DNA of 64,000 nucleotides from an uncultured virus (IMG/VR IMGVR_UViG_3300023202_000179) (taxonomy: Duplodnaviria > Heunggongvirae > Uroviricota > Caudoviricetes). The stretch lies in the IMG/VR virus record IMGVR_UViG_3300023202_000179; one strand, given 5' to 3'. Positions within the stretch are counted from its first letter, which is position 1; the number at the start of each line of letters is the position of its first letter. The notes below the pieces were generated by a model. That model searched no databases and had not been told where the DNA came from. It saw only the letters and a program-made list of their open reading frames with translations. Below are positions 1 through 64,000 of this stretch, piece after piece. A program made the translations under genes and the position numbers.

Positions 1-254
1 CATCCCGATGACCGTGAATGTGAGCTCGCCGCCGTCCAACATGACCATGACTTGCCCGTCCGTCCCGCCGAGCGTTGTATCCAGCGTTGTCTGGAAGTTC
101 GGCGAAAAGAACGCCCCGGCGACGGGGTTCTGGACCATCCCCGGCGAGTACTGGAAACCGTCGAGCTCCAGCCCTGCCGTCGACGGAGGTAGCCCGTCGA
201 TGCGGACCAGGCAACAATTGCCGTCGATCACCGGTGCGCCGTCGAGTCTTCGCG

Positions 255-683
255 TCACAGGGTCGCCGTCCTCACGAGGCCAAACGCAGTCCAGGAGATC
301 GTGGTCGCGGCCTCCCCCGTCACCGTCTGGACGACATCGCTGCCCGACACAGACGGGGCGTTCGTGTTCGACCACCCCGTACCGGCGCCGAACTGCACGC
401 CCCCGGTGTTCGTGAAGAGATTCGAGGACGTGACCGTGAAGTTCCGTTGAGAGAAAATGCGACCAAAATACCCTCCCCGCCCGGCATCAGCGGTGCGGCC
501 GATGACGAACCAGTTCATCATGATGACCGAGTCACCTGGAGCGCTCAGTGTGGCGATCGTGCCCAGCGTAATGGTCGACGCGTCCGTCGTCTGCCCGGTC
601 AGCGTGACCAGAGCATCCGACGTTCCGCCGCCGCCGCCACCGCCTCCCGGTGAGACTCCGTCGACTCGTTGGATGCAGCTCAT
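255..683 (-). CDS. Putative minor virion protein (Gly linker + beta-rich domain)
   Basis: 142 aa Thr/Ser/Gly-rich ORF with poly-Gly, co-oriented with the structural module. Confidence 0.5.
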   Translation of the reverse strand: MSCIQRVDGVSPGGGGGGGGTSDALVTLTGQTTDASTITLGTIATLSAPGDSVIMMNWFVIGRTADAGRGGYFGRIFSQRNFTVTSSNLFTNTGGVQFGAGTGWSNTNAPSVSGSDVVQTVTGEAATTISWTAFGLVRTATL

Positions 684-691
684 GAACCGCC

Positions 692-1075
692 TCAGTAACT
701 CTCAACAGTGTACCAAAGCTGCAACGTGCCGTCGTCGTCTTTACCTGCCGTTTCGAAGAGCACTACGTATGTGTCCGATCCGCTCTTGGGGACCACAAGT
801 ACGCCTCCGGTGCCGCATGCGTTCGTGAAACTGTTGATCCCTGTCCTCTCTTCGAGAACGACCCGCTCATCCGCATCAGCTGCCGCCGAAGGTGCAATGT
901 AGAGGTTTGCGTCGTGGGCCGCCGACGCAGGAGCGTTGTAGGCGTAACCCTGAACCACCACAAAACTCCGATCCGGGAGCGACGAGAAGGTGTCGGTGAA
1001 ATCGAAAACCGCAGCTGACAGCGAGAACTGATTGCTCCCGGTCTCTGTTTGTGACAGAAGGATAGGAATACTCAT
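692..1075 (-). CDS. Putative beta-rich minor virion protein
   Basis: Acidic beta-strand-like composition; start chosen at MSIPILL. Confidence 0.5.
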   Translation of the reverse strand: MSIPILLSQTETGSNQFSLSAAVFDFTDTFSSLPDRSFVVVQGYAYNAPASAAHDANLYIAPSAAADADERVVLEERTGINSFTNACGTGGVLVVPKSGSDTYVVLFETAGKDDDGTLQLWYTVESY

Positions 1076-1165
1076 GTAAAAAACACCTTCACTCGCCAAC
1101 CTCCGCCTGCCCCCGCGGAGGGGCTAGATACAGATTCGCGTCGTGGTCAGCGGAACTGGGAGCGT

Positions 1166-1411
1166 TCAGCCCCCAAAAAAGTGAGAGAGGTACCCGGCAC
1201 CTGCACCTGCCCCAAGACCGAGAGCTGGAACTATCCACTTGATAAGCTCCTGAGCACCGCGTTGCTTGCTCTGTTCTCTGGATACCGTTTTGAGTTCGGC
1301 TTCAAGTTGGGCAAGCTTCTGCTCCTGATGAGGCTGACTTCCTACGATCTGGTGGACGGTCTGCATGAGGGCGTCTAGTTTTGTTTCGATCCTTGTCGCT
1401 TGTTCGTCCAT
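1166..1411 (-). CDS. Coiled-coil protein with C-terminal TM helix (XhlA/holin-like)
   Basis: RIETKLDAL coiled coil then WIVPALGLGAGAGAGYL. Confidence 0.45.
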   Translation of the reverse strand: MDEQATRIETKLDALMQTVHQIVGSQPHQEQKLAQLEAELKTVSREQSKQRGAQELIKWIVPALGLGAGAGAGYLSHFFGG

Positions 1412-1481
1412 AAAAAGTCGCTTACCCGGCTCGACAAACCCAATACACTTTTTGGCCGGGAGAGAAAGGGAGCCCATGTCT

Positions 1482-1691
1482 TCAATCTTTCCGCCGGATT
1501 TTCTTCTCGTAGAGCGATTTTCCGATCAACCAGGCGGCCATCACGAGCGCGAGCCCGTGCATGTGCTGGTCCTCCGTCAACCCGAGAGCGTCGAGCGCCC
1601 CGAGAGCGTGAGCCGATTCGTACAACGCCAGTACCGAGATATCCTCGATTCGCCAACTTTTGAGTTTCTCTGTGAGTTTTTGTTCAGCCAT
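1482..1691 (-). CDS. Small membrane protein (holin-like)
   Basis: 69 aa with hydrophobic segments and basic C-terminus. Confidence 0.4.
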   Translation of the reverse strand: MAEQKLTEKLKSWRIEDISVLALYESAHALGALDALGLTEDQHMHGLALVMAAWLIGKSLYEKKIRRKD

Positions 1692-1692
1692 T

Positions 1693-1974
1693 TTACGTTC
1701 TCCACCAGTATCCTGGTCTTATTCGCCTAGTAGCGGTCCGTGGATTGTTGCCCCTGTAGTATTGTGACGGAAGCGATCCGATGTCTCCGCCTCCACCCCC
1801 CGAAAGACTATCAGCGCCCCTTCCGATGGCGTTCTGATGGATCTTCGATCCACGGAGACGGGCAGCCCTGCGGGATCGAATCCTGCCGTTCCGTTCTCTC
1901 TCGTCCTCGCGAGCTGCCCGGCGAACGAGGAGAACGGTAGCGGTGCCTCCAATGAGTAGTAGAGGTAACAGCAT
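1693..1974 (-). CDS. Small basic protein with N-terminal TM anchor
   Basis: MLLPLLLIGGTATVLLVRR followed by Arg-rich region. Confidence 0.5.
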   Translation of the reverse strand: MLLPLLLIGGTATVLLVRRAAREDERERNGRIRSRRAARLRGSKIHQNAIGRGADSLSGGGGGDIGSLPSQYYRGNNPRTATRRIRPGYWWRT

Positions 1975-1977
1975 GGC

Positions 1978-3003
1978 TTAGTCCTTGAGGAACCGGTTCG
2001 CCATGGCGCGAGGACTGGGGGCCTTCTGGCCAGCTTCACGTGCACGGGCATACCCCAAGATCTTTGCCGCCTGCTTTGGCGAGTTCGGAGGGGTCTTACA
2101 CTTACCGCGCTTGACCTCCTGTCCCGCCTCTCTGGCTCGCTGCTGTCCCAATCGGCAAGCCGCCGCCGATCGAAGCTCCTGCAACTGCTTTCTCAGAGCC
2201 GCCTTCGCAGACTTCTTGCGTCGCTTGATCTCAGGAGTGTCCCCCGCTTTGATGGCGGTCATCGCCCGAAGTTGCGCGGTGAGGCTGCGGATCTTCTTGA
2301 TCTCCGCAGCGGTGAAGCACTTCTCCCGTCCAGACCCCCTCTTCTTGGTCCGAGCCGACTTGCGGGAAGCAGAGACTCGACGCTTGGCAGTCTTCCGCTT
2401 AGCGGTCTTCTTCTTGGCGGTCTTCTTCTTCCCGCCCGCGGTGCCTTGGCGGGTGCTGCCGCCGCGACGTTTTCCGCCACGTGCCGTCCGGTGAGCGGCG
2501 GAGACCGTCCGCTTCTTGGAGGCCTTCTTGCTCGGACCTTTGGCACGCTTGCGGATCTCGACGTCGACGCGTTTCTTGAGCGCTCGGTACATCGACTTTT
2601 GCCCCGCCGTCTCCGCACCGCGGATCGCCTCGGTGAGCTCGCCCGACTTCTGCCGCAGCCCGGGCAGAGTGTCGCGCTCGATGGCACGGCCCACCTTCTC
2701 GCGGATCGCCTCTTTCAGTTCGTCTCGGAGCTTGCGAAGGTCCTGCTTTTGCCCCTTGGTCTTCGCGGCCGACAGAGCCCCCTCAACGAACGAGAGATCC
2801 TCTTCGAGCTTCGACATGGTCTGTCGCGAGCTTGGGCTCTTCGCCGGGGCGTTCCGACGTTTGGGTGCCTTCTTATGTTTCACATTCGCAGTCCGGGGCT
2901 TGGTCGCCTTCTTCTTGGGGCTGCGCTTCGTAGTCTTCTTCTTGTTGCGGGTGACTTTGCGTTTCTTGTATGCCATTGTGTTTCTCTTTCGGGGGTAGGA
3001 CAA
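1978..3003 (-). CDS. Lys/Arg-rich histone-like protein (putative DNA-condensing core protein)
   Basis: 341 aa, extremely basic, KKKTAKKKTAKRKTAKRR repeats. Confidence 0.6.
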   Translation of the reverse strand: MSYPRKRNTMAYKKRKVTRNKKKTTKRSPKKKATKPRTANVKHKKAPKRRNAPAKSPSSRQTMSKLEEDLSFVEGALSAAKTKGQKQDLRKLRDELKEAIREKVGRAIERDTLPGLRQKSGELTEAIRGAETAGQKSMYRALKKRVDVEIRKRAKGPSKKASKKRTVSAAHRTARGGKRRGGSTRQGTAGGKKKTAKKKTAKRKTAKRRVSASRKSARTKKRGSGREKCFTAAEIKKIRSLTAQLRAMTAIKAGDTPEIKRRKKSAKAALRKQLQELRSAAACRLGQQRAREAGQEVKRGKCKTPPNSPKQAAKILGYARAREAGQKAPSPRAMANRFLKD

Positions 3004-3009
3004 CTTGAC

Positions 3010-3687
3010 TCAACCTGCGATACCGTGTTTCTCGACCCGAAGTTTTCCTCCCTTGATGACGAGAACACGGGGGTTGTAAGTCCGATCCATGTAGACCCGA
3101 ACCCCAGGAGAGTCGATGTGGTGAATGTAGTCGGTAGTTTTGCCTCGGTCGTCGAACTTGTCCGAGGTGTAGGAGACCGCGATACAGGGGGCGCAGTGAG
3201 GGAGGGAAACGCGGGGTAGTGGCGGCAGCGCTGCCGAGCACCGACCGCCTCGTCGCCCCTGAGTCCAGGTCAACAGAACCTGGTGGTCCTCGAAGACGGG
3301 CGGCATGTGGCAAGCTCCCGGCTTGAGCCCCGGCACGATGTACAGCGCTTTTTGTAATCGGGACCACATCAACACGTTGCGATCCGTCTTCCCCCATGTC
3401 TCAGACCAGATGACCGCGTCCCTGTCGACCCAGTCTACCGAGGTCACCACACCGAGCTCTGCGAGGTCACCAGGGTTGGGGAACTTCGACATGCCTCGGC
3501 ACCCCTGGCGGAAGGTCCGGGACGCCAGGTCCGCGGTGAGCTTCGCGTCTCGTTCGTGAAACCCCCGCAACGGTCCAACCCACGTGTCCATGGACGTCTC
3601 ATAGACGCGAGCCCACCACAGCTTGTCGTTCTTGCTGAGGTGAGATGGAGCCCGCTGAAGCGGGTCTGGGTCGGTGAGGAAGAACAT
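3010..3687 (-). CDS. Hypothetical phage protein
   Basis: 225 aa ORF tightly packed in the operon. Confidence 0.6.
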   Translation of the reverse strand: MFFLTDPDPLQRAPSHLSKNDKLWWARVYETSMDTWVGPLRGFHERDAKLTADLASRTFRQGCRGMSKFPNPGDLAELGVVTSVDWVDRDAVIWSETWGKTDRNVLMWSRLQKALYIVPGLKPGACHMPPVFEDHQVLLTWTQGRRGGRCSAALPPLPRVSLPHCAPCIAVSYTSDKFDDRGKTTDYIHHIDSPGVRVYMDRTYNPRVLVIKGGKLRVEKHGIAG

Positions 3688-4142
3688 CAGCGCCTGAACC
3701 AGGCTTTGAAAGTACGAGCAATTCTCGACGGAGGAACTCGCGAAAATCGAGAAGGTGCGGGGCGTGGGCGGTCACACGGAGTCTTCGGGTACTGGTCCAG
3801 TAACGCTAAACCCCCAAGACGGTGGAAAACCTCGTCTCTTTGCGGCTTTGAGTAACCGAAACTCTGCAACGTTTCGATGGCCGTCTCCGCTGCGGAACCC
3901 TCCACCGTTGGCGCAGATTCCATGAACCCGTTATCAATTGCAAGGCAGACAAACGTCGGGTTTTTGGTCGCCCAAGATATGAGTTCTCGGACGGCAGCCG
4001 CCCCTGCCGATTTCCAGTCGACAGTTCCGGCGTACTTCCCTAGTCCTTTAGCCATAACGAGGACTATAGCCTGTACTGCGTAGTCTTCGTTGTAGGCGCC
4101 CTTGATGTCCACCCCCTGCGGGGCAGTAGTTGCTAGATTCAT
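3687..4142 (-). CDS. Hypothetical phage protein
   Basis: AAGGAG RBS; stop overlaps next start. Confidence 0.6.
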   Translation of the reverse strand: MNLATTAPQGVDIKGAYNEDYAVQAIVLVMAKGLGKYAGTVDWKSAGAAAVRELISWATKNPTFVCLAIDNGFMESAPTVEGSAAETAIETLQSFGYSKPQRDEVFHRLGGLALLDQYPKTPCDRPRPAPSRFSRVPPSRIARTFKAWFRR

Positions 4143-4159
4143 TATCTGTTACTCCTTTT

Positions 4160-4753
4160 TCAATCTAATCCGTACTCTTCGAACTGGTGCATCAAATCTT
4201 CAAGCTCATCAGTTTCATCGATTCGCTCAAAATCTTCGTGAGCCTTCTTCCTTGCCTTCGCACGCAAGAAGCGCTGAAGCTCTTGCTCGTAGATCTCGTC
4301 GGGGGAGAGTTCAGCTTCCTCGTCCTTTCGATTACGTTTCCTACGTTGAGGCTCAGGGGATGCCACAGGAGCAGGGGCAGGAATCTGGGGAGGTGCCATC
4401 GGCCATGGGACCGGGAAGGCAGTGACGCCGGGCATCATCGGCATCTGCCCCATGCCTGGACCACCGAAGCCGGGCACCGTCCCCGGGTTGCGTTCCTCGT
4501 CCTCCTCGCCACCCTTCCCCCAGTTCGTCCACTGCTTGAACTTGTCAACCGCAAGAGTCGTCACGATCCCCCCCGCAGCAGCGATCGCCACGAACTTGAA
4601 CGCTCTCCACGCGAAGGAGGGCTTCTTCTCTTTTGGGGCAGCACTGGGCTCGCCCGTGGGCGGCGGAGGCGGAGGAGGAGGAGGGTTCCGCTCCTGTTTC
4701 TGCTCCTGCTGCCACCCGATGTTTGTTCCGGGTCCGTGATTGACTTTAGGCAT
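4160..4753 (-). CDS. Pro-rich membrane-anchored protein
   Basis: Poly-Pro, TM segment FVAIAAAGGIVTTLAV, acidic C-terminus. Confidence 0.6.
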   Translation of the reverse strand: MPKVNHGPGTNIGWQQEQKQERNPPPPPPPPPTGEPSAAPKEKKPSFAWRAFKFVAIAAAGGIVTTLAVDKFKQWTNWGKGGEEDEERNPGTVPGFGGPGMGQMPMMPGVTAFPVPWPMAPPQIPAPAPVASPEPQRRKRNRKDEEAELSPDEIYEQELQRFLRAKARKKAHEDFERIDETDELEDLMHQFEEYGLD

Positions 4754-5015
4754 GTGTCATACAGTCTAGCGCGTTTTTGCTCTACTCGCCGTCGATGAAA
4801 TCTTGAGCTCTCTTCTGGGCAGGTCCGGCGTAAGCACGGAAGATCGCATCGAGATCCCCTTCGCGCGCCGCTCGCGCTACAAGGTTTCTCCACCCAGTCA
4901 GCGTGAGGCCCCCTTGGACTGCCGTTTCAGCGAGACCGCCTAGGACATTCCCAGCGCTGCGACGTGCGAGCATGAGTGCGATCCAAGTAGCCATCAAGGA
5001 AACCTCATGCCTTGC

Positions 5016-5408
5016 TCATCCCAGACTCTCTAGCATCGCAAGTTCGGCATCCTCTTCGGACATGTACGCCTCAGTCGACGAGAAGGTTTCAGGCACCCCA
5101 AGCTTGCCGGGATGGGTCTGATACGTCCAACCGTAGTATCCTCCTTTTTCCTGGGGGTACTTCCAGATCAAGTACGGGATTTTCTGGTCCGGAGCTTCAG
5201 GACCAAGAACCGCTTCGTTACGGAGCTCGACCGTCGCACCCTGGGGTGGGACAAGCCGCCCGTCCCACGTCTTGTAACCGTAGTAGGCAGCTCCGCCCAG
5301 TGCGGCAAGACCTGCGAGCTTGAGCGCTCCACCGGTCATCGGTCCGTTCCGCTTCTTGGTGTTGCGTCGTCGAGTAGTCTTTTTCTTGCTAGTCTTCTTC
5401 TTAGGCAT
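5016..5408 (-). CDS. Basic N-terminus + TM membrane protein (paralog of 5708-6121)
   Basis: MPKKKTSKKKTTRRRN...GLAALGGAAYYGYK. Confidence 0.65.
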   Translation of the reverse strand: MPKKKTSKKKTTRRRNTKKRNGPMTGGALKLAGLAALGGAAYYGYKTWDGRLVPPQGATVELRNEAVLGPEAPDQKIPYLIWKYPQEKGGYYGWTYQTHPGKLGVPETFSSTEAYMSEEDAELAMLESLG

Positions 5409-5423
5409 TGTTTCTTACCTTTC

Positions 5424-5704
5424 TCACTCCGCTGCAGGCAACGTTTGGAGGTCGATTTCGCCTCTAGCATCCGCCAGAGCGATGTTTGTTTCCTTCGCCG
5501 TCCCTGCCAGATGGGGAAAGTCCGACCCCAATGGAGGTGTTGCAGTCCAGTTTGCGTCGGCATACCGGTTCTTCTTCACAACCTGGATCTCCCAGCCGTT
5601 GTACAGGATATTGGTCGTTCTTTTGGTCCGATCACGATCGCCTTACCGACACCATACGTCACAAGTCCGACCGGAATGTGCCACCACTTGAATTTGTATG
5701 CCAT
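5424..5704 (-). pseudogene. Frameshifted small membrane-protein gene (or sequence error)
   Basis: MAYKFKWWHIPVGLVTYGVGKAIVIGPK continues as RTTNILYNGWEIQVVKK...PAAE* in another frame across the AAAA near 5621-5624; fills the operon gap exactly. Confidence 0.45.
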
Positions 5705-5707
5705 TCG

Positions 5708-6121
5708 TTACGCTCCCAGTCCTGGTGTCATGTCCCAACTCGAATCGATGAACTCTTGGAGAGACATGTCTTGAGGTTCCTGCCCTGTCATCTCGACCTT
5801 GACCCTCGCTGGTTTCGAGCAATCCGGGAAAGCCTCTTTGAAGTATTCCTCGGTGTGGGCCCGGAACTCTTCCTTATCTGCAGGAGGCTCCGGCACAAGC
5901 ATCTGATTCAGGTACCCGGCAGCATTAGCATCCTTCAGTGTGACGGTGCAGGATTCCGGTTCCTGCCCCTTCTTCCAGTGTTTGTACCCGTAGTACCCAG
6001 CTCCTCCGAGAGCCGCCAGACCGACTAACGCCAGCGCTGTGTCTGTCACTGGTCCGTTGCGCTTCTTGGGGTTCCGGCGTCGTCGAGTCGTGGTTTTCTT
6101 CTTGGTTCGTTTCTTAGTCAT
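5708..6121 (-). CDS. Basic N-terminus + TM membrane protein (paralog of 5016-5408)
   Basis: MTKKRTKKKTTTRRRRNPKKRNGP...GLAALGGAGYYGYK. Confidence 0.65.
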   Translation of the reverse strand: MTKKRTKKKTTTRRRRNPKKRNGPVTDTALALVGLAALGGAGYYGYKHWKKGQEPESCTVTLKDANAAGYLNQMLVPEPPADKEEFRAHTEEYFKEAFPDCSKPARVKVEMTGQEPQDMSLQEFIDSSWDMTPGLGA

Positions 6122-6122
6122 T

Positions 6123-6398
6123 TTAATTCTCCAAGATCGCGCGTCCGGGTTTGTTCTTCTTCTTCTCAGTTTCGACACCGAGTCTCTTTTGTTCCGTTCG
6201 GCGTGCGTTCGCCTGCAAGAACCTGTAGGCGTTCCAGACAGAGCAAGCGACACCGGATCCCGCGACGAACATCCCAATCAGGCTCTTGTGGCGCAAGCCG
6301 ACAAGGACCATGGCAGGCCCAAGCAGGAAGATGTCGATCAGGCGGATTGCCTGGGTCTCTCTTCTACAATCGACTTGCTCTTCGCATGCGATGATCAC
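6123..6398 (-). CDS. Two-TM small membrane protein (paralog of 6395-6634)
   Basis: QAIRLIDIFLLGPAMVLVG motif. Confidence 0.65.
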   Translation of the reverse strand: MIIACEEQVDCRRETQAIRLIDIFLLGPAMVLVGLRHKSLIGMFVAGSGVACSVWNAYRFLQANARRTEQKRLGVETEKKKNKPGRAILEN

Positions 6399-6634
6399 TG
6401 TTCTACCGCTTTCCTATGGTTGGCTGTGAGAAGCCGGACAAGATTGAACACGATCGTGCCTGCGCCCGAAAGGGTGACGAAGTTTCCGACCATTCCGCCG
6501 TGTTCCGCTCCTACCAACATCATAGCAGGTCCCAGCAAAAAGACATCGACCACCCGGATAGCCTGAACCTTCGAGTCGCAGCTCAAATGTTGCGTGCAGT
6601 CAGCCATTAGCTGCCTATTACTTTCACTCGCCAA
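6395..6634 (-). CDS. Two-TM small membrane protein (paralog of 6123-6398)
   Basis: QAIRVVDVFLLGPAMMLVG motif. Confidence 0.65.
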   Translation of the reverse strand: MASESNRQLMADCTQHLSCDSKVQAIRVVDVFLLGPAMMLVGAEHGGMVGNFVTLSGAGTIVFNLVRLLTANHRKAVEQ

Positions 6635-8721
6635 TCGGAAACTCCGTCACTGACACAGATCGCCATCTCCCCAGCGTTCAAAGAGAAGTTGCTCGCCGCG
6701 CCATTGATTGTTTCACTGCCGGGACGTCCGATGGTGGCTGCTGCCCCAGTCCCCTCGTGCTCGATGATGTAGGTTGCGCCTCGGCGCCCAGGCGATGACG
6801 GAAGGGCCACGGTCTCGCCGTCGTTCATGAGCGCAAACCAACTGCGGTCGAGAGCCGCCGGAGAGTCCTCGAACTCGCCGCAGAACCCCAACGTGAACGT
6901 TCGGAACGGGCGCAAACCGTTGACTCCGAACGAGATAGCGTCGTTCTCGTCCGGGAAAAACGCAGCGGAGTTGAGCCGCAAACGTCGGATAAGATCGGTG
7001 CGGAAGTACATCGTATCCGCACCAGACGAATCGAGATCGTACTCCACCGCTCCGGTCAGTTGCCCAGACGCACCGCAAAACGACATGCCGGCAAGCCCGT
7101 CCGGGTCGCAGAGGATCGAGATGCCTGAGAGGTTTTGCGCGAGCGAGCCGAACGCCCAATCTCCGTAGCTGCTGTTCGCGTCGTCGATGTTGCCCGGGGT
7201 GAACGGAGCCCAACCATTCGGGCTCGCCGGAGTCCCCGAAACTTTCATCCACCGTGCGATTCGCCCTTCGCTTGCGTCAAGCTGCTCATAGGTCGACCCA
7301 ATCGCGCCGCGGTAGTTCCCCTCGGGCGAGCCGGTGCCTCGAAAGTGAAACCGGATCGCCCCGGACGTCAGAGCGGTCGTGATTGTACCTTCGCTCGTGG
7401 GGTCTTCGACGGGGTAGACGATCTCGCAGTCGTCGCACTGTCCGGCGACTGCGCAGTTCGCGATCGCGGTCGGAGAACCCGTCAAGTCTGCTTCGGTCCG
7501 CACGATATCGGGATCGACTCCGAAGAACTGCGGCGAGTACACGATGACGTGATTGCCACGGATGTACAGATTGTATCCGCTATCGTCGACGTCGCGCCCG
7601 TTCGAGACGAAGATCGGGCTGTGCATCGTGACGTACAGCGCTCGCAGTCCGACTTGGATCCCGTCATACCCGTTGCGCCGATAGATGCCGCCGTGCATGG
7701 TAACGCCCACCATGTTGCAGTAGATGCCTTGGAAAGCGTTGTCCTCGATCTGGCAGTTCGAGATTGTGCAATATTTTGGCTGCGGGAGGTTTGCTTGGTC
7801 GTATGCCGGCGGGTTGTCGTTGAACTGGTTGACCGACTGCGTGTTTGTGGCCAAGTAAATGCCGTAGCGGTTCCCTCGAATGATGCAGCTATCGAGTTGA
7901 ATATTTCGGACGTATCCGAACGTTGAGGGGTCGTCGAGCGTGAGGATGTCCGTTTTGATGGTCATCCCGTTGCCCTGGTTGTCGACCGCCACGAAACCGC
8001 GGACAGTGAACGAATCTCCGCCGGCGTACGCATCGAGACCGTCGCCGGCGCTGGTCGGGCTTTGTCCATTGGCTCGCGCGACACAATCCACGAGCTCGGT
8101 ATTCTCGGTCAACGCTCGGAACTTGAATCCGTCGAGGTAGTTCTCTTCGGCGAAGCAGTTCTTGTACAGCACGCCGTTGCTGTTCGAACACTCGAATCCG
8201 TAGGTCTGAAGGGCACCATCGCCCTTACAGGCTTCGAACAGCACATCTTCGACGGTGCCTGCGACTGTCCCCTCCTCCCCTCGGATCGCAAAGTTAGATC
8301 CCATCCCGCTCGACTGGCACTCTTTGACGATGATGCGGTTCGAGTTGCCGCGGATGAGGACGCCTCGGCACGAGCCCTGAGGCGCGCCGAGGCATTCGAG
8401 AATCAACCCAACCAGGCAAACGTCCGAAACACCGTCAAGGTCGAGCGCTGCGAAGTTTGCCCCCGAATCGAGTTGAATCTTGCCGCCGTACCCCAAGAAC
8501 TTGAGTCCCGACGGGATCTCAAGAGGTGCCGTGATCCGATAAGTCCCTCGAACGAGACCCAGAGCCGACCCTTGAGAGGAAGCTCTGTCGATGGCGGATT
8601 GAATCCGAGCAGTGTCGTCCTCCACACCATCCCCGACCGCTCCAAAGGTATTTACCGCAACAGTCGGTTGTTCCTCCGGGGCGGAGACATTCATGGCTCG
8701 CTGGAATCTAGGGAAAGACAT
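6607..8721 (-). CDS. Pectate-lyase-3-like right-handed beta-helix spike / depolymerase
   Basis: VNTFGAVGDGVEDDTARIQSAID motif, GTYRIT, repeated parallel beta-helix rungs. Confidence 0.85.
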   Translation of the reverse strand: MSFPRFQRAMNVSAPEEQPTVAVNTFGAVGDGVEDDTARIQSAIDRASSQGSALGLVRGTYRITAPLEIPSGLKFLGYGGKIQLDSGANFAALDLDGVSDVCLVGLILECLGAPQGSCRGVLIRGNSNRIIVKECQSSGMGSNFAIRGEEGTVAGTVEDVLFEACKGDGALQTYGFECSNSNGVLYKNCFAEENYLDGFKFRALTENTELVDCVARANGQSPTSAGDGLDAYAGGDSFTVRGFVAVDNQGNGMTIKTDILTLDDPSTFGYVRNIQLDSCIIRGNRYGIYLATNTQSVNQFNDNPPAYDQANLPQPKYCTISNCQIEDNAFQGIYCNMVGVTMHGGIYRRNGYDGIQVGLRALYVTMHSPIFVSNGRDVDDSGYNLYIRGNHVIVYSPQFFGVDPDIVRTEADLTGSPTAIANCAVAGQCDDCEIVYPVEDPTSEGTITTALTSGAIRFHFRGTGSPEGNYRGAIGSTYEQLDASEGRIARWMKVSGTPASPNGWAPFTPGNIDDANSSYGDWAFGSLAQNLSGISILCDPDGLAGMSFCGASGQLTGAVEYDLDSSGADTMYFRTDLIRRLRLNSAAFFPDENDAISFGVNGLRPFRTFTLGFCGEFEDSPAALDRSWFALMNDGETVALPSSPGRRGATYIIEHEGTGAAATIGRPGSETINGAASNFSLNAGEMAICVSDGVSDWRVKVIGS

Positions 8722-9203
8722 CAGCTCGCATCGCCAGGGAGAACACCTGCTTTGACGAGGAACCCTTTCAGATCCATCGCATCTCCAGGTCCGATCGCCC
8801 AAAGTAGGTCTCGCTTCAACTGCGAGTAGTCGTCCTCGTCGAGCATGCTAAAAGACACGGTCAAAGGATGGAACGCGAACCGGAAGATGTCATCCGTCGG
8901 GGCGTAAGTCGCTAGGACAGCGTACTCCCACCACTCAGCCGGGATGGCTTCCCGTAGTGAACGGACCTCAGAATCGCTCAGACTGTCGATGAAAGCGCTT
9001 AGTTCTTTAGCTAGAGGTCCAGGCTCGGGATCCTCGGGGTCCGGGGGAGGAGGACGAAGCGGTCCTTCGACAGGGGTCCTGTCCTCCGGTGCCGGCAGTC
9101 TGTTCTCCCGTGCAAGGAAAACTGTAGCCGTCACAGCGACTGCTGCCACACCTGTCAACGCGTAACCCCACATCGGGTGTATTCCATATCTGCTTCTCGA
9201 CAT
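8721..9203 (-). CDS. Membrane-anchored hypothetical protein
   Basis: N-terminal TM, Pro-rich linker. Confidence 0.55.
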   Translation of the reverse strand: MSRSRYGIHPMWGYALTGVAAVAVTATVFLARENRLPAPEDRTPVEGPLRPPPPDPEDPEPGPLAKELSAFIDSLSDSEVRSLREAIPAEWWEYAVLATYAPTDDIFRFAFHPLTVSFSMLDEDDYSQLKRDLLWAIGPGDAMDLKGFLVKAGVLPGDAS

Positions 9204-9728
9204 TTAGAAGCTCCTCTCTAGCCAGAGTTCCGCAACCTGAAGAGACATCTCTAACTCGCGAAGCGCCTCTGCACTGATGTCGTAATAGACCTGAATGTCG
9301 AAGATCGCCTTCGACAAGTCCGAGTCCGGGGCAAACTCGCCCAGACAGTTCTTGCGCTCTTTGGGAGTCTGCAAGTCCAGAGCGTCACACCGTTCGATCG
9401 CCCTGTCTACGCCCGCCTCGTACTTGCGAATCAAAGCGGACACCTGTGGCCCAAGCCCACCGAGCTCCCGCTGGGCGCTGCCCACCCGACCAGACGCAGT
9501 GGTCTGGCAAGCGAACAGCACGACAGCGAGAACTCCTAAGAAAGCCAAGTATAAGTATGTGCCGGGGTGACTATGAAGACGCATAATTATCCGTTGAAGT
9601 TCCCGAATCGAACGATCTTGAAATGCCCACCAGGAGAATCTGCCCCGTCCACCATCGCTCTCACGATCCCAAGAGAGTCGCTTGCCGCTTGGGCTGAAGA
9701 GATTGCAATCAAACCCGTAATGAACCAA
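9204..9728 (-). CDS. Putative lipoprotein/spanin-like protein (true start probably ~9583)
   Basis: LAFLGVLAVVLFAC lipobox-like motif then helical domain. Confidence 0.4.
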   Translation of the reverse strand: MVHYGFDCNLFSPSGKRLSWDRESDGGRGRFSWWAFQDRSIRELQRIIMRLHSHPGTYLYLAFLGVLAVVLFACQTTASGRVGSAQRELGGLGPQVSALIRKYEAGVDRAIERCDALDLQTPKERKNCLGEFAPDSDLSKAIFDIQVYYDISAEALRELEMSLQVAELWLERSF

Positions 9729-10117
9729 CTAACGCTCGCGTTGCCTGCTTCAAAATCTCCTAAAGCGCTGTGGAAGGTCCTCATTCCTGAGTCTGAGAGA
9801 GCAAAAGAAGCTGTAAGAATAGATCCATCGACCGAGATCCCTACGTCCTTGGCGGAGTCTTCTCCATCTTGCCCGCTCCAATAAGCCCAATACAGCCCCG
9901 ACCTGTCGATTCTCACCGAGGCCCCGTCCTCACTGTCCTGAGAAACCACGTACGTGGTAGTCGATGTTGGCAGCGAGTTAAACGTAGCCACACCCGTGTT
10001 TGTCGACCCGATCCCGTTCCACCCTTGAAGGAGAATCTCCTCTGTGCCGCTGTTCTCCGCGTACGGGGTGCCAGTGACGAGTCCGGGGAGATTGATGCTT
10101 TGGTTTCGTACAGCCAC
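9587..10117 (-). CDS. Beta-sandwich virion protein (C1q/TNF-like head possible)
   Basis: VRIDRSGLYWAYWSG pattern, beta-rich. Confidence 0.45.
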   Translation of the reverse strand: MAVRNQSINLPGLVTGTPYAENSGTEEILLQGWNGIGSTNTGVATFNSLPTSTTTYVVSQDSEDGASVRIDRSGLYWAYWSGQDGEDSAKDVGISVDGSILTASFALSDSGMRTFHSALGDFEAGNASVSWFITGLIAISSAQAASDSLGIVRAMVDGADSPGGHFKIVRFGNFNG

Positions 10118-10489
10118 TTATTTGCCTTTTCGTTTGCTCTTGATGTTGGTCAGAGACTTGGAGAGCGCTTGAGTTTCATTCTCTCCGAAGCTGGCCTTTT
10201 TGGGCTCGCTCTCCGCGATGCTCGCCTTCTGGGGCTCTGACCATTGTGCCGATTGTGCCGGTGATTGCTCCCACCCCTGGGTGTCGACCACCTGTTGAGT
10301 GTCGACTGATGTTTCCTCCTGGTTGTCAGGGAAGATCACCTCTGGTTCGACGGGCCCCTCGGGTTCAGGTTCGGGGACGGGAGGTTCAGGCGGTTGATCC
10401 GGCTCAACAACAGGTTTCGGCTTCAAGTAGAGGTAGCCGAGACCAAGCGCTCCAGCTCCGAGGAGGAGGATGACCGTGTTCAACTTCAC
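10118..10489 (-). CDS. TM-anchored Pro/Glu-rich protein
   Basis: GTG start overlapping upstream stop; VILLLGAGALGLGYLYL. Confidence 0.55.
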   Translation of the reverse strand: MKLNTVILLLGAGALGLGYLYLKPKPVVEPDQPPEPPVPEPEPEGPVEPEVIFPDNQEETSVDTQQVVDTQGWEQSPAQSAQWSEPQKASIAESEPKKASFGENETQALSKSLTNIKSKRKGK

Positions 10490-11211
10490 GACAGTTTCCC
10501 CCACAACTGAACAGCTCCAGGCCAGTCCTTGATCCGGACCCGCTGGTACATAAAGGAAGGGTTCACTCCTACTTGCTTGAGACTCTTGACAAAGCGCTCC
10601 CGGGTCTTTCGAGCACGAGGGATGCCGTCTGTGTCGGACTTGAGCACCTTCTCCTCTTGCCAATCAAGACCAACGGTGTTGCCCGCCATGAAGCGGCGGA
10701 TCGTGAGCCAATTGCGTTCTTCGGGAGGCAGTTTTCCAAACCAGTTCCGGGCGACCCTCCGGACAAACGCAGCGAACATCGCAACCTGAGCTTCGGGGTC
10801 CAATACAAGGTACGGGTCAAGGTCGTGGAAACCCTCAGCCGCCAGTGCGCTAGAAGGGAGAAAACCGAACCATCCCCCCGAACCCCAGCACCAGTCTTGC
10901 TCGGGGTATGGGTTGTTCGCAAACAAAGTGTCAGCTTTGCGCCGGTATCCTCGACACGCCGCCGCGGCTTCGCTGTCCGAATCGTTGACTGCGGCAGAGT
11001 TACCCCGGCTCTCCCAGTAGGAGACCCCCAATGAGAACTTGGAGAAGCCTGGGATATACGGGTCGACCTTCTGTGCAATCCTCTGGAGTTCGCCGTAACC
11101 TTGAGGCAAATCCGCTTGGGCGTTCGCCCTTCGAGGCACCAGAACAGCCAGAAGCGCTACTGTCCCAACAGCCGCAGCTCCGTATGTGAGGAGTTCTCGA
11201 CGCATCATCAC
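10486..11211 (-). CDS. Lytic transglycosylase/lysozyme-like muralytic enzyme with N-terminal anchor
   Basis: YWESRGNSAAVN (catalytic ES motif) and GWFGFLP; N-terminal hydrophobic segment. Confidence 0.6.
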   Translation of the reverse strand: MMMRRELLTYGAAAVGTVALLAVLVPRRANAQADLPQGYGELQRIAQKVDPYIPGFSKFSLGVSYWESRGNSAAVNDSDSEAAAACRGYRRKADTLFANNPYPEQDWCWGSGGWFGFLPSSALAAEGFHDLDPYLVLDPEAQVAMFAAFVRRVARNWFGKLPPEERNWLTIRRFMAGNTVGLDWQEEKVLKSDTDGIPRARKTRERFVKSLKQVGVNPSFMYQRVRIKDWPGAVQLWGKLS

Positions 11212-11669
11212 CCTGGCAGTTTCGGGAGCCCGAGGATCTTCATCATCTCGTGCTGCCTGTTCCGACCGTTTCTTTCGGGACTCTCAAGGGCAACATTAGC
11301 CTTCTTTTTAACAATCCACGCGGCAGTTGCCCAAGACAGAACGCTGACAACAGCCCACACACCTGCGATCTTGATGAGGGCCTCCCCCGTCTTTCGGTCG
11401 CCAGCCGACTTATTGTTCAGCTTGGACGCTCCGACGATAGCAACGATTGCAGGTAACAGCACCTTTCACCCTCCGAACTGTGGGAGTTGACTGGTGTCGA
11501 CATACCCGTGGACCATGTAAGGAGAAGTCGGGGCAAAGGTGGTAGAATCCTGAGACCCGCCGGAGGATCCGTCCTGCCTTCGCTTCTTGAGGTACCAGAG
11601 CGTCCCAAAAGTAGCGCCTCCAGCCAAGACAATGAGTAGTATAGTTTTTGTGTCCATGGATCCCTTTCC

Positions 11670-12494
11670 TTACGGTTTCATCTTCCAGCGCAATCGGAAC
11701 TCACGAGCTCCGGTCTCGGAATCAGTCTGTAGCATCGTCTCGTTGCCGATCTTGAACTCCGCAACCCCGTTCGTGAACGGAATCGATCGCATTTGCCTGC
11801 CTTGCGAAGGATCTCCAATGAAGCTCCCCCAACTGCTGACAGTCTCGTCGGTGACGATCTCGCAACTGACAGCTCGCTCAGGGATCAAGATGTTCTCGGC
11901 CGTCTCCGATGAAACGCTGAGAATTTGTGTGTAGATCGTACTCTCTTGCGTCAATGGAGAGTCGACCATTTGAATGTCGACACCAACGAAAGCATCGAAA
12001 TACGTGACCGTCACGTCGGGACCAGCGACCCCAGGGAAGCTCACCGTTTCCCCGTTCGGGACCAAGGCGAAAGACCCCGGAGCGAGAAGATTCACGTTTA
12101 CACAACTCGCGTAAACCTCAACACTCTGATTCGCGTCGAGTCGAAACCCGTAGCTCACACCCCTCGAAACGCTGACAGACAGTTCAAGAGGGAGTTGTCC
12201 CTGATAGTCGATATCGTCGCGGGTTCGGTCTGCCAGTCGATCAGATAGCTCTTTGCGGTCGAGAGACTCCTGGATGTTGTTGATACTGAAATCTCGAATC
12301 ACTCCACGTTGACGGCTCTGCACCCGCCACAGTCTCGGCTCGCTGCAACGGTGACCCTGCCACGTGTAGGCTTTAGTGTTGAGGGTCGAATATGTGTCGA
12401 CGCCAGCGAAAGAAGAGCTGATCAAAGCGAAGATCTGTTGCTTCGAGAAGTTTGGGTCGCCAGAACCTCGGGGGTAATTTTCGTCGACGCTCAT
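11670..12494 (-). CDS. Beta-rich virion protein
   Basis: 274 aa, beta-strand pattern, in operon. Confidence 0.5.
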   Translation of the reverse strand: MSVDENYPRGSGDPNFSKQQIFALISSSFAGVDTYSTLNTKAYTWQGHRCSEPRLWRVQSRQRGVIRDFSINNIQESLDRKELSDRLADRTRDDIDYQGQLPLELSVSVSRGVSYGFRLDANQSVEVYASCVNVNLLAPGSFALVPNGETVSFPGVAGPDVTVTYFDAFVGVDIQMVDSPLTQESTIYTQILSVSSETAENILIPERAVSCEIVTDETVSSWGSFIGDPSQGRQMRSIPFTNGVAEFKIGNETMLQTDSETGAREFRLRWKMKP

Positions 12495-12796
12495 GTCATC
12501 CTTTTCTTCACGAAGTTCAACACCGTGATCACAGCGCTTTTAGATAGTCCGCCGACCATCGGCCCGTACATCTCAGTTGCAACGCCCTCAACCATACGGA
12601 CCGCTTCGTGGTTCTCGTCCACACCCATCGCGATTTTCTGTATAGGCTCTGGCTCTCCAAGTTCGTCGTCTTCGACGATCGCGTTGAGGTCTCCCCAAGA
12701 GCTCTCTTTGTCGAGTTCGTAAGCGACATCCCCCGCACCCAAAATCTGGATCTTCCCGTCCGGCAGTCGACCGACTGCTACTAGGCGATATTTCAT
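12491..12796 (-). CDS. Hypothetical protein
   Basis: ATGA overlaps on both sides. Confidence 0.55.
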   Translation of the reverse strand: MKYRLVAVGRLPDGKIQILGAGDVAYELDKESSWGDLNAIVEDDELGEPEPIQKIAMGVDENHEAVRMVEGVATEMYGPMVGGLSKSAVITVLNFVKKRMT

Positions 12797-13341
12797 GATC
12801 GTGTCAGCAACGGCTCGGATTCGGCGTTGCGCTTCGTGTCTTCGAGCTCAAGCCAGTCCTTGAACTCGCGTCGGAGTCCGAGAACTGCATCCGTGTTCCT
12901 CGACAGGCACGACGGGAAGAAATCCCGAAGCACCTTGTCAATGATCTTCCCCGTGGACATCCCCTGGTCCTTGTACACCAGTGCCCGCTCATGTGCGCCG
13001 TACCACCAATCGTCGCCCACGGCGATCGCCTTGCAGCCGGCTGCCATAGACACCCCGTTGGGGGATGGCGGAGGCATCAAGCGGTCGAGGTACTGCTCCG
13101 CCTCAGGCGGGTAGAAATCGATCGAGTACCTCTTTGTGGCTTCATCCCACTCCTCTGCATACGAAGGGGGCAGCTTCTCGGGGTCGGGAGCGAAGGTACT
13201 CTCCTTCTTGGTAGGGATCGGAGGGCGAGGAGCGTCGTCGGGAGGGGAGTCGACCGGGGCGTCCCGATACCACTCGTCGAACCTTCCGAACGCGTACGCG
13301 CCGATGCCCACCGCTCCAACGATCCACAGCCACTTGCTCAT
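12793..13341 (-). CDS. TM-anchored hypothetical protein
   Basis: MSKWLWIVGAVGIGAYAFG. Confidence 0.55.
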   Translation of the reverse strand: MSKWLWIVGAVGIGAYAFGRFDEWYRDAPVDSPPDDAPRPPIPTKKESTFAPDPEKLPPSYAEEWDEATKRYSIDFYPPEAEQYLDRLMPPPSPNGVSMAAGCKAIAVGDDWWYGAHERALVYKDQGMSTGKIIDKVLRDFFPSCLSRNTDAVLGLRREFKDWLELEDTKRNAESEPLLTRS

Positions 13342-13827
13342 TATCGCCTCCACCAATTTCCAGGTCTTCGGAATCTGCCAGCACTTCGCGAGGAGGTCGA
13401 CGGGGTTGCCAGCGGTATCGAGTCGAACCACTTGCACTCACCGTCGTGGCAGATCTCCAAAGGTCCGCAGTCCTTGTCCGATTCGCAACCCTTGAGCTTT
13501 TGGAGCGGGCTCTTGTAGAAAGTTCGAGACCGCGCAGGTCTACGGGCCCTTGCGCTTCGCTTGCGTCGGAATAGATCGAAAAAGCTCATGGGGGTTCTCC
13601 GTAAAGTTTACCTGATTCTCCGCAGTAGTCCCCCGCCATGTTGACGGAGTCGGTGGTTGTCTCACCTTGGGCCAGGAGAAGGTCATGCGCAGCGCGTCTG
13701 CACTTTTGCATGCCCTCCTTCAGGTCATCCTTGATCTGGGTTTTAGACCAGAACTGGTAAGCAACAACAAGCGCTGCCCCTCCTGCGAGGATGTAACCAA
13801 GTTGGGTCTTCTGCTTGGCAGTTATCT

Positions 13828-14457
13828 TCATAGCCTCAACGATCGTCCAGCTGGGCGGAAGAGGGAAGGATCGTCAAGACTGTAGAGGAGAAGTTGCATC
13901 GCGTTGAGCGTGCACGGGCCGACTACGCCGTCCATCGCCAACCCGCCCATGCTGGGGATCCCTAGAGTCCCTGCGGCAGACACGAGGTTGTAGTCCTCCT
14001 GAAAGCGTTTGACAGTCCCCGACTTCTTGAAAGTACCGTTCGTTTTCGTCGCGCCATTGAAGTCATACCCGAGCTGAGAGAAAACATCAATAACCCGTTG
14101 ACGGTTCTGCTCAGGCGTTCCGGCGTCCCAAAAACTAGTATCGTACTCCTTTTTGGAGCAGTTGAACGCGCTCCCAGGGTTCCCCGAAGGACGTGAGATT
14201 CTCTTTTGGTCCTTCTCCCCCGGCTCCGGCGGCGTGGTCACACTCGGAGGAGGGGGAGGGTCTGCTGGATCCTCCGGTGCATCATCGTCTCCGGGAGGGA
14301 GTTCAGGGGAAGGGTCTGCTGGATCCTCCGGTTTAGTTCCCTTGTCACTTGCGTTCGCGTCGCCCGAGAGAAGGAAGAAGGCCCCAGCCCCGACCGCTAC
14401 CGCAGTCCCGACGCCGAGAAGAGTTTTGGTGCTCTTGCTCATCTTTTTGTTTGCCAT
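13828..14457 (-). CDS. Membrane-anchored peptidoglycan-binding protein
   Basis: TM, Pro-rich linker, C-terminal PG_binding_1-like VKRFQ...GLAMDGVVGPCT. Confidence 0.7.
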   Translation of the reverse strand: MANKKMSKSTKTLLGVGTAVAVGAGAFFLLSGDANASDKGTKPEDPADPSPELPPGDDDAPEDPADPPPPPSVTTPPEPGEKDQKRISRPSGNPGSAFNCSKKEYDTSFWDAGTPEQNRQRVIDVFSQLGYDFNGATKTNGTFKKSGTVKRFQEDYNLVSAAGTLGIPSMGGLAMDGVVGPCTLNAMQLLLYSLDDPSLFRPAGRSLRL

Positions 14458-14465
14458 GTTCAGTC

Positions 14466-15227
14466 TCACTTCAGTAGTCGGTAAAGAGCAACGGTGCCGA
14501 CACCTGCACCGAGTCCGTATGCTGCCCATTTCCAGTGTTTGAAAGGCCCGTCTTCAGGTCCTCTAGGGCGAGGTTTGTCGCTTGCGACTTCAACCGCTTT
14601 GTTCGCGCCCCACTGCCCGATGTCTTTGACAGTGTCGTGGTCGACAATCGCCAGTGCCGGGACGTTGATAGAAACCGCCATCTCTGCCGCCGCCCGAGCG
14701 GTGTCCTCGAAGTAGGTCTCCCAGTCGTCAACAGAGATAGACATGATCTCGTCGATAGAGTTCAGGATCATGACCGGGGTCGAAATGTCCGGCAGTTTGG
14801 TGTCGCAGTCCCCGGGAAGTCCCGCATCCGGTCCGCCGCACAAAGGGCTCCCGCCGGGCATGCGCGCTGTCTTTCCGAAATAGCCGTAGAACAGCGGGCG
14901 CTCCACTGGGAGGGCGAGCTCAGGAGCGTCAAGACCGTGCTCCATGTGCCCGAGCAGGTACTCCTCGTACTGCATCAAGCGCTCCCCGTACCTGTCCAAC
15001 TCGATCCGAATCGCGTTGAGCTGCTCCTCTTCCGAAGCCGTCACTATGGCATCCTGCGCCAGATTGTAGAACTTCTCGATCTCTCCGGTCTTTGCCTGCA
15101 AGAAGATAAGGAAAGCGAACGCCTCGCCAACTCGAAGACCGCCCTGGTTGTCGAGCTTGTTGACGTTCGAAGGAAGTTCGAGAAGCTCTCGGAACCCTTG
15201 CACGTATTTGGTGGTACTGAGTTTCAT
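14466..15227 (-). CDS. Hypothetical protein with C-terminal TM anchor
   Basis: Ends WAAYGLGAGVGTVALYRLLK. Confidence 0.55.
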   Translation of the reverse strand: MKLSTTKYVQGFRELLELPSNVNKLDNQGGLRVGEAFAFLIFLQAKTGEIEKFYNLAQDAIVTASEEEQLNAIRIELDRYGERLMQYEEYLLGHMEHGLDAPELALPVERPLFYGYFGKTARMPGGSPLCGGPDAGLPGDCDTKLPDISTPVMILNSIDEIMSISVDDWETYFEDTARAAAEMAVSINVPALAIVDHDTVKDIGQWGANKAVEVASDKPRPRGPEDGPFKHWKWAAYGLGAGVGTVALYRLLK

Positions 15228-16042
15228 CCCCTGGCCTGCATGTTCACGAAATCCTCAAACCGCATCATTCTCCCTCGATAAATCACCATCTTCGGGATCT
15301 GTCCCCGTCGGTTTGGATACTGGGCCCACAACGCTTCAAGAAGGAGATCGCGGTACGTCTCTTCATTGGGGGTGTCGATGAACATTGACGAGATATCGTC
15401 AGGAACATACCAAGAGCGGCTGACGTCCCGATTGCAAGCCACCCTTCCCAGCAGCATCCCAGCAGCCAAAATGCCGAACCCCTTTGTGATTCTGTAAAGG
15501 GTCATTTCGAACGGAGTCGGATCATCGCCTTTGCTCATGATTCACTCGCTTCCAATTCTTCGACTCGCTTCTCCGCCTCTTCCAGTTTGCGCGACATCTC
15601 CCGCTGCTTGATCGTGGGGTTCTCTTTCAGCCCGTTGATCACGCTGTGGACCTTGACCGCTTCGTCGAACGTGGTCGCCTCGTGCTTACAGGCACGGAAT
15701 AGCATCTCGCAGAGGAAGGACTCCAACGCGGCAGTCGCCGCGATATTCCCGAAACTCGCATCCCCCGTAACGCTCAACGTCCCCGACAACGTCAACGATG
15801 TCAACGAAGCATCGTCCCCGTCCACAAGTGGATTGATTCCTCGCATGAACATCAGGCCCGCCCCTCCCTGTTATCCGCAATGAACCCCGCCACGAACAGG
15901 GCCGGCGAGAGCACGAACGCTGTGGTCGCCCAGAACGCGTGCTTCTTCGCTTTCTTTCCCGTCGCCTTCTGGGATCGATACACATCTAGCAAGCCTGCTG
16001 AAGCAACCGCCAAAGACGTGATCCGAAATTCTTTCCCGCTAA

Positions 16043-16621
16043 TCATTCCAACACCTCGAATAGGTCGGGCGGAGGGTCGATAGCGCTGCTACCGTCCTCC
16101 CACTCGTAGCCTGCGCAAGAAAACTCGTCGTCCACCGGAGGGAGCCACAACAACCCATAAGAGGATCCCTCCGAGATTGGTTTGCCGCTCGTCGGGTCCA
16201 CCGCTGTCTTGGGCATGCGTCCGCGCAACATCAGGTCCAACGCGTCCTCATTGCGAGGTAAAAAAGCCACCCGCACCCCCAGCCGCACCCCCGGAACCAA
16301 GTAGGCGTTGGGGTACTGCTTCGAGGGTGATGTGGTGGCGTACAGTGGCATGTTCCATCGCGGTCCTGAAGAGATGCACCGGAGATACTCGACTCCATCC
16401 TGTGCCTGGGCTTCAGGTCCCAGAGCCTCAAGCGCTACCGCTAGCGGGGCGTCTTCAGGCTGTATCTGGTAAAAACGCCCGGGGGTCGGGAAATCGGAGA
16501 CCAGCTCTTCGAGAAGAGTAGAAACCTTATCCTTGACCGCACCGGGCGCTTTCGGTTTCGACCTACGAGCTGCGCCAACAACGAGCGCGGTGCTGCAGAC
16601 CAAGGCAAGAGCGACGAGCAC
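16043..16621 (-). CDS. TM-anchored protein with possible LysM-like segment
   Basis: N-terminal TM; FYQIQPED resembles the LysM start Y.V..GD. Confidence 0.4.
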   Translation of the reverse strand: MLVALALVCSTALVVGAARRSKPKAPGAVKDKVSTLLEELVSDFPTPGRFYQIQPEDAPLAVALEALGPEAQAQDGVEYLRCISSGPRWNMPLYATTSPSKQYPNAYLVPGVRLGVRVAFLPRNEDALDLMLRGRMPKTAVDPTSGKPISEGSSYGLLWLPPVDDEFSCAGYEWEDGSSAIDPPPDLFEVLE

Positions 16622-17053
16622 TCACGCCGTTCCCAGGCAACCGCAGGAGTCGCCTTCACAGTTCCTCTGCGGCGCATACTTGTCCATGTTCTCGACCTCA
16701 CCCTCTTCCCGGATGACCTCACAGCACAGGTTGCCAGCGTCGTCGACATTGACATCAACGTACGCCCCCGTATCCCCTTCACGCCGCCGTTGGGCGCACT
16801 GGAAACACGCGAGCTCGAAAGCGTTGCCCATCTTTGACTTCGTCAGAGCCCGAGGACCCTGAACCGTCCCGACAGACACCCGAGGCACCGCACGTTGCGT
16901 CACGAGCTTGAAGTCCCCGCAACCGCAGCAGCAAGGATAGGCGTCCGGATCGTCATCAATGATGGTCCGGTTCGCCTCGACAACCCCCTCGGCCAGCGCG
17001 TCTAGGACGTGCTTAGACTGTTCGGGGGTCATTGCCCGCTCAACGTAGTGCAT
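16622..17053 (-). CDS. Cys-rich hypothetical protein
   Basis: CCCGC, CxxC, CC motifs. Confidence 0.5.
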   Translation of the reverse strand: MHYVERAMTPEQSKHVLDALAEGVVEANRTIIDDDPDAYPCCCGCGDFKLVTQRAVPRVSVGTVQGPRALTKSKMGNAFELACFQCAQRRREGDTGAYVDVNVDDAGNLCCEVIREEGEVENMDKYAPQRNCEGDSCGCLGTA

Positions 17054-17391
17054 CAGCCCGTGACCAGGACAAACAGCTCGACCGCCACCATAGCCGGGTC
17101 GACGACACTAGGAGTGGCAAGATCGCTGAGCTCAAGAGTGAGCAGCGTGGCCGTCTGCGCAAGAGGTGCAACAGCCAACGGGGCCGAAGCGTTAGCAACG
17201 TTAGCTACCGCAACATAATCCGCGTCCGCACGTCCCGCCAGCGTGAGAGAGACCTGACCGGTCGTGCCAGAGCCGACGATCGCCGCAGCGGTGATCCCCG
17301 AAGAACTCTTGACCAGCGTGATTCCCCCCGTGCCGTCGGTCGTGACTTTCGCGAACTCGACAAACGAAGGGTTGATTCCTTTTGTGAACAT
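17053..17391 (-). CDS. Small beta-rich virion protein
   Basis: AAGGA RBS; Ala/Thr/Val-rich. Confidence 0.55.
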   Translation of the reverse strand: MFTKGINPSFVEFAKVTTDGTGGITLVKSSSGITAAAIVGSGTTGQVSLTLAGRADADYVAVANVANASAPLAVAPLAQTATLLTLELSDLATPSVVDPAMVAVELFVLVTG

Positions 17392-17410
17392 TCAAAATCC
17401 TTTTTGAGAA

Positions 17411-17454
17411 AGAAGAGCCCAAGAGAAGGGGAGCGCTCTTAGGCGCTCCCCCTC
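17411..17454 (-). terminator. Intrinsic terminator after candidate capsid gene
   Basis: GGGGAGCGC stem with inverted partner and pyrimidine tail on minus strand. Confidence 0.6.
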
Positions 17455-17462
17455 GAACTTGA

Positions 17463-17969
17463 TCAACCAGCCGGGTTGGCGCAGCGTCGACCCACCGACA
17501 TCCCCGCGGGAAGGGCAGAAGCCTGTCGCCCCGAAACGGTGATGTAGGTGTCCGTTTCAACCGGAGAGACGTTAGTGATTCGAGCAACCAGGTCGTTGTC
17601 CAGGGCTGCCTTTCCGAACCAGCCCCAGCACACGGGGGTGCCAAGACACGAATCGCCGTCGCCCGCCTGAAACTCGTCCGGAGCGACTCGACCGCCGGAC
17701 GCCACACCGTCGGTTTCGTTGTAGCTCTCAAGGTCACAAGCGTTCACCCGGATGCTCTTAATGAGCACACGTCCATTGAGAGTCCGATCAGCGGACTGGG
17801 CCACAGTGATGATCGCGGCTTCCGCCTTCATGAACTGAGCGAACTCGGGCTCGATTGAGACGTCTTCTGACGAGCCGGCCGTCAGGCCATCAGAGAAGCC
17901 AATAGCGCTGTCGTAGTAGCAGGACCCGTCCGTCGGGGCGGGCTTGGATTGATTTCGTGCGTAACGCAT
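17463..17969 (-). CDS. Candidate major capsid protein (single jelly-roll-like)
   Basis: 168 aa all-beta pattern, strong AAAGGAG RBS, followed by a terminator, near the head of the structural operon; fold is inference. Confidence 0.4.
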   Translation of the reverse strand: MRYARNQSKPAPTDGSCYYDSAIGFSDGLTAGSSEDVSIEPEFAQFMKAEAAIITVAQSADRTLNGRVLIKSIRVNACDLESYNETDGVASGGRVAPDEFQAGDGDSCLGTPVCWGWFGKAALDNDLVARITNVSPVETDTYITVSGRQASALPAGMSVGRRCANPAG

Positions 17970-18126
17970 AATAAAATGCTCCTTTCGTGTTGGGAGCGTT
18001 TGTCTTCCGGGCGCGACCCCGGGGTGCCTCACTACCACGGCTCAGGCGGTTCACCCCCACGCGGGGTTACTGGCTTGAGCTCTCCTCGGAGGCTCGAACA
18101 GTAGGTTAGATAAATTGGGGTGAGGT

Positions 18127-18525
18127 TTACTTGGCGGCGTAGTCGTGTACGAACTTGTACAACGCGCCCGCCGCGATATGGGTACCAGCGCTCGCAACCG
18201 AAGCCTTGAGGTTTGGCGCCTGTTTGGGGTTCTTCTTGATCAGCAGGGAACTGCCGGCGACACCGAGCCCGACCAGCGCCATAACGGGGAAGCCCGCGGC
18301 GCCGATGGAGAGAGGGTCGGCTCGTCCGTTTTCTCGCGCCCACTTGCTGGCCGAGCCAGAAGCGAAAGCAGCGAGGGCAGCTCCGCCAAGACCGGAAACC
18401 CCTTTGGCAACCCCTTCTCGGGTCTGCCTCTCCGCTTCGGTGGCATTCCGGAAACGCTTCTTGAGATTCAACGCGATCTTCTTGTAATCGCTGGGCCTAG
18501 GGGAGTACTTCGCCATTGCAGACAT
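18127..18525 (-). CDS. Multi-TM virion membrane protein
   Basis: Basic N-terminus and 2-3 Gly/Ala-rich hydrophobic helices. Confidence 0.55.
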   Translation of the reverse strand: MSAMAKYSPRPSDYKKIALNLKKRFRNATEAERQTREGVAKGVSGLGGAALAAFASGSASKWARENGRADPLSIGAAGFPVMALVGLGVAGSSLLIKKNPKQAPNLKASVASAGTHIAAGALYKFVHDYAAK

Positions 18526-18749
18526 GTGATTCTTCTCGTTTCCGCGCAGTACGCGGGGTGTGTGGGAGACTGGTGCGCACTGCGCGCGAACCAGATCTAT
18601 CAACTACTCGTCTAGTTTCCCACATGTCTGAAGGCGCGCAACAACAAACAGATTCTGTCAAATATAAGAAAGTTCAATAAAATCAATAACTTAGCGTTAG
18701 TTGTGCATTCTAGAAAGCGCTTTTTGGCTCTTGCGCTATGCTAGTAGGG

Positions 18750-19904
18750 ATGAAGATTGACTATCCCGAGCTGATCGAGCATGACAATCGAATCCCTGTG
18801 AACGACCGATGGGTGGAGGAACTCCAGCGGCATTACTCGGATGCGGTCAGTATTCTGGTGCAACACCACAAAGATCCGAGCGATAAGGCGAAGGGCTTTG
18901 AGAAAATCCAGCGCATTCAACTCACGCGCAGGACACAAAAAGGTGCACCTCCGCGAGAAGATTACGATGAAGTCGTCGATGCGATCGCCCGATCGTGTTG
19001 GGCTTGGCTCGCGCAACGCTCCGAAGCAGGAGAAGTCGCGGACGATGAACCCGTAGGTTTCAGTCTACAGGTCCGGCAGATCGTCGGGAAGGCAGACCAG
19101 CGCCATCGCGTGTACTTCACCGTATCGTTCGACGGCTCTGCGGATGATCCTTACGACGATCCTCAGGTCCAAGCGTTGGGTGAGCTCGAACGTCGGCAGA
19201 TGTGGCTCATCGATTCGCTACAGTCGCGGCTCGACCGGCAGAACGAGCACCTTACTGAGATGCAACAAAAGTTCCTAGACGTCGCTACCATCAACTCACA
19301 ACCGATGGAATCGATCGCTCGCATGATGGACATGTCCGGCCGGATGATGGGATCCGGCATGAGCCAACTGCTATCGGGGCTTAAACTGCAATACGACGAG
19401 AAAAAAGCGGACGCCGAACAACGTGAATCGACTCGGCGCACGCAAGCGGTTGTAGATGGGATCAAAGAGAACCTAGGCCCGCTGCTTCCGATGGTCATGA
19501 GTATCGTTGCGCAAAAGATGGGGATGAATCCGAACATGACAGCGACGGATCTACCCACCGAGCCTGTAACCGCCGACAGTGGCAGCGTTGACAGCGAGGG
19601 CGAAGTAGACGTCGATGCGGTCTATCGATCGGTGCTCGAACAATTCGAGTCAAGTCTAACCGACGAGCAACGGAGCACGATCGAACAGTCTCTCGCGAAA
19701 ACGGAGGTCGAACGGTTCAACGCGATCTTGCACGCTAGCAGCGCGCTCGAAACGTTCCAAGCCATGGATGAATTTATCCAGGCGTCCGATTTCTCTGTTC
19801 TAAGTGAACTACAGTCCGCGCTGGACGAAACACAGATGGCGACCATCATGCAGATCTACGGCGCCTACGCGCAATGGTATAGCGCCGGTAAGCCGTCGGA
19901 GTAA
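18750..19904 (+). CDS. Hypothetical helical protein, divergent from structural operon
   Basis: Long ORF; TATGCT -10-like box 7 nt before ATG. Confidence 0.65.
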   Translation: MKIDYPELIEHDNRIPVNDRWVEELQRHYSDAVSILVQHHKDPSDKAKGFEKIQRIQLTRRTQKGAPPREDYDEVVDAIARSCWAWLAQRSEAGEVADDEPVGFSLQVRQIVGKADQRHRVYFTVSFDGSADDPYDDPQVQALGELERRQMWLIDSLQSRLDRQNEHLTEMQQKFLDVATINSQPMESIARMMDMSGRMMGSGMSQLLSGLKLQYDEKKADAEQRESTRRTQAVVDGIKENLGPLLPMVMSIVAQKMGMNPNMTATDLPTEPVTADSGSVDSEGEVDVDAVYRSVLEQFESSLTDEQRSTIEQSLAKTEVERFNAILHASSALETFQAMDEFIQASDFSVLSELQSALDETQMATIMQIYGAYAQWYSAGKPSE

Positions 19905-19912
19905 CCACAAAA

Positions 19913-19940
19913 CAAAGCCTCGACAGGGTGCGAGGCTTTG
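19913..19940. terminator. Hairpin terminator
   Basis: CAAAGCCTCG-8nt-CGAGGCTTTG. Confidence 0.65.
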
Positions 19941-20449
19941 CGTAGGGAAGGACCGGACCGGTCCTAGTCGATCTCTCAAGACCCTTCGGTGCAGTCGTCT
20001 TCGTCCCATCCAACCGCCGCCAGCGCGGTCTTAAGCAGTCCGTTCGTGTACTCCAAATCCTCGCCCGCTTTGTCGAACAGACGCGCGACTCGATTGACAA
20101 ATTTGCGAAACCTGCCAGGCGTGATCGTTTCAGGATCGGGAACCCGGACGGTACCTAGATCTGAGATATATAGTGTTTTGGGTGTTTTCGTGTCAGAAGT
20201 GAATGTTCCGGACCACCGACTCGTTTATTCCAACATGACAATTCGATCCGCAACCCGAAAGATCGCGAAAACGCGCACTGATGTGGGATACGCGACGCGC
20301 GGGTCCCGACGCGATGCGCGCCGCGCAGCTGCGCGGATGGTGCGACGATCGGCGCGCGCGTTTATCGCGGAGTTCGCCGGATGATTTTCTCGTCGCGGGG
20401 AGAATACTCCCCCGCGACCCGCGTCAAAGTAAGCAGGAGCCCAACGAAC

Positions 20450-20674
20450 ATGACCCTGCACATTGACCCACAAAGCCACCACATCCTAATCACGCGCAAA
20501 ATCACGCCGATCGCGTCGCATCCCGATCTCCGGTTCGGCGGAGGCGCCACAGTGCAAGTGTGGCGTGATGGTAGGACGTATTACGTCGCGCGAGTGTGCG
20601 GACACGTATGCCAGGGTGTCAACGTCGCGAAATCGCGCGACGAGGCTGACCGTCTGGTCCGGTCCCTCCTCTAA
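20450..20674 (+). CDS. Small hypothetical protein (cassette 1)
   Basis: ATG directly after cassette RBS. Confidence 0.6.
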   Translation: MTLHIDPQSHHILITRKITPIASHPDLRFGGGATVQVWRDGRTYYVARVCGHVCQGVNVAKSRDEADRLVRSLL

Positions 20675-20740
20675 ATTTTCTCGCCGCGGGGAGAATACTC
20701 CCCGCGGCCCCCCGTCAAAGTAGACAGGAGCCAAACGAAC

Positions 20741-20980
20741 ATGAACCGAAACACGGACAGCAAGAGCCTGCGAGACCTACACCGACAAGCCCGAGAGACG
20801 AGGGACGTCGCCCTCCAACATGCCGCGGGAGTCGCGCTCGGCGAGGAGGATCTAGTCACGACCGCGGCCGAGTATGAGGCGCGGTATGGCGGCGGCGGAC
20901 TTGACGCGACCGCGCGGGCAGAAATCCTCGCGGTGCAGTCCGTGGACGATGCCATCCGCATGTGTGCTGCGCACATGTAG
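20741..20980 (+). CDS. Small hypothetical protein (cassette 2)
   Basis: ATG directly after cassette RBS. Confidence 0.6.
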   Translation: MNRNTDSKSLRDLHRQARETRDVALQHAAGVALGEEDLVTTAAEYEARYGGGGLDATARAEILAVQSVDDAIRMCAAHM

Positions 20981-21050
20981 ATCGGGCGCAGTAGTCGCCG
21001 CGGGGTGAATACTCCCCCGCGGCCCACGTCGAAGTAGAACAGGAACCAAA

Positions 21051-21407
21051 ATGCTCAAACTACACAACACGATCACCGTAACAATCACCAGAGACGCCCA
21101 GAGGGCCGCAATCATCGCCGGTCAGGACGCCGCGCGACAACAGACGTACGTCGTTAGCCACTCGCTCGTGGTTGGACGACACGGCGATCGCCGGAGACAC
21201 GAAGGTGCGCGAATGACGGCACTAGACGACAGTCTCCTACCTCCGCGCGAGCGGGGGGCGTTCCTCGCCATGGAGATCGAAGATCTCGATTACGATCTCC
21301 GCGCGCCCGCAATGCACGAGTGTGGGCAAGGGCGCCTCGAACCTCGCTCCCCGGCTTGTCCGGAGATCGTAATACCATTCGGGGTGGAATGCATCCGAAC
21401 CGACTGA
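21051..21407 (+). CDS. Small hypothetical protein (cassette 3)
   Basis: ATG directly after cassette RBS. Confidence 0.55.
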   Translation: MLKLHNTITVTITRDAQRAAIIAGQDAARQQTYVVSHSLVVGRHGDRRRHEGARMTALDDSLLPPRERGAFLAMEIEDLDYDLRAPAMHECGQGRLEPRSPACPEIVIPFGVECIRTD

Positions 21408-21650
21408 CCTACCGTCCAGACAACCCCACCCCGATCCCGCAAGGGTCGGGGCCTAGGGGCGAACCATGAGGGGTAGCCCAATGTGGGACCAAGAAGACAC
21501 GCAAGAAATTGACCCAAAAGAGATCGAAGAGATGCTACTCTCTGAGCGTCGCCTACATGCGGAAAGGCGGCGCCTCAAGCGTCGAACCGCGATCCGCAAC
21601 TTCGTCGGAAACGTTCGGCGGAAAATCCGAGAAATGAAAGGGAACAAAAC

Positions 21651-23183
<1,533 letters not shown>

Positions 23184-23570
23184 TGCTCAAGCTATGGACC
23201 AAAAGCGGTTCACTATATGAAGTGGACGAGGACCGGAAGCGGATCCGAAGAAGTGGACCTGCTTCGGGCTGTCGCACCGGTGTGGAGCGTTGCACGGGGC
23301 AATGGCGAACGTACGATGAGATCAGTTACGGGCTCGGGCGCGTGATCCTCATCGTGTGGCCACCAACAGGGGAACCGCTCAGGAGCGGCGAATACCCTTC
23401 GGCGACCACGCTTACAACAGTCGTGCAAAAGATCGGTTACGACTACAGGAAAGAGACCCTGGAAGGGATGGAGAACGATGGATGAGGAAAAGAGATGACA
23501 TACTACGTTGTGATGTTGAACGACTCTCCAGAGATGGTACTCACCTGCAAAGCCCGGGCTGACGAAGTAC

Positions 23571-23820
23571 GACGTAAGCTCAACTGCCCCGACGTCGGTA
23601 TGATCGTTCATGTACGGACAGTGGGGGATTACGACGAGAAACTCGAACGCTACGTGTACGATACCGTTCGAGCCCGTTTCGGGCGCGACCGAAAGACTCC
23701 ACCCGGTCGATGACGTAAACTCAACTGCCCCGACGTCGGTATGATCGTTCATGTACGGGCAGTGGGGGATTACGACGTAACTCAACTGCCCCGACGTCGG
23801 TATGATCGTTCATGTACGGG
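23571..23820 (+). repeat. Three near-identical 47-66 bp direct repeats
   Basis: Core CTCAACTGCCCCGACGTCGGTATGATCGTTCATGTACGG in copies starting at 23571, 23712 and 23774. Confidence 0.9.
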
Positions 23821-24105
23821 TCATTCGAGGATGAAGCGTTCCTGGACCTGTGGTGCTACTACGAGGCGAGTACAACGCACACCCCGAGCTCCTCGGCGGT
23901 GTGTTCGAGCGGTACGGGTGGGAAGCGGGCCTTGAAGAGCCCCCGCAAGTGCAAGAAGCTCGGGTTCGCCGAGGCTGAGGGCTTGATCCCGGTTCACCGC
24001 TTCGTGGAGCTCGACAAAGTTGTAACGAGAAGAGCAAGGATCCGATCACCATCCCTCTCGAAGGCGGGTCGAAGCGGTTGGCGAAGAAGCGGTCGGCTCG
24101 GAGGG

Positions 24106-24134
24106 TTGACATCGCTGAGAGGCGGGAGTAGTCT
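24106..24134 (+). promoter_or_regulatory. Sigma70-type promoter of the Cas12/TnpB-like gene
   Basis: TTGACA-17 nt-TAGTCT. Confidence 0.7.
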
Positions 24135-24145
24135 CGTGCCTGAGG

Positions 24146-25714
24146 ATGGAGATGGAGAAGACGATTATCAGAGCCTACAAGTTCCGGTTGTACCCGAACA
24201 AAGCCCAGATCCGGCGCTTCGAGCAGTTCAGCGATGCAGCCAAGTTTGCATGGAACTGGACACTCCGGTTTACCCAGAAGCAGCGAGAAGACGAGCTCAT
24301 CAGACTGAGGCTGCTTGAACCTCTGGATCCGGACAAGAAGCTGAGCAAGCCCCAGAGGAAGGCGCGCAAGTTCGCGATCCGAGACGCCGGGAGGAAAGCC
24401 AAGGAACTGGGTCTACCGCTCAAGCTCAGTTACAACAAGAGAGTCAAGAAACTAGTAGATCTCGGGTTTCTGCAGTCCACCGAAGAGCCCACAGGGAAGG
24501 CAGAGAAAAAAGCGAGGAGGATCGAGGTAGAGCAAGCCGAAAGGCGGGCAGCCGAGAGCGGGTACATTCTCCCTCCTCCGGAGCTCGACCCGCTGACCCT
24601 CTACCGCTGTTTCTGTCAGGAGAGGGATACCAATCCCGATTTCGCTTGGATCAAGAAAGAAGAGATCTACTCCCACGCATACAAGTACCCGATCGATCGC
24701 TTGGTCAAAGCGTACAAGGATTGGTTCAATTTCTTGGAAAAGAAGGGACCGAAAAAAGGACCCCCACAGTTCAAGGGGAGGACCGCTCCTTTGTCCTTCA
24801 CGCTACAGTTGCAGAATTGGATCTCCGTCGAAGGAGGGCTGAGAGTCCCGGGACTGAAGCGCAAAGCGGACGACAAGAGCATGTATCGGGTGAGGTGTCG
24901 TCCGAACCCGGAGGACATCATCAAATCCGGGAAGCCGTGTGAGATCACCGTCCGTCGCGTCGCCGACCGCTGGTACGCAACCGTCGTCTTCAAAGAGGTC
25001 CTGTACGAGCCGAAGCCAACACCCAGGAAGACAGCGGTTGGCGTCGATCTAGGGCTGAACAGTCTCGTCACCTTGTACGATGGCGAAGGGTACCGAGAGG
25101 TTGAACCCCCCAAGTGTCTTGCCCGTGCCCAGAAGATACTCGCAAAGCTTCAGCGGCAGCAAGCCAAGAAAGTCGTTGGATCGAAGCGCCACTTCAAACA
25201 GCGGATGCGAGTGGCGCGTCTCCATGCACAGGTAGCCAACACCCGCTACGATTTTTTGCAGAAACTCTCTTGCAAACTGGTGGACGAGTATGATACGGTT
25301 GTCGTCGAAGGTTTCGACGTGTCCAAGCTAGTTCACACAGGGGTGGAAGGGACCAACAAGCAAAAAGCCAGCAAGCGCCTGAAAATGCTGGATGCGTCTT
25401 GGGGGGAGCTCCGGCGGCAGCTGGATTACAAGTCCAACTGGAACGATCGAGTTTTCATTGTCCCACCCAAAAACGAACCGACTGACCAGACCTGTTCGGA
25501 GTGCGGAGCGCTCAACAAGCCCTCACTCAAGACCAGCGTCTACAAATGCAGCGAGTGTGGATTTTCCTCGACAAGACAGAGGAACACCGCTAAGCTTCTA
25601 CTGAGTTTCGCCACCGGCAACGGTGGAGGAAGTACCCCGGGTGGCGGGGGAACTTACGCACGTGGAGTGGAGGGTAAGTCTCCTTCGGAGGCGGATCTCC
25701 ACACTGAAGCGTGA
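24146..25714 (+). CDS. tnpB: CRISPR-associated TnpB/Cas12f-like protein (type V), RuvC-III Asp replaced
   Basis: N-terminal RAYKFRLYPN..Q...AWN (IS605 OrfB HTH), RuvC-I VGVDLG, RuvC-II VVVEG, CxxC..CxxC zinc ribbon, RuvC-III reads TRQRNTAKLL rather than xRDxNAAxNI; adjacent to the array. Confidence 0.9.
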   Translation: MEMEKTIIRAYKFRLYPNKAQIRRFEQFSDAAKFAWNWTLRFTQKQREDELIRLRLLEPLDPDKKLSKPQRKARKFAIRDAGRKAKELGLPLKLSYNKRVKKLVDLGFLQSTEEPTGKAEKKARRIEVEQAERRAAESGYILPPPELDPLTLYRCFCQERDTNPDFAWIKKEEIYSHAYKYPIDRLVKAYKDWFNFLEKKGPKKGPPQFKGRTAPLSFTLQLQNWISVEGGLRVPGLKRKADDKSMYRVRCRPNPEDIIKSGKPCEITVRRVADRWYATVVFKEVLYEPKPTPRKTAVGVDLGLNSLVTLYDGEGYREVEPPKCLARAQKILAKLQRQQAKKVVGSKRHFKQRMRVARLHAQVANTRYDFLQKLSCKLVDEYDTVVVEGFDVSKLVHTGVEGTNKQKASKRLKMLDASWGELRRQLDYKSNWNDRVFIVPPKNEPTDQTCSECGALNKPSLKTSVYKCSECGFSSTRQRNTAKLLLSFATGNGGGSTPGGGGTYARGVEGKSPSEADLHTEA

Positions 25715-25768
25715 ACGACTACACCTTCGGGAGGTGTCCCGGGGAGGCCCAACCTCCCCGGGTTTTTT
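25645..25768 (+). ncRNA. Putative tracrRNA / omegaRNA-derived scaffold overlapping the gene 3' end
   Basis: GAACTTACGCACGTGGAG...CTCCACACTGAAGCGTGAA resembles TnpB omegaRNA scaffolds; 25711-25735 pairs 21/25 with the CRISPR repeat; ends in a terminator; 5' boundary is approximate. Confidence 0.75.
25738..25768 (+). terminator. Rho-independent terminator ending the cas/tracr transcript
   Basis: CCCGGGGAGG-CCCAA-CCTCCCCGGG-TTTTTT. Confidence 0.9.
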
Positions 25769-25885
25769 AGCCCGCCGTCCTTGCGCTAGCATGCAAGGAC
25801 GGGATCTCCCAACGTCGGAGCCCCCGTGCTAGCGCAAGAGAAGAAGAACAAGGTTCAGCGCTTTGCTCCTAGAAGAGAAGGGGGA

Positions 25886-26681
25886 GTAACATCAACCTCC
25901 CGAACGAGTAGACGATCACACGAACTTCCGCCAGTCGGCCTCGCTCGCGAAGTCGGCTGTAACATCAACCTCCCGAACGAGTAGACGATCACACCGGGGT
26001 CCCGTACTTGCTGATGTCAACGATCTTCCGGTAACATCAACCTCCCGAACGAGTAGACGATCACACTCGGTGTCTTCGCCAGTCACGCTCATGCGCAAAA
26101 TCGTAACATCAACCTCCCGAACGAGTAGACGATCACACGCGTTGAGAAAGGCGTGGATCCACTCGTCTTTGATGTAACATCAACCTCCCGAACGAGTAGA
26201 CGATCACACCGACCGCCTCGAACTCCCCTGGACGTACATGCAAAAGTAACATCAACCTCCCGAACGAGTAGACGATCACACTGGAAAGCGAACGCCCAAC
26301 GAAGATGCCCTTGCATGTAACATCAACCTCCCGAACGAGTAGACGATCACACTCAGTGGAACGCTCGGCAGAAGTATCCGCTGGATTGGAGTAACATCAA
26401 CCTCCCGAACGAGTAGACGATCACACTGCGGCACCTCTACAACGAAGACGACTTGAGACGGGTAACATCAACCTCCCGAACGAGTAGACGATCACACGAA
26501 GGACATCGATTGAGAAAGGCCAAGGTAACATCAACCTCCCGAACGAGTAGACGATCACACGAAAGCTGGATTTGTTCTCCGATTTGCCGTGAGCGGTAAC
26601 ATCAACCTCCCGAACGAGTAGACGATCACATGCCGAGATGATCGCGTAACATCAACCTCCCGAACGAGTAGACGATCACAC
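25886..26681 (+). CRISPR. CRISPR array: 12 repeats of 36 bp, 11 spacers
   Basis: Repeat GTAACATCAACCTCCCGAACGAGTAGACGATCACAC at 25886, 25959, 26031, 26103, 26174, 26246, 26317, 26391, 26462, 26525, 26596, 26646; spacers 35-38 bp except 27 bp and ~14-15 bp near the right (trailer) end. Confidence 0.98.
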
Positions 26682-26694
26682 CCGAAGGCAAAAA

Positions 26695-26725
26695 CAAACC
26701 CCGCAGCGGATGACTGCGGGGTTTG
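26695..26725. terminator. Hairpin after the array
   Basis: CAAACCCCGCAG-7nt-CTGCGGGGTTTG preceded by an A-run (bidirectional). Confidence 0.7.
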
Positions 26726-26776
26726 CGAGGAGGGAGAGATGGTTTCTTTTCTCAGAGAGTCGACTTGGTAACCAAG

Positions 26777-29700
26777 ATGAGCGTAGACCAGGATCCAGAT
26801 GTTGTCAAGGGGGTACCGCCCAATCTTTCTCTGCAAAGGGGCGGGTGGCTCCCAGATGCAGCCCTTGAACGCTACGGAAGCCGATTCCTGGCCGTTGCCA
26901 AGGCTTTAGCCCACATCGGTAACATCGTCCCGGGTTTCGTCAACAAGGTCCCGCGGGTGAAGTTCCAGCGGTTCCATCACATTGGATCTCCGCGGATCTC
27001 CGACGAGCTCATGCACTCTTGGGGTCTTGGTTGCAGCGACTTCGACGGGCACAACGCCGTCGGTCGCCTCCCTCGCGAACCGGGGGAGGACGATCCGGTC
27101 GATGCAACACCGCTGTTTCTTGTAGCGTCGGGACGCATCGGCGTGATCGACGTCGACGACATGAAAATGCTGCCGACAGTGCTAGATGTGCTGCCCGATT
27201 CACCGCTTTGGGTCTCCACCGGCCGCGACGGAGGCGGTGTACACATCTACTTCAGAACCCCCGAAAAGGTACAGTCGCGGAACCACATCCTCCCAGGCGT
27301 TGATCTCAAAGCGCACGGCGCCTATGTCGTAGCCCCCGGCGCGCTACATGCCTCGGGTATCGAATACACCTGCACCCTCAGATACGAGGACCTCTCTGCC
27401 GGAGGTTGGTGGGGATCGCTGCCTATATTGACGCAGGAGATGCGCAGCGATCTCGTCGCTCTGGGTCAGGCTCTCAAAGGGCAGCGGTCACGCTCGCGCG
27501 GAGCGATGAAGCGAACGCGAACCGAAGCGGGGCCACACCCCCTCGAAGGTGCCGAGCTCAAGGCCGGGGAGATCCCCGCGGAAATGACGCAGCGCTACGG
27601 GTCTGAGGGCGAGCTTACCATCGAGCCGACGCCCCAGATCGAAACGTTCTGGCGCGTGGTCGACAAAAACGTTGGCGACGCCGTGTTCCGCGAGGGTGCG
27701 CGAGAAGCGGTGCGGCAGGTGTACGGGCTGGCCTGGGACTACCTCGCCAACCCGGAGACCGACTGTCGCGACAGTGACATCCCCGAGTGGATCCACCTCG
27801 CCGTACGCTTGTCACCTTGGATGAAAAAAGCGGTCCCGGCCTGGCACATCGAAGCGCTGCGACATCACTTCCCCCGTTTCTGGTCAGGTCTGGAGAGTGA
27901 GCCAGGCTACATGTGGGATCCGCTGCTCGACACAAGTGCGCCGACCGCGGGTCCATGCGATTTTTTGACCCATGCTCTGAGTTTAAAAAACGAAAACCGA
28001 AGCGATCTCGACTGGTTGAGGAAGAAACAACCCAAAAGTGCGGCAATCGCGGGTCCACCAGAAGCTAGAATTAACTACTCAGTAGCTGGTGACCCCTCGG
28101 AGTGTGGGATCGCGGACCGCGTTCGAAGTCGAGTTCGCAGTGCGGGTGAGGAATGTTCGATCCGCGGTGGACTTATCGTCGCTGGTATGGGCACCGGAAA
28201 AGGCGAGGTCGTTCAGGACTACATCGACAGGTGTGAGGCCAGCGGTCTCACGTACCGCGTCGTCGTTCCGTCCAGAGCGCTCTCCTACGAAGCGGCGGCG
28301 CGTTTTTCGCTGAGGCACTATGCTGACTCGGCAAATACGGCACAAGCGACGACCTTACAGTCAGCGCTCAAAGCGCAAGAGGAATTCGACCGGTGGATCG
28401 TCGACGAGATGCGCGATCTACTCAGTCAGATCTTCTCGCTCAGCGGAAGCAAAGGACGCGATCAGTTGGACGAGCTTTGTAAGTTCGCGGCCCGAGGGGC
28501 GTTGCTCGCGACCTGTGCTGACATGACCGAACGCGCGTCTAAGGCTTTTTGTGAAGTGGTCAAACATTATTGTCGCGACCGCCAGATTCCCGAGGTCGAC
28601 TTCCCGGTCCGCTTCGTTGAAGGGCATGTTTTACGTAAGACGGTCGAGCGTTTGACGCTCGATGAGATCGATGAAGCATTGTTGGAGTGTACGGGCAAAT
28701 CGCAGGTGTTGTGCGCTTCTGTCCGCGGTGCCGAGACCGTTGTGCAGCTACTACTCGCCGCTGGGAAGAACGTCTACCCGAACATCGTCGGGGGTGACCG
28801 CAGCCGCAAACCATGCCGAAACCTCGATGAGGTTTTCACGATGTATGACGTCGTCGTCGGTACAAGCGCCATGGCAGTTGGGGTCAACATCAACACACCG
28901 CTGGACCTCCAAGCGGTTTACTACGATCACAACGGCACGACCCCGCGAACGATTCGTCAGGGTATCGGCCGCGGAAGGAAATGTGAAAACGTCAAGATCT
29001 ACGTGCCGGGGTGGGGGGCAGGTCCGAATCGATCGCGCGCGCGACCGACACGTATCCGGACAGTCAAGCGTATGCTTACTGAGCATCACAAGGTGGGGCG
29101 AGCGCTCGCTGGGCATACTTACGAAAACGGGTTGTACCACAACGATGCGGCGCTCTCGTTGTGGGCAATCCTCGAAGCCGAAGATAACCAGGGCAAGAAC
29201 GACCCCGTCGGCGAGTTGCAGCGCATGTTTGACGCGGTGAGATGGGAGCACGAGCTCGGCTACCCAGGTGAGAACGAGCCGTCGGCCGCGCGCAAGATCG
29301 CCAAAGGTGAAGCGGTTGACGAGGACGTACAGAACATCCGCACCGCCCGCAAGATGAACGAGCCCGAGTATGTGGCGGTTCAGAACGCTGTCGAACCGAC
29401 GGATACGCAGATATACGCGAAGCGGCGCTACGAGATCGAGACGTTCCATGGTGAGGAGATCGGGGCGTCGAATCAGGCCGAGGAGGCCGGGCGCCGTCAA
29501 GAGCTGACGACCGCTGACCGCCGCGGACGGTTGCGCGAGCGCATCACACGTTCCCAGATCGCTCAAGCAGTGCAGCGCCACGGTACCGACGTCTGTCTCC
29601 TCGACATCGCGGTCCGCGGAAAGGGCACTTACGACAAGGAGACCGATCGTTGGGTTCAGAGAGCGACGACTCAGCGCACGACATGGCGCGCGACCCAGGT

Positions 29701-30148
29701 TTGGCTCGCAGCGTTCCTGTTCGAGCAGCTCACCAAAGAGAAACCTGGCACCGTTGTAACGTTACCGCTGAATTGGGATGTGGACCTCGCTTTGCTTCTT
29801 GAAAGCGAAGCGGCGGTGTTGCGGGTCGCTGGTGAGTCTTGGACGTTGCGATCACTGGCCCAAGCGATGCACCCGAAGCGGTACATCCCGCGCAACAGTC
29901 AGCAGGTCAAAAACTGGGCTCTCGGAGTCTTCCGCTCGTGCGCTCACATCCCACAACCGATAAGACGACGCGGTGTTCCGGGAGATCCCGATAGACGCTG
30001 GCGGGAGTACACCATCGAGTGGTTCGAGGAGAAGCCGGGATGCACGCAAGCTGAGCTCGACGAAGAGATCCGGGTCTCCAAACTGCAGATTGCGGAGGTC
30101 GAAGGCGAACCGCTTGACGCCGTGCGCGATGTGTGGGATAGGGTCTAG
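26777..30148 (+). CDS. Bifunctional primase-polymerase fused to SF2 / origin-binding-protein-like helicase
   Basis: VIDVDD, STGRDGGGVHIYF, GVDLKAHGAYVVAPG (Prim-Pol); AGMGTGKG, IVDE, TSAMAVGVNI, QGIGRGR. Confidence 0.8.
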   Translation: MSVDQDPDVVKGVPPNLSLQRGGWLPDAALERYGSRFLAVAKALAHIGNIVPGFVNKVPRVKFQRFHHIGSPRISDELMHSWGLGCSDFDGHNAVGRLPREPGEDDPVDATPLFLVASGRIGVIDVDDMKMLPTVLDVLPDSPLWVSTGRDGGGVHIYFRTPEKVQSRNHILPGVDLKAHGAYVVAPGALHASGIEYTCTLRYEDLSAGGWWGSLPILTQEMRSDLVALGQALKGQRSRSRGAMKRTRTEAGPHPLEGAELKAGEIPAEMTQRYGSEGELTIEPTPQIETFWRVVDKNVGDAVFREGAREAVRQVYGLAWDYLANPETDCRDSDIPEWIHLAVRLSPWMKKAVPAWHIEALRHHFPRFWSGLESEPGYMWDPLLDTSAPTAGPCDFLTHALSLKNENRSDLDWLRKKQPKSAAIAGPPEARINYSVAGDPSECGIADRVRSRVRSAGEECSIRGGLIVAGMGTGKGEVVQDYIDRCEASGLTYRVVVPSRALSYEAAARFSLRHYADSANTAQATTLQSALKAQEEFDRWIVDEMRDLLSQIFSLSGSKGRDQLDELCKFAARGALLATCADMTERASKAFCEVVKHYCRDRQIPEVDFPVRFVEGHVLRKTVERLTLDEIDEALLECTGKSQVLCASVRGAETVVQLLLAAGKNVYPNIVGGDRSRKPCRNLDEVFTMYDVVVGTSAMAVGVNINTPLDLQAVYYDHNGTTPRTIRQGIGRGRKCENVKIYVPGWGAGPNRSRARPTRIRTVKRMLTEHHKVGRALAGHTYENGLYHNDAALSLWAILEAEDNQGKNDPVGELQRMFDAVRWEHELGYPGENEPSAARKIAKGEAVDEDVQNIRTARKMNEPEYVAVQNAVEPTDTQIYAKRRYEIETFHGEEIGASNQAEEAGRRQELTTADRRGRLRERITRSQIAQAVQRHGTDVCLLDIAVRGKGTYDKETDRWVQRATTQRTTWRATQVWLAAFLFEQLTKEKPGTVVTLPLNWDVDLALLLESEAAVLRVAGESWTLRSLAQAMHPKRYIPRNSQQVKNWALGVFRSCAHIPQPIRRRGVPGDPDRRWREYTIEWFEEKPGCTQAELDEEIRVSKLQIAEVEGEPLDAVRDVWDRV

Positions 30149-30151
30149 GTC

Positions 30152-31720
30152 TTGATCACCGCTGAAGCCGCTAAAGAACTCGACCTACCAACGGTCAGCC
30201 CCTCTCAGATCAAGACGTGGCGTGATTGCCCGCGCAAGTGGGGGTTTGAGAAGCTCGACGGGCTGCGCGGCGACCCCGGCCAAGGCGCCATCATCGGCGG
30301 TGCGGTACACAAAGTGCTCGAAGCATATTTTCGTGGCGAACCGCTGCCGAACTATAGCCAGCGTGTGTTGAAAATCGCGCGAGCGATGATTGACCACTAC
30401 ACCATGCGCGGGTGGACAGCACCGCTCCCCGGGAGTTGCATCGAGCGCGAGTTCTGGCTATTGCGCGATGGGTGGCTGTACCACGGTCTCAAGGACATCA
30501 ACATCCGGCGCGCCGGTCGGCGTTTGATCGTCGATCACAAGACGAGTAGCAACCCACGTAAGTACGGCCTCACGGATGCAACGCTACCTCACGACGAGCA
30601 AGCGCTCATCTACGCCATCGACGATCTTGAGTCTTTCGATTTGAGAGAAGTCGATTTAGAGTGGACCTACGCCCGTAACAAGGGAGCACCGGCACCATAC
30701 ACGGTGAGTTGCACCTTGCATCGCTCCTTCGTTGAGGATAAGATGGGGGCGATCGATGTCACCGCTCGCGATATTGTCCGCGCCCGTCGAGATGCGGAAC
30801 GGGCCATCAACCTCGAACCTGCAGGTCACTACCAGCCGCCAGATAAGAGCGCTTGTGGCAAGTACGGCGGCTGCCCTTTCATCCAGTTCTGCCCCCGCCG
30901 GATTTTAGTCACTGACCTACTTCCACCAGACGACGACGAAAACGACATTCAACAGGAACAAGACATGTCAGCACTCGACCAACTGAAGAAGAAAATCAAG
31001 AAGGCTCCCCCCAGGAAGGAGGATCTAGAAAAAACCGGGCAGGCGAAGCCGGCCACCGCTCGCAAACTTAAGAGGGAAAAGCCCGCGGATCCCAAGGACT
31101 CCAAAAAGAAGCGCTCCGCGCTGTCTCTGGTCAAGGGTGACAAGAAATCTGGACGAGACCCCCAAGAAGTCCTCGACAAGTACGACCAGATCGAACAGGA
31201 GAGCGAAGACTCCGCTATCGAGACCAAGGCGCCGCAGGTCAACGCTCCAGAGGTCGACAACGGCAACAACAACGACGAGTTGGTTGCCGCGAGTGAATCG
31301 GCGATCATGGAGACCGAAGGTGGCAAGCCAATTCTCGACAAGGAGGAGCTGCGGCGCCAGGCCGAAGAGATTGCAGCGAAGAATGCCGGGAAGGCCGAAC
31401 CGTTGGACGCTGCGGCGGTCATGAAACGTTTGTACGCAACCGAAGACAAGTTACTGCGGTTGTCGGTAAAACGCTCAAACGACAGCGGCGTATATGTGCA
31501 AAACAAAACGTTGCAAACGCTTGAAGCCAACGGCAAGATCACATGGTTCAAGGATGGCCAGGTCGCGGTTGTCCAAGCCCCCGACGCGACCGAACGCCAT
31601 GGCGATGTGTGGCTGCAATGCCTCCAGGTCGCAGCGCAGTACACCGATGGCAACGACCGCGACGAGGTCATCGCCAACGCTTGCCACTTCTTTGAAGCAT
31701 ACCGCGAGCAGTTCGGTTGA
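30152..31720 (+). CDS. PD-(D/E)XK Cas4/RecB-like nuclease with long C-terminal extension
   Basis: SPSQIKTWRDCPRKW, GGAVHKVLE, IVDHKT, QALIYA, CGKYGGCPFIQFC (4-Cys cluster). Confidence 0.8.
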   Translation: MITAEAAKELDLPTVSPSQIKTWRDCPRKWGFEKLDGLRGDPGQGAIIGGAVHKVLEAYFRGEPLPNYSQRVLKIARAMIDHYTMRGWTAPLPGSCIEREFWLLRDGWLYHGLKDINIRRAGRRLIVDHKTSSNPRKYGLTDATLPHDEQALIYAIDDLESFDLREVDLEWTYARNKGAPAPYTVSCTLHRSFVEDKMGAIDVTARDIVRARRDAERAINLEPAGHYQPPDKSACGKYGGCPFIQFCPRRILVTDLLPPDDDENDIQQEQDMSALDQLKKKIKKAPPRKEDLEKTGQAKPATARKLKREKPADPKDSKKKRSALSLVKGDKKSGRDPQEVLDKYDQIEQESEDSAIETKAPQVNAPEVDNGNNNDELVAASESAIMETEGGKPILDKEELRRQAEEIAAKNAGKAEPLDAAAVMKRLYATEDKLLRLSVKRSNDSGVYVQNKTLQTLEANGKITWFKDGQVAVVQAPDATERHGDVWLQCLQVAAQYTDGNDRDEVIANACHFFEAYREQFG

Positions 31721-33378
31721 TCACTCCTGCTGACATCGACCCTTCCCCTGCGATGTCAGGGGAAGTTGAAGATAGCCGAGAACTCAAGCGCATCCTTGAC
31801 CTCCCTTGGCGTGCACCGCTGCGCCTGGATGTCGAGGAACTCTCAGATTTTCTCGGTAGCGATGGCAGCATGACTTTACGCCCTATACAAGCGGCCACGC
31901 TTGTACAGCTGTACGAAAATTACGGGTGTTTCGCCTCCATTCCCGTGTCAGGCGGGAAGACGCTTATTAGTTACCTGGCCCCCCGCATCATGGAGGCGAA
32001 GCACCCGATCATTCTTGTACCCGCCAAGCTACGGGAGAAAACAAAAAGAGATTTCCGATCGCTTGAGAAAGTGTGGGGTCCGGTCCAGGGTCTTACCGAC
32101 CGCCTTGACGAGGCTATTGTGAGCTACTGGGATCTCAGTAACCGAGTGGGCATCCTCGACGACCGAAACCCCGACTTGCTAGTGGCCGATGAAGTTCATC
32201 GACTTAAGAGCCGCAACGCCGCATGCACCCAGAGGTTTTTGTGGTGGCGCGAGAACAACATGGAGGTACCGCTATGTCTCATGAGCGGAACCGTGACTAG
32301 TCGATCACTCATGGACTTCAATCATCTTCTCGAAGCTGTTCTGGGGCGTCGCAGGATGCCACTACCGGCGTCATCGCTGGAGTGCGTACGGTGGGCACGG
32401 GCCGTCGACGAGAAAGTTGAGATTCGCTGCGCTCCGGGTGCTCTGCGCGCGTTCCTCCCGCGGCTTGAACAACCCCCAAAGATCAAAGACTACCGGCGAG
32501 CGGTAGGGGATCGAATCTTTGACTCCGAGGGCGTCATCCGCCAGTTTGCCGTCGATGTCTCCGCATCGATCTGTTTGGAGATCATCCGTCCACGTCTGCC
32601 GACTGCTGTGCGCACCCTCATGCAGGAGATGGAGCGAACCAAACTCGATGTCAACGGTGACCCCCTCACGGCTTCGGACATATGGCGTCATCGCAAGACG
32701 TTTGCGCTGGGCTTCCATCACCAGTGGGTGGAACCGGGGCCGGAACCGTGGCTCAAGGCCCGGCGTTCGTACCTCAAGCAGGTGAGGGAGATTTCAGAGC
32801 TACAGATTCGAGAGCTCGACACCGAGAAACGAATTCGGGTTGCCATCGAGCGCGGGGATTTCCCTTCAAAGCGTCTTGAGCGCTGGCTCGACATCAAGAA
32901 CACGTTCAAACCTAAGACCATCGCGGTGTGGCACACCGAGACCATCGTCGACGACATCATCAACCGGGCGCGACGGATGGGTAACGTGTGGATCTGGGTC
33001 GAGCACCAGCGCTTTGCCGCAAAGCTCGTCGAAAAGACCGGCTGGCCATACTTCCATAATAACGGTTTCTGCGGTAAGCAATACGTTGAAGATCACCGGT
33101 GTGGGCCGGCTATCGTCTCCATTAAAGCATGCAGAGAGGGACTCAACCTCCAACACTTCAACAAGAACATCGTCACGTATGTTGACCCGATGGGCGAGGT
33201 ATGGGAACAGAAGATCGGCCGCACACACCGCACAGGACAGGAAGCGGACGTGGTTGAGTTCATCGTGTACGCCAGTTACCAGGGCGACGACTTCGCGCAG
33301 GCGCTAGCCGATGCCAAGTACCAACAAGAGACGACCCGTCAACCTAAAAAGCTCCTCATGGCAGACATCATTCAGTAA
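31717..33378 (+). CDS. SF2 (SNF2/DEAD-like) helicase
   Basis: LRPIQ, SGGKT, ADEVH, MSGT, GLNLQ, EQKIGRTHRTGQ. Confidence 0.85.
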   Translation: MITPADIDPSPAMSGEVEDSRELKRILDLPWRAPLRLDVEELSDFLGSDGSMTLRPIQAATLVQLYENYGCFASIPVSGGKTLISYLAPRIMEAKHPIILVPAKLREKTKRDFRSLEKVWGPVQGLTDRLDEAIVSYWDLSNRVGILDDRNPDLLVADEVHRLKSRNAACTQRFLWWRENNMEVPLCLMSGTVTSRSLMDFNHLLEAVLGRRRMPLPASSLECVRWARAVDEKVEIRCAPGALRAFLPRLEQPPKIKDYRRAVGDRIFDSEGVIRQFAVDVSASICLEIIRPRLPTAVRTLMQEMERTKLDVNGDPLTASDIWRHRKTFALGFHHQWVEPGPEPWLKARRSYLKQVREISELQIRELDTEKRIRVAIERGDFPSKRLERWLDIKNTFKPKTIAVWHTETIVDDIINRARRMGNVWIWVEHQRFAAKLVEKTGWPYFHNNGFCGKQYVEDHRCGPAIVSIKACREGLNLQHFNKNIVTYVDPMGEVWEQKIGRTHRTGQEADVVEFIVYASYQGDDFAQALADAKYQQETTRQPKKLLMADIIQ

Positions 33379-33400
33379 AACACTCAACAAGGGGTACGAC

Positions 33401-34090
33401 ATGCCATACACATTCGAGATTGACGGGGAGGTTTTGAACAAACGCGAAATGATCTCGCGGGTACGCGAGATCATCCGTAAGAATATGACGACCGAGTCAG
33501 AGGCGACCTCGAAGCGGTGGGTACCGATATCTGAACCGGATGCGACGTTCCTTCAGAAAGCCTTCGGTAAATACCACAAAGGCGGTGACGATAGATACTT
33601 CACTGCCAAACCCTTTGCACGCAAAGGTAAATACAACGAAGTTGGGGTGGGCTTCGACGTCGAAGGCGAACTTCTTTCACCCTCGTTTTTGAAGTTCGGC
33701 CCACCAAATCACCGAGCCACCCTCCACAGCCGCCTCCGGTTAGCGGTGAAAAGCCAAACGGATAAGTATCGTTTATGGAATCCGAGATGCACTGTGTGTG
33801 GTGATATCGCTGATGATGTTGATCACTGTGGGGGCGGATTCAAAAATCTGGCCGATTCTTTCATAGCCCAGCACCCTGAGATCGAAAGTTTCTACGATCC
33901 ACATAGCGGGGTCGTGCAGCTTTGGGGGCGGGAAACAAACCTGCTCGGACACTGGCGACAGCAGCACAAAGAACATGCGCAGCTTCAATCACTTTGCAAG
34001 TTACACCACAAAATGAAAACCTACCCCAAAATAGAACAGAAACATTCAACAGAAACAGAACAGAAACACTCAACAAGGACACGAAGATAA
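33401..34090 (+). CDS. HNH-like endonuclease
   Basis: CTVCG...VDH...LQSLCKLHHKMKT. Confidence 0.6.
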   Translation: MPYTFEIDGEVLNKREMISRVREIIRKNMTTESEATSKRWVPISEPDATFLQKAFGKYHKGGDDRYFTAKPFARKGKYNEVGVGFDVEGELLSPSFLKFGPPNHRATLHSRLRLAVKSQTDKYRLWNPRCTVCGDIADDVDHCGGGFKNLADSFIAQHPEIESFYDPHSGVVQLWGRETNLLGHWRQQHKEHAQLQSLCKLHHKMKTYPKIEQKHSTETEQKHSTRTRR

Positions 34091-34575
34091 TGGAAGCAGT
34101 AGACACCAACATTCTCGACAGCGCTGACCACACCGACGTCGGAAGCCGCGGCACCTTCTTCAAGGACGGCAATCATCGATGCCGTGTCGAGGAGATCCGT
34201 GTGTGGCGCAGTGAGAACGACAACGCTCTTAAAAGCAAGCTCACCGCGACGTGCATTGAAACCGACAACTCCGATATGGAAGTCGGAAAGGAGTACGTTT
34301 GGCTCGCCAACCTCGACCGTAACTTCGGAAAGAAGTTCCCCGACCGCAACCGGCTCAAGAGCCTTATCGTGGCTTGCGTCGAACCGGTGTACAAGGAGAA
34401 CGGCGAAGAGCTCACGCCCGACAAGGTCAACGAGGTCTCTGGAGAGGTCATCGCTGATGCTGAGTTTCTCTACGGGTACGAGGTGATGGTCAAGGTCAAC
34501 GAGGGCGAGACCAAAGAAGGCAAGCCTTTCACCTACCACGAGTTCGGTCCGGTTAGCGCCGCCGCCGAGGACTAG
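34090..34575 (+). CDS. Putative single-stranded DNA-binding protein (DUF669-like)
   Basis: FFKDGNHRCRVEEI pattern, acidic, directly upstream of the polymerase. Confidence 0.5.
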   Translation: MEAVDTNILDSADHTDVGSRGTFFKDGNHRCRVEEIRVWRSENDNALKSKLTATCIETDNSDMEVGKEYVWLANLDRNFGKKFPDRNRLKSLIVACVEPVYKENGEELTPDKVNEVSGEVIADAEFLYGYEVMVKVNEGETKEGKPFTYHEFGPVSAAAED

Positions 34576-36588
34576 ATGAAAATCAAACCCGACATTGTTG
34601 GAAAGGACACTGAGACGTCCCTCATCATGCCGGGGGTGTTGGCGCCACCGCTCGTCTGCGCGACGTTCGCAGATGAGAGCGGTGGCGTCATCGCCAAACA
34701 CGACGATCCTGAGCTCATTCCATATACGTGCAGGACGCTCAAGGGTCGCACTGCAGGCGCCAACTTCCCTTTTGATGCAGCCGTCGACATCAAACATTCA
34801 CCCCGCCTTATCAAACCGACATTCGACGCTTTACACGAGGGCCGTGTTGTTGACATCCAGATGAACGAACGGCTGTGGGACCTCCAGCGGGGTGAGTACC
34901 GTTGGACAGAAGACGTGGAGGGTAATTGGTCGCGCAAGAGTTACTCTTTGGGCGCCATCGCGTGGCGCCGTTTACGCAAAGGGAAGGTCCACGACCGGCA
35001 TCGCCTCATCTATCACCGCTACCGCGACCTCGACCTCAAGGGCTGGCACGAGGATGCCAAGGTATATGCAACGTCGGATGCAGTCTTGCACCGCGAGATC
35101 GCGCTCCACCAGCGGGTCGAACACCCTGATCAAGCCCACCAGCTAAGGGGCCACATGGCGCTACATCTGGCAGCATGTCGAGGTTTCAGGACAGACAACA
35201 ACAACGTCATGAAGCTCTACCGCCAGTGCGAGCAGTGGATGAAACGCATCGAGCCGAACCTACGCGAGGCGGGATTGCTGAAGAAGAACGGCAAGCGCGA
35301 CACCAAAGCCGCGGTCCGTTTGATGGTCCAGAGCGCGGTGGAGCGCAAGAACATCGAAGGGCTGCACATCACCACTTCGGGGGAGGAGCAACTCATCGGT
35401 GAGTTCCGCGACAACTACGAAGGCTTCATCAAGCAGGCCCACGCGAAGGGTCAGTGGGTCTCCGTTTCGAGCGCGTCATGCTTGGAGAGCGGTAACCCCT
35501 TACTCATCCAGTACGGTGTCTATTCGAAGTTGTCGAACATGGTCAACGGTGCGGTCAAGCAACTTGAGGCCGGCACTTGGCTACCAATTCAGACGTACTT
35601 CGACCCGCTGATGGAGACGGGGCGCACGAGTTCTAGCGGCCCGAACATCCAGAACGTCCGCCGCGGTATCAACCTCGTCAACCCGTTCGACCTCGATCAG
35701 CAACTAAAGTTCCAACCTGACCCCCGCGAGTGTTTCGTTGCTCGGGAGGGTTACGTTTTGCTTGCGTGCGACTATCACGGGGCGGAGAACCACACGTTGG
35801 CGCAGTGCTGCTACAGCCTGTTCGGGTTCTCGAAGATGGCTGACGCTCTCAACCAGGGGAAGGACTTGCACATCTGGGTCGCGTCGTTCATTCTGGGTTG
35901 CGGGTACGATGAGGCGAAGGCCCGTTACCAGAACAAAGACCCCGAGGCCAAACGAGCACGGCAGTTGGCCAAGGTTGCAAACTTCGGTTTCCCTGGCGGT
36001 TGCGGCCCTGCCCGCCTAGTAGCGTTCGCGTTAAGCATGGGCGTCGACCTTGACTTCTTCACCGCTCAGGAACTCAAGAATACGTGGCTCGATGCGTACC
36101 CCGAGCTGCGCAAGTACTTCAACCACATCAGTTCGTGCGAGACTGATGACGGCTGGTACTACGTCAACCATGTCAACAGCCCTCGCGTGCGCGGCAAGGC
36201 TTCGTTCACTGCTGCGTGCAACAGCTACTTCCAAGGTTTGGCGTCTGACGGGGCGAAGGCGGCACTGTGGGAGGCCACCCGCCGGCAGTGGTGCAACCCT
36301 CAATCAGCTCTGTACGGAACTTACACTGTCAATTTCGTACACGATGAGATCATCCTTGAGTGCCCGGTCCGCAAACTCGAAGCCGCAGCTCGCGAACTCC
36401 AGCAAGTCATGGTAGAGTGCTTCAACCGCTACACGCCCGACGTGCCCGTGTCGACTTCCGCTGAAGCTGCACTGCACTGGAAGAAGGACATGGCTCCCGT
36501 GTTCGGAAGGTGCGACGAGCGTGGTGCGATCATTCCTGGAACTGAAGACGAGTTCTCCTGGCACGAAGGAGACAAGCTGGCGTCATGA
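34576..36588 (+). CDS. polA: Family A DNA polymerase with 3'-5' exonuclease
   Basis: DTET, TGRTSSSGPNIQN, motif A DYHGAE, motif B RQLAKVANFG, FQG, motif C VHDE. Confidence 0.92.
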   Translation: MKIKPDIVGKDTETSLIMPGVLAPPLVCATFADESGGVIAKHDDPELIPYTCRTLKGRTAGANFPFDAAVDIKHSPRLIKPTFDALHEGRVVDIQMNERLWDLQRGEYRWTEDVEGNWSRKSYSLGAIAWRRLRKGKVHDRHRLIYHRYRDLDLKGWHEDAKVYATSDAVLHREIALHQRVEHPDQAHQLRGHMALHLAACRGFRTDNNNVMKLYRQCEQWMKRIEPNLREAGLLKKNGKRDTKAAVRLMVQSAVERKNIEGLHITTSGEEQLIGEFRDNYEGFIKQAHAKGQWVSVSSASCLESGNPLLIQYGVYSKLSNMVNGAVKQLEAGTWLPIQTYFDPLMETGRTSSSGPNIQNVRRGINLVNPFDLDQQLKFQPDPRECFVAREGYVLLACDYHGAENHTLAQCCYSLFGFSKMADALNQGKDLHIWVASFILGCGYDEAKARYQNKDPEAKRARQLAKVANFGFPGGCGPARLVAFALSMGVDLDFFTAQELKNTWLDAYPELRKYFNHISSCETDDGWYYVNHVNSPRVRGKASFTAACNSYFQGLASDGAKAALWEATRRQWCNPQSALYGTYTVNFVHDEIILECPVRKLEAAARELQQVMVECFNRYTPDVPVSTSAEAALHWKKDMAPVFGRCDERGAIIPGTEDEFSWHEGDKLAS

Positions 36589-36698
36589 AGAAGGTTAGGA
36601 TGAAGATAACGAACATAACCGGATTGGTCCTAGTGATCATCATGGGATCTCTCGGGTGTCTCATCTGTTGGGGGTTCTAAGAATCAGAAGGAGAAGAT

Positions 36699-36983
36699 AT
36701 GTCATCGTCCGCCGCTGCGAGAATCAAAACCAAGTTCCAGAAGAACGGTCAAGAATCCAAGAAGAAGAAGACCGCTGCCAAGCCCACACCCGCTACGATG
36801 CCCAAGACGGCAGCGAAGCCCAAGACGGAAGCGAAGGCCCACATCCGGACCCCTGACCCTACCGAGCGCCATGCGGATGCTTGGCTACGGTGTTTGAAGA
36901 TGGCTTTGAGCGAGAAAGCCGAGGGATCTCCATACACCCTCGCTGACAAGTTCTTCGCCGAGTACAGGAAGCGGTTCCCCTGA
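36699..36983 (+). CDS. Basic protein sharing a C-terminal domain with 30152-31720
   Basis: PDPTERHADAWLRCL...FFAEYRKRFP vs PDATERHGDVWLQCL...FFEAYREQFG. Confidence 0.65.
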   Translation: MSSSAAARIKTKFQKNGQESKKKKTAAKPTPATMPKTAAKPKTEAKAHIRTPDPTERHADAWLRCLKMALSEKAEGSPYTLADKFFAEYRKRFP

Positions 36984-37206
36984 CATGCGTATCGAAATTC
37001 CAGAATCCGAAGAGGGACAGCGACTCAGACTGTGCGAAGTGGGGGACGTTGTCAGGACGGGCATGTTCGCAGGGATGGTGGTATCTAAGCCCGAAGTAGG
37101 AGGGAGCATGAAAGTTGTGGATCTATCAAACGGATTGATCTCGTCTTTTGGTCGGGAGACTTTCGTCATCCTTTACCCGAACGCGAAAGTAGTGCTGGAG
37201 AAGTGA

Positions 37207-37911
37207 GTGTCAACGCACAGTAGTCTTTACGGCGAAGGACATCTCAACGCTACTCGCACTCGCGAGTGCGTTGCGATGCCTGGGGTACGAGACCAGCGGG
37301 TGCAGACTCCCGATTGCATCATTCAAGCACTGTGGGATCTGTGGGAAAACGGCATCGCTTACGACCCCGCCCACTGCGAGGGGTCTTTGGTTAACGCGGA
37401 TGCGTGTACCAGCACCCGAGGTCTCATCGACCCGTGGCCGGATTTTACCTACTGCAACCCGCCGTACGGTCAGAGCCTCTTTGACCCGGAGAACGAAATG
37501 GAGACGCACCTCGCTGAACTGGAGATCCGAAACAAACGCAAAGCGGTACGAGACCACAACAAGGCGCACCCCAACGACAAACGCCCGATGCCGAAGTTCG
37601 CTCCCGGGATGCCGATCAAGAAGGCAGGGCTCAAGGACTGGCTACAGATGCAGACCGACTTGAGCCTTCCTCGCCGGGAGATCGTGATGCTGGTCCCCAA
37701 CAGAACCAACCGCCCCTGGTTCCGAAAGTGGCGGAGATACTGTGACGGTTTGGTCGAACTCAACCCCCTAGCGTTTAGGAAGTTCAACGGCAAGACCGGG
37801 AAGTGGGAGCAACAGAAGTCAGCTTTTCCTGCACCGCTTGTTCTCGGGTACACCGGAGTGGCGGTCGGACGGTTTCACCGAGCCTTCTCTCATCTGGGAG
37901 ATCCCGTATGA
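37207..37911 (+). CDS. Phage DNA N6-adenine methyltransferase (Dam-like)
   Basis: YDPA, YCNPPYG, VMLVPNRT..WF, SAFP. Confidence 0.8.
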   Translation: MSTHSSLYGEGHLNATRTRECVAMPGVRDQRVQTPDCIIQALWDLWENGIAYDPAHCEGSLVNADACTSTRGLIDPWPDFTYCNPPYGQSLFDPENEMETHLAELEIRNKRKAVRDHNKAHPNDKRPMPKFAPGMPIKKAGLKDWLQMQTDLSLPRREIVMLVPNRTNRPWFRKWRRYCDGLVELNPLAFRKFNGKTGKWEQQKSAFPAPLVLGYTGVAVGRFHRAFSHLGDPV

Positions 37912-38713
37912 CCTTGGGGCGAGGAAAAGCGAAACACATCCTTGAAGCTGAGAAGAAGGTTCGACGTGCGCTGGAAGTCGAAAGGTGGAACAGAAGTTGA
38001 ACGGAATCATTGCACACGGATCCTGCAAGATCACTCCTCCCGGAAAGCAGAGGTATGAACTCACATCCTTTGCCTCCTCGTATAGAACTGCCACCCAAGT
38101 CTATGCGGTAGCGTATTCCGAGTCTGACATGAGCCTCAATGTCAGGTTGCTTCTGAATGTCACAGTCAACGGCATGTTGGTGTTCCCGTGCCCGGTTGTC
38201 ACTGATATATTCAGTCAAGGTCCTGTTGATGTCCCATGCATCGAAATACGGGATCGAGGTTTCGTAGAGGCTCATATTGAAAGTAGCTCGAAAATCGGAG
38301 AACCCGTAGAGGTTCGGGTCTGGGTCTTCGGGAGCGATCGCCCTCCTAAACCCCCCCTGCGATACGAGACCCGCAGCTATTATAAATGAACTACCCTGAG
38401 GCAGCGCACTTGTTGGACTTCATCCACAAGCGCTCATTATCCTACTTGCTCCACGTCATCGAAGAGAAAGACGCGATCACGGAGTGGCAACTTCTCCGAG
38501 ACCTCGTCAATCAGATCAAAGTTGCCGAGAAGGAACCTATGACAACTAGACTAGAAGACCGAAATTTTCAGTGTGAATCCGGCAGCAACAAAGTCACCCT
38601 TGTCTTTGGGGGGAAGGTGCCGGTCCGTCGGACAATGTCCCTAGAGAAAGCCCGGATGCTAGCTCTCGCCCTTTTGCAGGCAGCAACGAGGGCAACGTGA
38701 AAGGATTTGATGT

Positions 38714-39418
38714 ATGCGCGCTATAGCGGGCAGTCTGTTCTCCCTTCTCGCCGTCGCGTGCGGGGACCCCCACACAGTTGAGATCAGGTTATTCACCGAC
38801 GACGACCCGTACCACCTTCTGGACCCGGACCCCGAGGTTCGAGCGTTACTCGACCAAGCTGGGGATCTTCTGCGGAGAAAGCTCGTTCCTGTCCGAAACG
38901 CTCCTATCGATATCGAGTTGGTCGACACCCGTGGCGGGTACGTGGGACGAGCATCGAAGCTAGGGCTGTGCCGGTACCATGCACGTTCGTCCTATGACTC
39001 TCAGGTCCTGGCTCACGAGCTTGCCCACGTCCTCGGTCTGGAGCACGTCAGCGAAGAAGATGACAGGGTTCGGTTCAACCTGATGCAGCCGGGGATTCGA
39101 GGTGTCGAGCTCACCGGGAACCAGTACGCCCGCATGGACAGGACATCTACCAAGATCGAACGCTGGTGTTGGGATAGCACGGAGCCCACGGAAAGGAGTT
39201 CCTCACGTGGAGAGACCTTATGCGAACTTGCTGGACCTCTTGTTGGAGATCAACCCGAGCGGGTTCGCTCTGAACAAACGCTGGGGGCCGGGGAAGCAAC
39301 TGAGCCGGGCGTGGTTCAACGACAAGAAGCTGCTACGGCAGGAGATGAAGCAGGAACGACGGGGCTACGCGAAGACGGAACCAGTACGGGCTGGTCTATT
39401 TTTTTCGAGTGGCTGTGA
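38714..39418 (+). CDS. Metzincin-like zinc metallopeptidase lipoprotein
   Basis: LAVAC lipobox; HELAHVLGLEH; Met-turn NLMQP. Confidence 0.75.
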   Translation: MRAIAGSLFSLLAVACGDPHTVEIRLFTDDDPYHLLDPDPEVRALLDQAGDLLRRKLVPVRNAPIDIELVDTRGGYVGRASKLGLCRYHARSSYDSQVLAHELAHVLGLEHVSEEDDRVRFNLMQPGIRGVELTGNQYARMDRTSTKIERWCWDSTEPTERSSSRGETLCELAGPLVGDQPERVRSEQTLGAGEATEPGVVQRQEAATAGDEAGTTGLREDGTSTGWSIFFEWL

Positions 39419-39608
39419 CATCGACGCCCCGCTCAAGGCGGTGTTCGATGCCGGACAAAAAGCGGTCTATGCTGACGACTCCCAGATCGAGGATGCCGTC
39501 TTGCACGTCGTGCGCGAAGACGAGCCCTGGATTTTGATCATGTTTGAATTCTTGTGCTCTCCGAGGGACAGTGCTATCGTGGCGCTGTACGAGGAGATGA
39601 ACGGATGA
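39207..39608 (+). CDS. rusA: RusA-like Holliday junction resolvase
   Basis: DIDAPLKAVFDA...VYADDSQI; AAAGGAG RBS before GTG 39207. Confidence 0.7.
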   Translation: MERPYANLLDLLLEINPSGFALNKRWGPGKQLSRAWFNDKKLLRQEMKQERRGYAKTEPVRAGLFFSSGCDIDAPLKAVFDAGQKAVYADDSQIEDAVLHVVREDEPWILIMFEFLCSPRDSAIVALYEEMNG

Positions 39609-39781
39609 CCCCTGAAGAAATGATTGACGGATTTCTCCTGACGGTGTCGGTAATTATCGTCATTGCAGGGGCAGTCGTAGGATTCTAATCCAAGGGGCGG
39701 AGCGTGCATGGTGTGCGGGGAGATCCCGTGACGACCTTTTGTTGGGGTGGCATGAAACACACGCTTCGCCCCTATTTTTCG

Positions 39782-39813
39782 CATCAACCTCCCGAACGAG
39801 TAGACGATCACAC
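39782..39813 (+). CRISPR. Orphan CRISPR repeat (last 32 of 36 nt, exact match)
   Basis: CATCAACCTCCCGAACGAGTAGACGATCACAC, ending 17 nt upstream of ATG 39831. Confidence 0.95.
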
Positions 39814-39830
39814 GCACAAGAAGAAAAACG

Positions 39831-40772
39831 ATGACATCTAATCCAAGAGGTTTCTACGGGCTGTCCTGGCTGCTCTTCATCTTCGCTTCGATCTGCGGAG
39901 CAGCTCTGCTGGTAGGGTGCAACATCGAAGCAGAAGGGGCTGTCAGCTTCGAGACGGACACCGGAGGCAGAGAACCGCTGCCACCGAGACCCCCCGATCT
40001 CGGGCTCGAAGAGTACGAGCCCCCGTTCAAACTGGACCTCCCCGAGGCCCAGGGATGCGATCAACTTGATGTGCTGTTTGTGGTGGACAACTCCGGAAGC
40101 ATGCTTGACAAACAGCAGCAGTTGATTGGGGCGGTCCCTGGCTTCATCGAGCAACTGCAACGCTTGGGGCTCGGCTTCGACATGCACATTGGCGTTGTCA
40201 CGACAGACAGCTACGACGCCAACGCTCCCGGCTGCCGAACCCTCGGGGCGCTCGTGACCCAGAACCTCGACGAGGAGTGCTCGTTCGGTTCGGGTGAGCG
40301 GTTCATGTCGCCTGAGGATCTACAGGCCGGAGCCTTCGAGTGCGCTTTCAATGTCGGCACAGCCGGTCACGCGACAGAGCAGCCCATCCTCGCTCTGCGA
40401 CGAGCCCTGATGCCGTCCAGCAACGGAGACGGGTCCCCCTTCGGGGTCCGGTACGACGAATGTAACGAAGGCTTCCGACGTGAAGGGGCAGCCTTCGTTG
40501 CTGTCATTCTCACCGATGAAGACGCGCAATCCCCGGACAGTCTTGATCGATGGCTCGAAGAACTGGACTACCTTCTTGGAGACGTGACCCAGCTCTACGT
40601 CGGCTTCGTCGCCATGGGCGAGTGCGGGCACAACCCGTCAACACGTCTGTTGGAATTCTTCGATGCGGTTCCTGCGCATGTTTCTTCCGTTTGCGCTGAC
40701 TACTCCGCGGAGTTTGAGGTTGCGACGCGCACCCTCGCAGATTCTTGTGCGGTAGCCGTGCCGCAACTTTGA
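39831..40772 (+). CDS. vWA-domain lipoprotein of myxobacterial type
   Basis: LLVGC lipobox, DVLFVVDNSGSM (MIDAS), HIGVVTTD, FRREGA..ILTDED. Confidence 0.8.
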   Translation: MTSNPRGFYGLSWLLFIFASICGAALLVGCNIEAEGAVSFETDTGGREPLPPRPPDLGLEEYEPPFKLDLPEAQGCDQLDVLFVVDNSGSMLDKQQQLIGAVPGFIEQLQRLGLGFDMHIGVVTTDSYDANAPGCRTLGALVTQNLDEECSFGSGERFMSPEDLQAGAFECAFNVGTAGHATEQPILALRRALMPSSNGDGSPFGVRYDECNEGFRREGAAFVAVILTDEDAQSPDSLDRWLEELDYLLGDVTQLYVGFVAMGECGHNPSTRLLEFFDAVPAHVSSVCADYSAEFEVATRTLADSCAVAVPQL

Positions 40773-40899
40773 AACGGCGCTGATGTAGTTTCGGTGGTAT
40801 AGTTCGGACATGAAACTGCCGTCGAAACCGAGCGACCCTGTTTTTTGGCGGGATCGTACCTCAAACTGCCACCACCGGTCTTCGCCTCGAGGATGAACC

Positions 40900-42585
40900 A
40901 TGGCGCAAGTGAAGTTACCAGCCGGGCTCCCCTCGCGGTGGCAATCCCCCTACGGGATCTCAGAGATTCATGATCTCGCCGCCAGGGGTGACTCGGTAAC
41001 AGCCTGGCAGACGAAAATCAGCGAGTTGAGCTATTCTGCGGTGGCGCGGGACCAGGCCCGAAGCTGGGCGAATCTCATGCAGCCCTTGATGGTTGGCGTG
41101 AACGACACGGCGGGTATTCCTATGAGTGTGGCCCAAACCGTCGTCAACAATATCGGGGACTTTGCACTCAATCCGCCCAAAAACCCAAAGCAGCTGGTTG
41201 AAAGGTTGGCGCGGACGGGGGTCGCGACGGCCATCAACATCGTCGGAGCTATCCCCATTGTGGGTCCGATTGTGGAAGGTGTTGCAGGGTTGGTGGAGAC
41301 GTTGGTGGACACCTACCGTAGGGAGACCCCACCCCCCAAAGACTTCTTGCCGATGCTGAAAGACGACGAGGCCCGAGACGAGTTGCTTGTCAATAACGTG
41401 ATCCTCAACGTGGCAGGCGGATCGTACAACTGGAACGATCTTTTCAGCCCTGTTTTCACGGGGGGGTGGACGGTCGAGCAGCGGTCCAACGGTTGGTTGT
41501 TCCGGGGGAAACAGGTCAGACCTGGGGCGTGCGGCTTCATCCCCGGATCCTTGCAGTGTTCGAGGGAGATCCAAGCATGGTTCTTGACTTGGTCCCAGGT
41601 CGACTGCGCACCCGGGCGCTGCACCGATGAGCAAAAACAGAAAATCGAAGCCCTTTGGGGCACTCCGCAGATCACCGGCGTCTTTGGGAAAAGAGAACCT
41701 GGGGCCAACCGCAAACAAGTCCAGGTGCCCACCACAAACCCATCCAACCGCGGCGGAGACCTTCCAGATTCGATGGATTTAGGTTCTTGGTTGACAGGAG
41801 CGTCCCAATGCATCGCCGAGCTTGAACAGCAGTGCCAGGGATATAGACCGCCGGGGAGTAAGCAAGCGCTTGCCCAATCCCAGATGTGGTTCATCAACCC
41901 CGACCTGATTGCAAAACGGTGGAAAAACTACATCCTGAGCGCCGTCGAGTTCGCCCACAGGCTGTACCACGGCGGGGTGAAGGAAGCGGGAATCGGAAGC
42001 CTCAGTGAAGAGTACCGACAGTTACTGGCCAGAGCATTCCTGAAACAGTTTCTGGTATCCACCCACGATGACAGGAAAGCCGGAGCCTTTTCCTTGCTCA
42101 GCTGGGATTTCAAGCTCACCAAACTCCCCACCAACACCATCTACCACAAGTGGATCCAACCTTGGGCCTCCACCATGATGCAGCGCCAGCGGGCGTTCAC
42201 TGATAGCTATCTTGTCGCGACTGCCCCCTGGGAAGGCGGAGCCTACGAAGACAACCGAGAACTGCGAACTTTGGTGATGGGCAACCAAAGCCGCCTTCTT
42301 CGGCACCCTGCCAGAGACAAAGTAGACCAGAGAGACATCATCGTACCTCAGTACCGGGAAGCGATGTTCGAAAACACAGCGGGGGGCCGTTTGACGTGGG
42401 GTCAGCCCGTCGCAAGGATTACGGAAGGGTTCACCGGCATCGAAACAGCAGCACGCCCGTCACCCCCTCAAGGCGGATCCCCTTTTGAAGGGGCTCTTCC
42501 CAGGGGGGCCCCGTGGTGGGCCGTTAGCGCAGGTCTTGGTATCTCCGGGATCGGCGCGTACCTGTTGTGGAAGATGCGGAGGTGA
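40900..42585 (+). CDS. Large hypothetical protein with C-terminal TM anchor
   Basis: 561 aa; ends WWAVSAGLGISGIGAYLLWKMRR. Confidence 0.65.
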   Translation: MAQVKLPAGLPSRWQSPYGISEIHDLAARGDSVTAWQTKISELSYSAVARDQARSWANLMQPLMVGVNDTAGIPMSVAQTVVNNIGDFALNPPKNPKQLVERLARTGVATAINIVGAIPIVGPIVEGVAGLVETLVDTYRRETPPPKDFLPMLKDDEARDELLVNNVILNVAGGSYNWNDLFSPVFTGGWTVEQRSNGWLFRGKQVRPGACGFIPGSLQCSREIQAWFLTWSQVDCAPGRCTDEQKQKIEALWGTPQITGVFGKREPGANRKQVQVPTTNPSNRGGDLPDSMDLGSWLTGASQCIAELEQQCQGYRPPGSKQALAQSQMWFINPDLIAKRWKNYILSAVEFAHRLYHGGVKEAGIGSLSEEYRQLLARAFLKQFLVSTHDDRKAGAFSLLSWDFKLTKLPTNTIYHKWIQPWASTMMQRQRAFTDSYLVATAPWEGGAYEDNRELRTLVMGNQSRLLRHPARDKVDQRDIIVPQYREAMFENTAGGRLTWGQPVARITEGFTGIETAARPSPPQGGSPFEGALPRGAPWWAVSAGLGISGIGAYLLWKMRR

Positions 42586-42954
42586 ACCAGGGAAATGAAA
42601 ATGGAAATTTGGAAACTTGCAGTAGGAAGTCTCGGAGCGACGGCTGTTGACCTCAACAAGGTAGGGAAGGATAAGCCTTTTTGCGTGTCTGGAGACATAG
42701 ATGCCGAAGCGTTGACCGAAGCATTCGAGCGCCAATGGGACTATTCAGGTCTTATTCCCGGGGATTTCGAAGACCTGGAAGACGCTAAGAGGAAGGCGAA
42801 CGCGGTCGCGATCCGCACCCTTCACGAGTTGTGCCCAGAATCGACGACCAAGAACTGGAGGAAGAGACTCAACAGAAAAGCGCTTGTCGAGATCTACGAC
42901 TCCACTTACAACTGGGCGTTCACTCGCCTCACTTCCTAAGAACGGCTAGGCACG

Positions 42955-43161
42955 ATGCCCTTGTACGTCTACGGCTGTGCCATGTGCGGACACGAGTTTG
43001 AGGAGATCCAGAAGTTCTCCGACAAACCGATCGAGGAGTGTCCCAAGTGCAAGGAGGGCACCGCTTACCGCGTAATCACGGGGACGGCGTTCGCTCTCAA
43101 AGGAGGAGGCTGGTACAAAGACCTGTATGCCAGCCCAAAGCCAGCCAAACAAAAAGACTGA
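42955..43161 (+). CDS. FmdB-family zinc-ribbon protein
   Basis: MPLYVYGCAMCGHEFE..QKFSD.P...CPKC...KGGGWY. Confidence 0.85.
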   Translation: MPLYVYGCAMCGHEFEEIQKFSDKPIEECPKCKEGTAYRVITGTAFALKGGGWYKDLYASPKPAKQKD

Positions 43162-43168
43162 GCCCCTT

Positions 43169-43197
43169 TTGACAGCGACCCAGCTTTGATGTAGGGT
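43169..43197 (+). promoter_or_regulatory. Sigma70-like promoter for a leaderless gene
   Basis: TTGACA-17-TAGGGT, ATG 6 nt downstream. Confidence 0.6.
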
Positions 43198-43203
43198 CGT
43201 CGC

Positions 43204-43725
43204 ATGTCCCTCGAAGACAAGTTGAACCAACACCGTCGGGCAGCTCTCATCGAATACCTGCAAGAGAATCCGGACATGACGTTCGGTGAACTATTGGATG
43301 ACAGTTGTGACGAAGAAGTGCCCGAAATCTTCAACAAGCTGACGTTCGCAGCCCTGGTTTCCAGATCAGGCACCGAGAAGAAGACCGAGACTGACAAGAA
43401 AGCAGCACCCAAGAACGCGGCTCCCAAGAAGTCGAAAACGTCCCGACCTCGACTGTCCACGGCGCATATCAACTCCGAGTACATGCGTTGGCGCAACGCT
43501 CAGAACTTCGGGAACCACTTTTCCATGGCGGAGATCTGTGAACAGACAAACTTGACCCCCCAGCAGGTCAAGAAGGCGATGAAGAACGTCGGTGGAATGG
43601 AGAAGAACGGTATCGGCCCTTCGACCGTCTACGTCGTTGTCGAGAAGCCCCAGCCGGACGAAGACGATGACGATGAACCCACCCGGGTGGTGTCTCCCGT
43701 ATCGATTGCGGAGGGGCGAGCATGA
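43204..43725 (+). CDS. Putative winged-HTH DNA-binding protein
   Basis: FSMAEICEQTNLTPQQVKKAM followed by wing-like strands. Confidence 0.5.
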   Translation: MSLEDKLNQHRRAALIEYLQENPDMTFGELLDDSCDEEVPEIFNKLTFAALVSRSGTEKKTETDKKAAPKNAAPKKSKTSRPRLSTAHINSEYMRWRNAQNFGNHFSMAEICEQTNLTPQQVKKAMKNVGGMEKNGIGPSTVYVVVEKPQPDEDDDDEPTRVVSPVSIAEGRA

Positions 43726-44107
43726 GCGGGAAGATCATTCTTCCCAAGAACCAATCCACGTTCGAAGCTCCCCGCTTTCGGGCTGTCACGGTCGGAGGGA
43801 CGCCTCTGCGGTTCATCGAGCAAACCGCAATGCTCCTCCCCCTCTACCGCAAAGGACCGATGGGACCTGAACCGATCCCCAGGGGCCAAGACCCTCTGGT
43901 CGATCGCGTGTACGAGCACGACATCTGTGTCCACGCATTGCTGCGCGAAGTGGTGGCTCTGCGCGAAGCGCTCGAAGAGGTTTGTCGCAGCAAACCGGAG
44001 GCTTACATGGGCATTGCCGAACGCCTCGAAGCCCGAGGAACACCGACTGCGCAGGATGCGGATGGCGAAACCGGCTCCGAAGTGGTAGACTGAAAGCTGC
44101 CGCGCGC

Positions 44108-44167
44108 GAAAGCCTCGGCTGCGCTTCTCTTGGGACAGGGATTTTGCAGCAGCCGAGGCTTTGTTTT
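44108..44167 (+). terminator. Inverted repeat / terminator
   Basis: AAAGCCTCGGCTGC...GCAGCCGAGGCTTT-GTTTT. Confidence 0.6.
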
Positions 44168-44184
44168 GGGGTTACAATTAGGCT

Positions 44185-44829
44185 GTGCGTCGTTTTTTCT
44201 TATTTTGCTTGTTTGTGTTGGGGTGCGTAGGCCCTGCTTCTGAAAACCATACTCATCATCAGCCGCCCTCGGTCGAGAGCATCGCGGCGAATACGCTAGA
44301 TTCGACTCTCAAGCTCGAAGTCCACAAAGGGGAGAGCTCGGGGCATGGTTCTGCCTGGGTGATCGAACCTGGAGTAGCGATCACTGCGAAGCACGTCACG
44401 GAAGGGAGCGATCGGTTCCGATTGACGACCAGGCCTGGCGAGCAGTGTTCTATCAAGCGGATCCTTGAGGCCCCGGACGAGGACATCTCGATCCTTACGT
44501 TCGAGGGTTGTGAGGTGGATCCTCTGGCGACGAGAGCGCTGCCGGTAGTTGAAGGGACCCTCGCCTATGTCGCAGGGCACCCGTTCTGGAGCTCCTGGTC
44601 ATTCACTGCGGGGATCGTCAGCGACGCGAGCGGCCCTCGCATCCAGCTAGATGCCGTCGGCGAGCCTGGGATGTCAGGAGGACCTGTGGTCGACGAGACG
44701 GGACGAGTCTTCGGGATGGCGGTGTCCATCCTCGGGGACCCGTTCGGACACACGTGGGGCGGCGAGACGTTCGCGGTCCCTGTCGACCGGATTCTGAAGT
44801 TCCTGGACGACGAGGATAAGAACCTCTAA
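44185..44829 (+). CDS. Trypsin-like serine protease lipoprotein
   Basis: TAKHV, EDIS, GMSGGPV catalytic triad; VLGC lipobox. Confidence 0.88.
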   Translation: MRRFFLFCLFVLGCVGPASENHTHHQPPSVESIAANTLDSTLKLEVHKGESSGHGSAWVIEPGVAITAKHVTEGSDRFRLTTRPGEQCSIKRILEAPDEDISILTFEGCEVDPLATRALPVVEGTLAYVAGHPFWSSWSFTAGIVSDASGPRIQLDAVGEPGMSGGPVVDETGRVFGMAVSILGDPFGHTWGGETFAVPVDRILKFLDDEDKNL

Positions 44830-45390
44830 GCCTCTGCTACCTGGTCATCCACGCCCGTGAGCTCAAGCCATCCGTAGGTCTCGAACCAGGTGATTGGGTG
44901 CCCGTACAGGGTCCCGTGGGTCATCTCGAATGGCTGCGAGCCTTCCACGGTCTCGGCGTAGTACCTCTCGGAGTTGGTCTCGACGATGAAAGGCGGCCTC
45001 CCGACCTCCAAGCGCTCCGGGCTTACGAGAACGATTTTTCGGTACCCTGACCGGAGCCTCATTTTCCACCTCTTAGCCGGACACACACCCAGCAGGGGTC
45101 ACCGAGGAGGCATCGTCCGTCACAGGCGGTCTGCTCGTCGATGTCGTCGTCCTCTTGTAGGTGAGGGCGCCTCTTCCCGCTGTGGTAGCCGGATTTGCGT
45201 TGGATAGCGTTGACTGCGTGCCAGTTTCGGGTTTTCATAGAACGAGATCCCAAAAAGCATCAGCTACCAAGTAGACTAGAAACACTAGCACACCAACAGG
45301 TAGAAGAGCAGCCACAACAATGGCACTGGTTTTCAGGAAACGAAGAAACTTACTAGTATTGAAACTTTTCATTGTACTACCCGTGGCCGC

Positions 45391-45939
45391 TTAGGCGACT
45401 TTGTAGCCGAGCGACTCAATCTCTTTGCCGAACCTCCCCCTTGTAGCACACAGAGCGTCCGAATCAAAGTAGTTCTCCCAGGGCTCTTTGAGCTTCGTTG
45501 CGTTCACCACGCTCAGAGGGAGTTCTACGTCAATGGAACGAAACCCCTCCTCCAGTCCGTCTTCGTACCGGATGAGGGTGTGCGAGTAGGGGACGTGGTA
45601 GAAGAGGAGCCCGTCGTACGTGAAGAACGGACCCTCGTAGGTGGCAATGAACTCCCCCAGAGACGTCTTGTGCCCTCGGTCGCGGCACTGCCGGATCCAC
45701 CATGTCACCAGGCAAGTGTACGGGTTCCGCACCACTGAGATCACGCGCTCGCCCCGGTAGACGTCCTGGACCTGCGACGTGTTGAAGCGGGCGTGGTGCC
45801 CGTAGATGAGCTCTGCCCCCGGCTGGGTGAGAAGAGCGTTGCGGATGGCGTTGGAACCTGTTCTCGGGTGAGCGAGGAACAGGAGTTTCCCCGGGACGAT
45901 GACAGCCATGTCAGGCGACTCCAAGATTGACAGGGTCAT
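45391..45939 (-). CDS. Sulfotransferase family 2-like protein
   Basis: FLAHPRTGSNAI (5'-PSB), SVVRNPY (3'-PB), IRYED. Confidence 0.7.
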   Translation of the reverse strand: MTLSILESPDMAVIVPGKLLFLAHPRTGSNAIRNALLTQPGAELIYGHHARFNTSQVQDVYRGERVISVVRNPYTCLVTWWIRQCRDRGHKTSLGEFIATYEGPFFTYDGLLFYHVPYSHTLIRYEDGLEEGFRSIDVELPLSVVNATKLKEPWENYFDSDALCATRGRFGKEIESLGYKVA

Positions 45940-46500
45940 GGAGGGTTAGCTTGGCGGCGGTTCGAAGCCGGGCGGACCTCGGCGATGGAGAGAAACCCTC
46001 GCAGGGGCCGTCCGCCGTGAACGACGACCCCACGTACCGCTGCCCCCCGGTGACGACCACCCAAGGACGCTGGTCACGGAACATGCGCTCGGTGCTGACG
46101 GAGATGGTCTTTTCGGGTCCTGGTTCGAAGATCATGAAGGACATAGGGGGTGCCTCAATATACGGGTTCTATGTGGTCGAGGGCTTGCCATAGAGTGCAT
46201 ACTTCTTCTATGTCTTTGGAGCGCCCTTTGTCCTGCTTGGCGTCCTTGATCTTGGGTTTGTCCTTGAAGACAATTTGACACGCTCCGCACTTCTTTCTCC
46301 CCCTCGGACAAGAACGCTCCGGGTTTTTCTTCCGGGATCGGCTCACGAAGCTCTCTCCGTCTGAGCCTCGTACGAGTCGATGAGAAGGTTCAGTTCGACC
46401 ATTTCCCTTTCCAGGGCAGGATTGAACCGGTGTTCGAGCTCGTTCATGACCTCTTCCACGCGTTCCAGTGCTTCTACGTATTCCATGTGAGTAATGTTCT

Positions 46501-47163
46501 TCATACCGACTTCATCCACTTCCGAGTTGCGGCATAGGGGGTGAATCTGTCTCGCACCAATGCATCCACGTGAACTCCCGTCATCTGGGGGTAGTTGTAG
46601 ATGCCCATCCCCATGCGGTACTCCTTTCCGTGTTTCTTGGCGTAACGTGCGGCGATCTCCGCTAATCGCTTGCGGTCCGAGTAGTTGACCGGGATCAAGT
46701 CGAGAGCGGCGTTACGGATGTGCAGGCTCGAAGGAGCTCCTCCGACCTCGCTGTTGTACCGCTCCGGGCGGAAGGCGTTGTAGATCCGCAAGGGCTCGTC
46801 CAACTCCTTCCGAATCGGCTGGGCTGCTGCCAGGATGGTTCTCACCATCTCGTCCCACAGGTGTTTCGGGGGGATGGCGTGAGTCCCGTAGCGCCGGAGT
46901 CTGGTCAGCTCCTCGGCGGAGAACCAGTCCGTATTGACCCCCTGGTCGCGGAGGTAGGCGTTGTACTCGCGCAGAAGGTCCGCGATTTGCGGGTCCGAGG
47001 CTTTGCCTCGGGCAATCTCCGCAAGACTCGTCCCCTCGGCGAGGGGGATGACGTTCTCGGGACCTTTAGGCCCAGGGACGAGGTAGACAGTGCGGCGTAC
47101 AAGGGCGAGTAGAGCTGCTGTAAGGGATCCAATGCTGATCATCTGCCAAACCTTCACCCTCAA
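46501..47163 (-). CDS. Peptidase M15-family peptidoglycan peptidase
   Basis: YNAFRP..YN..VGGAPSSLH...ALD, GMGIY, VHVD; N-terminal TM. Confidence 0.85.
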   Translation of the reverse strand: MRVKVWQMISIGSLTAALLALVRRTVYLVPGPKGPENVIPLAEGTSLAEIARGKASDPQIADLLREYNAYLRDQGVNTDWFSAEELTRLRRYGTHAIPPKHLWDEMVRTILAAAQPIRKELDEPLRIYNAFRPERYNSEVGGAPSSLHIRNAALDLIPVNYSDRKRLAEIAARYAKKHGKEYRMGMGIYNYPQMTGVHVDALVRDRFTPYAATRKWMKSV

Positions 47164-47212
47164 AGTCTAGCACTTTGATGGTGAGCCGCCCGCCGCGTTA
47201 TTGGCGCAAATG

Positions 47213-47288
47213 TGGAGCCCTGGGACGGGATCGAACCGCCGACCTGCGGAGTACAAAACCGCTGCTCTCCCAGCTGAGCTACCAGGGC
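47213..47288 (-). tRNA. tRNA-Thr (anticodon UGU) with encoded CCA
   Basis: GCCCTGGTAGCTCAGCTGGGAGAGCAGCGGTTTTGTACTCCGCAGGTCGGCGGTTCGATCCCGTCCCAGGGCTCCA; 76-nt cloverleaf. Confidence 0.9.
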
Positions 47289-47486
47289 GGGGCTACTTTG
47301 AAAGGCTTACAGCCGTCCTTCCTGTCCCGTTCCTCTGCAGAGCCCTCGTCCTTGATGGCTTCGACGACCTCGGGGGCGATGGGGAACGCCCAACAGTTCG
47401 GCATCTTGCATCGAAGGTTGCCAATGTCGAACTCCCCCCAGTTCTCATGGAGTCCATGCACTGGGCACCAGCGTTTCTTCCGACCA

Positions 47487-47936
47487 TCATCCATTGGTCA
47501 GCGACTCCAGTGCCTCGAACATCGAGATCCCGTGGCGGAGCACGCCCGCGCGCCACAGCGACGATTCCAGGTCTTCGAGCCCGTGCGAGACCCAATCCTC
47601 ACGGAGTTGGAAGGTTTCGTGGATCCGGTCGATCTCGTCTTCGCCCGATAGGTCTTCGGTGTACGTCCGGACGGCCTCGACGATCTCCTCGATCCCGTCC
47701 GGCTGCGCAGCGAACTTCCGGAGTTGATCGATAGCTTCGCACAAGACGCCAGCGTGATCATCGTCTTCGGCGACGTCACCCTTGAGCGAACGCCGGAACT
47801 CCGCCCAGTACGAGTCTGGGATGATGTCATCCTCCTTGCCGGAAACGCGGTTGGCGAGCTCCTGTTCTAGCGCAGTGATTCGGGCGGAGGCGTCAGCGAG
47901 CTCCTGTTCAAGTTGGGCTTGGGTCTTGCGGCTCAT
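47487..47936 (-). CDS. Coiled-coil acidic hypothetical protein
   Basis: 149 aa, operon-packed. Confidence 0.55.
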   Translation of the reverse strand: MSRKTQAQLEQELADASARITALEQELANRVSGKEDDIIPDSYWAEFRRSLKGDVAEDDDHAGVLCEAIDQLRKFAAQPDGIEEIVEAVRTYTEDLSGEDEIDRIHETFQLREDWVSHGLEDLESSLWRAGVLRHGISMFEALESLTNG

Positions 47937-47942
47937 TCTTAC

Positions 47943-48278
47943 TCATCTTCCCATCGCTTTGTCTGCGATCTTTTTCATTGCGAGCCCGCCCCAGGCGAGA
48001 GACGCCTGCAACGCTTTGCTGTCTTCGAGTTTTTCCTTCGCCCGCATTGCGGGGGCAATGTACCCCCAGTGCCGGGCGAACCAGGCGGAGATCTCCTTGG
48101 CAGGTTGGAGCTCACCTGCAGCGATGCTTTTGGCTCTGGCAACGCCGGTGGACGTCGCTCCGCGCTTGGACTTGGGGATCGTCGGACGGGTCTTGAGGAA
48201 CCTCCTGGCGTTCGCCCGGGACTCTTTGTTAGGCACGACCCAGGTCTCGTCGTCGTAGCGGTGCGGTCCTTGTTTCAT
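47943..48278 (-). CDS. Conserved phage hypothetical protein
   Basis: G.T.TGVARA..IA.G...FARH...AWGG motif seen in phage proteins. Confidence 0.55.
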   Translation of the reverse strand: MKQGPHRYDDETWVVPNKESRANARRFLKTRPTIPKSKRGATSTGVARAKSIAAGELQPAKEISAWFARHWGYIAPAMRAKEKLEDSKALQASLAWGGLAMKKIADKAMGR

Positions 48279-51200
48279 AGCTCTTCTTTGGGTACCACAC
48301 GGAGGCGGGTCTTGGTGAAGCTCCGTTTGCTTTTGATCTCAGGGATGTACACGTCGACTCGGCGATCGTACCTGGTAGGAGTCCCTGTCACTACACCCCT
48401 AGCGATGACGTCTTTGAAGGAGACGTCTTCAAGGATGTCGACGACGGTCTTTTTTCGGAAAGTATTGTCGAGTCTGGGTAACAGAGGTTTCACAGGTTCT
48501 TCTTCCTTTTGTTCGGTGAACCGCTTGTTGCAGAAATCCCAGTGACGGTGCAAGAGAAGAGCGAGATCCTGTGCCAGAGCCGTCCTCAGACCTCGCGCCC
48601 AAAGGAAGTGGTGGGCTTCAGCTCCATGCCCGCGCCAACCAGGAAATTTGGAGCGACGGATCAAGTACATGAGAGGCTGTACGTGATCAAGAGGAATGCG
48701 GTGAAGTTTGGCAAAGGAATGGGCTTCCTCAGCAATCCCCGTCCATTCTCCCGCATCGTGAGAGGCATTCTCTGGCTCGTTGCTCATAGGTTCTTATCCT
48801 TGAACGCTCACTGGTGATTTTCCTTCAGACATTCTTCCACATCCTCAAGCATCTTGATAAGGACTTTGACGGAGTACCCCTCTCCGTCTGTCTCTTCCAG
48901 GTGGCAGATGGCTTCGTTGAGGGCAAAAAACCGTCCACGATCAAAGTCAGATTTGGATTTCTTTTCTCTCACGGACAACCATTTGGCGAGCGGGCTCGAA
49001 AAAAGTTCAGCGAGTTTGGTGCGCCATTCTCTTGCGCGTTGCAGCTCGTTCATAGCCCCAGATACCTCCGTTCTTCCGACTCCCCTCCGAGGGAGTACTC
49101 GTCTTCGAGATCGTCTCCGAAGACGTCAAAAAGGTCGTCTTGCTCGTGCCCTTCAAGGAGCTCTCGAAGTTGCTCCGCGATCTCATCATAGGCATACACC
49201 CTTTCAATGGTATCTGCCAGCGCTGAGAACAGGAGATTCAACTCAGCGTAGGTTGGAGGGAACAGACGGCGGAGCGAGAGACGGAACAGGCAGTCGTGCA
49301 CGAGGAGGCACATCTCGGGTTGGCTCTCTCGGTGTTTGAGGTGGAACAACTTGACCCTCCGCATCAACTCCTCGCTGTCCTGTGGAGGCAGGAGCCTAGG
49401 CTTCATGCGACTCATTTCACAGCTCCGTGGAGGGTCAGCGCTGTTGCGAACATCCTCCGCAAGGTCTTGACGTTGCTCGGGTGCCCAGCCACGACGCGAC
49501 GTCCGCGTTCGAATCCTTCTGTAAGTTTGCTTAGGATTTCCGAGAAGTGGAACGGCTTCAACAGAGAGCTCCATTTCCGCGGGACCAAGATTCGCTGAGG
49601 AGCGTCTCCGTGGATGCGGTTCAACAGCACATTCATGCCCGTGTCCCATCGCCATTCGTCGCGTGGGGAGCAAATGGACAGTGCGATGCCGATGGTCTCG
49701 GGGTAGACTTTGAGTCCAACGATCCCGCAGTGGACAGGCCACCACGCGTCTTTGGGGTCAATCAAGAGGAAGGTGAATAGTTCGGGGTTCATCGTCTTGT
49801 ACTTCTTTCTAGGGCCGAGATGATTTCCGCGCGGTCTGTGAGAGGTGGAAAGGACCGTCCGCTAATCCAGTTCTGGACGTCTTCCAGGGAGATCTCTTTG
49901 TCGACTTCCCGGGCCCGGGTGGAGACCATTCGAGCGGACATGTGAGGACGGTGCATGCTGATGATTTGGAGAAGGAAGAGCCGGAATGTGGTTGTGCTCA
50001 TAGGAGGAGTTGCTGGTGCGGGTGGTCGTTTCGGGGGAGCATGGCGACGACCTTGCGTGACCGCATCGTCGTCCCAGTTTTTCTGAGCGTTATCCTGGCA
50101 CAGGCTCCGAGCTCCACGTACAGATCCGTGTACTCGTGCCAGGGAGGTTCTTTCTTTGCCTTATTCGGTTTCAGCCTGCGGAAGAGTACGTTGTCTAGGT
50201 CGACTTCGAACTGAGCCCCTGAAGCTGTGATGAAGGTGCAGAATCTGATTCTAGTTTCAACGTTAGTCGTTGGCTGAGAGGACATCGGACACCAGTTCTA
50301 GTGCTTCTTCATGTTCTTGAAGTTGTTTCTTGATAGGGCGCAGACTTCGTTCCAGTAGTGCCTCGAAGTTCAGGATCTCTGACTTCATGGTCCGAATCTT
50401 CCGCTGGATCTCTATCAAGACATTCTCTACTTGCTTCGGGTTCATGTCAGTTTTTGCCTTCTTTCACCTCAGCGGACGGAGACAGACCGTACATCGACCT
50501 GCACCGACTTCAAGAGGGACAAGGACATGGCACCGAGGACAGGGACGGCTTTGTTGTGGACGAAGCGATGTATTTTGGATCGGACGCCACTGTATCGACT
50601 CTGCGACAAGCCCTAGGACGGGGACGCAGCCATAGCCTCCGCACGAATCGCATTGCTCCGGCGGGTATCCTTGGGGCTGCTCCCAGTCCCCGGGAGAGCC
50701 GCCGTCGTGCCCGAGACCTCGGCACTCCCGGCACCGGACGTGGTCTGGGAGCACGGGGAGCGGCGTGTGCCAAGGGTTCACGACCGCCTCCACAGATACA
50801 CGTTGGGCAGTACTTGGATGCGCTTGCCGACAGCCGGGCACTCGTCGATGACTACAGGGTGTGAGCAGCAGTAACTCATGAAGGTTGCGGCATCCTCCGC
50901 GGCTTTGTCGGGAGACTTCTTGATGTCGACACCGTTGGCGAGGAGCTTCCCTGCGCGCCCGAGCGCTTGCCACTTCCATCCAGGTCCGACTTTCAGGATT
51001 TTGATTGTTCCGGTGTCCCCGATCCTCATTCGCCCTCACTCTCTTCGAGATCCCATTCATCGATCTCGTCGTCGCCTTCGTCGAGGGGAGGAAGGCTGAG
51101 CAGATCGACTGCCTTGTTGAAGTGACTCAAAGCGGTCTCGATGGACGCTTGAGCCTGAAGTACGTGCATTGCTGCGAAGTTGACATCCTCCACAGGGTAG

Positions 51201-51882
51201 GCGTTCAAGAGAGTTGAACGCGTTTTGTCAGAGACAGGTCCGGGGAGCATTTGATCGAGCTCCCCGAGCAGGTCGTTGATGTGGTCGATGATGTGGTTTG
51301 CGTCCATTTGGGTGCCTTACTATGTTTCTTTGGGAGGGTCAACTTGTTGCCCGAAATCTGTGGGGAGAGGTTCGCCGGGAAGCCAGAACGCTAGAGCTGC
51401 GACCTCCGCGGGAGGCGGCTCCCCGGAAGCATCCTCCCACGTCTCGCCGCAATTCAACTCCAGCTCGACAACATCGGCGAATCCCGAGGCGTGCAGGGCT
51501 TTCACCATGGCCCAGCACCGGGCGCAGTGCTTTATACTCGCCCATCTCCCGTCGAGTACGGAGCTCCAAATATGGTAGTGGTGCCCTTTGGGGATCGTCT
51601 CTAGGCACGCACCGCATTTGTGCTCCTTAGCAGCGGCCCTCCACATACCCATTCCGAACCCTTGCCCATCCTCAGCGTCGATATCGCACATGTCGTTCAC
51701 ATTCCTTGTTCTTCTTTGTTTGCATCTTCTACCAACTCCATGTAGTAGAGCGCGAGCTCAGCCATGTCTTTCGCGATCTTGCGCCAAACGACTGCGGGAT
51801 AGAACTTCTTGGTCGTGACGACGCCGAGCGCACGTTCACGTTCAAGAGCGAGATTGCCGAGGTTTTTTGGGTATTTGTTCAT
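48275..51882 (-). other. Cluster of small minus-strand hypothetical genes (e.g. 48275-48787, 48808-49053, 49412-49792, 49789-50001 HTH-like, 49998-50285, 51026-51307, 51320-51700 Cys-rich, 51697-51882)
   Basis: Tightly overlapping ORFs typical of phage early regions. Confidence 0.55.
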
Positions 51883-51904
51883 CGTGTCTGCTCCTTACAC
51901 CAGT

Positions 51905-52651
51905 CTAGTCTCTCGGGGTGAGACGATCGGCGACGCACCACAGAGCCATCTCCGGGGACATCTCCGCACACAAGTCGAGTCTCTCCGGGGTGAGATGATC
52001 AGCGGCGCGCCGCAGAGCCACCCACGGGAGCCTCTCCGCACACCGATCGAGTCTCTCCGGGGTGAGATGATCGGAGGCGTACTGCAGAGCCGCCCACGGG
52101 AACCTCTCCGCACACCAATCGAGTCTCTCCGGGGTGAGACGATCGGGGGCGTACTGCAGAGCCACCCACGGGAACCTCTCCGCACACCGATCGAGTCTCT
52201 CCGGGGTGAGACGATCGGCAGCGAACCTCAGCGCCGCCCACGGGATCCTCTCCGCACACCGATCGAGTCTCTCCGGGGTGAGACGATCAGCGGCGCGCCG
52301 CAGCGCCGCCCCCGGCTGCTTCTGCGCACACCAGTCAAGTCTCTCCGGGGTGAGACGATCGGCGACGCACTGCAGAGCGACCCCCGGCTCCTTCTGCGCA
52401 CACCAGTCAAGTCTCTCCGGGGTGAGACGATCGACTACGTGCTTCAGCGCCGCCCACGGGAGCCTCTCCGCACACCAATCGAGTCTCTCCGGGGTGAGGT
52501 GGTCGGTGGCGTGCTCCAGAGGCCAGTCGGCGTACTCCTCGATCACCTCTTCCCACGTCCGGGGAGCTTCTTCCAGCCATTCGAGAGCGTCTTCGCAGGC
52601 TCCCCTCTTCCGAGCGGTTTCGATCTCTTCGGGTGTGATGTAGTCGTTCAT
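51905..52651 (-). CDS. 24-aa tandem-repeat protein A (8 full repeats)
   Basis: GGAGG RBS; MNDYITPEEIETARKRGACEDALEW + (LTPERLD[W/R]CA...P..AL..A.D[R/H])n; 72-bp DNA repeats. Confidence 0.85.
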   Translation of the reverse strand: MNDYITPEEIETARKRGACEDALEWLEEAPRTWEEVIEEYADWPLEHATDHLTPERLDWCAERLPWAALKHVVDRLTPERLDWCAQKEPGVALQCVADRLTPERLDWCAQKQPGAALRRAADRLTPERLDRCAERIPWAALRFAADRLTPERLDRCAERFPWVALQYAPDRLTPERLDWCAERFPWAALQYASDHLTPERLDRCAERLPWVALRRAADHLTPERLDLCAEMSPEMALWCVADRLTPRD

Positions 52652-52897
52652 CTGTCCTCCTTTATACGAGCTCACGTCGATCTGGTTGCTGTCTTCCATG
52701 CCCCAATAAACGCATCTTCGGTGCGTGTATTCAACCAAAAAGCCACCAGCTGGCAAGAAAACACGTAACTAGTTGAAATCATTGGATTTTTACCTAAATC
52801 GACCTACATCTCAGTGCTGGACGTCTACATAAGGCTCATTTAGTAGACTTTCCCTCTTGACCTCGACCGAGGGCTGTGCCAGGGTGCGGAGGTCCCA

Positions 52898-53455
52898 ATG
52901 AGCAGTTACATCACACCCGAAGAGATCGAAACCGCCCGGAAGAGGGGAGCCTGCGAAGATGCTCTCGAATGGCTGGAAGAGGGTCCCCGAACGTGGGAGG
53001 AGGTGATCAATAAGTACGCCTACTGGCTTCTGGCGCACGTCGCATATCACCTCACCCCGGAGAGACTCGATCGGTGTGCGGAGAGGTTCCCGTGGGTGGC
53101 TCTGGGGCACGCTGCCGATCGTCTCACCCCGGAGAGATTCGACTGGTGTGCGGAGAGGTCCCCGTGGGCGGCTCTGCGGTACGCCGCTGATCGTCTCACC
53201 CCGGAGAGACTTGACTGGTGTGCGCAGAAGGAGCCGGGGGCCGCTCTGCGGCGCGCCGCTGATCGTCTCACCCCGGAGAGACTTGACTGGTGTGCGCAGA
53301 AGGAGCCGGGGGCCGCTCTGCGGCGCGCCGCTGATCATCTCACCCCGGAGAGACTTGACTGGTGTGCGGAGAGGATCCCGTGGGTGGCTCTGCAGTACGC
53401 CTCCGATCGTCTCACCCCGGAGAGATTCCAATGGTGCCAGGAACAAACACGATGA
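52898..53455 (+). CDS. 24-aa tandem-repeat protein B (5 full repeats)
   Basis: Same N-cap and repeat; TTGACC-17-CAGGGT promoter-like site at 52857 and GGAGG RBS. Confidence 0.85.
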   Translation: MSSYITPEEIETARKRGACEDALEWLEEGPRTWEEVINKYAYWLLAHVAYHLTPERLDRCAERFPWVALGHAADRLTPERFDWCAERSPWAALRYAADRLTPERLDWCAQKEPGAALRRAADRLTPERLDWCAQKEPGAALRRAADHLTPERLDWCAERIPWVALQYASDRLTPERFQWCQEQTR

Positions 53456-53742
53456 ACGACTACATCACACCCGAAAAGATCGAGACCGCCCGGAAGAGGG
53501 GAGCCTGCGAAGATGCTCTCGCATGGCTGGAAGAAGCTCCCCGGACGTGGGAAGAGGTGATCGAGGGGTACGCCGACTGGCTTCTGGTGCACGCCACCGA
53601 CCACCTCACCCCGGAGAGACTCGATCGGTGTGCGGAGAGGTTCCCGTGGGTGGCTCTGCAGTGCGCCTCCGATCATCTCACCCCGGAGAGACTCGATCGG
53701 TGTGCGGAGAGACTAGGTTTGGTGTGGAAGCAGACACGATGA
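53452..53742 (+). CDS. 24-aa tandem-repeat protein C (1-2 repeats)
   Basis: ATGA overlap; same N-cap and repeat. Confidence 0.8.
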   Translation: MNDYITPEKIETARKRGACEDALAWLEEAPRTWEEVIEGYADWLLVHATDHLTPERLDRCAERFPWVALQCASDHLTPERLDRCAERLGLVWKQTR

Positions 53743-54021
53743 ACCAACAGAAGAAGACAAGGACAAAACCAACATGCAACAACAACGACATTTGAGGATC
53801 GCCGAACCGTACCCCCGGCTCGATACCCTGAAAACCCTCCTCATCTGCATCGCAGACAAGGACTATGAGATCCCGATCCGAGGGTGTACAGGTCTTTTGC
53901 GCAAGGCCGAAAAGATGGGGCTCGTCCGTCGGGAGAAACCGGTGTGCGCGAACGGGAACGAGCGCAGGAACCCGGTGACTCTCACGAATCTGGGAGCATC
54001 CGTTATCTACAAGAAGGGGGA

Positions 54022-54621
54022 ATGAAGATGAAAGACAAAGAAATGCCGAAGGTGGGAGAGGTTTGGAGAAACACGATCATGGGGGTCGGGGAGCCCGTCA
54101 CGGTCACAGCTTTTGGTCTCGATTACAAATGGAACCGCTCACCCGACAGGGTCCAGTTCAGAGACGCGAACGGCTACCTTGATTCGACCCCTCTGAACGT
54201 CTTTATGGAGGAATATGAGAAGTACAGTGACGTGCCTGAAAAGGAAACGGGGGATCTCCCCGAAGAGATGTCCTGCGAAGAGTATCGAAAGCGGGTCCTC
54301 GAACTCGACCGCGGAGGACCGTCCCAGTTCGAGCACGCTGTTGTGGGTCTCTGCTCTGAGGCCGGGGAGATCGCCGACCTATTGAAGAAAAGCTACACGC
54401 AGAAGGAGGGGGTGGATGGCATCGACGCATGCGATGCTCTCTCAGAGGGAGGGGATGCCCTATACTATCTCGACTTGTACCTCGCATCGAAAGGATGGAC
54501 GATGGAGCAGGCCCGGCGGACGAATATCGCCAAACTCCAGCGCCGACGGATGGTTGGCAACGACCCGGAAGCCGAGCGAAAGATCTTCTTGGATGAGTTC
54601 AAGAAGAGAGGGTGCCGATGA
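54022..54621 (+). CDS. MazG-like nucleotide pyrophosphohydrolase
   Basis: GLCSEAGEIADLLKK, EGGDALYYL, NIAKLQRR. Confidence 0.8.
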   Translation: MKMKDKEMPKVGEVWRNTIMGVGEPVTVTAFGLDYKWNRSPDRVQFRDANGYLDSTPLNVFMEEYEKYSDVPEKETGDLPEEMSCEEYRKRVLELDRGGPSQFEHAVVGLCSEAGEIADLLKKSYTQKEGVDGIDACDALSEGGDALYYLDLYLASKGWTMEQARRTNIAKLQRRRMVGNDPEAERKIFLDEFKKRGCR

Positions 54622-54793
54622 TTTACCATAGATTCGAGGGAGAGGCTCAAGCCTTCGGACGCAATCTTGATATCGAGTACGACGGGGACTCGCTGATCGT
54701 TCAAGGCATCAGCATCGAGGAGGCGTACCGAATCATCCGGGGGCTAGAGAACAAACCAACGATCACAGTGCTGAAACGAGAGGATGAAAGCGA

Positions 54794-55378
54794 ATGAGCA
54801 AAGAGAACTACTTCTTTTGGGTGGACTTGGAGACGACAGGGCTCGACCCCAGACGGTGCGATGTCCTGGAACTCGCAGCGGTGATCACAGACTTCGATCT
54901 CAAAAAACTCGGGACCTATGAACGGGTGTACTACCACGACAAAAACGAGCTTCGTGGGGTTGAAAGCGGTTCCATTTCCAAACACGTGCTAGATATGCAC
55001 ACCGAGAACGGTTTGTGGGACGATTGCGCCGCCGCCCCCACAGGCCCCTGCTGGCGGAGGGACAGGCAGTCGGAGATCATTGATTTCATTCACATCCACT
55101 GCGGAGACGTGAAACCTGTTCCTGCTGGTAGCAGCATCCACTTCGATATGGGGTTCATCCAGGAGAACATGAAAGCGTTGTGTGGACATCTTCACTATCG
55201 CCGGTTCGACTGCCGAACCCTACAGACAGCGCTGGAGGGGTGGGGAGGGTGTCCGAAGTTCCCGAAGAAGGGCGCACACCGGGCGATGCCTGACATCCTT
55301 GAGACCCTCGACTATGCGAGGAAGATCAAGAAGATCCTTGGGGGGATGGACCGCAGTCGGTTCGGGAGCTTCCAGTGA
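54794..55378 (+). CDS. orn: Oligoribonuclease (DEDDh)
   Basis: WVDLETTGLDP, MHTENGL, GSSIHFD, LHYR..D, HRAMPDI. Confidence 0.88.
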   Translation: MSKENYFFWVDLETTGLDPRRCDVLELAAVITDFDLKKLGTYERVYYHDKNELRGVESGSISKHVLDMHTENGLWDDCAAAPTGPCWRRDRQSEIIDFIHIHCGDVKPVPAGSSIHFDMGFIQENMKALCGHLHYRRFDCRTLQTALEGWGGCPKFPKKGAHRAMPDILETLDYARKIKKILGGMDRSRFGSFQ

Positions 55379-56081
55379 AGCACAACAACGACCTGATTCA
55401 GTCCCTCGAATGTGCGCAGAGAGCTACATTCCATGTGTTGAGGTCCCTGGTCTGTGACTCCCGAGGGGATAAGACAGGACTGAGAATGTGCCACGCGATC
55501 TCGGCGAAAAACTACTTTGAAGATGGATTGACGTTCCTGAAACGGTGGATCGCACAAAAAGAAGAAAAGGCGGAGCCATGAAAATCAAGTCCAAGTGTCC
55601 TCACTGTAAGGGCAAGAAATCCTTCAAGACCCGGAGGCAGCACCCCCGCGGTGCGGGACACACTGTTCCTTGTTCCAAGTGCGGAGGGTTGGGGCACGTA
55701 TGGGTCGAAGGCGGCGAAGACGGCGAATGACCCTGAAAGAGTCCATCGGCGTTACCCTGGTGATCGTCTTCGGACTGTGTCTGTGGGCTCTTGTCGCCCT
55801 GGTCGTGGCGTTCTCCGTGTTCTGGATGACAGGTCAACCATGAAAAGCATCGATACCTTTGACGTGGCGCGGGATGAGAACAAGAAGTAACTGGAAGAAA
55901 AGTGTATGAGCAAACACCGAGAAATTGCCAAGAAATGGCTCCCACACCTGACGGCTGCAGACTTAATTGGGGAGCTCCAGAAGAGGGGGCATCCTGGGTA
56001 TGACGTACAAGTCCGTGAAGAAGAATCCTTACGCGATCCCATGCTCATCGGCCCGGACGTAGCACGGGACGAGACCAAGAA

Positions 56082-57062
56082 GTGACGACTCGTCTGAAAC
56101 GACGAGAATCGGTCTCCGCTCTCGTAGAATCGTCAACGCAGGACGACATTGATACGTTCATGCTCGTCCTGCGGAACTGGCTGGCACCGCTGACCGATTC
56201 ATCGCAGGCGGCGTACCATGCCTGCTTGATTGACTTCGCCCGTTTTTGGGGCTCAGACGAAACCCGTTCGGTGTTTGAGTGGGTCTGGCTTCCTGCGAAG
56301 GAGTCATACAAAGAACTGCTCGCGTACAAGGTGAACCTCAGCGAGCGGAAACTCTCTGCCCCCACGATCAACCAACGATTATCCTGCCTCATGTCGGTTT
56401 CAAAGGCGGCTTCCAAGGTCTTTGGGCATAACCCGGTCTCGATCGAGCTCCTCCACGTCCCTGAAAAGGAGGCGAGAGTCGTCAGCAACGCTCAGTGGCA
56501 CGCTGTTGTCCGTCACCTACGACAGGAGCGTGACAGGGCGACCCCGGGGACCAGAGGCGAGATGCTGGCAGTGCGGATGCTGGCGATCGTCAGACTTTTG
56601 CGGGACGTTGGACTTCGGCGAAAAGAGGTGGTAGGTCTGGACTACTCGGATGTGGTCTATGCCGACAAGGTGCTGGTGATTCAGCCTAAAGGCCCCAAAG
56701 AAGTACGCAAGCGGCACCCTTGCGACGGTCGAGCTTGGGAGTGTCTTGTCGAGTGGATGGAGCTCCGAGGAGATGAGCCTGGACCGCTATTTGGGTTCAC
56801 ACACCTGTCCAACTTGAACAAGCTCGTCGGTCGGCTGGGGTCCGCCCTAGGCTTCGAACTCACCCCCCACATGTTTCGGCACAACGCTACATCTGCCGTC
56901 GAGATGATCGCTGATCGGGATATGGCGCAGACCTTCGCTAGACACGCCAGCCCCGTCACCACTGCAAAATACCTGCACAACAAACACGAAGAAGCGTTGC
57001 GAGAGATTCAGAGGAGCTTAGGAGAAGATGAAGAAGAAGACATCGGATCTGAAGAAGGGTGA
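56082..57062 (+). CDS. Tyrosine recombinase / integrase
   Basis: GLRRKEVVGLD, PKG, TPHMFRH, HAS..TTAKY (R-K-H-R-H-Y). Confidence 0.9.
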   Translation: MTTRLKRRESVSALVESSTQDDIDTFMLVLRNWLAPLTDSSQAAYHACLIDFARFWGSDETRSVFEWVWLPAKESYKELLAYKVNLSERKLSAPTINQRLSCLMSVSKAASKVFGHNPVSIELLHVPEKEARVVSNAQWHAVVRHLRQERDRATPGTRGEMLAVRMLAIVRLLRDVGLRRKEVVGLDYSDVVYADKVLVIQPKGPKEVRKRHPCDGRAWECLVEWMELRGDEPGPLFGFTHLSNLNKLVGRLGSALGFELTPHMFRHNATSAVEMIADRDMAQTFARHASPVTTAKYLHNKHEEALREIQRSLGEDEEEDIGSEEG

Positions 57063-57296
57063 TCTCATTTACATTTACGAAGAGTGGAGGGAGGTGTGGA
57101 GTGTCGAACGGGACGGCGACTTGTATGCGGTCGACTTGATGGGTGCTCCACATACAACCGCGATCACCCACAAAGACATGCAGTGGAGGGTGCGCGAGAT
57201 AGTACGTAAGTGGACGACCACCATCTACAGCGATGGCTTCATGTGGATCGGGGATGTGAAGCGCCGTAGGCTGAAGATCGAGAGCGAAGACGAGGG

Positions 57297-57629
57297 ATGA
57301 TGCGGGTGGGGACCGACAAGTTCCGGGAGTGGTGCCGCAGGCTGCGCCAGCTTTTCCCTTTGGATCGCCCGGTCCGAATCCGCCGCCTGAAGTTATCGGA
57401 CAAGACCATGACCCGTTTCGGGGTAGCTTGGTCGGCGATCGCCGACGACGGGTACGATATCGTGATCCACAAAGGGTTGGATTGGTGCTCGGTCTCTGAC
57501 TGCCTGATGCACGAGTGGTGTCACCTCCGTCGGCATGAGGACAGCGATGGCGCTGCGGGGCACCTCCATGATGACGAGTTCTGGACCGAGTTCGGAAAGA
57601 TTTACAGGACATTCCACAAGGAGAAGTGA
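57297..57629 (+). CDS. SprT-like HExxH metalloprotein
   Basis: LMHEWCH...H...FW. Confidence 0.6.
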   Translation: MMRVGTDKFREWCRRLRQLFPLDRPVRIRRLKLSDKTMTRFGVAWSAIADDGYDIVIHKGLDWCSVSDCLMHEWCHLRRHEDSDGAAGHLHDDEFWTEFGKIYRTFHKEK

Positions 57630-58033
57630 TGAGCGATATCAAACGTAAACCGACTTTCAGCAACGACCTTGGCGATGACACGGTCGACCTCAGGATCCCC
57701 ACCCATAGGCGGTGCTACATCATCGTCGAACCAGACCCGCTTCCAGACAAAGCGGGAAGCTTGTTCATCCCTGAGAAGCACCAAGAGCAACGCGAGCACC
57801 GCTGCTTGTTGGGGACAGTGCGGCAAGTGCCCGAGGGACACTACAACGAACGCGGACGGTTGATCCGTCCCGACGTCGCGCCGGGGGACCGGGTCGTCTA
57901 CGATCGCAACTCTGGGGCCGAGGGTGACCCCCTCGGGTACTACGGGGTGGCGTTGATTCCAGAGGAAGCGATTCTCCTCAAAGAGCCGCGAGACGATAGA
58001 GATCAAGACGGAGAAGTGGAGAAGATCGGATGA
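57626..58033 (+). CDS. groES: GroES-like co-chaperonin
   Basis: IIVE..AGSLFIPE..GTV..V.EG..N..G....DVAPGDRVVY...LIPEEAIL. Confidence 0.8.
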   Translation: MMSDIKRKPTFSNDLGDDTVDLRIPTHRRCYIIVEPDPLPDKAGSLFIPEKHQEQREHRCLLGTVRQVPEGHYNERGRLIRPDVAPGDRVVYDRNSGAEGDPLGYYGVALIPEEAILLKEPRDDRDQDGEVEKIG

Positions 58034-58368
58034 AGATGCGAAAGAAGGACAAAGAAATTTGGGTCAAAGCGTTGCGCTCTGGAGAGTACAAGCAAGGGAG
58101 GAAGAAACTGTACAACGAGAAGACCGATTCATATTGCTGTCTCGGAGTGTGCTACGACGTCCTGTGTGACGGGGACTGGGTGCGCGTCGAGGAAGGCCAC
58201 TGGGGCGTCCCTGGCTACGAAGACGGAATCAATTGTGGCTCCCTCGATGGATACACGTTCCGCCCGAGAGGACTATCCCTTGACAGTATTACAGGCCTCA
58301 TAATGCTGAACGACATCGCGTGTAAAACCTTCGGCCAAATCGCCGACTATATCGAGGAAAAACTATGA
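58030..58368 (+). CDS. Conserved phage hypothetical protein
   Basis: WVKALRSGEYKQG, YCCLGV, LND..TF.QIADYIE. Confidence 0.65.
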   Translation: MKMRKKDKEIWVKALRSGEYKQGRKKLYNEKTDSYCCLGVCYDVLCDGDWVRVEEGHWGVPGYEDGINCGSLDGYTFRPRGLSLDSITGLIMLNDIACKTFGQIADYIEEKL

Positions 58369-58733
58369 ACAAGATCGATCCCCTCAAAGACAGTGTGCAA
58401 GACCTGAAACCTCGGGGGAAGAAAGTCCCCATGTCTCTCCTCCCGTACCGTCCGCTGCGAGCCATCGTTGCAGCCTTTCACGACGGGGCGACCAAGTACG
58501 CCAAGGACAACTGGCGGAACCAGGGGGGGACTGACGATTGGCGGGAGACGTACACGGACGCCTTGCAGCGGCACGTGAACGCGTTTGCCGATCCAGACTA
58601 TCCAGATGTGGCAGACGATTCAGGTGTCCACCACCTCGCGCACGCAGGGGCGTGCGCCATTATCCTTCTCTACCACCTGGGGGCCGACTACGTCATCCCC
58701 AACAGCCTCAAGAAGAAAGAGCAGAACCAATGA
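58365..58733 (+). CDS. dATP/dGTP diphosphohydrolase-domain protein (DUF5664-like)
   Basis: GATKY..DNW, Y.DALQRH, DSGVHHLAHA. Confidence 0.8.
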   Translation: MNKIDPLKDSVQDLKPRGKKVPMSLLPYRPLRAIVAAFHDGATKYAKDNWRNQGGTDDWRETYTDALQRHVNAFADPDYPDVADDSGVHHLAHAGACAIILLYHLGADYVIPNSLKKKEQNQ

Positions 58734-59299
58734 GGTGCATCTACTTGGACATGGACGGGGTCATCGTGGACTTCGTTGGAGCAGCGCTGAGTCTCTACAA
58801 GGTTCCGCGAGAATCCCGCAAGTACGTCAAAGGGTGGGACGGGATCCCCGGGGTCGTCAGCGAGCACCACGGTGTCGAACTTGAAGACTCTCAGATGTGG
58901 GAGGACATCGCAGAGGCGGGTTCTGCCTTCTGGCGGGACATCGAGTGGATGCCGTGGGGGAGGGAGTTGTACGAGATGTGCTGCTCGACAGCTCCGACGG
59001 TGTTGATGACCACCCCGACGGGAGCTCCGAGCGCGGCCGGGAAGATGCAGTGGGTCGAAGACCATATCGGTCCGACCGGAGGCAAGGACAAGATCCGCCT
59101 CTCGATGACCAACTGCAAACACCACTTCGCACGGGACACATCGGTGTTGATTGACGACAATACGATTAACTGTAAGATGTTCCAGGAGTACGGCGGGCAC
59201 GCAATGCTGTTCCCGGCTCCCTGGAACGCTCACGGGATCGTACCCAGCCATTCGTTCGCGTTGAACTACGTCAAAGAGTTTCTGGAGGAGTGGAAATGA
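58730..59299 (+). CDS. HAD 5'(3')-deoxyribonucleotidase-like
   Basis: IYLDMDGVIVDF, FW, K.W, VLIDD. Confidence 0.8.
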   Translation: MRCIYLDMDGVIVDFVGAALSLYKVPRESRKYVKGWDGIPGVVSEHHGVELEDSQMWEDIAEAGSAFWRDIEWMPWGRELYEMCCSTAPTVLMTTPTGAPSAAGKMQWVEDHIGPTGGKDKIRLSMTNCKHHFARDTSVLIDDNTINCKMFQEYGGHAMLFPAPWNAHGIVPSHSFALNYVKEFLEEWK

Positions 59300-59386
59300 G
59301 AGAAAGCATTCAGGAAGTGATCATGGTCGTGGCTTTCCTCTTTCTCGTAACCTCCGTCACGATTGCAGGGATCATCAGTAGGTGAG

Positions 59387-59563
59387 AAGTCGACCCGGAG
59401 ACTCAAAACCCGGGAGTTTTCCTCGGCGCTGCGCAACGCTGCGCATCGCTCCGCTGCGCACCGCACCGCTACGCTACGCAACGAAAGTCGACCCGGAGAC
59501 TCAAAACCCGGGAGTTTTCCTCGCTGAACCTAACCAAACAACGCAAAGCAGGACAAAGGAAAG
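59387..59563 (+). repeat. Two identical 39-bp structured repeats bracketing an 11-unit CGC-NN pentamer array, then a degenerate pentamer run
   Basis: AAGTCGACCCGGAGACTCAAAACCCGGGAGTTTTCCTCG at 59387 and 59485; CGCNN x11 at 59427-59481. Confidence 0.9.
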
Positions 59564-59566
59564 AAG

Positions 59567-60148
59567 ATGCGACAGTACAGAGCCAAACTCAAAGCCTTCT
59601 CCGACTTCTACTCACAGTCCCGGCAGTTCCCGGATGAGGATGAACTTGCGAAGGGGAATGACGAGAGCCACGACAAATACGCATGGCGCACTTGGCCCGA
59701 GAAGATGCACGTGACCGAGGACGGTTACGTCAAGATCCCTGGGATGGCGATCAAGCAAGCTATCGACGCCGCCGCGAAGGATTCAGGGGCGAAGATCAAG
59801 GGTCGCGGGAACAAGACCTGGGGCTCTCTTTTCCCGGGAGGTGTCATGGTCATGCGGGATGCGAAGACCAACATCAAAACCGATGAAGTCGAGCCAGGGG
59901 TGTACTGGTGCGACACAACTGGGCAGAAGGGTGACAAGTCTTCCCGACGGGTGCGCCGGGTGTTCCCGATGATCCCGAAGTGGGAAGCTGAGGTCGAATT
60001 CGTCGTAACGAACGACGACATTCCCGGGGAGAAGTTGCACGAGTATCTCAGCCGAGCCGGGATCCAAGTCGGTATCGGTAGATTCCGTCCGTCCAAGGGT
60101 GGGAACAACGGGATGTTTTTGGTCGAGAAGTTCGAAGAGATTCAATAG
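59567..60148 (+). CDS. Stand-alone Cas7/RAMP-like protein
   Basis: IPGMAIKQAI (RAMP IPGS-like motif), W.AEVEF, C-terminal Gly-rich loop GIGRFRPSKGGNNGMF. Confidence 0.65.
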   Translation: MRQYRAKLKAFSDFYSQSRQFPDEDELAKGNDESHDKYAWRTWPEKMHVTEDGYVKIPGMAIKQAIDAAAKDSGAKIKGRGNKTWGSLFPGGVMVMRDAKTNIKTDEVEPGVYWCDTTGQKGDKSSRRVRRVFPMIPKWEAEVEFVVTNDDIPGEKLHEYLSRAGIQVGIGRFRPSKGGNNGMFLVEKFEEIQ

Positions 60149-60151
60149 AGA

Positions 60152-60236
60152 CACATCGCTGCGCTCCGCGGCGCGCCGCATCGCTACGCTACACGTCGCT
60201 ACTCATCGCCCGGCGCCTCAGCGGGAAATCTGAGGC
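60152..60236 (+). repeat. 12-unit C(G/A/T)C-NN pentamer array followed by a hairpin
   Basis: CACAT CGCTG CGCTC CGCGG CGCGC CGCAT CGCTA CGCTA CACGT CGCTA CTCAT CGCCC; GCCTCAG-8nt-CTGAGGC. Confidence 0.85.
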
Positions 60237-60245
60237 ATTTCCATC

Positions 60246-61415
60246 ATGAATCCAGAAGACTTCAAGAAACTCGCAGAGTTGCGGCTTCAACACGAAGAGG
60301 AGGAGCGGCGCAAGACCGTCGAAGCACCATCAGGTGTGGATGCCGATGGCATGAAAAGCGCTTGGGAGAAGGTCATAGAAGAGAGGGAGGAACGGCAAAG
60401 GGCTCTGGGGGCTTGGGAGCCGCACTATGACCCGGACAATCTCCCCCCAGGGTTCCACGTCAAAGGGGTGTCGACTCTTCGAAGAGGCGACGGGTCTGTC
60501 GCTTTGCGCTGGGAGAAGACGTCCATCGACCGGAGCATCCAAATCCAGTTGCTTCGGGACGCGTTCGCCTCGATTGCGGAGGAGATCCCTCAAGTCGAGC
60601 CCACTCCGGAGCCAGAGTCGACAGATGACGATCTCATCGCTGTATACCCGATGGGCGACCCTCACCTGGGGATGCTCTCTTGGGCGCCTGAGACGGGGGA
60701 TGATTTCGATCTCAAGATCGCAACGAGGAACCTGCTCGACGCTTCTGACTGGCTCGTCCGGCGAGCTCCGCCGGCATCCACAGCGATGCTGATCAACCTC
60801 GGGGACTTCTTCCACGCCGACAACAACATGGGACAGACATCCCGCAGTGGGCACAACCTGGACACTGACACCCGGTGGCCCAAGATGTTGAAAGCTGGTG
60901 TGATGACGATGGTCCGTATCATCGACAGAGCGCTGGAGAAGCACGACAGGGTGGTGGTCCGAAACGAGATCGGGAACCATGACGACCACTCTTCGATTAT
61001 GCTTGCTATCGCCCTGGGGCTTCGATACCAAGACGAGCCAAGAGTCCTGATCGACGAGAGTCCAAACAAGTTCTGGTACTACCGCTTCGGTCGCTGTTTG
61101 TTCGGGACAACGCACGGGAACGGGATCAAGTTGAACGACCTTGGGGAGATCATGGCGTTTGATGAACGGGAGAACTGGGGTGCTACGCGGTTTCGGCACT
61201 GGTACGTGGGTCACGTCCACCACGAGTCTCTCAAAGAGAAGCGAGGCGTGACGATCGAGACCTTCCGCACCCTCGCTCCTCGGGACGCCTGGACCCATGC
61301 GGCAGGCTACCGATCCGGAAGAGACATGCGGTGCGACGTGTGGCACAGAGATTACGGGCTGGAAACTCGGCACGTTGTCGGAGTTGAACGTCTCATGCGA
61401 GGGCTGAGGCTATGA
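60246..61415 (+). CDS. Calcineurin-like metallophosphoesterase
   Basis: GDPH, GDFFHAD, GNHD, HG, GHVHH. Confidence 0.85.
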   Translation: MNPEDFKKLAELRLQHEEEERRKTVEAPSGVDADGMKSAWEKVIEEREERQRALGAWEPHYDPDNLPPGFHVKGVSTLRRGDGSVALRWEKTSIDRSIQIQLLRDAFASIAEEIPQVEPTPEPESTDDDLIAVYPMGDPHLGMLSWAPETGDDFDLKIATRNLLDASDWLVRRAPPASTAMLINLGDFFHADNNMGQTSRSGHNLDTDTRWPKMLKAGVMTMVRIIDRALEKHDRVVVRNEIGNHDDHSSIMLAIALGLRYQDEPRVLIDESPNKFWYYRFGRCLFGTTHGNGIKLNDLGEIMAFDERENWGATRFRHWYVGHVHHESLKEKRGVTIETFRTLAPRDAWTHAAGYRSGRDMRCDVWHRDYGLETRHVVGVERLMRGLRL

Positions 61416-61448
61416 TGCTGGACATGCAAGTGCAACACCCTAAGAAGA

Positions 61449-61883
61449 GTGAAACCCGTCTGGAGGTCTGTATCCATGTCCGATGAGTCGATCGTCCGGT
61501 GGGCGGCGTCAGCGTCCCACGACCCAAAACGACCGCTCAAGGTGGCGGTGCGGGACTACTCCTTGGACCTCGGCACAGAGAGGTTTCTCTCCGGGATGGC
61601 TGCGGTCGGTCCTCTGTGCGGGCTGGCTGTCTTCGTCTTTAGCTTCATGCCCGGAGGACTCACCTTTTCTGTTGCCCTCTGCTGCCTTCCTCTGGTAATC
61701 TGGAGGGTGCACAAGAACTACCTTGAACGTCAAACCCAGACCCGCCTCGGGGTTCTCGAAAAGGAAATCGAAAATGCTACCTCAAGCCCTCAACCACGCG
61801 TTAGCCGTCAGATCTCGAAAACAAAAGCGCTCCCCCCACCGGCGCGCCGTGAAGAACCACAAAGTGTGGGGTGGGAGGGCTAA
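61449..61883 (+). CDS. Two-TM membrane protein
   Basis: Hydrophobic hairpin. Confidence 0.5.
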   Translation: MKPVWRSVSMSDESIVRWAASASHDPKRPLKVAVRDYSLDLGTERFLSGMAAVGPLCGLAVFVFSFMPGGLTFSVALCCLPLVIWRVHKNYLERQTQTRLGVLEKEIENATSSPQPRVSRQISKTKALPPPARREEPQSVGWEG

Positions 61884-62341
61884 GATGTCGTTCCGCGTCT
61901 ACATGCGGCAGCAAGCCAACTCTGGAGACGGGGTCGCTTTGCAGTGGCTCAAGAACAAGGGGATCGCGTGAAACGTCTCTTCCTTCGTTTTCTGGCGTGG
62001 CTCGGGCTCGAACTCGTCCCCGAGAAAACACCGCTTGCCCGTGCTCTGGAGATCCGGAGCACAGTGGACAGCCGCCAGCCCGTTCCGATCCTCGACTACT
62101 ACCGCGGGACGGAAGACCTGACTCCTGGCGGTGAGGCGCAACTCAGGACCGCCGCGGCACTTGCTGAGTTCACAGCGCGGGTCATGGAGGCCAAAGGCCT
62201 TGGCCCTTCTGAAGTCGGCGACATCGTCGCCCGAATGTGGTATGCCCACGAAGACGAAGAGCTGTGGAAAGGGTTGTGATGTTGCGCTAGATGCGCTAAA
62301 AGAGGCCATGACGTCATCCGTTTTCGCGCTATACTGAAGGC

Positions 62342-63454
62342 ATGGCTTCTTATCTCCCCTCAGATTCTTACCCCCGGGAGCAAGGCGTATTTTGGGGTCG
62401 TTGCGGATCTACTTGGAACCGAGAAATCGAGGTTACCGGTTGGATTCAATCCCTTCGGTTTGGCGATCAATTTGCGGTCGACCTTCAACCCTTGGCCACT
62501 GACGAGGAAGTTGCCGCTGTTGGGCGAGACTCCGCCGAAGAGCGGCAACTTTTCCAGTACTTGGACGGTCGTCGACAGTACTTCGCAGGTCTCGCTGCGA
62601 CGGTTTCCTACCTGAAACCCGCTCAACGCGCATCGATCCAAGAGCTGCTCGACCGGGCAGACGAACTCGTAGAGCTCATCGGCGATATTTACCGGAAATG
62701 GGAGCGATTCCCTTGTTTCATCGATCTTGGAGAGCAATCTCCAGTGTGCGCGTGGCCGTTGTCCTGGGCGGATAATGTGGGAGCTTGGAGGAAGAGATGC
62801 GGCGAGCTCCCCTTCGAACCAGGAAAGTCCTACAGCGCTTTCGATGCGACCTCGGGCACGCAGAGAACCTTCACTTGCCCGATCTCCCCTGGCTCGCCCT
62901 TGGCACGGCTCGACGGCACAACCCGCGCACAAGACCGTGAACAGATCCGGGACATCACGAAAGGCGTTCTGCATCACCTTCGGTGCGCACATTACACCCT
63001 CAATCGTTTGAAGCTCTACAGCCAAGCCTGGCGTGAATACCGCGACAGTCAGATGAAAGGCACCTGGGTCGGCTTGGAGCCTCCGGAGGAGGAACCTGAA
63101 ACGCTCGGGTTTGGGGGATTGAAAGCCGATATCCCTCCGGGCGTGGACCCGAACGATTTCCTCCCCGATCCTCCAACGCCTGGAGAGATTTTCCCTGTCC
63201 CTGCCGACCTGGACTTCGACTTCGACCCTCCGGGCGAGAAAGACGAGGAGGACCCGTCCGAGCTCCCAGAACCAGACCCCGATTCCTTGCCGCCATGGGA
63301 TCAAGGGCCGGACGCTGAAGGAGCCCCCGACACCGGTGCTCCCGGTGCTGCTAGCGCTTCCGACGATACACACTCCCGAACCCTGAAATACGGCGCCATC
63401 GGGCTGGGAGCCGTTGCAGTTGGCGCCATCATCTACAAAGGAATCAAGAAGTGA
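62342..63454 (+). CDS. Hypothetical protein with Pro/Asp linker and C-terminal TM anchor
   Basis: TATACT 6 nt before ATG; ends YGAIGLGAVAVGAIIYKGIKK. Confidence 0.65.
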   Translation: MASYLPSDSYPREQGVFWGRCGSTWNREIEVTGWIQSLRFGDQFAVDLQPLATDEEVAAVGRDSAEERQLFQYLDGRRQYFAGLAATVSYLKPAQRASIQELLDRADELVELIGDIYRKWERFPCFIDLGEQSPVCAWPLSWADNVGAWRKRCGELPFEPGKSYSAFDATSGTQRTFTCPISPGSPLARLDGTTRAQDREQIRDITKGVLHHLRCAHYTLNRLKLYSQAWREYRDSQMKGTWVGLEPPEEEPETLGFGGLKADIPPGVDPNDFLPDPPTPGEIFPVPADLDFDFDPPGEKDEEDPSELPEPDPDSLPPWDQGPDAEGAPDTGAPGAASASDDTHSRTLKYGAIGLGAVAVGAIIYKGIKK

Positions 63455-63780
63455 GCTTCAAAAAACTCTTCAACGATCTCGCCTCTGACTTCGACCAAGC
63501 CAAGGAAGAAGCCCTCAGAGAAGCCGTCGACACGTGTGACCTCAACCCCTTGAGCGGTCCTATCTCCCCTCTTGGACTCTTTTCGAGGACGGTCCAGAAG
63601 ACCCGGCAAAACGGACGAGGATATGTGCCGGACTTGATTCACGCAGGCATCCGCGCCACCCAGGAGATCTTGAAACCGGAACCCGAAGAAGTCGAGGTCG
63701 AGGTCGTCGAAGAAGACGAAGATGGGAACACGGAGAAGTTCGAAGCCAAGATCACTCAGATCTACGAAAGCGAAACCTGA
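63451..63780 (+). CDS. Acidic hypothetical protein
   Basis: GTGA overlap; followed by a terminator. Confidence 0.55.
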   Translation: MSFKKLFNDLASDFDQAKEEALREAVDTCDLNPLSGPISPLGLFSRTVQKTRQNGRGYVPDLIHAGIRATQEILKPEPEEVEVEVVEEDEDGNTEKFEAKITQIYESET

Positions 63781-63794
63781 AAGACGATCTGAAA

Positions 63795-63832
63795 CAAAGG
63801 GCGCTTGCTTCGGGGGAGGCAAGCGCCCTTTG
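63795..63832. terminator. Hairpin terminator
   Basis: CAAAGGGCGCTTGCTTC-GGGG-GAGGCAAGCGCCCTTTG. Confidence 0.75.
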
Positions 63833-64000
63833 CTTACGTGTACGTAAGAAGAACGCACCCTCGGATGTTGCTCGGAGGGGTGGTGATGGCGTCGAGCTCA
63901 AAGTTTAGGTAGTCGTCCGGAGTCACATGCAACACGGGTGCCTTTTCACGCGTACCGGAGCGTGAGCACCATCTGAGACAGCCCCGGGGCTTGTGTGGCC

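What the first reader, a model, noticed from the sequence alone, without database searches (positions are those of the whole stretch)
24106..26725. Phage-encoded miniature type V CRISPR locus with a probably nuclease-impaired TnpB-like effector
Seen: promoter, 522-aa TnpB-like gene, terminator, leader and 12-repeat array, with no tnpA and no cas1/cas2 in the window. RuvC-I D and RuvC-II E are intact, but RuvC-III reads STRQRNTAKLL, with Q at the catalytic D of xRDxNAAxN. Known: RuvC needs the D-E-D triad, and natural dead derivatives (Cas12m, Cas12k, TldR) act by DNA binding or repression. Inference: a virus-borne, array-programmed DNA-binding repressor aimed at host genes or competing elements, recently derived from IS605 TnpB.
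Basis: partly seen in the sequence, partly recalled or inferred. Interest (0 to 1): 0.9.

Follow-up and report, generated by a model that had tools for sequence, protein, structure and literature searches.

The report
Phage CRISPR effector with altered nuclease site
A phage-like genome carries a miniature CRISPR locus whose small TnpB/Cas12n-like protein belongs to a conserved, undescribed lineage in which one of the three catalytic residues is always glutamine, so it may bind rather than cut DNA.

Summary
Window 24107-26726 (+) carries a promoter-like site, a 522-aa TnpB-family gene, a strong terminator, a 117-nt leader and 12 repeats of 36 nt with 11 spacers. No cas1, cas2, cas4 or tnpA was found among 94 ORFs. 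Gln478 aligns to catalytic Asp361 of ISDra2 TnpB and Asp484 of RdCas12n.

- **Not a recent lesion.** Gln is fixed in a well-supported clade: 38 of 41 rows, the others Arg or Pro. The neighbouring sites are remodelled with it, including Ser-to-Asp at residue 447. Asp301 (45/45) and Glu388 (44/45) are kept.
- **Closest relatives.** The clade groups with the Cas12n (V-N, formerly V-U4) lineage but fails its profile.
- **Shared architecture with Cas12n.** The C-terminal tail is disordered. A structured tracrRNA overlaps the gene's 3' end, and its anti-repeat (25710-25736) pairs with repeat nt 9-35.
- **Second member.** The only other member with DNA available (L008) has the same layout in an unrelated mobile element.
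- **Targets unknown.** No spacer target was found.

Best reading: a working RNA-guided DNA-targeting module that probably binds without cutting (about 50%). The main rival is a rewired but active nuclease using Asp447 (about 35%). It is a new variant of a known kind.

The parts
24107..24135 (+). promoter-like site, TTGACA-17 nt-TAGTCT, about 10-17 nt before the start codons
   Evidence: Read from the sequence. It fell below the consensus-scan threshold. L008 has TTGACG-17-TAATAG at the equivalent place before its start codon. Function is inferred.
24146..25714 (+). effector gene, 522 aa (alternative start 24152, 520 aa): a TnpB/Cas12n-like protein of the Gln clade
   Evidence: AlphaFold2 model: pLDDT 87.1, pTM 0.81. 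Best fold match is ISDra2 TnpB 8h1j, TM 0.78 by target.
24266..24628 (+). helical REC insertion, roughly residues 41-161, replacing about 27 residues of ISDra2 TnpB
   Evidence: The HMMER alignment jumps from query 9-40 / TnpB 5-36 to query 162-167 / TnpB 64-69. The model shows helices here, with pLDDT of 59-77 over residues 61-120. The boundaries are approximate.
25046..25048 (+). RuvC-I Asp301 codon (GAT)
   Evidence: Invariant in 45 of 45 clade-alignment rows.
25307..25309 (+). RuvC-II Glu388 codon (GAA), within the clade motif E-G-F-D
   Evidence: Glu in 44 of 45 rows and Asp in 1. Canonical proteins have E-D-L-N/A here.
25484..25486 (+). Asp447 codon (GAC) at the junction of the RuvC beta5 strand and the zinc-finger (TNB) domain; the candidate relocated acidic residue
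   Evidence: Gln-clade rows: Asp 32, Asn 6. Canonical rows: Ser 181, Thr 21, Asn 1, never Asp. Its nearness to Q478 is inferred from the domain topology of ISDra2 TnpB (passage of PMC10097598). It was not measured.
25577..25579 (+). Gln478 codon (CAG) at the RuvC-III catalytic Asp position
   Evidence: Aligned to D361 of ISDra2 TnpB and D484 of RdCas12n. Gln in 38, Arg in 6 and Pro in 1 of 45 rows.
25600..25768 (+). predicted tracrRNA (omega-RNA-like scaffold) overlapping the gene's 3' end; the 5' end is approximate
   Evidence: Window 25560-25770 folds at -94.7 kcal/mol, z = -3.5. The L008 counterpart gives z = -4.0. Stems change in a compensatory way between the two loci. The encoded protein tail 495-522 has pLDDT below 50. 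The architecture matches published Cas12n (passages of PMC12216341 and bioRxiv 2026.03.27.714800).
25710..25736 (+). anti-repeat
   Evidence: Pairs with repeat nt 9-35: 21 bp, -30.9 kcal/mol. One of 1589 background windows did better. It has the best ungapped complementarity in 24001-25885: 22 of 36, next best 18.
25738..25768 (+). intrinsic terminator: 10-bp stem, 5-nt loop, then T6
   Evidence: L008 has the equivalent hairpin plus T6 inside its reading frame.
25769..25885 (+). leader between the terminator and the first repeat
   Evidence: No promoter was found by the scan, so how the array is transcribed is not established.
25886..26681 (+). CRISPR array: 12 x 36-nt repeats and 11 spacers. 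The far end is degenerate (repeat 11 has 1 mismatch; spacers of 27 and 14 nt).
   Evidence: The same polarity, with perfect repeats next to the gene and degenerate ones far from it, is seen in L008's array of 17 or more repeats.
26694..26726 (.). 14-bp hairpin closing the locus
   Evidence: The scan scored it as terminator-like on the - strand. On the + strand only TTTG follows the stem. Its role is uncertain.

Best explanation
This is a self-contained type V-like CRISPR module without adaptation genes, carried by a phage-like element.

**The effector.** It belongs to a conserved lineage of TnpB-derived proteins that groups with Cas12n. Its RuvC pocket is remodelled:

| Site | This lineage | Canonical proteins |
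|---|---|---|
| RuvC-II | E-G-F-D | E-D-L-N |
| beta5/zinc-finger junction | T-D-Q | S-S-Q |
| RuvC-III | T-R-Q-x-N-T-A-x-L-L | D-R-D-x-N-A-A-x-N-I |

**Proposed working**
1. The 3' end of the effector transcript (about 25600-25768) folds into a tracrRNA that ends at the intrinsic terminator.
2. The array transcript supplies crRNAs. Repeat nt 9-35 pair with the anti-repeat at 25710-25736.
3. The protein-tracrRNA-crRNA complex finds PAM-flanked double-stranded DNA of rival mobile elements or of the host, and forms an R-loop.
4. The third carboxylate of the two-metal site is Gln, so double-strand cleavage is most likely lost or much reduced. Interference would then work by tight binding that blocks transcription or replication, as in Cas12m.
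5. The conserved Asp301/Glu388 pocket would be kept for binding the displaced strand through one metal ion, or for processing the guide RNA.

**Shown:** anatomy, clade membership, residue conservation, RNA structure and complementarity.
**Inferred:** expression, RNA processing, targets, and the absence of cleavage.
For: **Locus anatomy.**

**Gln is a conserved feature**
- 17 of 17 closest homologues carry it.
- In a 45-row alignment: Gln 38, Arg 6, Pro 1.
- With the trait columns removed, a 41-row set (Gln 38, Arg 2, Pro 1) is one branch. Support is 99 in FastTree (263 rows) and SH-aLRT 97 in IQ-TREE (105 rows).

**Arg or Pro in 7 of 45 rows** cannot bind a metal ion.

**The candidate compensating Asp447 is not invariant**
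- It is Asn in 6 of 38 Gln rows.
- It is Gly, Asn or Ser in 6 of 7 Arg rows.

**No other invariant acidic column is specific to the clade**.

**tracrRNA**
- Folding z-scores are -3.5 and -4.0.
- Stems are compensatory between the window and L008.
- The anti-repeat sits just before the terminator in both loci.
- The C-terminal tail is disordered.

**Same module in an unrelated element.** L008 lies on a 158.7-kb contig that shares 3 of 94 window ORFs.

**Precedent.** Cas12m2's non-canonical HDD site binds the non-target strand through one Mg ion and silences without cutting (passages of PMC10442227).
Against: - **No biochemistry.** Nothing here tests cleavage.
- **Conserved pocket.** Asp301 (45/45), Glu388 (44/45), Arg477, Asn480 and Thr481 (45/45 each) are as conserved as in active enzymes. 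Fully dead lineages usually lose them (passages of the TldR preprint).
- **The Ser-to-Asp change at 447.** It co-occurs with Asp-to-Gln at 478. In ISDra2 TnpB the two positions flank the inserted zinc-finger domain (residues 327-359; passage of PMC10097598), so they probably touch. A swapped carboxylate could restore a triad.
- **Published argument.** The TnpB/Cas12 census argues that conserved catalytic alterations often keep nuclease activity (PMC10691335, section 8).
- **No target known.** No protospacer was found, so the kind of target and its position relative to promoters are unknown.
- **Thin DNA sample.** Only two members of the clade could be examined as DNA.
Confidence: 0.5

Rival explanations
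1. The nuclease is rewired but still active. The catalytic carboxylate has moved from the RuvC-III helix (now Gln478) to Asp447 at the beta5/zinc-finger junction. The resulting D301-E388-D447 triad still cuts DNA, possibly with altered strand or substrate preference, so the locus is an ordinary cleaving phage-borne CRISPR weapon.
For: - Residue 447 is Asp in 32 of 38 Gln rows. It is never Asp in 203 canonical rows: Ser 181, Thr 21, Asn 1.
- Residues 447 and 478 correspond to the two ends of the TNB insertion in ISDra2 TnpB (residues 327-359; passage of PMC10097598).
- Asp301, Glu388, Arg477 and Asn480 are strictly conserved.
- The census reports other TnpB branches in which a lost catalytic residue is replaced from a different structural element, and argues that these stay active (PMC10691335, section 8).
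Against: - Asp447 is Asn in 6 of 38 Gln rows and Gly, Asn or Ser in 6 of 7 Arg rows.
- The co-variation is essentially one evolutionary event within one clade.
- No distance could be measured, because the tools give no model coordinates.
- In Cas12m2, restoring a canonical DED triad did not restore cleavage (discussion passage of PMC10442227). A full set of carboxylates is therefore not sufficient.
Confidence: 0.35
2. The guide-directed binder recruits another activity instead of silencing. It could, for example, steer the element's tyrosine integrase or a replication protein to chosen sites, as Cas12k does for Tn7-like transposons.
For: - A tyrosine integrase lies about 1.2 kb beyond the L008 array (10127-11419). 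Another lies in the window at 56082-57062.
- The census notes repeated links between TnpB and phage-type integrases (passage of PMC10691335).
Against: - The window's integrase is 29 kb from the array.
- Apart from the effector, only an RNase T-like exonuclease and an integrase are shared between the window and the L008 contig, and both are weak matches (32% and 29% identity).
- The census associations involve TnpBs with all catalytic residues lost and no arrays.
- Arrays of 11 and of 16 or more varied spacers fit interference better than homing.
Confidence: 0.07
3. The locus is a decaying remnant, or a chance pairing of an IS-borne tnpB with an unrelated array, and has no present function.
For: - The last two spacers are truncated (27 and 14 nt) and repeat 11 has a mismatch.
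- There are no adaptation genes.
- No spacer match was found.
Against: - The reading frame is intact and gives a confident fold.
- 11 of 12 repeats are identical.
- The anti-repeat matches this array's own repeat, not L008's. The L008 tracr segment against the window repeat gives -11.6 kcal/mol, against -30.9 for the window's own pair. The reverse cross was not discriminating: window tracr against the L008 repeat gave -22.4, L008's own pair -22.2.
- The same gene-tracrRNA-array order occurs in an unrelated element.
- No tnpA or IS ends were found.
Confidence: 0.05

Closest known systems
Cas12n (type V-N, formerly V-U4 / c2c9), e.g. RdCas12n, PDB 9j09
   Same: - A miniature TnpB-like effector of about 500-550 aa with an expanded REC domain.
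- The array lies downstream and there are no adaptation genes.
- The C-terminal tail is disordered, and its coding DNA holds a tracrRNA of about 170 nt that ends in an anti-repeat (passages of PMC12216341 and bioRxiv 2026.03.27.714800; here).
- Among solved Cas12 structures it is the closest by sequence (E 1.4e-27).
- In both trees the Gln clade falls with the Cas12n-bearing group, apart from other TnpBs (support 94).
   Different: - Cas12n has a canonical D287/E386/D484 triad and cuts DNA. Here the D484 position is Gln, and the flanking motifs differ.
- On the PADLOC Cas12u4 profile, 10 clade members score 172-267 bits. Four ordinary TnpBs score 223-309, and 16 true Cas12n-like proteins score 473-677.
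- The equation of Cas12u4 with V-U4 and Cas12n rests on a passage of PMC12216341 and on P0060 matching 9j09 at E 1e-136.
IS200/IS605 TnpB (ISDra2 TnpB, PDB 8h1j / 8bf8)
   Same: - Best sequence match (E about 1e-35) and best fold match (TM 0.78 by target).
- The guide-RNA scaffold overlaps the 3' end of the gene.
- Same zinc finger and same domain order.
   Different: - No tnpA, and no single fixed guide. It has an array plus a split tracrRNA/crRNA instead.
- A REC insertion of about 95 aa.
- Gln in place of D361.
Cas12m (type V-M)
   Same: - A compact effector on mobile elements with a conserved non-canonical RuvC site, an array and no adaptation genes.
- It interferes by binding, not cutting (passages of PMC10442227 and PMC11656645).
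- This is the best functional analogue.
   Different: - Sequence likeness is weak (E 1e-5, C-terminal part only).
- Cas12m uses crRNA alone.
- Its triads are HDD, HEK, HQK, DED, NED and DND (discussion passage of PMC10442227), not D-E-Q.
TldR (TnpB-like nuclease-dead repressors)
   Same: A TnpB derivative with a damaged RuvC site, carried by prophages and used as an RNA-guided repressor (passages of bioRxiv 2023.11.30.569447).
   Different: - TldRs have one fixed guide RNA beside the gene and no array.
- They lose the active-site residues progressively and often the C-terminal zinc-finger/RuvC part.
- They are tied to fliC or oppF.
- Here the protein is full length, keeps Asp and Glu, and has 11 spacers.
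Cas12r of Thermus Lalka phages
   Same: A phage-borne type V locus without adaptation genes. The authors propose it fights rival integrative elements (abstract and sections 23 and 25 of bioRxiv 2026.04.20.719267).
   Different: - Cas12r has 29-bp repeats and no tracrRNA.
- It is an active nuclease; its catalytic mutant loses protection.

Membership tests
TnpB superfamily (RuvC-fold RNA-guided proteins) | OrfB_IS605 RuvC core with a CCCC zinc finger and an N-terminal HTH/WED | tested here: met
   - Pfam: three domains above their cut-offs.
- NCBIfam guided_TnpB: 196 bits against a cut-off of 100.
- Fold match to 8h1j.
IS200/IS605 transposon TnpB | Canonical D-E-D triad | tested here: not met
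   Q478 aligns to D361.
IS200/IS605 transposon TnpB | Linked tnpA or transposon ends, and a single omega-RNA guide | tested here: not met
   - No Y1 or serine transposase in Pfam (93 of 94 ORFs) or PHROGs (all 94).
- A 12-repeat array is present instead.
- NCBIfam IS200_TnpB scores 183 bits against a cut-off of 425.
Type V CRISPR-Cas (Cas12) in the broad sense | A single RuvC-type effector conserved next to a CRISPR array | tested here: met
   The window and L008, which are 2 of the 2 clade loci available as DNA. The other roughly 40 members exist here only as proteins.
Cas12n (V-N / V-U4) | Scores on the family profile at member level | tested here: not met
   PADLOC Cas12u4 profile: 216.7 bits for the window protein. 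Ten clade members score 172-267, four ordinary TnpBs 223-309, and 16 Cas12n-like proteins 473-677.
Cas12n (V-N / V-U4) | Catalytic D-E-D triad (D287, E386, D484 in RdCas12n) | tested here: not met
   Gln at the D484 position (residue numbers from a passage of PMC12216341).
Cas12n (V-N / V-U4) | Disordered C-terminal tail whose DNA encodes a tracrRNA with an anti-repeat | tested here: met
   - pLDDT is below 50 for residues 495-522.
- The RNA is structured.
- The anti-repeat lies at 25710-25736.
- Prediction only; there are no RNA data.
Cas12n (V-N / V-U4) | A-rich 5' PAM | not testable with these tools
   No protospacer was found.
C2c8 (V-U2), Cas12f2 | NCBIfam model score above the cut-off | tested here: not met
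   - C2c8: 72 bits against a cut-off of 350. The best E-value among 45 clade members is 9.3e-29.
- Cas12f2: 40.6 bits against a cut-off of 450.
Cas12m (V-M) | Sequence membership and a crRNA-only guide | tested here: not met
   - PDB Cas12m chains match only residues 357-492, at E 1e-5 to 3e-4.
- A tracrRNA is predicted here.
TldR | A single adjacent guide RNA, eroded or truncated RuvC, and a fliC or oppF neighbour | tested here: not met
   - There is an array of 11 spacers.
- The protein is full length and keeps Asp and Glu.
- Its neighbours are a primase-helicase and unknown ORFs.

The most novel reading that the evidence does not exclude
A whole sister lineage of Cas12n, spread on phages and other mobile elements, has given up the RuvC-III aspartate. 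It acts as a natural, array-programmed, multiplexed DNA binder of only about 480-520 aa, a phage-borne CRISPRi used against rival elements or host genes.

The alternative is equally new. The third catalytic carboxylate may have migrated to the beta5/zinc-finger junction (Asp447), giving a RuvC architecture not yet described for TnpB or Cas12.
Probability: 0.45. Interest if true: 0.8.

Novelty: new variant of a known kind. Interest (0 to 1): 0.65.

Why it matters
- **Evolution.** This would add a lineage to the short list of natural RNA-guided proteins that kept their guides but changed or lost cutting (Cas12k, Cas12m, TldR). It sits very close to the TnpB-to-Cas12 transition, next to Cas12n.
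- **A testable question.** The clade-wide swap of Asp to Gln at 478 together with Ser to Asp at 447 bears directly on how plastic the RuvC site is. A few point mutants would settle it.
- **Tool-making.** A natural 480-520-aa array-programmable binder, or a nuclease with a rewired site, would interest tool builders.
- **Phage biology.** It adds a case of phages carrying CRISPR arrays without adaptation genes, presumably for conflicts between mobile elements.

Tried and rejected
**Spacer targets: none found**
- Window against itself: for spacers of 27-38 nt the best matches have 10 or more mismatches.
- GenBank phages: 19 records, best E 0.8.
- PLSDB plasmids: 6 records, best E 3.
- Window and L008 spacers against the window, the L008 contig and all other fetched loci: only 11-20-nt chance matches, apart from L008's own array, which I had not masked.
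- L008 array against its own 3.7-Mb genome bin: only itself.
- Spacers were not searched in IMG/VR or in metagenomes.

**More clade loci: only one found**
- IMG/VR scan with the family alignment: 7 loci.
- Genome scan: 59 loci, of which L008 alone is a clade member.
- Of 100 loci whose match covers the motif, 98 have Asp, 1 Gln (L008), 1 Gly and 1 Val.
- A degenerate DNA pattern for C-x2-C-x5-RQxNTAxLL in IMG/VR gave 10 loci. All are the same unrelated 30-codon frame.

**Other blanks**
The other roughly 40 members could not be checked for arrays.
- No whole genome is held for the window.
- Rfam: only one sub-threshold chance hit.
- Sequencing runs: one DNA holder and no RNA holder listed.
- ESM Atlas returned only generic TnpB clusters.
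- Cluster look-up of 10 members gave no informative names.
- Model coordinates are not provided, so the Asp447-to-active-site distance could not be measured.

**Readings rejected**
- Membership of Cas12m, C2c8, Cas12f2, Cas12n or TldR: see the membership test.

**Literature**
- Searches, over open-licence PMC and bioRxiv only, found no description of a D-E-Q clade.
- The supplement PDF of PMC10691335 was searched for six terms and gave nothing relevant.
- That census may still hold this clade unnamed among its RIIIr branches or V-U groups. Its figures and data files were not seen.


Full report
**1. What is there**

On the + strand the window holds the following, in order:
- an ORF at 24146-25714, 522 aa; the catalogued version starts at 24152 and has 520 aa (P0001);
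- a 10-bp G+C-rich hairpin followed by T6 at 25738-25768;
- 117 nt of leader;
- 12 copies of a 36-nt repeat at 25886-26681, separated by 11 spacers of 37, 36, 36, 35, 36, 35, 38, 35, 27, 35 and 14 nt;
- a 14-bp hairpin at 26694-26726.

Eleven repeats are identical. Repeat 11 differs in its last base.

The protein carries OrfB_IS605, the Cas12f1-like zinc-finger domain and the OrfB HTH. It passes NCBIfam's guided_TnpB model at 196 bits against a cut-off of 100.

The relative L008 has TTGACG-17-TAATAG at the same place.

**2. The setting**

I took 94 non-overlapping ORFs of 70 aa or more. PHROGs and Pfam recognise:
- a tail-spike-like beta-helix protein;
- an M15 endolysin;
- a family A DNA polymerase;
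- a primase-polymerase/helicase directly after the array;
- PD-(D/E)XK and RNase T-like exonucleases;
- an SbcD-like nuclease;
- MazG;
- a tyrosine integrase.

No capsid, portal or terminase profile matched, so I call the element phage-like rather than a proven phage.

No Cas1, Cas2, Cas4 or transposase family matched (Pfam on 93 of the 94 ORFs, PHROGs on all 94). No whole genome is held for the window.

**3. The catalytic site**

HMMER alignments to solved structures place Q478 opposite D361 of ISDra2 TnpB and D484 of RdCas12n. Both are the RuvC-III catalytic aspartates according to passages of PMC10097598 and PMC12216341. D301 and E388 occupy the RuvC-I and RuvC-II positions.

**4. A clade feature, not a lesion**

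- The 16 closest database proteins (31-46% identity) all have T/S/P-R-Q-x-N-T-A-x-L-L.
- A profile search of 1.84 billion representatives added more.
- In a 45-row alignment the three positions read: Asp 45/45; Glu 44/45; and Gln 38, Arg 6, Pro 1.
- I aligned all 263 proteins in hand. The RuvC-III residue is Asp in 203, Gln in 38, Arg in 7 and something else in 15.

The Gln rows differ from the Asp rows at three neighbouring sites:

| Site | Gln rows | Asp (canonical) rows |
|---|---|---|
| After the RuvC-II Glu | Gly 37/38 | Asp 166/203 |
| Position 447, just before the zinc finger | Asp 32, Asn 6 | Ser 181, Thr 21, Asn 1 |
| 'NTA' versus 'NAA' | Thr 38/38 | Ala 199/203 |

With all these trait columns removed:
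- FastTree on 263 rows recovers a 41-row set (Gln 38, Arg 2, Pro 1) with support 99.
- IQ-TREE on 105 rows recovers the same 41 rows as one branch with SH-aLRT 97.

**5. Where the clade belongs**

- The best solved relatives are ISDra2 TnpB (E about 1e-35) and then RdCas12n (1.4e-27). Cas12m reaches only 1e-5.
- Foldseek ranks ISDra2 TnpB first, TM 0.78 by target.
- In the FastTree the sister of the Gln clade is a 30-row group, with joint support 94. It holds P0060 and P0185.
- P0060 matches RdCas12n at E 1e-136.
- In the IQ-TREE run, 34 randomly drawn other TnpBs split off from the Gln clade plus that group with support 93.

Even so, the clade is not covered by the Cas12n profile. On PADLOC's Cas12u4 model:

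| Group | Proteins tested | Bits |
|---|---|---|
| Gln clade | 10 | 172-267 |
| Ordinary TnpBs | 4 | 223-309 |
| Cas12n-like | 16 | 473-677 |

All 45 aligned members hit NCBIfam's C2c8 model only weakly: best E 9.3e-29, and 72 bits for the window protein against a cut-off of 350. The trees use only the top hits of my own searches and are rooted at midpoint. 'Sister of Cas12n' is therefore a well-supported grouping, not a rooted history.

**6. The guide RNAs**

Published Cas12n systems have a disordered, dispensable C-terminal tail. The DNA coding for it holds a tracrRNA of about 170 nt that ends near an anti-repeat (passages of PMC12216341 and bioRxiv 2026.03.27.714800). The window shows the same features:
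- The AlphaFold2 model is confident overall (pLDDT 87.1, pTM 0.81, 45-row alignment), but residues 495-522 fall below 50.
- RNA 25560-25770 folds at -94.7 kcal/mol, z = -3.5. Only 1 of 200 shuffles folded as well.
- Segment 25710-25736, which spans the stop codon, pairs with repeat nt 9-35 over 21 bp at -30.9 kcal/mol. Only 1 of 1589 background windows did better.
- That segment has the best ungapped complementarity upstream of the array: 22 of 36, next best 18.
- The terminator follows at once.

**7. An independent second locus**

L008 lies on a 158.7-kb, 62.5% G+C contig binned with a Flavipsychrobacter genome. It encodes a clade member 34% identical to the window protein.
- The array begins 8 nt after its stop codon. 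I counted 17 repeats of 36 nt, perfect near the gene and increasingly degenerate further away.
- The gene's 3' part folds with z = -4.0.
- It aligns to the window with stems that change on both sides, such as CCACCG/CGGUGG against GGCGGG/CCCUCC around a shared GCAA loop, and CCCCG/CGGGG against CCGGG/CCCGG (my reading of the alignment).
- It has its own anti-repeat (11 bp, -19.3 kcal/mol, pairing with repeat nt 17-30) directly before a hairpin plus T6.
- In one direction the cross pairing is clearly poorer: the L008 tracr segment against the window repeat gives -11.6 kcal/mol, against -30.9 for the window's own pair. The reverse cross was not discriminating (-22.4 against -22.2).
- In L008 and several other members the reading frame runs through this terminator. 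That explains a conserved 'G-x-x-F-L' stretch in their protein tails.
- The contig shares only 3 of 94 window ORFs: the effector, an exonuclease and an integrase.
- It looks like a large mobile element: ParB, integrase, D5-type primase, SNF2 helicases, a methylase and many unknown ORFs.

The module is therefore conserved across unrelated carriers. Two loci are few. The rest of the clade exists here only as protein sequences.

**8. Strand and polarity**

The T-runs follow both hairpins on the + strand. Both arrays are perfect at the gene end and decayed at the far end. The 3' ends of the two repeats resemble each other (…GACGATCACAC and …GAGCGATGTCAC). All of this fits transcription in the sense of the gene, with repeat-then-spacer crRNAs as in other type V systems. 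No promoter was detected in the leader, and no RNA data exist.

**9. Dead or rewired?**

*For loss of cutting*
- The third carboxylate of a two-metal RuvC site is replaced by Gln. In 7 of 45 rows it is Arg or Pro, which cannot bind metal.
- The only candidate substitute, Asp447, is Asn in 6 of 38 Gln rows and Gly, Asn or Ser in most Arg rows.
- Cas12m2 shows that a conserved odd triad can serve strand binding through a single Mg ion. There, restoring DED did not restore cutting (passages of PMC10442227).

*For a rewired nuclease*
- Asp301, Glu388, Arg477 and Asn480 are invariant across a clade whose members share as little as 24% identity with the window protein.
- The Ser-to-Asp change at 447 is exactly coupled to Asp-to-Gln at 478.
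- In ISDra2 TnpB the zinc-finger domain (327-359) is inserted between strand beta5 and helix alpha4 (passage of PMC10097598). The equivalents of 447 (S328) and 478 (D361) therefore sit at the two ends of the insertion and should lie close together. This is an inference, because I had no coordinates.
- The TnpB/Cas12 census reports branches in which a lost catalytic residue is replaced from another element. It argues that conserved alterations often stay active (section 8 of PMC10691335).

*My weighting*
- Binding without double-strand cutting: about 50%.
- Rewired nuclease: about 35%.
- The kept Asp/Glu pocket could also serve guide-RNA processing. Passages in the Lalka preprint and in bioRxiv 2026.03.27.714800 say that TnpB and several Cas12 mature their guides with RuvC.

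**10. Targets**

No spacer matches any of the following:
- the window itself (10 or more mismatches);
- GenBank phages (best E 0.8);
- PLSDB plasmids (best E 3);
- the L008 contig or any other fetched locus.

L008's spacers match nothing else in its genome bin. Mean spacer G+C is 56%, close to the window's 55-61%. The idea that the array is aimed at rival elements or the host is reasonable by analogy:
- Cas12r of Lalka phages, aimed at integrative elements;
- Cas12m, in plasmid competition;
- TldR, repressing host fliC.

It remains untested here.

**11. Novelty**

I found no paper describing a D-E-Q clade or a Cas12n-like lineage without the RuvC-III aspartate.
- The searches were made, over open-licence PMC and bioRxiv only.
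- From the nine papers opened I read passages or named sections, not whole texts.
- The 2023 census lists six branches with an altered RuvC-III and 40 V-U groups without giving their sequences in the text I could see. This clade may be counted there unnamed.
- The supplement PDF, searched for six terms, gave nothing relevant.

I therefore rate it a new variant of a known kind, with interest 0.65. The architecture is that of Cas12n and the idea of non-cutting type V effectors is established. A conserved, phage-borne, array-linked lineage with this particular remodelling is new to the literature I could search, and it poses a sharp, testable question.

Noticed in passing
window 23571-23838: Three direct copies of a 66-nt unit (97% and 70% identical to the first) lie just upstream of the effector promoter. 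They overlap small ORFs that repeat the peptide '…LNCPDVGMIVHVR.VGDYD…'. This is either a partly triplicated small gene or a set of binding sites.
   Followed up: no
L008 7350-7530, and the C-terminal tails of P0003-P0015: In L008 and several clade members the effector reading frame runs through the tracrRNA terminator hairpin and T-run, translated as '…GAGGFL…'. It continues as a Lys/Arg-rich tail up to the first repeat. In the window the frame stops before the hairpin. It is unclear whether the long tails are made.
   Followed up: partly
window 26694-26726: The hairpin after the array scores as a terminator on the - strand, where a T-run follows it. All genes to its right are on the + strand. 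The longest ORF of the primase-helicase (start TTG 26723) begins inside it.
   Followed up: no
window 21651-23183: A 510-aa ORF with an (EP)8-like acidic repeat near its N-terminus has no family match beyond a chance hit to a repetitive trypanosome protein.
   Followed up: no
window 57626-58033: A phage-borne GroES (Cpn10)-like ORF (Pfam E 1.5e-7) lies in a block with the integrase, a MazG-like protein, an NT5C-type nucleotidase and an SbcD-like nuclease.
   Followed up: no
proteins P0148, P0226, P0240, P0244 (no window coordinates): A second small group, placed in the Cas12n-side sister set, has D-R-R-x-N-T-A at RuvC-III, with Arg at the catalytic position, and Gly or Ser at the 447 position. 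This may be an independent loss of the same aspartate.
   Followed up: partly
window 1-21000: Nearly all ORFs of the left arm, mostly on the - strand, have no PHROG or Pfam match apart from the tail-spike-like protein at 6607-8802. If these are the structural genes, the virion module is very divergent.
   Followed up: no

Follow-up and report, generated by a model that had tools for sequence, protein, structure and literature searches.

The bases at the 3' end of a tnpB-like gene that are complementary to a nearby CRISPR repeat are very probably the 3' part of a tracrRNA of ~165 nt, which would serve a minimal TnpB-derived type V CRISPR system on a phage-like element. The effector transcript would yield this RNA from its 3' end, much as TnpB makes omegaRNA. 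The tracrRNA would then anneal to pre-crRNA and restore an omegaRNA-like fold that the effector binds, and the 5' part of the spacer, beside ...GATCACAC, would act as the guide against DNA of competing elements. The window, i.e., the whole 64,000-nt stretch of DNA analysed here, has the following features:

24146-25714, + strand: effector gene for a TnpB-like RNA-guided protein with a REC insertion, 522 aa (Pfam, NCBIfam, PADLOC, PDB and Foldseek)
25604-25768, + strand: proposed tracrRNA of ~165 nt (omegaRNA-derived scaffold, anti-repeat and terminator), with its 5' end placed by conservation
25626-25720, + strand: scaffold core common to TnpB omegaRNAs (covariance model CM R1, 76.7 bits)
25711-25735, + strand: anti-repeat, with a secure repeat-pairing part from 25714/25716 to 25735
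25738-25768, + strand: intrinsic terminator (stem 25738-25762, loop CCCAA, T6)
25769-25885, + strand: leader, from the terminator to the first repeat (by sequence)
25886-26681, + strand: CRISPR array with 12 repeats of 36 nt and 11 spacers
39778-39813, + strand: solitary repeat matching at 33/36 positions, with 39781-39813 identical

Of the 25 positions of the anti-repeat GTGAACGACTACACCTTCGGGAGGT, 21 are complementary to repeat nt 10-34. A sequence-only reading of this DNA had reported the same count with three A.A mismatches and one C.C mismatch; direct reading and a script agree on it and place these at 25715, 25718 and 25723 (A.A) and 25725 (C.C). The overlap with the stop codon described in that reading is also real, with the TGA of the effector gene at 25712-25714 lying within the anti-repeat. 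Pairing includes a perfect 10-bp seed at 25726-25735, and in a repeat search the anti-repeat arms pair with 12/12 array repeats at 82-84%. Throughout the 64-kb window this is the sole + strand site with at least 20/25 ungapped complementarity to the repeat, and 0/100 shuffled repeats reach at least 21/25 on either strand. Cofolding, which had been suggested as a check, gives strong intermolecular pairing between 25711-25735 and repeat nt 10-34 (pair probabilities 0.69-1.0), with an energy of -100.4 kcal/mol for the complex vs -69.5 and -6.6 for the separate parts. The first three anti-repeat bases (25711-25713) also belong to a covarying long-range helix of the scaffold, and the true duplex therefore has fewer than 25 nt.

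Comparison among five tracr loci indicates that the anti-repeat has changed together with the repeat. Long-flank RNAduplex runs against repeats are uninformative because GC-rich flanks duplex strongly with shuffled repeats too, and a matrix of short segments was used instead. In this 5 x 5 matrix of tracr segments against repeats, the cognate pair tops every row and column, and the diagonal ranks first of 120 permutations; the anti-repeat co-varies with its repeat at 5/5 loci. Cognate duplexes of two relatives, L008 and L067, are by themselves no better than those of shuffled repeats (147/500 and 151/500), so anti-repeat support for these two loci comes from the matrix only.

The RNA that carries the anti-repeat appears to be a conserved structured element. 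An nhmmer search finds the tracr region as a single copy in the window (E 3e-40), its fold has a z-score of -3.5, and a four-locus DNA alignment folded with RNAalifold has compensatory changes in 14/30 pairs. Its core consists of a hairpin (25635-25649), a long-range helix (25659-25663 with 25709-25713) and a stem (25667-25702) with a UUC-loop inner hairpin. The omegaRNA-like motif ACGCACGTGGAG...CTCCACACTGAAGCGTGAA that had been picked out by eye is present, but its proposed GTGGAG/CTCCAC pairing is not the one that comparison favours; the favoured register lies 5 nt away, pairs 25667-25673 with 25696-25702 and is accompanied by the long-range helix. Likewise, the start given earlier (25645) is too far downstream, and the conserved RNA begins at ~25604. 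A local hairpin, ACACCTT/GAGGTGT (25720-25737), had been read as a self-fold with a possible conformational switch. The window does contain this hairpin, and neither L008 nor L067 has a counterpart; a conserved switch is not supported by these sequences.

Downstream of the anti-repeat, the terminator has a stem of 10 bp, nine of them G-C pairs, followed by T6. A stem and T-run likewise follow the anti-repeat in four relatives (L008, L067, L068 and L069). We propose that the terminator forms the 3' end of both the tracrRNA and the effector mRNA; we infer expression and ends of the tracrRNA from sequence. Sequencing runs listed as containing 24146-26700 comprise one DNA metagenome and no RNA run. 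The scaffold covers approximately the last 30 effector codons, and its core overlaps a protein tail that is predicted to be disordered (pLDDT <35). In L069, scaffold, anti-repeat and terminator lie upstream of the effector gene, apart from any TnpB body. Because the L069 scaffold is detached from its gene and the tail in the window has such low pLDDT, constraint on this region appears to act on RNA rather than on protein.

Membership of the scaffold in a TnpB omegaRNA family is indicated by profile and covariance-model searches. An nhmmer profile of four tracr regions finds the 3' ends of canonical tnpB genes (L111 at 6e-6 and L106 at 3e-4). A covariance model had been proposed as a check, and the home-built model of the scaffold core, CM R1, which defines the omegaRNA family here and is not covered by Rfam, places the window core with canonical tnpB RNAs. 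It has 62 matches in 57/147 sources, all on the gene strand (62/62) and, at the loci checked, at or just beyond the tnpB 3' end; the match in the window (25626-25720) lies inside and past the end of the ORF at 25714. In the CM alignment of 32 distinct sequences, pairing is 95.2% vs 60.5% when shuffled and 37-46% when slid, with compensatory changes in 16/17 pairs, although these figures come from an alignment fitted to CM R1 itself. An independent MAFFT alignment of nine sequences gives 92.8% paired and 14/17 compensatory pairs, with 0/500 shuffles as high. Rfam yields no relevant match at E <= 10 in 24000-27000, and among six canonical loci its sole relevant match is RAGATH-18 in L106, below threshold (30 bits vs 44.9).

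Canonical relatives also suggest where the ancestral RNA came apart. There, one terminal hairpin comes after the core, and a short ...GATGTCAG tail then ends at the element boundary; three paralogous copies in one genome (G001) are similar through ...GGGG(T/A)GATGTCAG and unrelated past that point. In the CRISPR-linked clade, the 5' strand of this hairpin corresponds to the anti-repeat, which is followed by the terminator, and the 3' strand with the tail corresponds to the 3' two-thirds of the repeat (...GATGTCAC / ...GATCACAC). On this alignment, the break point is the loop of the terminal hairpin. Repeats of the clade end in GATGTCAC, GATCACAC or GATGACAC, and the resemblance to a TCAC-type IS605 right end claimed earlier goes no further than the GATGTCAG or TAGTTCAC found at related right ends. 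An omegaRNA holds scaffold and guide in one RNA. This feature is absent here, with a terminator after the anti-repeat and the guides in a separate array; the RNA of the window is best called a tracrRNA, not an omegaRNA, because scaffold and guide are not continuous. The central claim of the sequence-only reading, that an omegaRNA has split into tracrRNA plus repeat, is in agreement with family membership, the division of the hairpin and the 5/5 co-variation, and a split of this kind is supported by sequence comparison.

It could be argued that the complementarity is a fossil in a region that is now only a coding tail and a terminator, with an effector guided by crRNA alone or not guided at all. 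The weak individual duplexes of L008 and L067 and the in-frame translation of the tail in 5/5 genes fit this idea, but we regard it as highly improbable. The anti-repeat follows the repeat at 5/5 loci, scaffold helices are preserved by compensatory changes, in L069 the element, complete with a terminator, persists apart from the gene, and the effector tail is predicted to be disordered; solved TnpB-fold structures, judging by their titles, all contain a large scaffold RNA.

The protein that would use this tracrRNA is close to transposon TnpB. It has HTH_OrfB_IS605, OrfB_IS605 and Cas12f1-like_TNB domains in Pfam and matches guided_TnpB in NCBIfam with 196 bits (cut-off 100). Its PDB sequence matches include ISDra2 TnpB (1e-35) and RdCas12n (1.4e-27), and its best Foldseek match is ISDra2 TnpB (8h1j, TMt 0.76), with RdCas12n 9j09, of which only 257 residues are modelled, at rank 37. 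The effector could instead be a divergent member of the known Cas12n family (type V-U4, now V-N), which would alter its label and leave the proposed mechanism untouched. PADLOC returns Cas12u4 as the best match (1.4e-64, residues 3-489), the clade profile aligns to 9j09 over its full length including the N-terminal insertion (1.6e-64), and the Cas12n tracrRNA has been located in a low-confidence gene tail, according to a preprint (10.64898/2026.03.27.714800). This assignment is nevertheless doubtful. A close RdCas12n homologue, P0060 (1e-136 to 9j09), and its CRISPR-linked partner L116, a Cas12n-like locus, fall outside the 23-row clade described below, albeit on long branches and with a weak adjoining node, so that they may still be sisters of the clade; at the position of the clade's Gln, RdCas12n retains the RuvC-III Asp (MDRDLNAA); CM R1 has no match in L116 at E <= 0.01; and the nearest fold is that of ISDra2 TnpB. 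As likenesses, Cas12n provides the best CRISPR-family profile, is of similar size, has an N-terminal REC insertion and has a tracrRNA that overlaps an unstructured C-terminal gene tail.

The effector has an unusual RuvC site. In ISDra2, the D-E-D triad is formed by D191, E278 and D361, according to PMC13639567. The RuvC-I Asp and RuvC-II Glu are retained in the effector and RuvC-III Asp is replaced by Gln within TRQRNTA, which leaves the triad incomplete at its third position. Q476 aligns with ISDra2 D361, and D299 and E386 are invariant (P0001 numbering); D445 of the TDQxC motif is present in 12/15 alignment rows and so is not invariant. RQxNTA occurs in 23/23 rows of a clade that forms one split with SH-aLRT 100 in a tree from a quick search, in which P0060 and L116 have long branches and the node beside the clade is poorly supported. 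Among 103 other matches (P0018 onward), a regular expression finds RuvC-III Asp in 101 and Ser in one, with no match in one. The clade is rare, with 17 proteins (P0001-P0017) among 5.8 billion, and a CRISPR array adjoins 7/7 of its loci that have enough flanking DNA. No accessory gene is common to the neighbourhoods of the relatives; RadC, dCTP deaminase, a macro domain and a ResIII helicase occur once each. Contig names of the clade are absent from the one supplement of PMC10691335 that was searched, and the screen described in preprint 10.64898/2026.03.27.714800 dropped proteins without D-E-D. As judged from the alignment, Gln at RuvC-III throughout a CRISPR-linked clade is new here. The effector complex may bind DNA rather than cut it, or may cut via a rearranged site.

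The array has spacers of 27-38 nt, with a last one of 14 nt; a variant repeat and this short spacer occupy its distal end. The search for an array promoter found no sigma-70-like site. The window contig is phage-like. Its 81 ORFs include no cas1, cas2 or cas4 and no Y1 or serine transposase. Spacers of the window have no significant match in a phage collection (best E 0.8, mycobacteriophage tape-measure genes), and the same is true of the arrays in L067 and L008. For two spacers and for the repeat, IMG/VR contains no exact match, and neither the window nor the L008 genome has a spacer self-target. The solitary repeat lies 13 kb from the array and 17 nt upstream of an ORF (39831-40772); because this ORF begins so close downstream, the would-be guide of the solitary repeat is the start region of the ORF itself. 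Within the window, this guide matches its own locus only, and a search of IMG/VR for relatives of the ORF that might offer an 'empty site' for the solitary repeat found none.

These observations bear on whether the system is a domesticated nuclease-dead regulator of the TldR/Cas12m type, with array and solitary guides that repress phage, host or rival genes. Such a role is possible but less likely than not. It would fit Gln in 23/23 clade rows vs Asp in 101/103 other matches, the missing adaptation genes and a solitary repeat immediately 5' of an ORF start, and PMC12669027 and PMC10691335 document recurrent type V inactivation with binding-based interference. Against it, neither the RuvC-I Asp nor the RuvC-II Glu varies, and conserved single RuvC-III replacements are read as rearranged, possibly active sites in PMC10691335. 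Moreover, 11 diverse spacers that are unmatched in the window or the L008 genome resemble an immune array, and the solitary guide finds only its own locus. A bolder and, in our estimate, unlikely reading is that a monophyletic, rare lineage on mobile elements, with Gln fixed at RuvC-III and a split omegaRNA, represents an RNA-guided DNA binder rather than a cutter, which arose directly at the transposon-to-CRISPR transition, and that the solitary repeat is a detached 'right end'. If so, the solitary repeat and the tracrRNA supplied in trans would rebuild an omegaRNA guided by its own flank, and a phage would have turned the homing logic of TnpB to marking or silencing those rival genomes in which the insertion is missing.

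In the preferred reading, a TnpB-derived type V system with a tracrRNA, the locus resembles TranC. Its effector is near transposon TnpB (guided_TnpB above cut-off and ISDra2 as best fold), its array lacks adaptation genes and array linkage in the clade is 7/7, and an omegaRNA/reRNA appears, from sequence comparison, to be divided into tracrRNA and crRNA repeat. The window effector is only distantly related to LaTranC (9jfo/9jfq; 2.4e-7 with a single sequence and 1.4e-22 with the clade profile) and differs in having Gln for the RuvC-III Asp. TranC systems are reported to cleave DNA under the guidance of CRISPR RNAs or of an ancestral single reRNA. Cleavage by the window effector is uncertain because of the Gln at RuvC-III. 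Some TranC clades are reported to have a phage-borne example (CauTranC9) and 36-nt repeats. The concept of a split omegaRNA is not new and is already published for TranC and Cas12n; the 'functional RNA splitting' model for TranC is that of Jin et al. 2025, as cited in 10.64898/2026.03.27.714800, PMC13565253 and PMC13639567. With the principle already in print, the value of this locus lies in a new lineage and testable details. It is an unusually legible natural case of a CRISPR guide system from a transposon guide RNA, in which the putative ancestral single RNA, the break point and both products can be aligned base by base with living relatives. This allows immediate design of single-guide RNAs for the clade, whose compact effector (~520 aa) has an altered catalytic motif and may be a natural DNA binder.

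ISDra2-type TnpB (8h1j, 8exa) is the nearest fold and a top sequence match and likewise has its scaffold in the gene 3' end. The canonical TnpB loci examined have the covarying core in common with the window, and their right-end tail corresponds to the repeat 3' end. In contrast to ISDra2-type elements, the window has no tnpA, a guide supplied in trans from a CRISPR array, a split terminal hairpin with a terminator at the break, and an effector with a REC insertion of ~100 residues and RuvC-III Gln. Cas12m/V-M, V-C, the predicted V-O and V-P, and TldR are similar in having a compact TnpB/Cas12 scaffold borne on mobile elements, an altered RuvC and no adaptation genes, and V-M and V-C are documented to interfere by binding (PMC12669027 and PMC11656645). 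The window differs from these inactive type V systems in that only 1/3 catalytic residues is changed, and its sequence relation to Cas12m is weak (1e-5).

The gene of the TnpB-like effector, its proposed tracrRNA (about 165 nt, about 25604-25768; scaffold core, anti-repeat and terminator) and a CRISPR array are arranged as follows.

Features of the locus and of the solitary repeat (window coordinates)
24146-25714, + strand: effector ORF, 522 aa (ORF call)
25659-25663 with 25709-25713, + strand: covarying helix (comparative alignment)
25712-25714: effector stop codon TGA, within the anti-repeat
25738-25768: terminator, 10-pair stem and T6, following the anti-repeat
25886-26681: CRISPR array, 12 repeats of 36 nt, beginning 172 nt past the effector stop
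39778-39813: solitary repeat copy, 13 kb from the array, 33/36 match, identical over 39781-39813

A sequence-only reading had placed an anti-repeat at 25711-25735, overlapping the stop codon and preceding a terminator, and this arrangement is borne out. Of the 25 nt, 21 can pair with repeat nt 10-34 (the mismatches are A.A three times and C.C). No other + strand site in the window reaches 20/25 complementarity to the repeat; none of 100 shuffled repeats yielded a site of at least 21/25 on either strand. The first three bases of the 25-mer are claimed by the covarying helix. When anti-repeats and repeats of five loci are matched in a 5 x 5 matrix (RNAduplex), each row and each column has its energy minimum at the cognate pair (window -30.1, L068 -24.9, L069 -23.0, L008 -19.3, L067 -16.0; L-numbers denote loci of relatives), and the diagonal ranks first among 120 permutations. 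Taken singly, the L008 and L067 duplexes do not stand out from shuffled repeats (147/500 and 151/500). Cofolding of tracrRNA and repeat gives -100.4 versus -76.1 kcal/mol summed and displaces a self-hairpin at 25720-25737. This hairpin is predicted in the free tracrRNA, as had been suggested, but the proposed conformational switch lacks comparative support because neither L008 nor L067 has an equivalent.

The position at which the guide RNA was split can be read from relatives. Three paralogous copies in one genome are similar through ...GGGG(T/A)GATGTCAG and unrelated past that point, which marks the element right end and the scaffold-guide junction. After the core motif ...GGGAAC, these copies have a single hairpin (CCCCTGGC, loop, GCCGTGGGG) and then the tail TGATGTCAG; the same plan occurs in other canonical loci, with tails such as AGTGTCAA, TAGTTCAC and GTAGCAG. 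In members of the CRISPR-linked clade the core reads ...G(A/C)GAAC, and next come the anti-repeat and the terminator; their repeats end in GATGTCAC, GATCACAC or GATGACAC. The canonical hairpin and tail map onto anti-repeat and repeat, which supports the earlier proposal of an omegaRNA split into tracrRNA plus repeat. By this alignment, the anti-repeat corresponds to the 5' strand of the ancestral terminal hairpin, repeat nt 10-28 its 3' strand and repeat nt 29-36 the former right-end tail, with the break in the hairpin loop.

Comparative evidence indicates that the scaffold RNA is a relative of omegaRNA, as had also been claimed. A DNA alignment of the four loci that most resemble the window spans about 25604 to the terminator (30 RNAalifold pairs, 14 with compensatory changes); the RNA 5' limit, earlier put at 25645, is moved to near 25604, and the main stem is present but in the covarying register 25667-25673 with 25696-25702 rather than the pairing first drawn. 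An nhmmer profile of this alignment also matches 3' ends of array-less canonical tnpB genes (E-values: L111 6e-6, L106 3e-4, L017/L089 6e-3). A 17-pair structure on a MAFFT alignment of five CRISPR-linked and four canonical sequences is 92.8% paired, versus 67% when shuffled and 27-46% when slid, and 14/17 pairs have compensatory changes, a count reached by 0/500 shuffles. A covariance model of the scaffold core derived from this structure (R1; E <= 0.01) gave 62 matches, distributed over 57 of 147 sources. Every one is on the gene strand, and those in the loci checked are at or just beyond the end of the TnpB match. The 32 distinct matching sequences are 95.2% paired with 16/17 pairs compensatory, in an alignment fitted to the model. 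No Rfam family covers the scaffold RNA in the locus region or the canonical loci searched. A below-threshold RAGATH-18 match (30 bits versus 44.9) on the canonical omegaRNA main stem at L106:1309-1374 hints at a link to the IS607-type reRNA motif. In a Clostridia MAG contig, three R1 matches on one strand (L035:2534-2632, 4172-4270, 6060-6158) are spaced by about 1.7 kb and may represent TnpB elements in tandem or an array of omegaRNAs.

The gene's tail is constrained as RNA rather than as protein. The effector's last 30 residues (nt 25622-25711) have pLDDT <35 in the AlphaFold model. At L069:727-892 the scaffold, complete with an anti-repeat and terminator of its own, precedes the effector gene and is apart from any TnpB body; that effector is without the tail, and what is left of the tail 'coding' sequence, as matched by tblastn (E 1e-4), accompanies the scaffold. 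Other layouts also occur. In L068 (1770-2584) the array is on the strand opposite to the effector and upstream of it, with the tracrRNA still at the gene's 3' end and the terminator T-run translated as codons before the stop. In a short clade branch (406-448 aa; L071:4067-4167 and 4866-4966, L072:5108-5247) the scaffold is wholly downstream of the stop; the second of the two L071 R1 matches is within the array region, and the L072 anti-repeat pairs with the repeat's 5' portion (nt 1-22) at -54.7 kcal/mol.

The effector carries HTH_OrfB_IS605, OrfB_IS605 and Cas12f1-like_TNB domains (Pfam) and is named TnpB-family RNA-guided endonuclease by NCBIfam (196 bits, cut-off 100). Among 5.8 billion clustered proteins it has about 17 close relatives (34-48% identity); the remaining matches, 370-400 aa long, are ordinary TnpBs. 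The structure nearest its AlphaFold model (pLDDT 76) is ISDra2 TnpB (8h1j, TMt 0.76), with an additional helical insertion near the N-terminus of the model. By profile, the closest CRISPR family is Cas12u4, i.e. Cas12n (PADLOC 1.4e-64; clade profile versus Cas12n structure 9j09, 1.6e-64). In a quick IQ-TREE search of 63 rows, all 23 RQxNTA rows (17 database proteins and six locus translations, some near-duplicates) form one split (SH-aLRT 100); P0060, a close RdCas12n homologue, falls outside, on a long branch at an unresolved node. An adjacent array is present in 7/7 clade loci with enough flank (window, L008, L067, L068, L069, L071, L072; the L070 sequence ends too soon to count).

ISDra2 TnpB has catalytic residues D191, E278 and D361 (PMC13639567, section 2.4). 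Of these, D191 and E278 are conserved in the clade (as D299 and E386 in the numbering of the clade protein P0001), whereas TTRQxNTA replaces HDRDxNAA, with Gln aligned to D361. By regex over 120 listed matches, Gln occurs in 14 of the top 17, and the other three show it in alignment; from P0018 onward there are 101 Asp, one Ser and one without a regex match. Precedents are documented both for altered RuvC-III motifs and for type V effectors that are inactivated and act through binding (PMC10691335 section 8; PMC12669027; PMC11656645). Proteins lacking D-E-D were removed in a recent screen for such systems (10.64898/2026.03.27.714800).

The splitting of omegaRNA into tracrRNA and crRNA repeat has been published as TranC (Jin et al. 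2025, as cited in 10.64898/2026.03.27.714800, PMC13565253 and PMC13639567), and the Cas12n tracrRNA is described in 10.64898/2026.03.27.714800 as concealed in the gene's tail. The window locus resembles both and is therefore a further case of a known principle. It adds a very clear ancestor-descendant alignment of the split guide RNA, the Gln substitution, and the solitary repeat directly before an ORF.

The element carrying the locus looks like a phage. Among its 81 called ORFs, PHROGs or Pfam recognised a tail-spike-like beta-helix protein, family A DNA polymerase, primase-polymerase, helicases, exonucleases, M15 endolysin, tyrosine integrase, MazG and Cpn10, but no capsid or terminase; Cas1, Cas2, Cas4 and TnpA transposase are absent from these ORFs. 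The 11 spacers are 27-38 nt long, except the final one of 14 nt. No targets were found in a phage collection, as within-window self-matches, in the L008 genome or, for two spacers, by exact match to IMG/VR, and no PAM emerged. A search for RNA runs covering 24146-26700 listed none. At 25774-25838 the leader has two features, the hairpin CCGTCCTTGC...GCAAGGACGG and a pair of inverted 12-mers, CTTGCGCTAGCA / TGCTAGCGCAAG; a search of 25300-26900 gave no sigma-70-like promoter. A 14-pair hairpin immediately past the last repeat (26694-26726; T-run on the - strand) is probably a terminator common to the array and a convergent/neighbouring transcription unit.

The solitary repeat begins TTCGCA, nearer the relatives' CTCGCA than the array's own GTAACA. 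It sits 17 nt upstream of the start of ORF 39831-40772, so any guide read from it would be the ribosome-binding and start region of that ORF. The segment is flanked by a 14-mer (TCTAATCCAAGGGG at about 39683, TCTAATCCAAGAGG at 39837).

Follow-up and report, generated by a model that had tools for sequence, protein, structure and literature searches.

The stretch of DNA described here raises the question of why a single CRISPR repeat should stand alone in front of a gene for a predicted lipoprotein, well away from the array to which it belongs. Our answer is that this lone repeat could make the leader of the vWA-like gene an extra guide RNA, and that it may be a recombination scar only. The window, by which we mean the whole 64,000-nt stretch that was analysed, is a novel phage, which is probably temperate (integrase 56082-57062) and whose host is likely a myxobacterium. 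Four features on it frame the question:

25886-26681, plus strand: CRISPR array of 12 repeats of 36 nt (repeat starts 25886-26646) with 11 spacers
39102-39608, plus strand: RusA-like resolvase gene, the last recognisable gene upstream (Pfam RusA 1.4e-05; phrog_140 3.1e-05)
39782-39813, plus strand: solitary repeat, identical to positions 5-36 of the array repeat
39831-40772, plus strand: vWA-like (MIDAS DxSxS) predicted lipoprotein gene, 313 aa

The lone copy matches the 3' 32 nt of the 36-nt repeat at 32 of 32 positions. When the window was searched with this 32-mer (CATCAACCTCCCGAACGAGTAGACGATCACAC) at up to three mismatches, there were 13 matches, against 0.00 expected from 100 shuffles; 11 exact matches and one with a single mismatch fell in the array, and the remaining exact match was at 39782-39813. 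Searching the whole window with the 3' 20-mer of the repeat returned the identical 13 sites and no further partial copy outside 25886-26681 besides the lone one. The first 4 nt of the repeat are missing from the lone copy, which has TTCG instead of GTAA. It lies on the same strand as the array, starts 13,100 nt past the last array repeat, and ends 17 nt before the vWA ATG at 39831. The original prediction, which placed 32 nt of the repeat's 3' part on the array strand, about 13 kb from the array and 17 nt ahead of that ATG, was thus borne out by search and measurement. A 34-nt match to 26107-26140 carries the identity 2 nt (GC) further, into the start of array spacer 4. No second repeat was found at spacer distance from the lone copy, and the sequence past 39850 is unlike the repeat. 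Identical to the array repeat and standing by itself, the 32-nt element qualifies by its sequence as a true solitary repeat unit (SRU) belonging to the type V CRISPR system that the phage itself encodes, and it appears to have arisen as a recent copy of an array repeat.

A lone repeat could also be produced by assembly, either through a false join at the shared repeat or through collapse of a second mini-array. We addressed this possibility with Logan k=31 contigs of run X1, which is not independent evidence because it possibly represents the source sample itself. One 13,160-nt contig of this run spans the last array repeat to 39811, and a second contig of 12,235 nt begins at 39784 and extends downstream, so that both junctions are present (left flank with 30 nt of repeat, and 30 nt of repeat with right flank). 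The 32-nt repeat unitig had a depth of 167.5 compared with 13.0-13.8 in the flanks, corresponding to 12.5 copies, which is the value expected because 12 exact copies are accompanied by one copy having one of two 31-mers in common. Since k-mer depth equals the assembled copy number, there is no collapsed second array and there are no hidden copies. The population consensus, at ~13x depth, includes the lone copy, whose left junction is unique and does not contain GTAA. The repeat is shorter than typical reads but longer than k=31; therefore, k=31 contigs break there and do not settle which flanks belong together, and the pairing of left and right flanks across the lone repeat rests on the original 65,437-nt contig. 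Two other runs searched as DNA contigs (X2 and X3) yielded nothing, and a search for 39300-40300 among RNA runs listed none. Of the misassembly check proposed with the original prediction, copy number and junctions stood up by k-mer depth, and flank pairing beyond k=31 did not follow from it. We consider an assembly artefact most improbable.

The CRISPR system from which the repeat derives comprises, ahead of the array, the following elements:

24106-24134, plus strand: sigma-70-like promoter TTGACA-17-TAGTCT, 12 nt upstream of the effector ATG (consensus match only)
24146-25714, plus strand: effector gene, encoding a 522-aa CRISPR-associated protein of the TnpB family
25710-25736, plus strand: putative tracrRNA anti-repeat, overlapping the effector stop codon
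25738-25768, plus strand: intrinsic-terminator-like hairpin of 10 pairs (9 G-C), then six T

By sequence comparison this is a type V CRISPR-Cas locus, with a TnpB/RuvC-fold effector adjoining a CRISPR array at a distance of 172 nt from gene end to array start. Promoter-like matches to TTGACA N16-18 TANNNT occur four times in the window (0.46 expected). Array spacers are 35-38 nt long, save for two of 27 nt and 14 nt near the distal end, and in repeat 11 the final base is T instead of C. The effector matches Pfam OrfB_IS605 (3.4e-25), Cas12f1-like_TNB (2.1e-12) and HTH_OrfB_IS605 (3.7e-11), reaches 196 bits against a cut-off of 100 for NCBIfam guided_TnpB, and has ISDra2 TnpB as its best natural PDB match (1e-35). 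Matches to named subtypes were below cut-off (V_cas_c2c8, 72 bits vs 350; Cas12f2, 41 vs 450) or partial only (Cas12m, 1e-05; LaTranC, 2.4e-07 over ~160 residues), and on these comparisons the effector does not appear to belong to V-U2 (C2c8), Cas12f2, Cas12m or TranC. The effector is this 522-aa protein and not the 1141-aa primase-helicase. A Pfam scan of 54 ORFs found no Cas1, Cas2, Cas4 or Y1 transposase, and a weak PHROG match to "CRISPR/Cas system associated" at 30152-31720 turned out to be a PD-(D/E)XK exonuclease.

RuvC motifs I (GVDLG) and II (VEGFD) of the effector are intact and its zinc finger is retained. Motif III reads TRQxNTA instead of DRDxNAA, so that the D-E-D triad is incomplete: Gln replaces the third catalytic Asp (D361 of ISDra2) both in the window protein and throughout its clade (17 of 17 members), and in the same alignment the Asp is retained in 15 of 15 more distant TnpBs. 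A Gln that is shared across the clade favors binding or regulation rather than cutting, and suggests that these effectors bind DNA without cleaving it. Alternative catalytic positions are known in TnpB relatives, according to the portions of two reports consulted here (bioRxiv 10.1101/2023.11.30.569447; PMC10691335), and a single RuvC change is no proof of lost activity; a residue elsewhere in the protein may compensate.

The putative anti-repeat at 25710-25736 pairs with repeat positions 9-35 at -30.9 kcal/mol, and the minimum free energy fold of 25560-25925 includes this pairing (z = -4.57). The candidate lies directly ahead of the strong terminator-like hairpin and at the 3' end of the effector gene, which is the usual place for the guide scaffolds of type V and TnpB systems. 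It is not a unique candidate, since an unrelated site (50122-50150) pairs with the repeat at -33.1; among 5,101 duplex tiles (mean -13.4, sd 3.95), the tile at 25701 scored -30.5 and that at 50101 scored -31.7. Every base of the repeat that pairs with the anti-repeat (positions 9-35) is retained in the lone copy, whose predicted duplex with the tracr candidate (-37.4 kcal/mol) compares with values of -38.6 and -41.2 obtained for two repeats of the array within their native surroundings. Four relatives likewise have segments complementary to the repeat, either within the final 200 nt of the effector match or in the interval from there to the array, at -54.7 (L008), -36.9 (L007), -34.3 (L081) and -25.1 kcal/mol (L001).

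The lone repeat sits within a block that has structure of its own:

39620-39688, plus strand: possible small ORF of 22 codons, hydrophobic (MIDGFLLTVSVIIVIAGAVVGF); ORF only
39684-39697, plus strand: direct repeat copy 1, TCTAATCCAAGGGG
39693-39779, plus strand: branched 81-nt hairpin (39693-39773) with TATTTTT after it, either terminator-like or a small structured RNA
39814-39850, plus strand: spacer-position sequence of 37 nt, the length of an array spacer, ending with direct repeat copy 2
39837-39850, plus strand: direct repeat copy 2, TCTAATCCAAGAGG, within vWA codons 3-7

The hairpin element, with stem arms at 39694-39706 and 39760-39772, folds at -42.8 kcal/mol (z = -3.45), and two of 200 shuffles were as good. 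It looks like a terminator because a T-run follows it, and a simple terminator scan misses it because its loop is large. Hairpin and T-run lie 2-9 nt upstream of the lone repeat, and the hairpin would close the RusA operon, leaving the repeat between it and the vWA ribosome-binding site (RBS). Within the window the 14-nt direct repeat (TCTAATCCAAGRGG) has two occurrences and no other (39684 and 39837), where 0.03 would be expected; the pattern was picked after being seen. The original prediction had described this long stem, the T-run and the bracketing direct repeats, and its sequence observations proved correct throughout. The stop codon of the small ORF falls within direct repeat copy 1; two other small ORFs across the block (39704-39841 and 39739-39834) were unconvincing. 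Scanning 39000-40200 for sigma-70-like promoters gave none, and tRNA was the sole Rfam match at the gathering threshold. A resemblance of 39709-39730 to the 72-nt tandem unit found at 51.9-53.7 kb (21/23 positions, E = 3.6) was treated as chance; those arrays are coding, and specify 24-aa repeats in three paralogous genes.

The vWA protein matches Pfam VWA at 0.0015, which is below cut-off, and CglD partially at 2.5e-08; a CglD family search of G001 and 14 controls found no match. It has 348 homologues, with named ones mostly from Nannocystaceae and the closest at 55% identity, and in alignment A2 residues D86, S88 and S90 are invariant. We take its lipobox to be LVGC. The gene is host-like and is predicted to encode a surface or adhesin-type product. 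The 17 nt between repeat and ATG contain a purine-rich RBS typical for genes of this phage, so the first 20 nt after the repeat (GCACAAGAAGAAAAACGATG), where a guide would lie, include both the RBS and the start codon.

We searched for relatives in which this arrangement recurs. The 32-nt repeat had no exact match in viral or metagenome contigs, and its 25-nt core was absent from genome contigs, the representative genomes of 185,579 species. DNA from 38700-42600, the array and the orphan block had no match in the phage collection, and single-protein searches of viral contigs with vWA and PolA retrieved no relatives. A search with the vWA alignment returned 29 viral loci (best 37-41% identity), and tblastx showed no synteny with them; only L181 and L182 were above cut-off, and these covered the vWA gene alone. 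Thus, neither viral contigs nor the phage collection contained a related phage or a syntenic locus with the lone repeat region. An array was flagged in 11 of 180 loci, including the closest relatives L001-L005, L007, L008, L011 and L081. None of the six related loci checked had a stray repeat, and in the one relative with a whole genome all 15 repeat copies were inside the array, so the lone repeat is no regular part of such systems.

The original prediction offered three accounts of the repeat. Its self-contained single-guide cassette is not supported: the hairpin does not pair with the lone repeat in the predicted fold and has no similarity to the tracr region beyond one 12-mer in reverse orientation; the lone repeat would need a trans-encoded tracrRNA like any array unit. 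Its second option, an mRNA site for the loading of tracr and effector, is plausible as a mechanism from the sequence, and its third, the scar of an insertion, is equally open, with direct repeats that hint at insertion.

We tentatively prefer the reading in which the solitary repeat lets tracrRNA and effector act on the vWA leader. A transcript across the copy has the full tracrRNA-pairing segment, and we therefore treat the leader as a thirteenth repeat-spacer unit. Provided that transcription passes through the repeat, the putative tracrRNA would pair with it in the leader transcript, and the duplex could be processed by a host RNase or bound directly. The effector would then be loaded with an RNA whose guide part is the vWA RBS and start codon, and because of the Gln at the third RuvC position in its clade, binding and not DNA cutting would be the expected outcome. 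In cis, the RBS and ATG would be occluded or the leader cut, which would tie vWA expression to the level of effector and tracrRNA; with the repeat just 17 nt from the ATG, anything bound to repeat and guide covers the translation start. Against this reading, the hairpin with its T-run may stop most read-through. Furthermore, if a vWA promoter overlaps the repeat (TTCGCA-17-TAGACG), the mRNA would begin close to the 3' end of the repeat and so lack the repeat itself.

Nearly as likely as this preferred reading, and on its own terms doubtful, is an inert scar, in which one-off recombination, gene conversion or a template switch would have copied 32 nt of array repeat into this intergenic region, where they persist as harmless sequence without selected function, even if now and then processed. 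The perfect identity suits a recent event. The flanking 14-nt direct repeats, unique in the window, are a mark of insertion or duplication and suggest that it occurred once; a hairpin that could block replication lies directly at the left junction, and the GC extension into array spacer 4 could be junction microhomology. Relatives have no comparable stray copy, and the would-be guide matched no target in the window, in IMG/VR or in the phage collection. The direct repeats cannot be a simple target-site duplication from a recent insertion into an intact gene, because the joined form has no vWA start codon: removing the block at them leaves TAG in frame 2 codons upstream and a signal peptide without ATG, GTG or TTG. 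Insertion of 13.1 kb into a terminal spacer was also rejected, with no GTAA remnant at spacer distance after 26681. Moreover, the copying mechanism is assumed, the copy occupies the one place that abuts an RBS, and it is part of a population consensus. In a further reading, the repeat would act as DNA, supplying vWA with a promoter made of TTCGCA at the left junction, 17 nt and TAGACG. Lying directly after a terminator-like hairpin, vWA needs a promoter within ~55 nt, and the spacing and TAG start resemble those of the two plus-strand consensus matches in this region, TTGACA-17-TAGTCT (24106) and TTGACA-17-TAGGGT (43169). We consider this exaptation decidedly unlikely, since the hexamers match at 4/6 and 3/6 positions, the invariant final T of the -10 is absent, the scan of the region found no promoter, and the idea arose after inspecting the sequence.

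It is also possible, and unlikely, that the repeat provides a thirteenth guide acting in trans, whose crRNA would send a probably non-cutting effector to alleles of this locus, in the host chromosome or a rival phage, that bear a TAM at the place of the repeat; these would be silenced while the phage's own copy is immune by its construction. A TnpB-derived effector with an altered RuvC III, a probably temperate phage and a host-like gene of surface or adhesin type are consistent with such a role, and what we have drawn on of the work on phage TldR with fliC_P offers a precedent (bioRxiv 10.1101/2023.11.30.569447). A candidate for a former TAM is the T-rich sequence (TATTTTTCG) on the left side of the repeat. 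We give little credence to a more specific version, in which the effector no longer cuts DNA, the repeat was placed exactly between this former TAM and the start region of a host-derived adhesin gene, and a guide made from the leader of that gene silences the allele of host or rival; there the phage copy would be immune because the repeat has replaced the TAM. Contrary to guide action in trans, the closest vWA homologue, only 55% identical, has an unrelated N-terminus, and the 20-nt guide had no second match in the window (best 15/20, at two tied sites), in IMG/VR (0 loci) or in the phage collection, so that the guide search proposed with the original prediction produced no target. A single 11/12 seed match at 55552 is about chance level by our own estimate; in the window, the guide showed no partial complementarity to a promoter beside a PAM of the kind that marks crlRNAs; and comparing the array spacers and the orphan "spacer" with the window and 180 loci gave short chance-level matches only. 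An RNA anti-CRISPR, or Racr-like decoy, would mimic a host repeat and sequester host Cas proteins, and phage-encoded solitary repeats have been described as Racrs, as far as the excerpted source goes (PMC10651486). The copy here is identical to the repeat of the phage's own array, and a decoy against its own effector is not expected; the 32-mer is absent from metagenome contigs and the 25-mer core from the representative genomes, and such a decoy seems highly improbable.

Virus-borne CRISPR arrays and mini-arrays were reportedly described by Medvedeva and by Faure in 2019. A mini-array has two repeats around one spacer, and the element here is a single partial repeat. Myxophage MV-1 carries a 610-aa Cas12m with an intact D-E-D triad and, in the part of the report used here, no recognised tracrRNA (bioRxiv 10.64898/2026.09.14.751636). 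It shares with our phage a type V effector plus array, a lack of adaptation genes and a likely myxobacterial host, whereas our effector belongs to the TnpB family, has 522 aa and carries Gln at RuvC III. The same source, in that part, proposes interviral conflict or host modulation as roles of virus-borne arrays.

The closest parallels to the preferred reading are elsewhere. SRUs that yield regulatory crRNA-like RNAs beside non-cas genes are known as CreA, CreR and "CRISIS" (Shu et al., bioRxiv 10.1101/2024.12.27.630466). In the sections of that preprint available to us, a single repeat-like sequence off the array lies by the 5' region of a non-cas gene, as here, and is proposed to load the resident Cas effector and regulate without cleavage. 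Those systems are type I with degenerate repeats, and their spacer-like part pairs partially with a nearby promoter by a PAM; our case has a perfect repeat, a tracr-dependent TnpB-like type V effector, a phage genome and a position in a gene leader, with no partial target in the window. Pairing with tracrRNA can also turn cellular mRNAs into noncanonical crRNAs (Jiao et al. 2021, PMC8224270), such that a tracr-complementary mRNA segment gives a guide whose spacer is the adjacent mRNA. As that paper's consulted portion presents them, they involve Cas9 and imperfect, fortuitous matches, whereas the vWA leader carries a perfect repeat copy in a type V system, as read from sequence alone. In TldR/fliC_P, the host homologue is repressed by a guide from the phage, whose own copy avoids repression through changes in TAM and seed (Wiegand et al., bioRxiv 10.1101/2023.11.30.569447). 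Common to both are a phage TnpB derivative, an altered RuvC site and a host-like surface-protein gene on board, again within the material seen from that preprint. TldRs, as described there, have at least two RuvC changes, often a truncated C-terminus, one omega-RNA-like guide at their own 3' end and no array; our effector is not of this kind, with one of three RuvC residues changed, a zinc finger, a 12-repeat array, a split tracr and a guide-like site 14 kb from the effector. Solitary CRISPR repeats in viral genomes also occur as Racrs (Camara-Wilpert et al. 2023, PMC10651486), which, on the evidence of the passages used, mimic host repeats to poison host Cas complexes; the copy here is the phage's own repeat.

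In evolutionary terms, the effector falls near the TnpB-to-Cas12 intermediates. TranC is said to be such an intermediate (Jin and colleagues, 2025), and our effector's LaTranC match is weak. The V-U groups, and a typical-TnpB clade with DRDXN in RuvC-III where our effector has TRQxN, are set out in the part of Altae-Tran et al. 2023 that we used (PMC10691335). With these intermediates and V-U groups, as far as the sources were seen, our system shares an effector nearer TnpB than any named Cas12, an array without adaptation genes, and a scaffold RNA (putative here) that overlaps the gene's 3' end. A CRISPR-associated TnpB clade with Gln at RuvC III would stand between transposon TnpB, Cas12 and nuclease-dead TnpB-like regulators.

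If the TAM replacement considered above were true, it would represent a surface-protein swap like TldR/fliC_P made from a CRISPR repeat, and a living example of a repeat beside a target creating a new guide. Should the lone repeat be a scar, it still documents that a phage genome can acquire copies of array repeats far from the array. In type I systems, solitary repeats are already known to give rise to regulatory RNAs, and in phages to RNA anti-CRISPRs. If the preferred reading is true, the solitary-repeat idea would extend to type V and TnpB-derived effectors, and to the control of a phage accessory gene.

Searching the window with the 32-mer formed by positions 5-36 of the phage's CRISPR repeat (≤3 mismatches) gave 13 matches against 0.00 expected: 12 in the array and one outside it, exact and on the array's strand, 13,100 nt beyond the array's final repeat and 17 nt short of the ATG at 39831. 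Together with a reading of 39500-40100, this bore out the exact 32-nt copy named in the original prediction, and the stem, T-run and flanking direct repeats described around it are also present.

39684 and 39837: the two copies of direct repeat TCTAATCCAAGRGG
39693-39773: 81-nt branched hairpin, directly followed by TATTTTT
39782-39813, plus: lone repeat copy
39831-40772, plus: vWA-like gene

The hairpin has a predicted energy of -42.8 kcal/mol (z = -3.45; 2 of 200 shuffles equal or better), and the direct repeat, a pattern defined after the fact, occurs only at these two positions across the whole window (0.03 expected). Identity with the array extends to 34 nt, running 2 nt on into spacer 4. 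The sequence in the spacer position after the lone copy, GCACAAGAAGAAAAACGATG..., is where the vWA gene has its purine-rich ribosome-binding site and start codon; a similar start context is found at many genes of the phage. No further repeat fragments were found in the window with the repeat's 3' 20-mer. The 12-mer GGGAGATCCCGT occurs three times (39718-39729, 37896-37907 and 25799-25810), the copy in the array leader being reverse-complemented, and shorter GAGATCCCG variants lie at several other sites; these may represent a motif, or a small hairpin, that recurs in the phage.

We took advantage of k=31 contigs from one public DNA run, possibly the source sample. These break at the repeat, one of 13,160 nt that opens at the array's final repeat and reaches 39811 and one of 12,235 nt starting at 39784, and both junction sequences at the lone copy are genuine. 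The 32-nt repeat unitig had a depth of 167.5 versus 13.0-13.8 in the flanks, equal to the 12.5-fold excess predicted from 12 exact copies and one sharing only the first 31-mer, making a collapsed second array behind the lone copy very unlikely. Copy number and both junctions were upheld; the k=31 contigs end inside the repeat, and for the pairing of the flanks across the lone copy we rely on the original 65,437-nt contig. We consider it scarcely credible that the copy is an assembly artefact.

The array consists of 12 repeats of GTAACATCAACCTCCCGAACGAGTAGACGATCACAC (starts 25886 to 26646) and 11 spacers, nine of 35-38 nt, the ninth of 27 nt and the eleventh of 14 nt. Repeat 11 ends in T, not C, and this, with the shortened distal spacers, marks the right end as the decayed one and the left as the leader side. 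Such trailer-end decay (26498-26645) is seen here in an array without adaptation genes nearby; no Cas1, Cas2, Cas4 or Y1 transposase was found among 54 ORFs scanned with Pfam. Beyond the array, a minus-strand consensus promoter (TTGACA-17-TACGCT) within the start of the prim-pol gene faces a 14-pair hairpin and T-run ending at the last repeat; the region 26694-26808 (minus) could yield an antisense RNA of ∼85 nt over the primase ribosome-binding site and start.

24146-25714: CRISPR effector, 522 aa (Pfam OrfB_IS605, Cas12f1-like TNB, HTH_OrfB_IS605)
25710-25736: putative anti-repeat, CGTGAACGACTACACCTTCGGGAGGTG
26723-30148: prim-pol/helicase, 1141 aa

In the predicted fold of 25560-25925 (z = -4.57), the first array repeat pairs with the putative anti-repeat, which overlaps the effector stop codon and is directly followed by a 10-pair G+C-rich hairpin and six T; anti-repeat and terminator hairpin look like a split omega-RNA. 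The predicted pairing covers repeat positions 9-35, all retained in the lone copy, whose duplex with this tracr candidate is predicted, in context, at -37.4 kcal/mol; two array repeats gave -38.6 and -41.2. Of 5,101 tiles scanned (mean -13.4, sd 3.95), that at 25701 scored -30.5; an unrelated site at 50122-50150 (+) scored slightly better (-33.1 kcal/mol with the repeat), so the tracr assignment draws on position no less than on energy. That site, followed by a T-rich stretch and lying within a minus-strand gene block, is probably complementary by chance. Four relatives have segments complementary to the repeat (-25.1 to -54.7 kcal/mol), either within the final 200 nt of the effector match or in the interval separating it from the array.

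The effector scored 196 bits against NCBIfam guided_TnpB (cut-off 100), fell below the cut-offs for C2c8 (72 versus 350 bits) and Cas12f2, and matched Cas12m and LaTranC weakly; its closest natural solved relative is ISDra2 TnpB (1e-35). Its nearest homologues (34-48% identity) belong to a CRISPR-associated TnpB clade: a k-mer detector flagged arrays at 11 of 180 loci, nine of these homologues among them (L001-L005, L007, L008, L011 and L081), and their 36-nt repeats, in effector orientation, share a CGAT..CAC-like 3' motif. Two of these loci have two adjoining arrays each, with related but distinct repeat variants (L011:8212-10341, where 13 copies and a 510-nt gap precede 11 copies differing at 5-8 positions, and L007:4307-5676), which suggests arrays that were duplicated and then diverged.

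Aligned to ISDra2 TnpB with HMMER, the effector retains both the GVDLG Asp and the VEGFD Glu, and the motif DRDeNAA reads TRQrNTA, so that Asp 361 (8bf8_A numbering), which we take to be catalytic, is Gln. A 32-sequence alignment has RQ at this RuvC-III position in all 17 clade members (P0001-P0017) and RD in all 15 more distant TnpBs (P0018-P0030, P0060 and P0071). The zinc finger is retained in the clade. According to the TldR preprint, nuclease activity is lost when any one residue of the D-E-D triad is mutated; it also cautions that one triad residue may occupy an alternative position (bioRxiv 10.1101/2023.11.30.569447). Altae-Tran et al. likewise describe such a position, and many inactivated, probably regulatory TnpB derivatives (PMC10691335). 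The altered RuvC-III suggests to us an effector that probably binds and does not cut, and its clade could be a nuclease-impaired type V group that has yet to be named.

The phage is novel, nothing similar being found in the phage collection or IMG/VR, and probably temperate. It encodes a tail-spike-like beta-helix protein, M15 endolysin, PD-(D/E)XK exonuclease, helicase, family A DNA polymerase and RusA, in addition to the following.

47213-47288: tRNA-Thr (TGT), the sole tRNA
51905-52756, minus; 52898-53455, plus; ∼53453-53742, plus: three paralogous 24-aa-repeat genes
56082-57062: tyrosine-integrase-like gene (phrog_1, 1.7e-22)

The paralogues span two inverted, coding arrays of 72-nt tandem repeats (51897-53742) with the unit LTPERLDWCAE..PWAAL.YAADR, whose sole hit is a weak DUF6374; two are divergent around a 140-nt A+T-richer spacer. 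The vWA product (313 aa) has a lipoprotein-like signal peptide, a MIDAS DxSxS motif, a weak VWA match and a match, far below cut-off, to the vWA part of gliding-motility lipoprotein CglD (2.5e-08). Among its 348 homologues (closest 55% identical, N-termini not conserved), those named are mostly Nannocystaceae, so the host is probably a marine myxobacterium. The myxophage of a 2026 preprint is described there with a different type V system, a Cas12m with intact triad (bioRxiv 10.64898/2026.09.14.751636).

The suggestion of a single-guide cassette did not hold, the upstream hairpin being unpaired with the repeat in the predicted fold and having only one reversed 12-mer in common with the tracr region. 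Nor is the lone copy a mini-array, as a second repeat is absent. The putative 20-nt guide had no second site in the window (best 15/20, at two places; its seed had a single 11/12 match, about chance level by our estimate) and no match in IMG/VR or the phage collection. Related systems do not regularly carry stray repeats: none were found in six related loci (≤8 substitutions in 36 nt), and the single relative represented by a whole genome has all 15 repeat copies inside its array.

By analogy with array units, we tentatively favor a cis-regulatory tracr/effector site in the vWA leader. A transcript over 39782-39813 would present a perfect site for tracr pairing, 17 nt ahead of the ATG; the putative tracrRNA would pair with it, as has precedent in noncanonical crRNAs derived from mRNAs (PMC8224270), and the duplex would then be cut or bound. 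The effector would hold the adjoining RNA, here the vWA ribosome-binding site and start codon, and with a non-cutting effector a regulatory outcome would be likely. In cis, occlusion or cleavage of the leader would couple vWA expression to effector and tracr levels.

Nearly as likely, if still on the unlikely side, the copy arose by recombination or template switching with the array and is inert; such a one-off event is consistent with its exact identity, its 2-nt continuation into spacer 4 and the direct repeats on either side. Simple target-site duplication does not account for the direct repeats, since deleting the block between them would strip vWA of its start codon. A guide acting in trans against a host or rival allele with a TAM at the phage's repeat position would parallel TldR with fliC_P (bioRxiv 10.1101/2023.11.30.569447), and we think it improbable. 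We give still less weight to the repeat serving vWA as promoter DNA (TTCGCA-17-TAGACG; other sites in the window read TTGACA-17-TAGTCT and TTGACA-17-TAGGGT), and a Racr-like decoy seems very improbable.

We conclude that the lone copy is a solitary repeat unit, an already known kind of element. Its setting is unusual: the copy belongs to the phage's own type V system, which is TnpB-like, putatively tracr-dependent and probably impaired as a nuclease, and it abuts the ribosome-binding site of a host-like adhesin gene.
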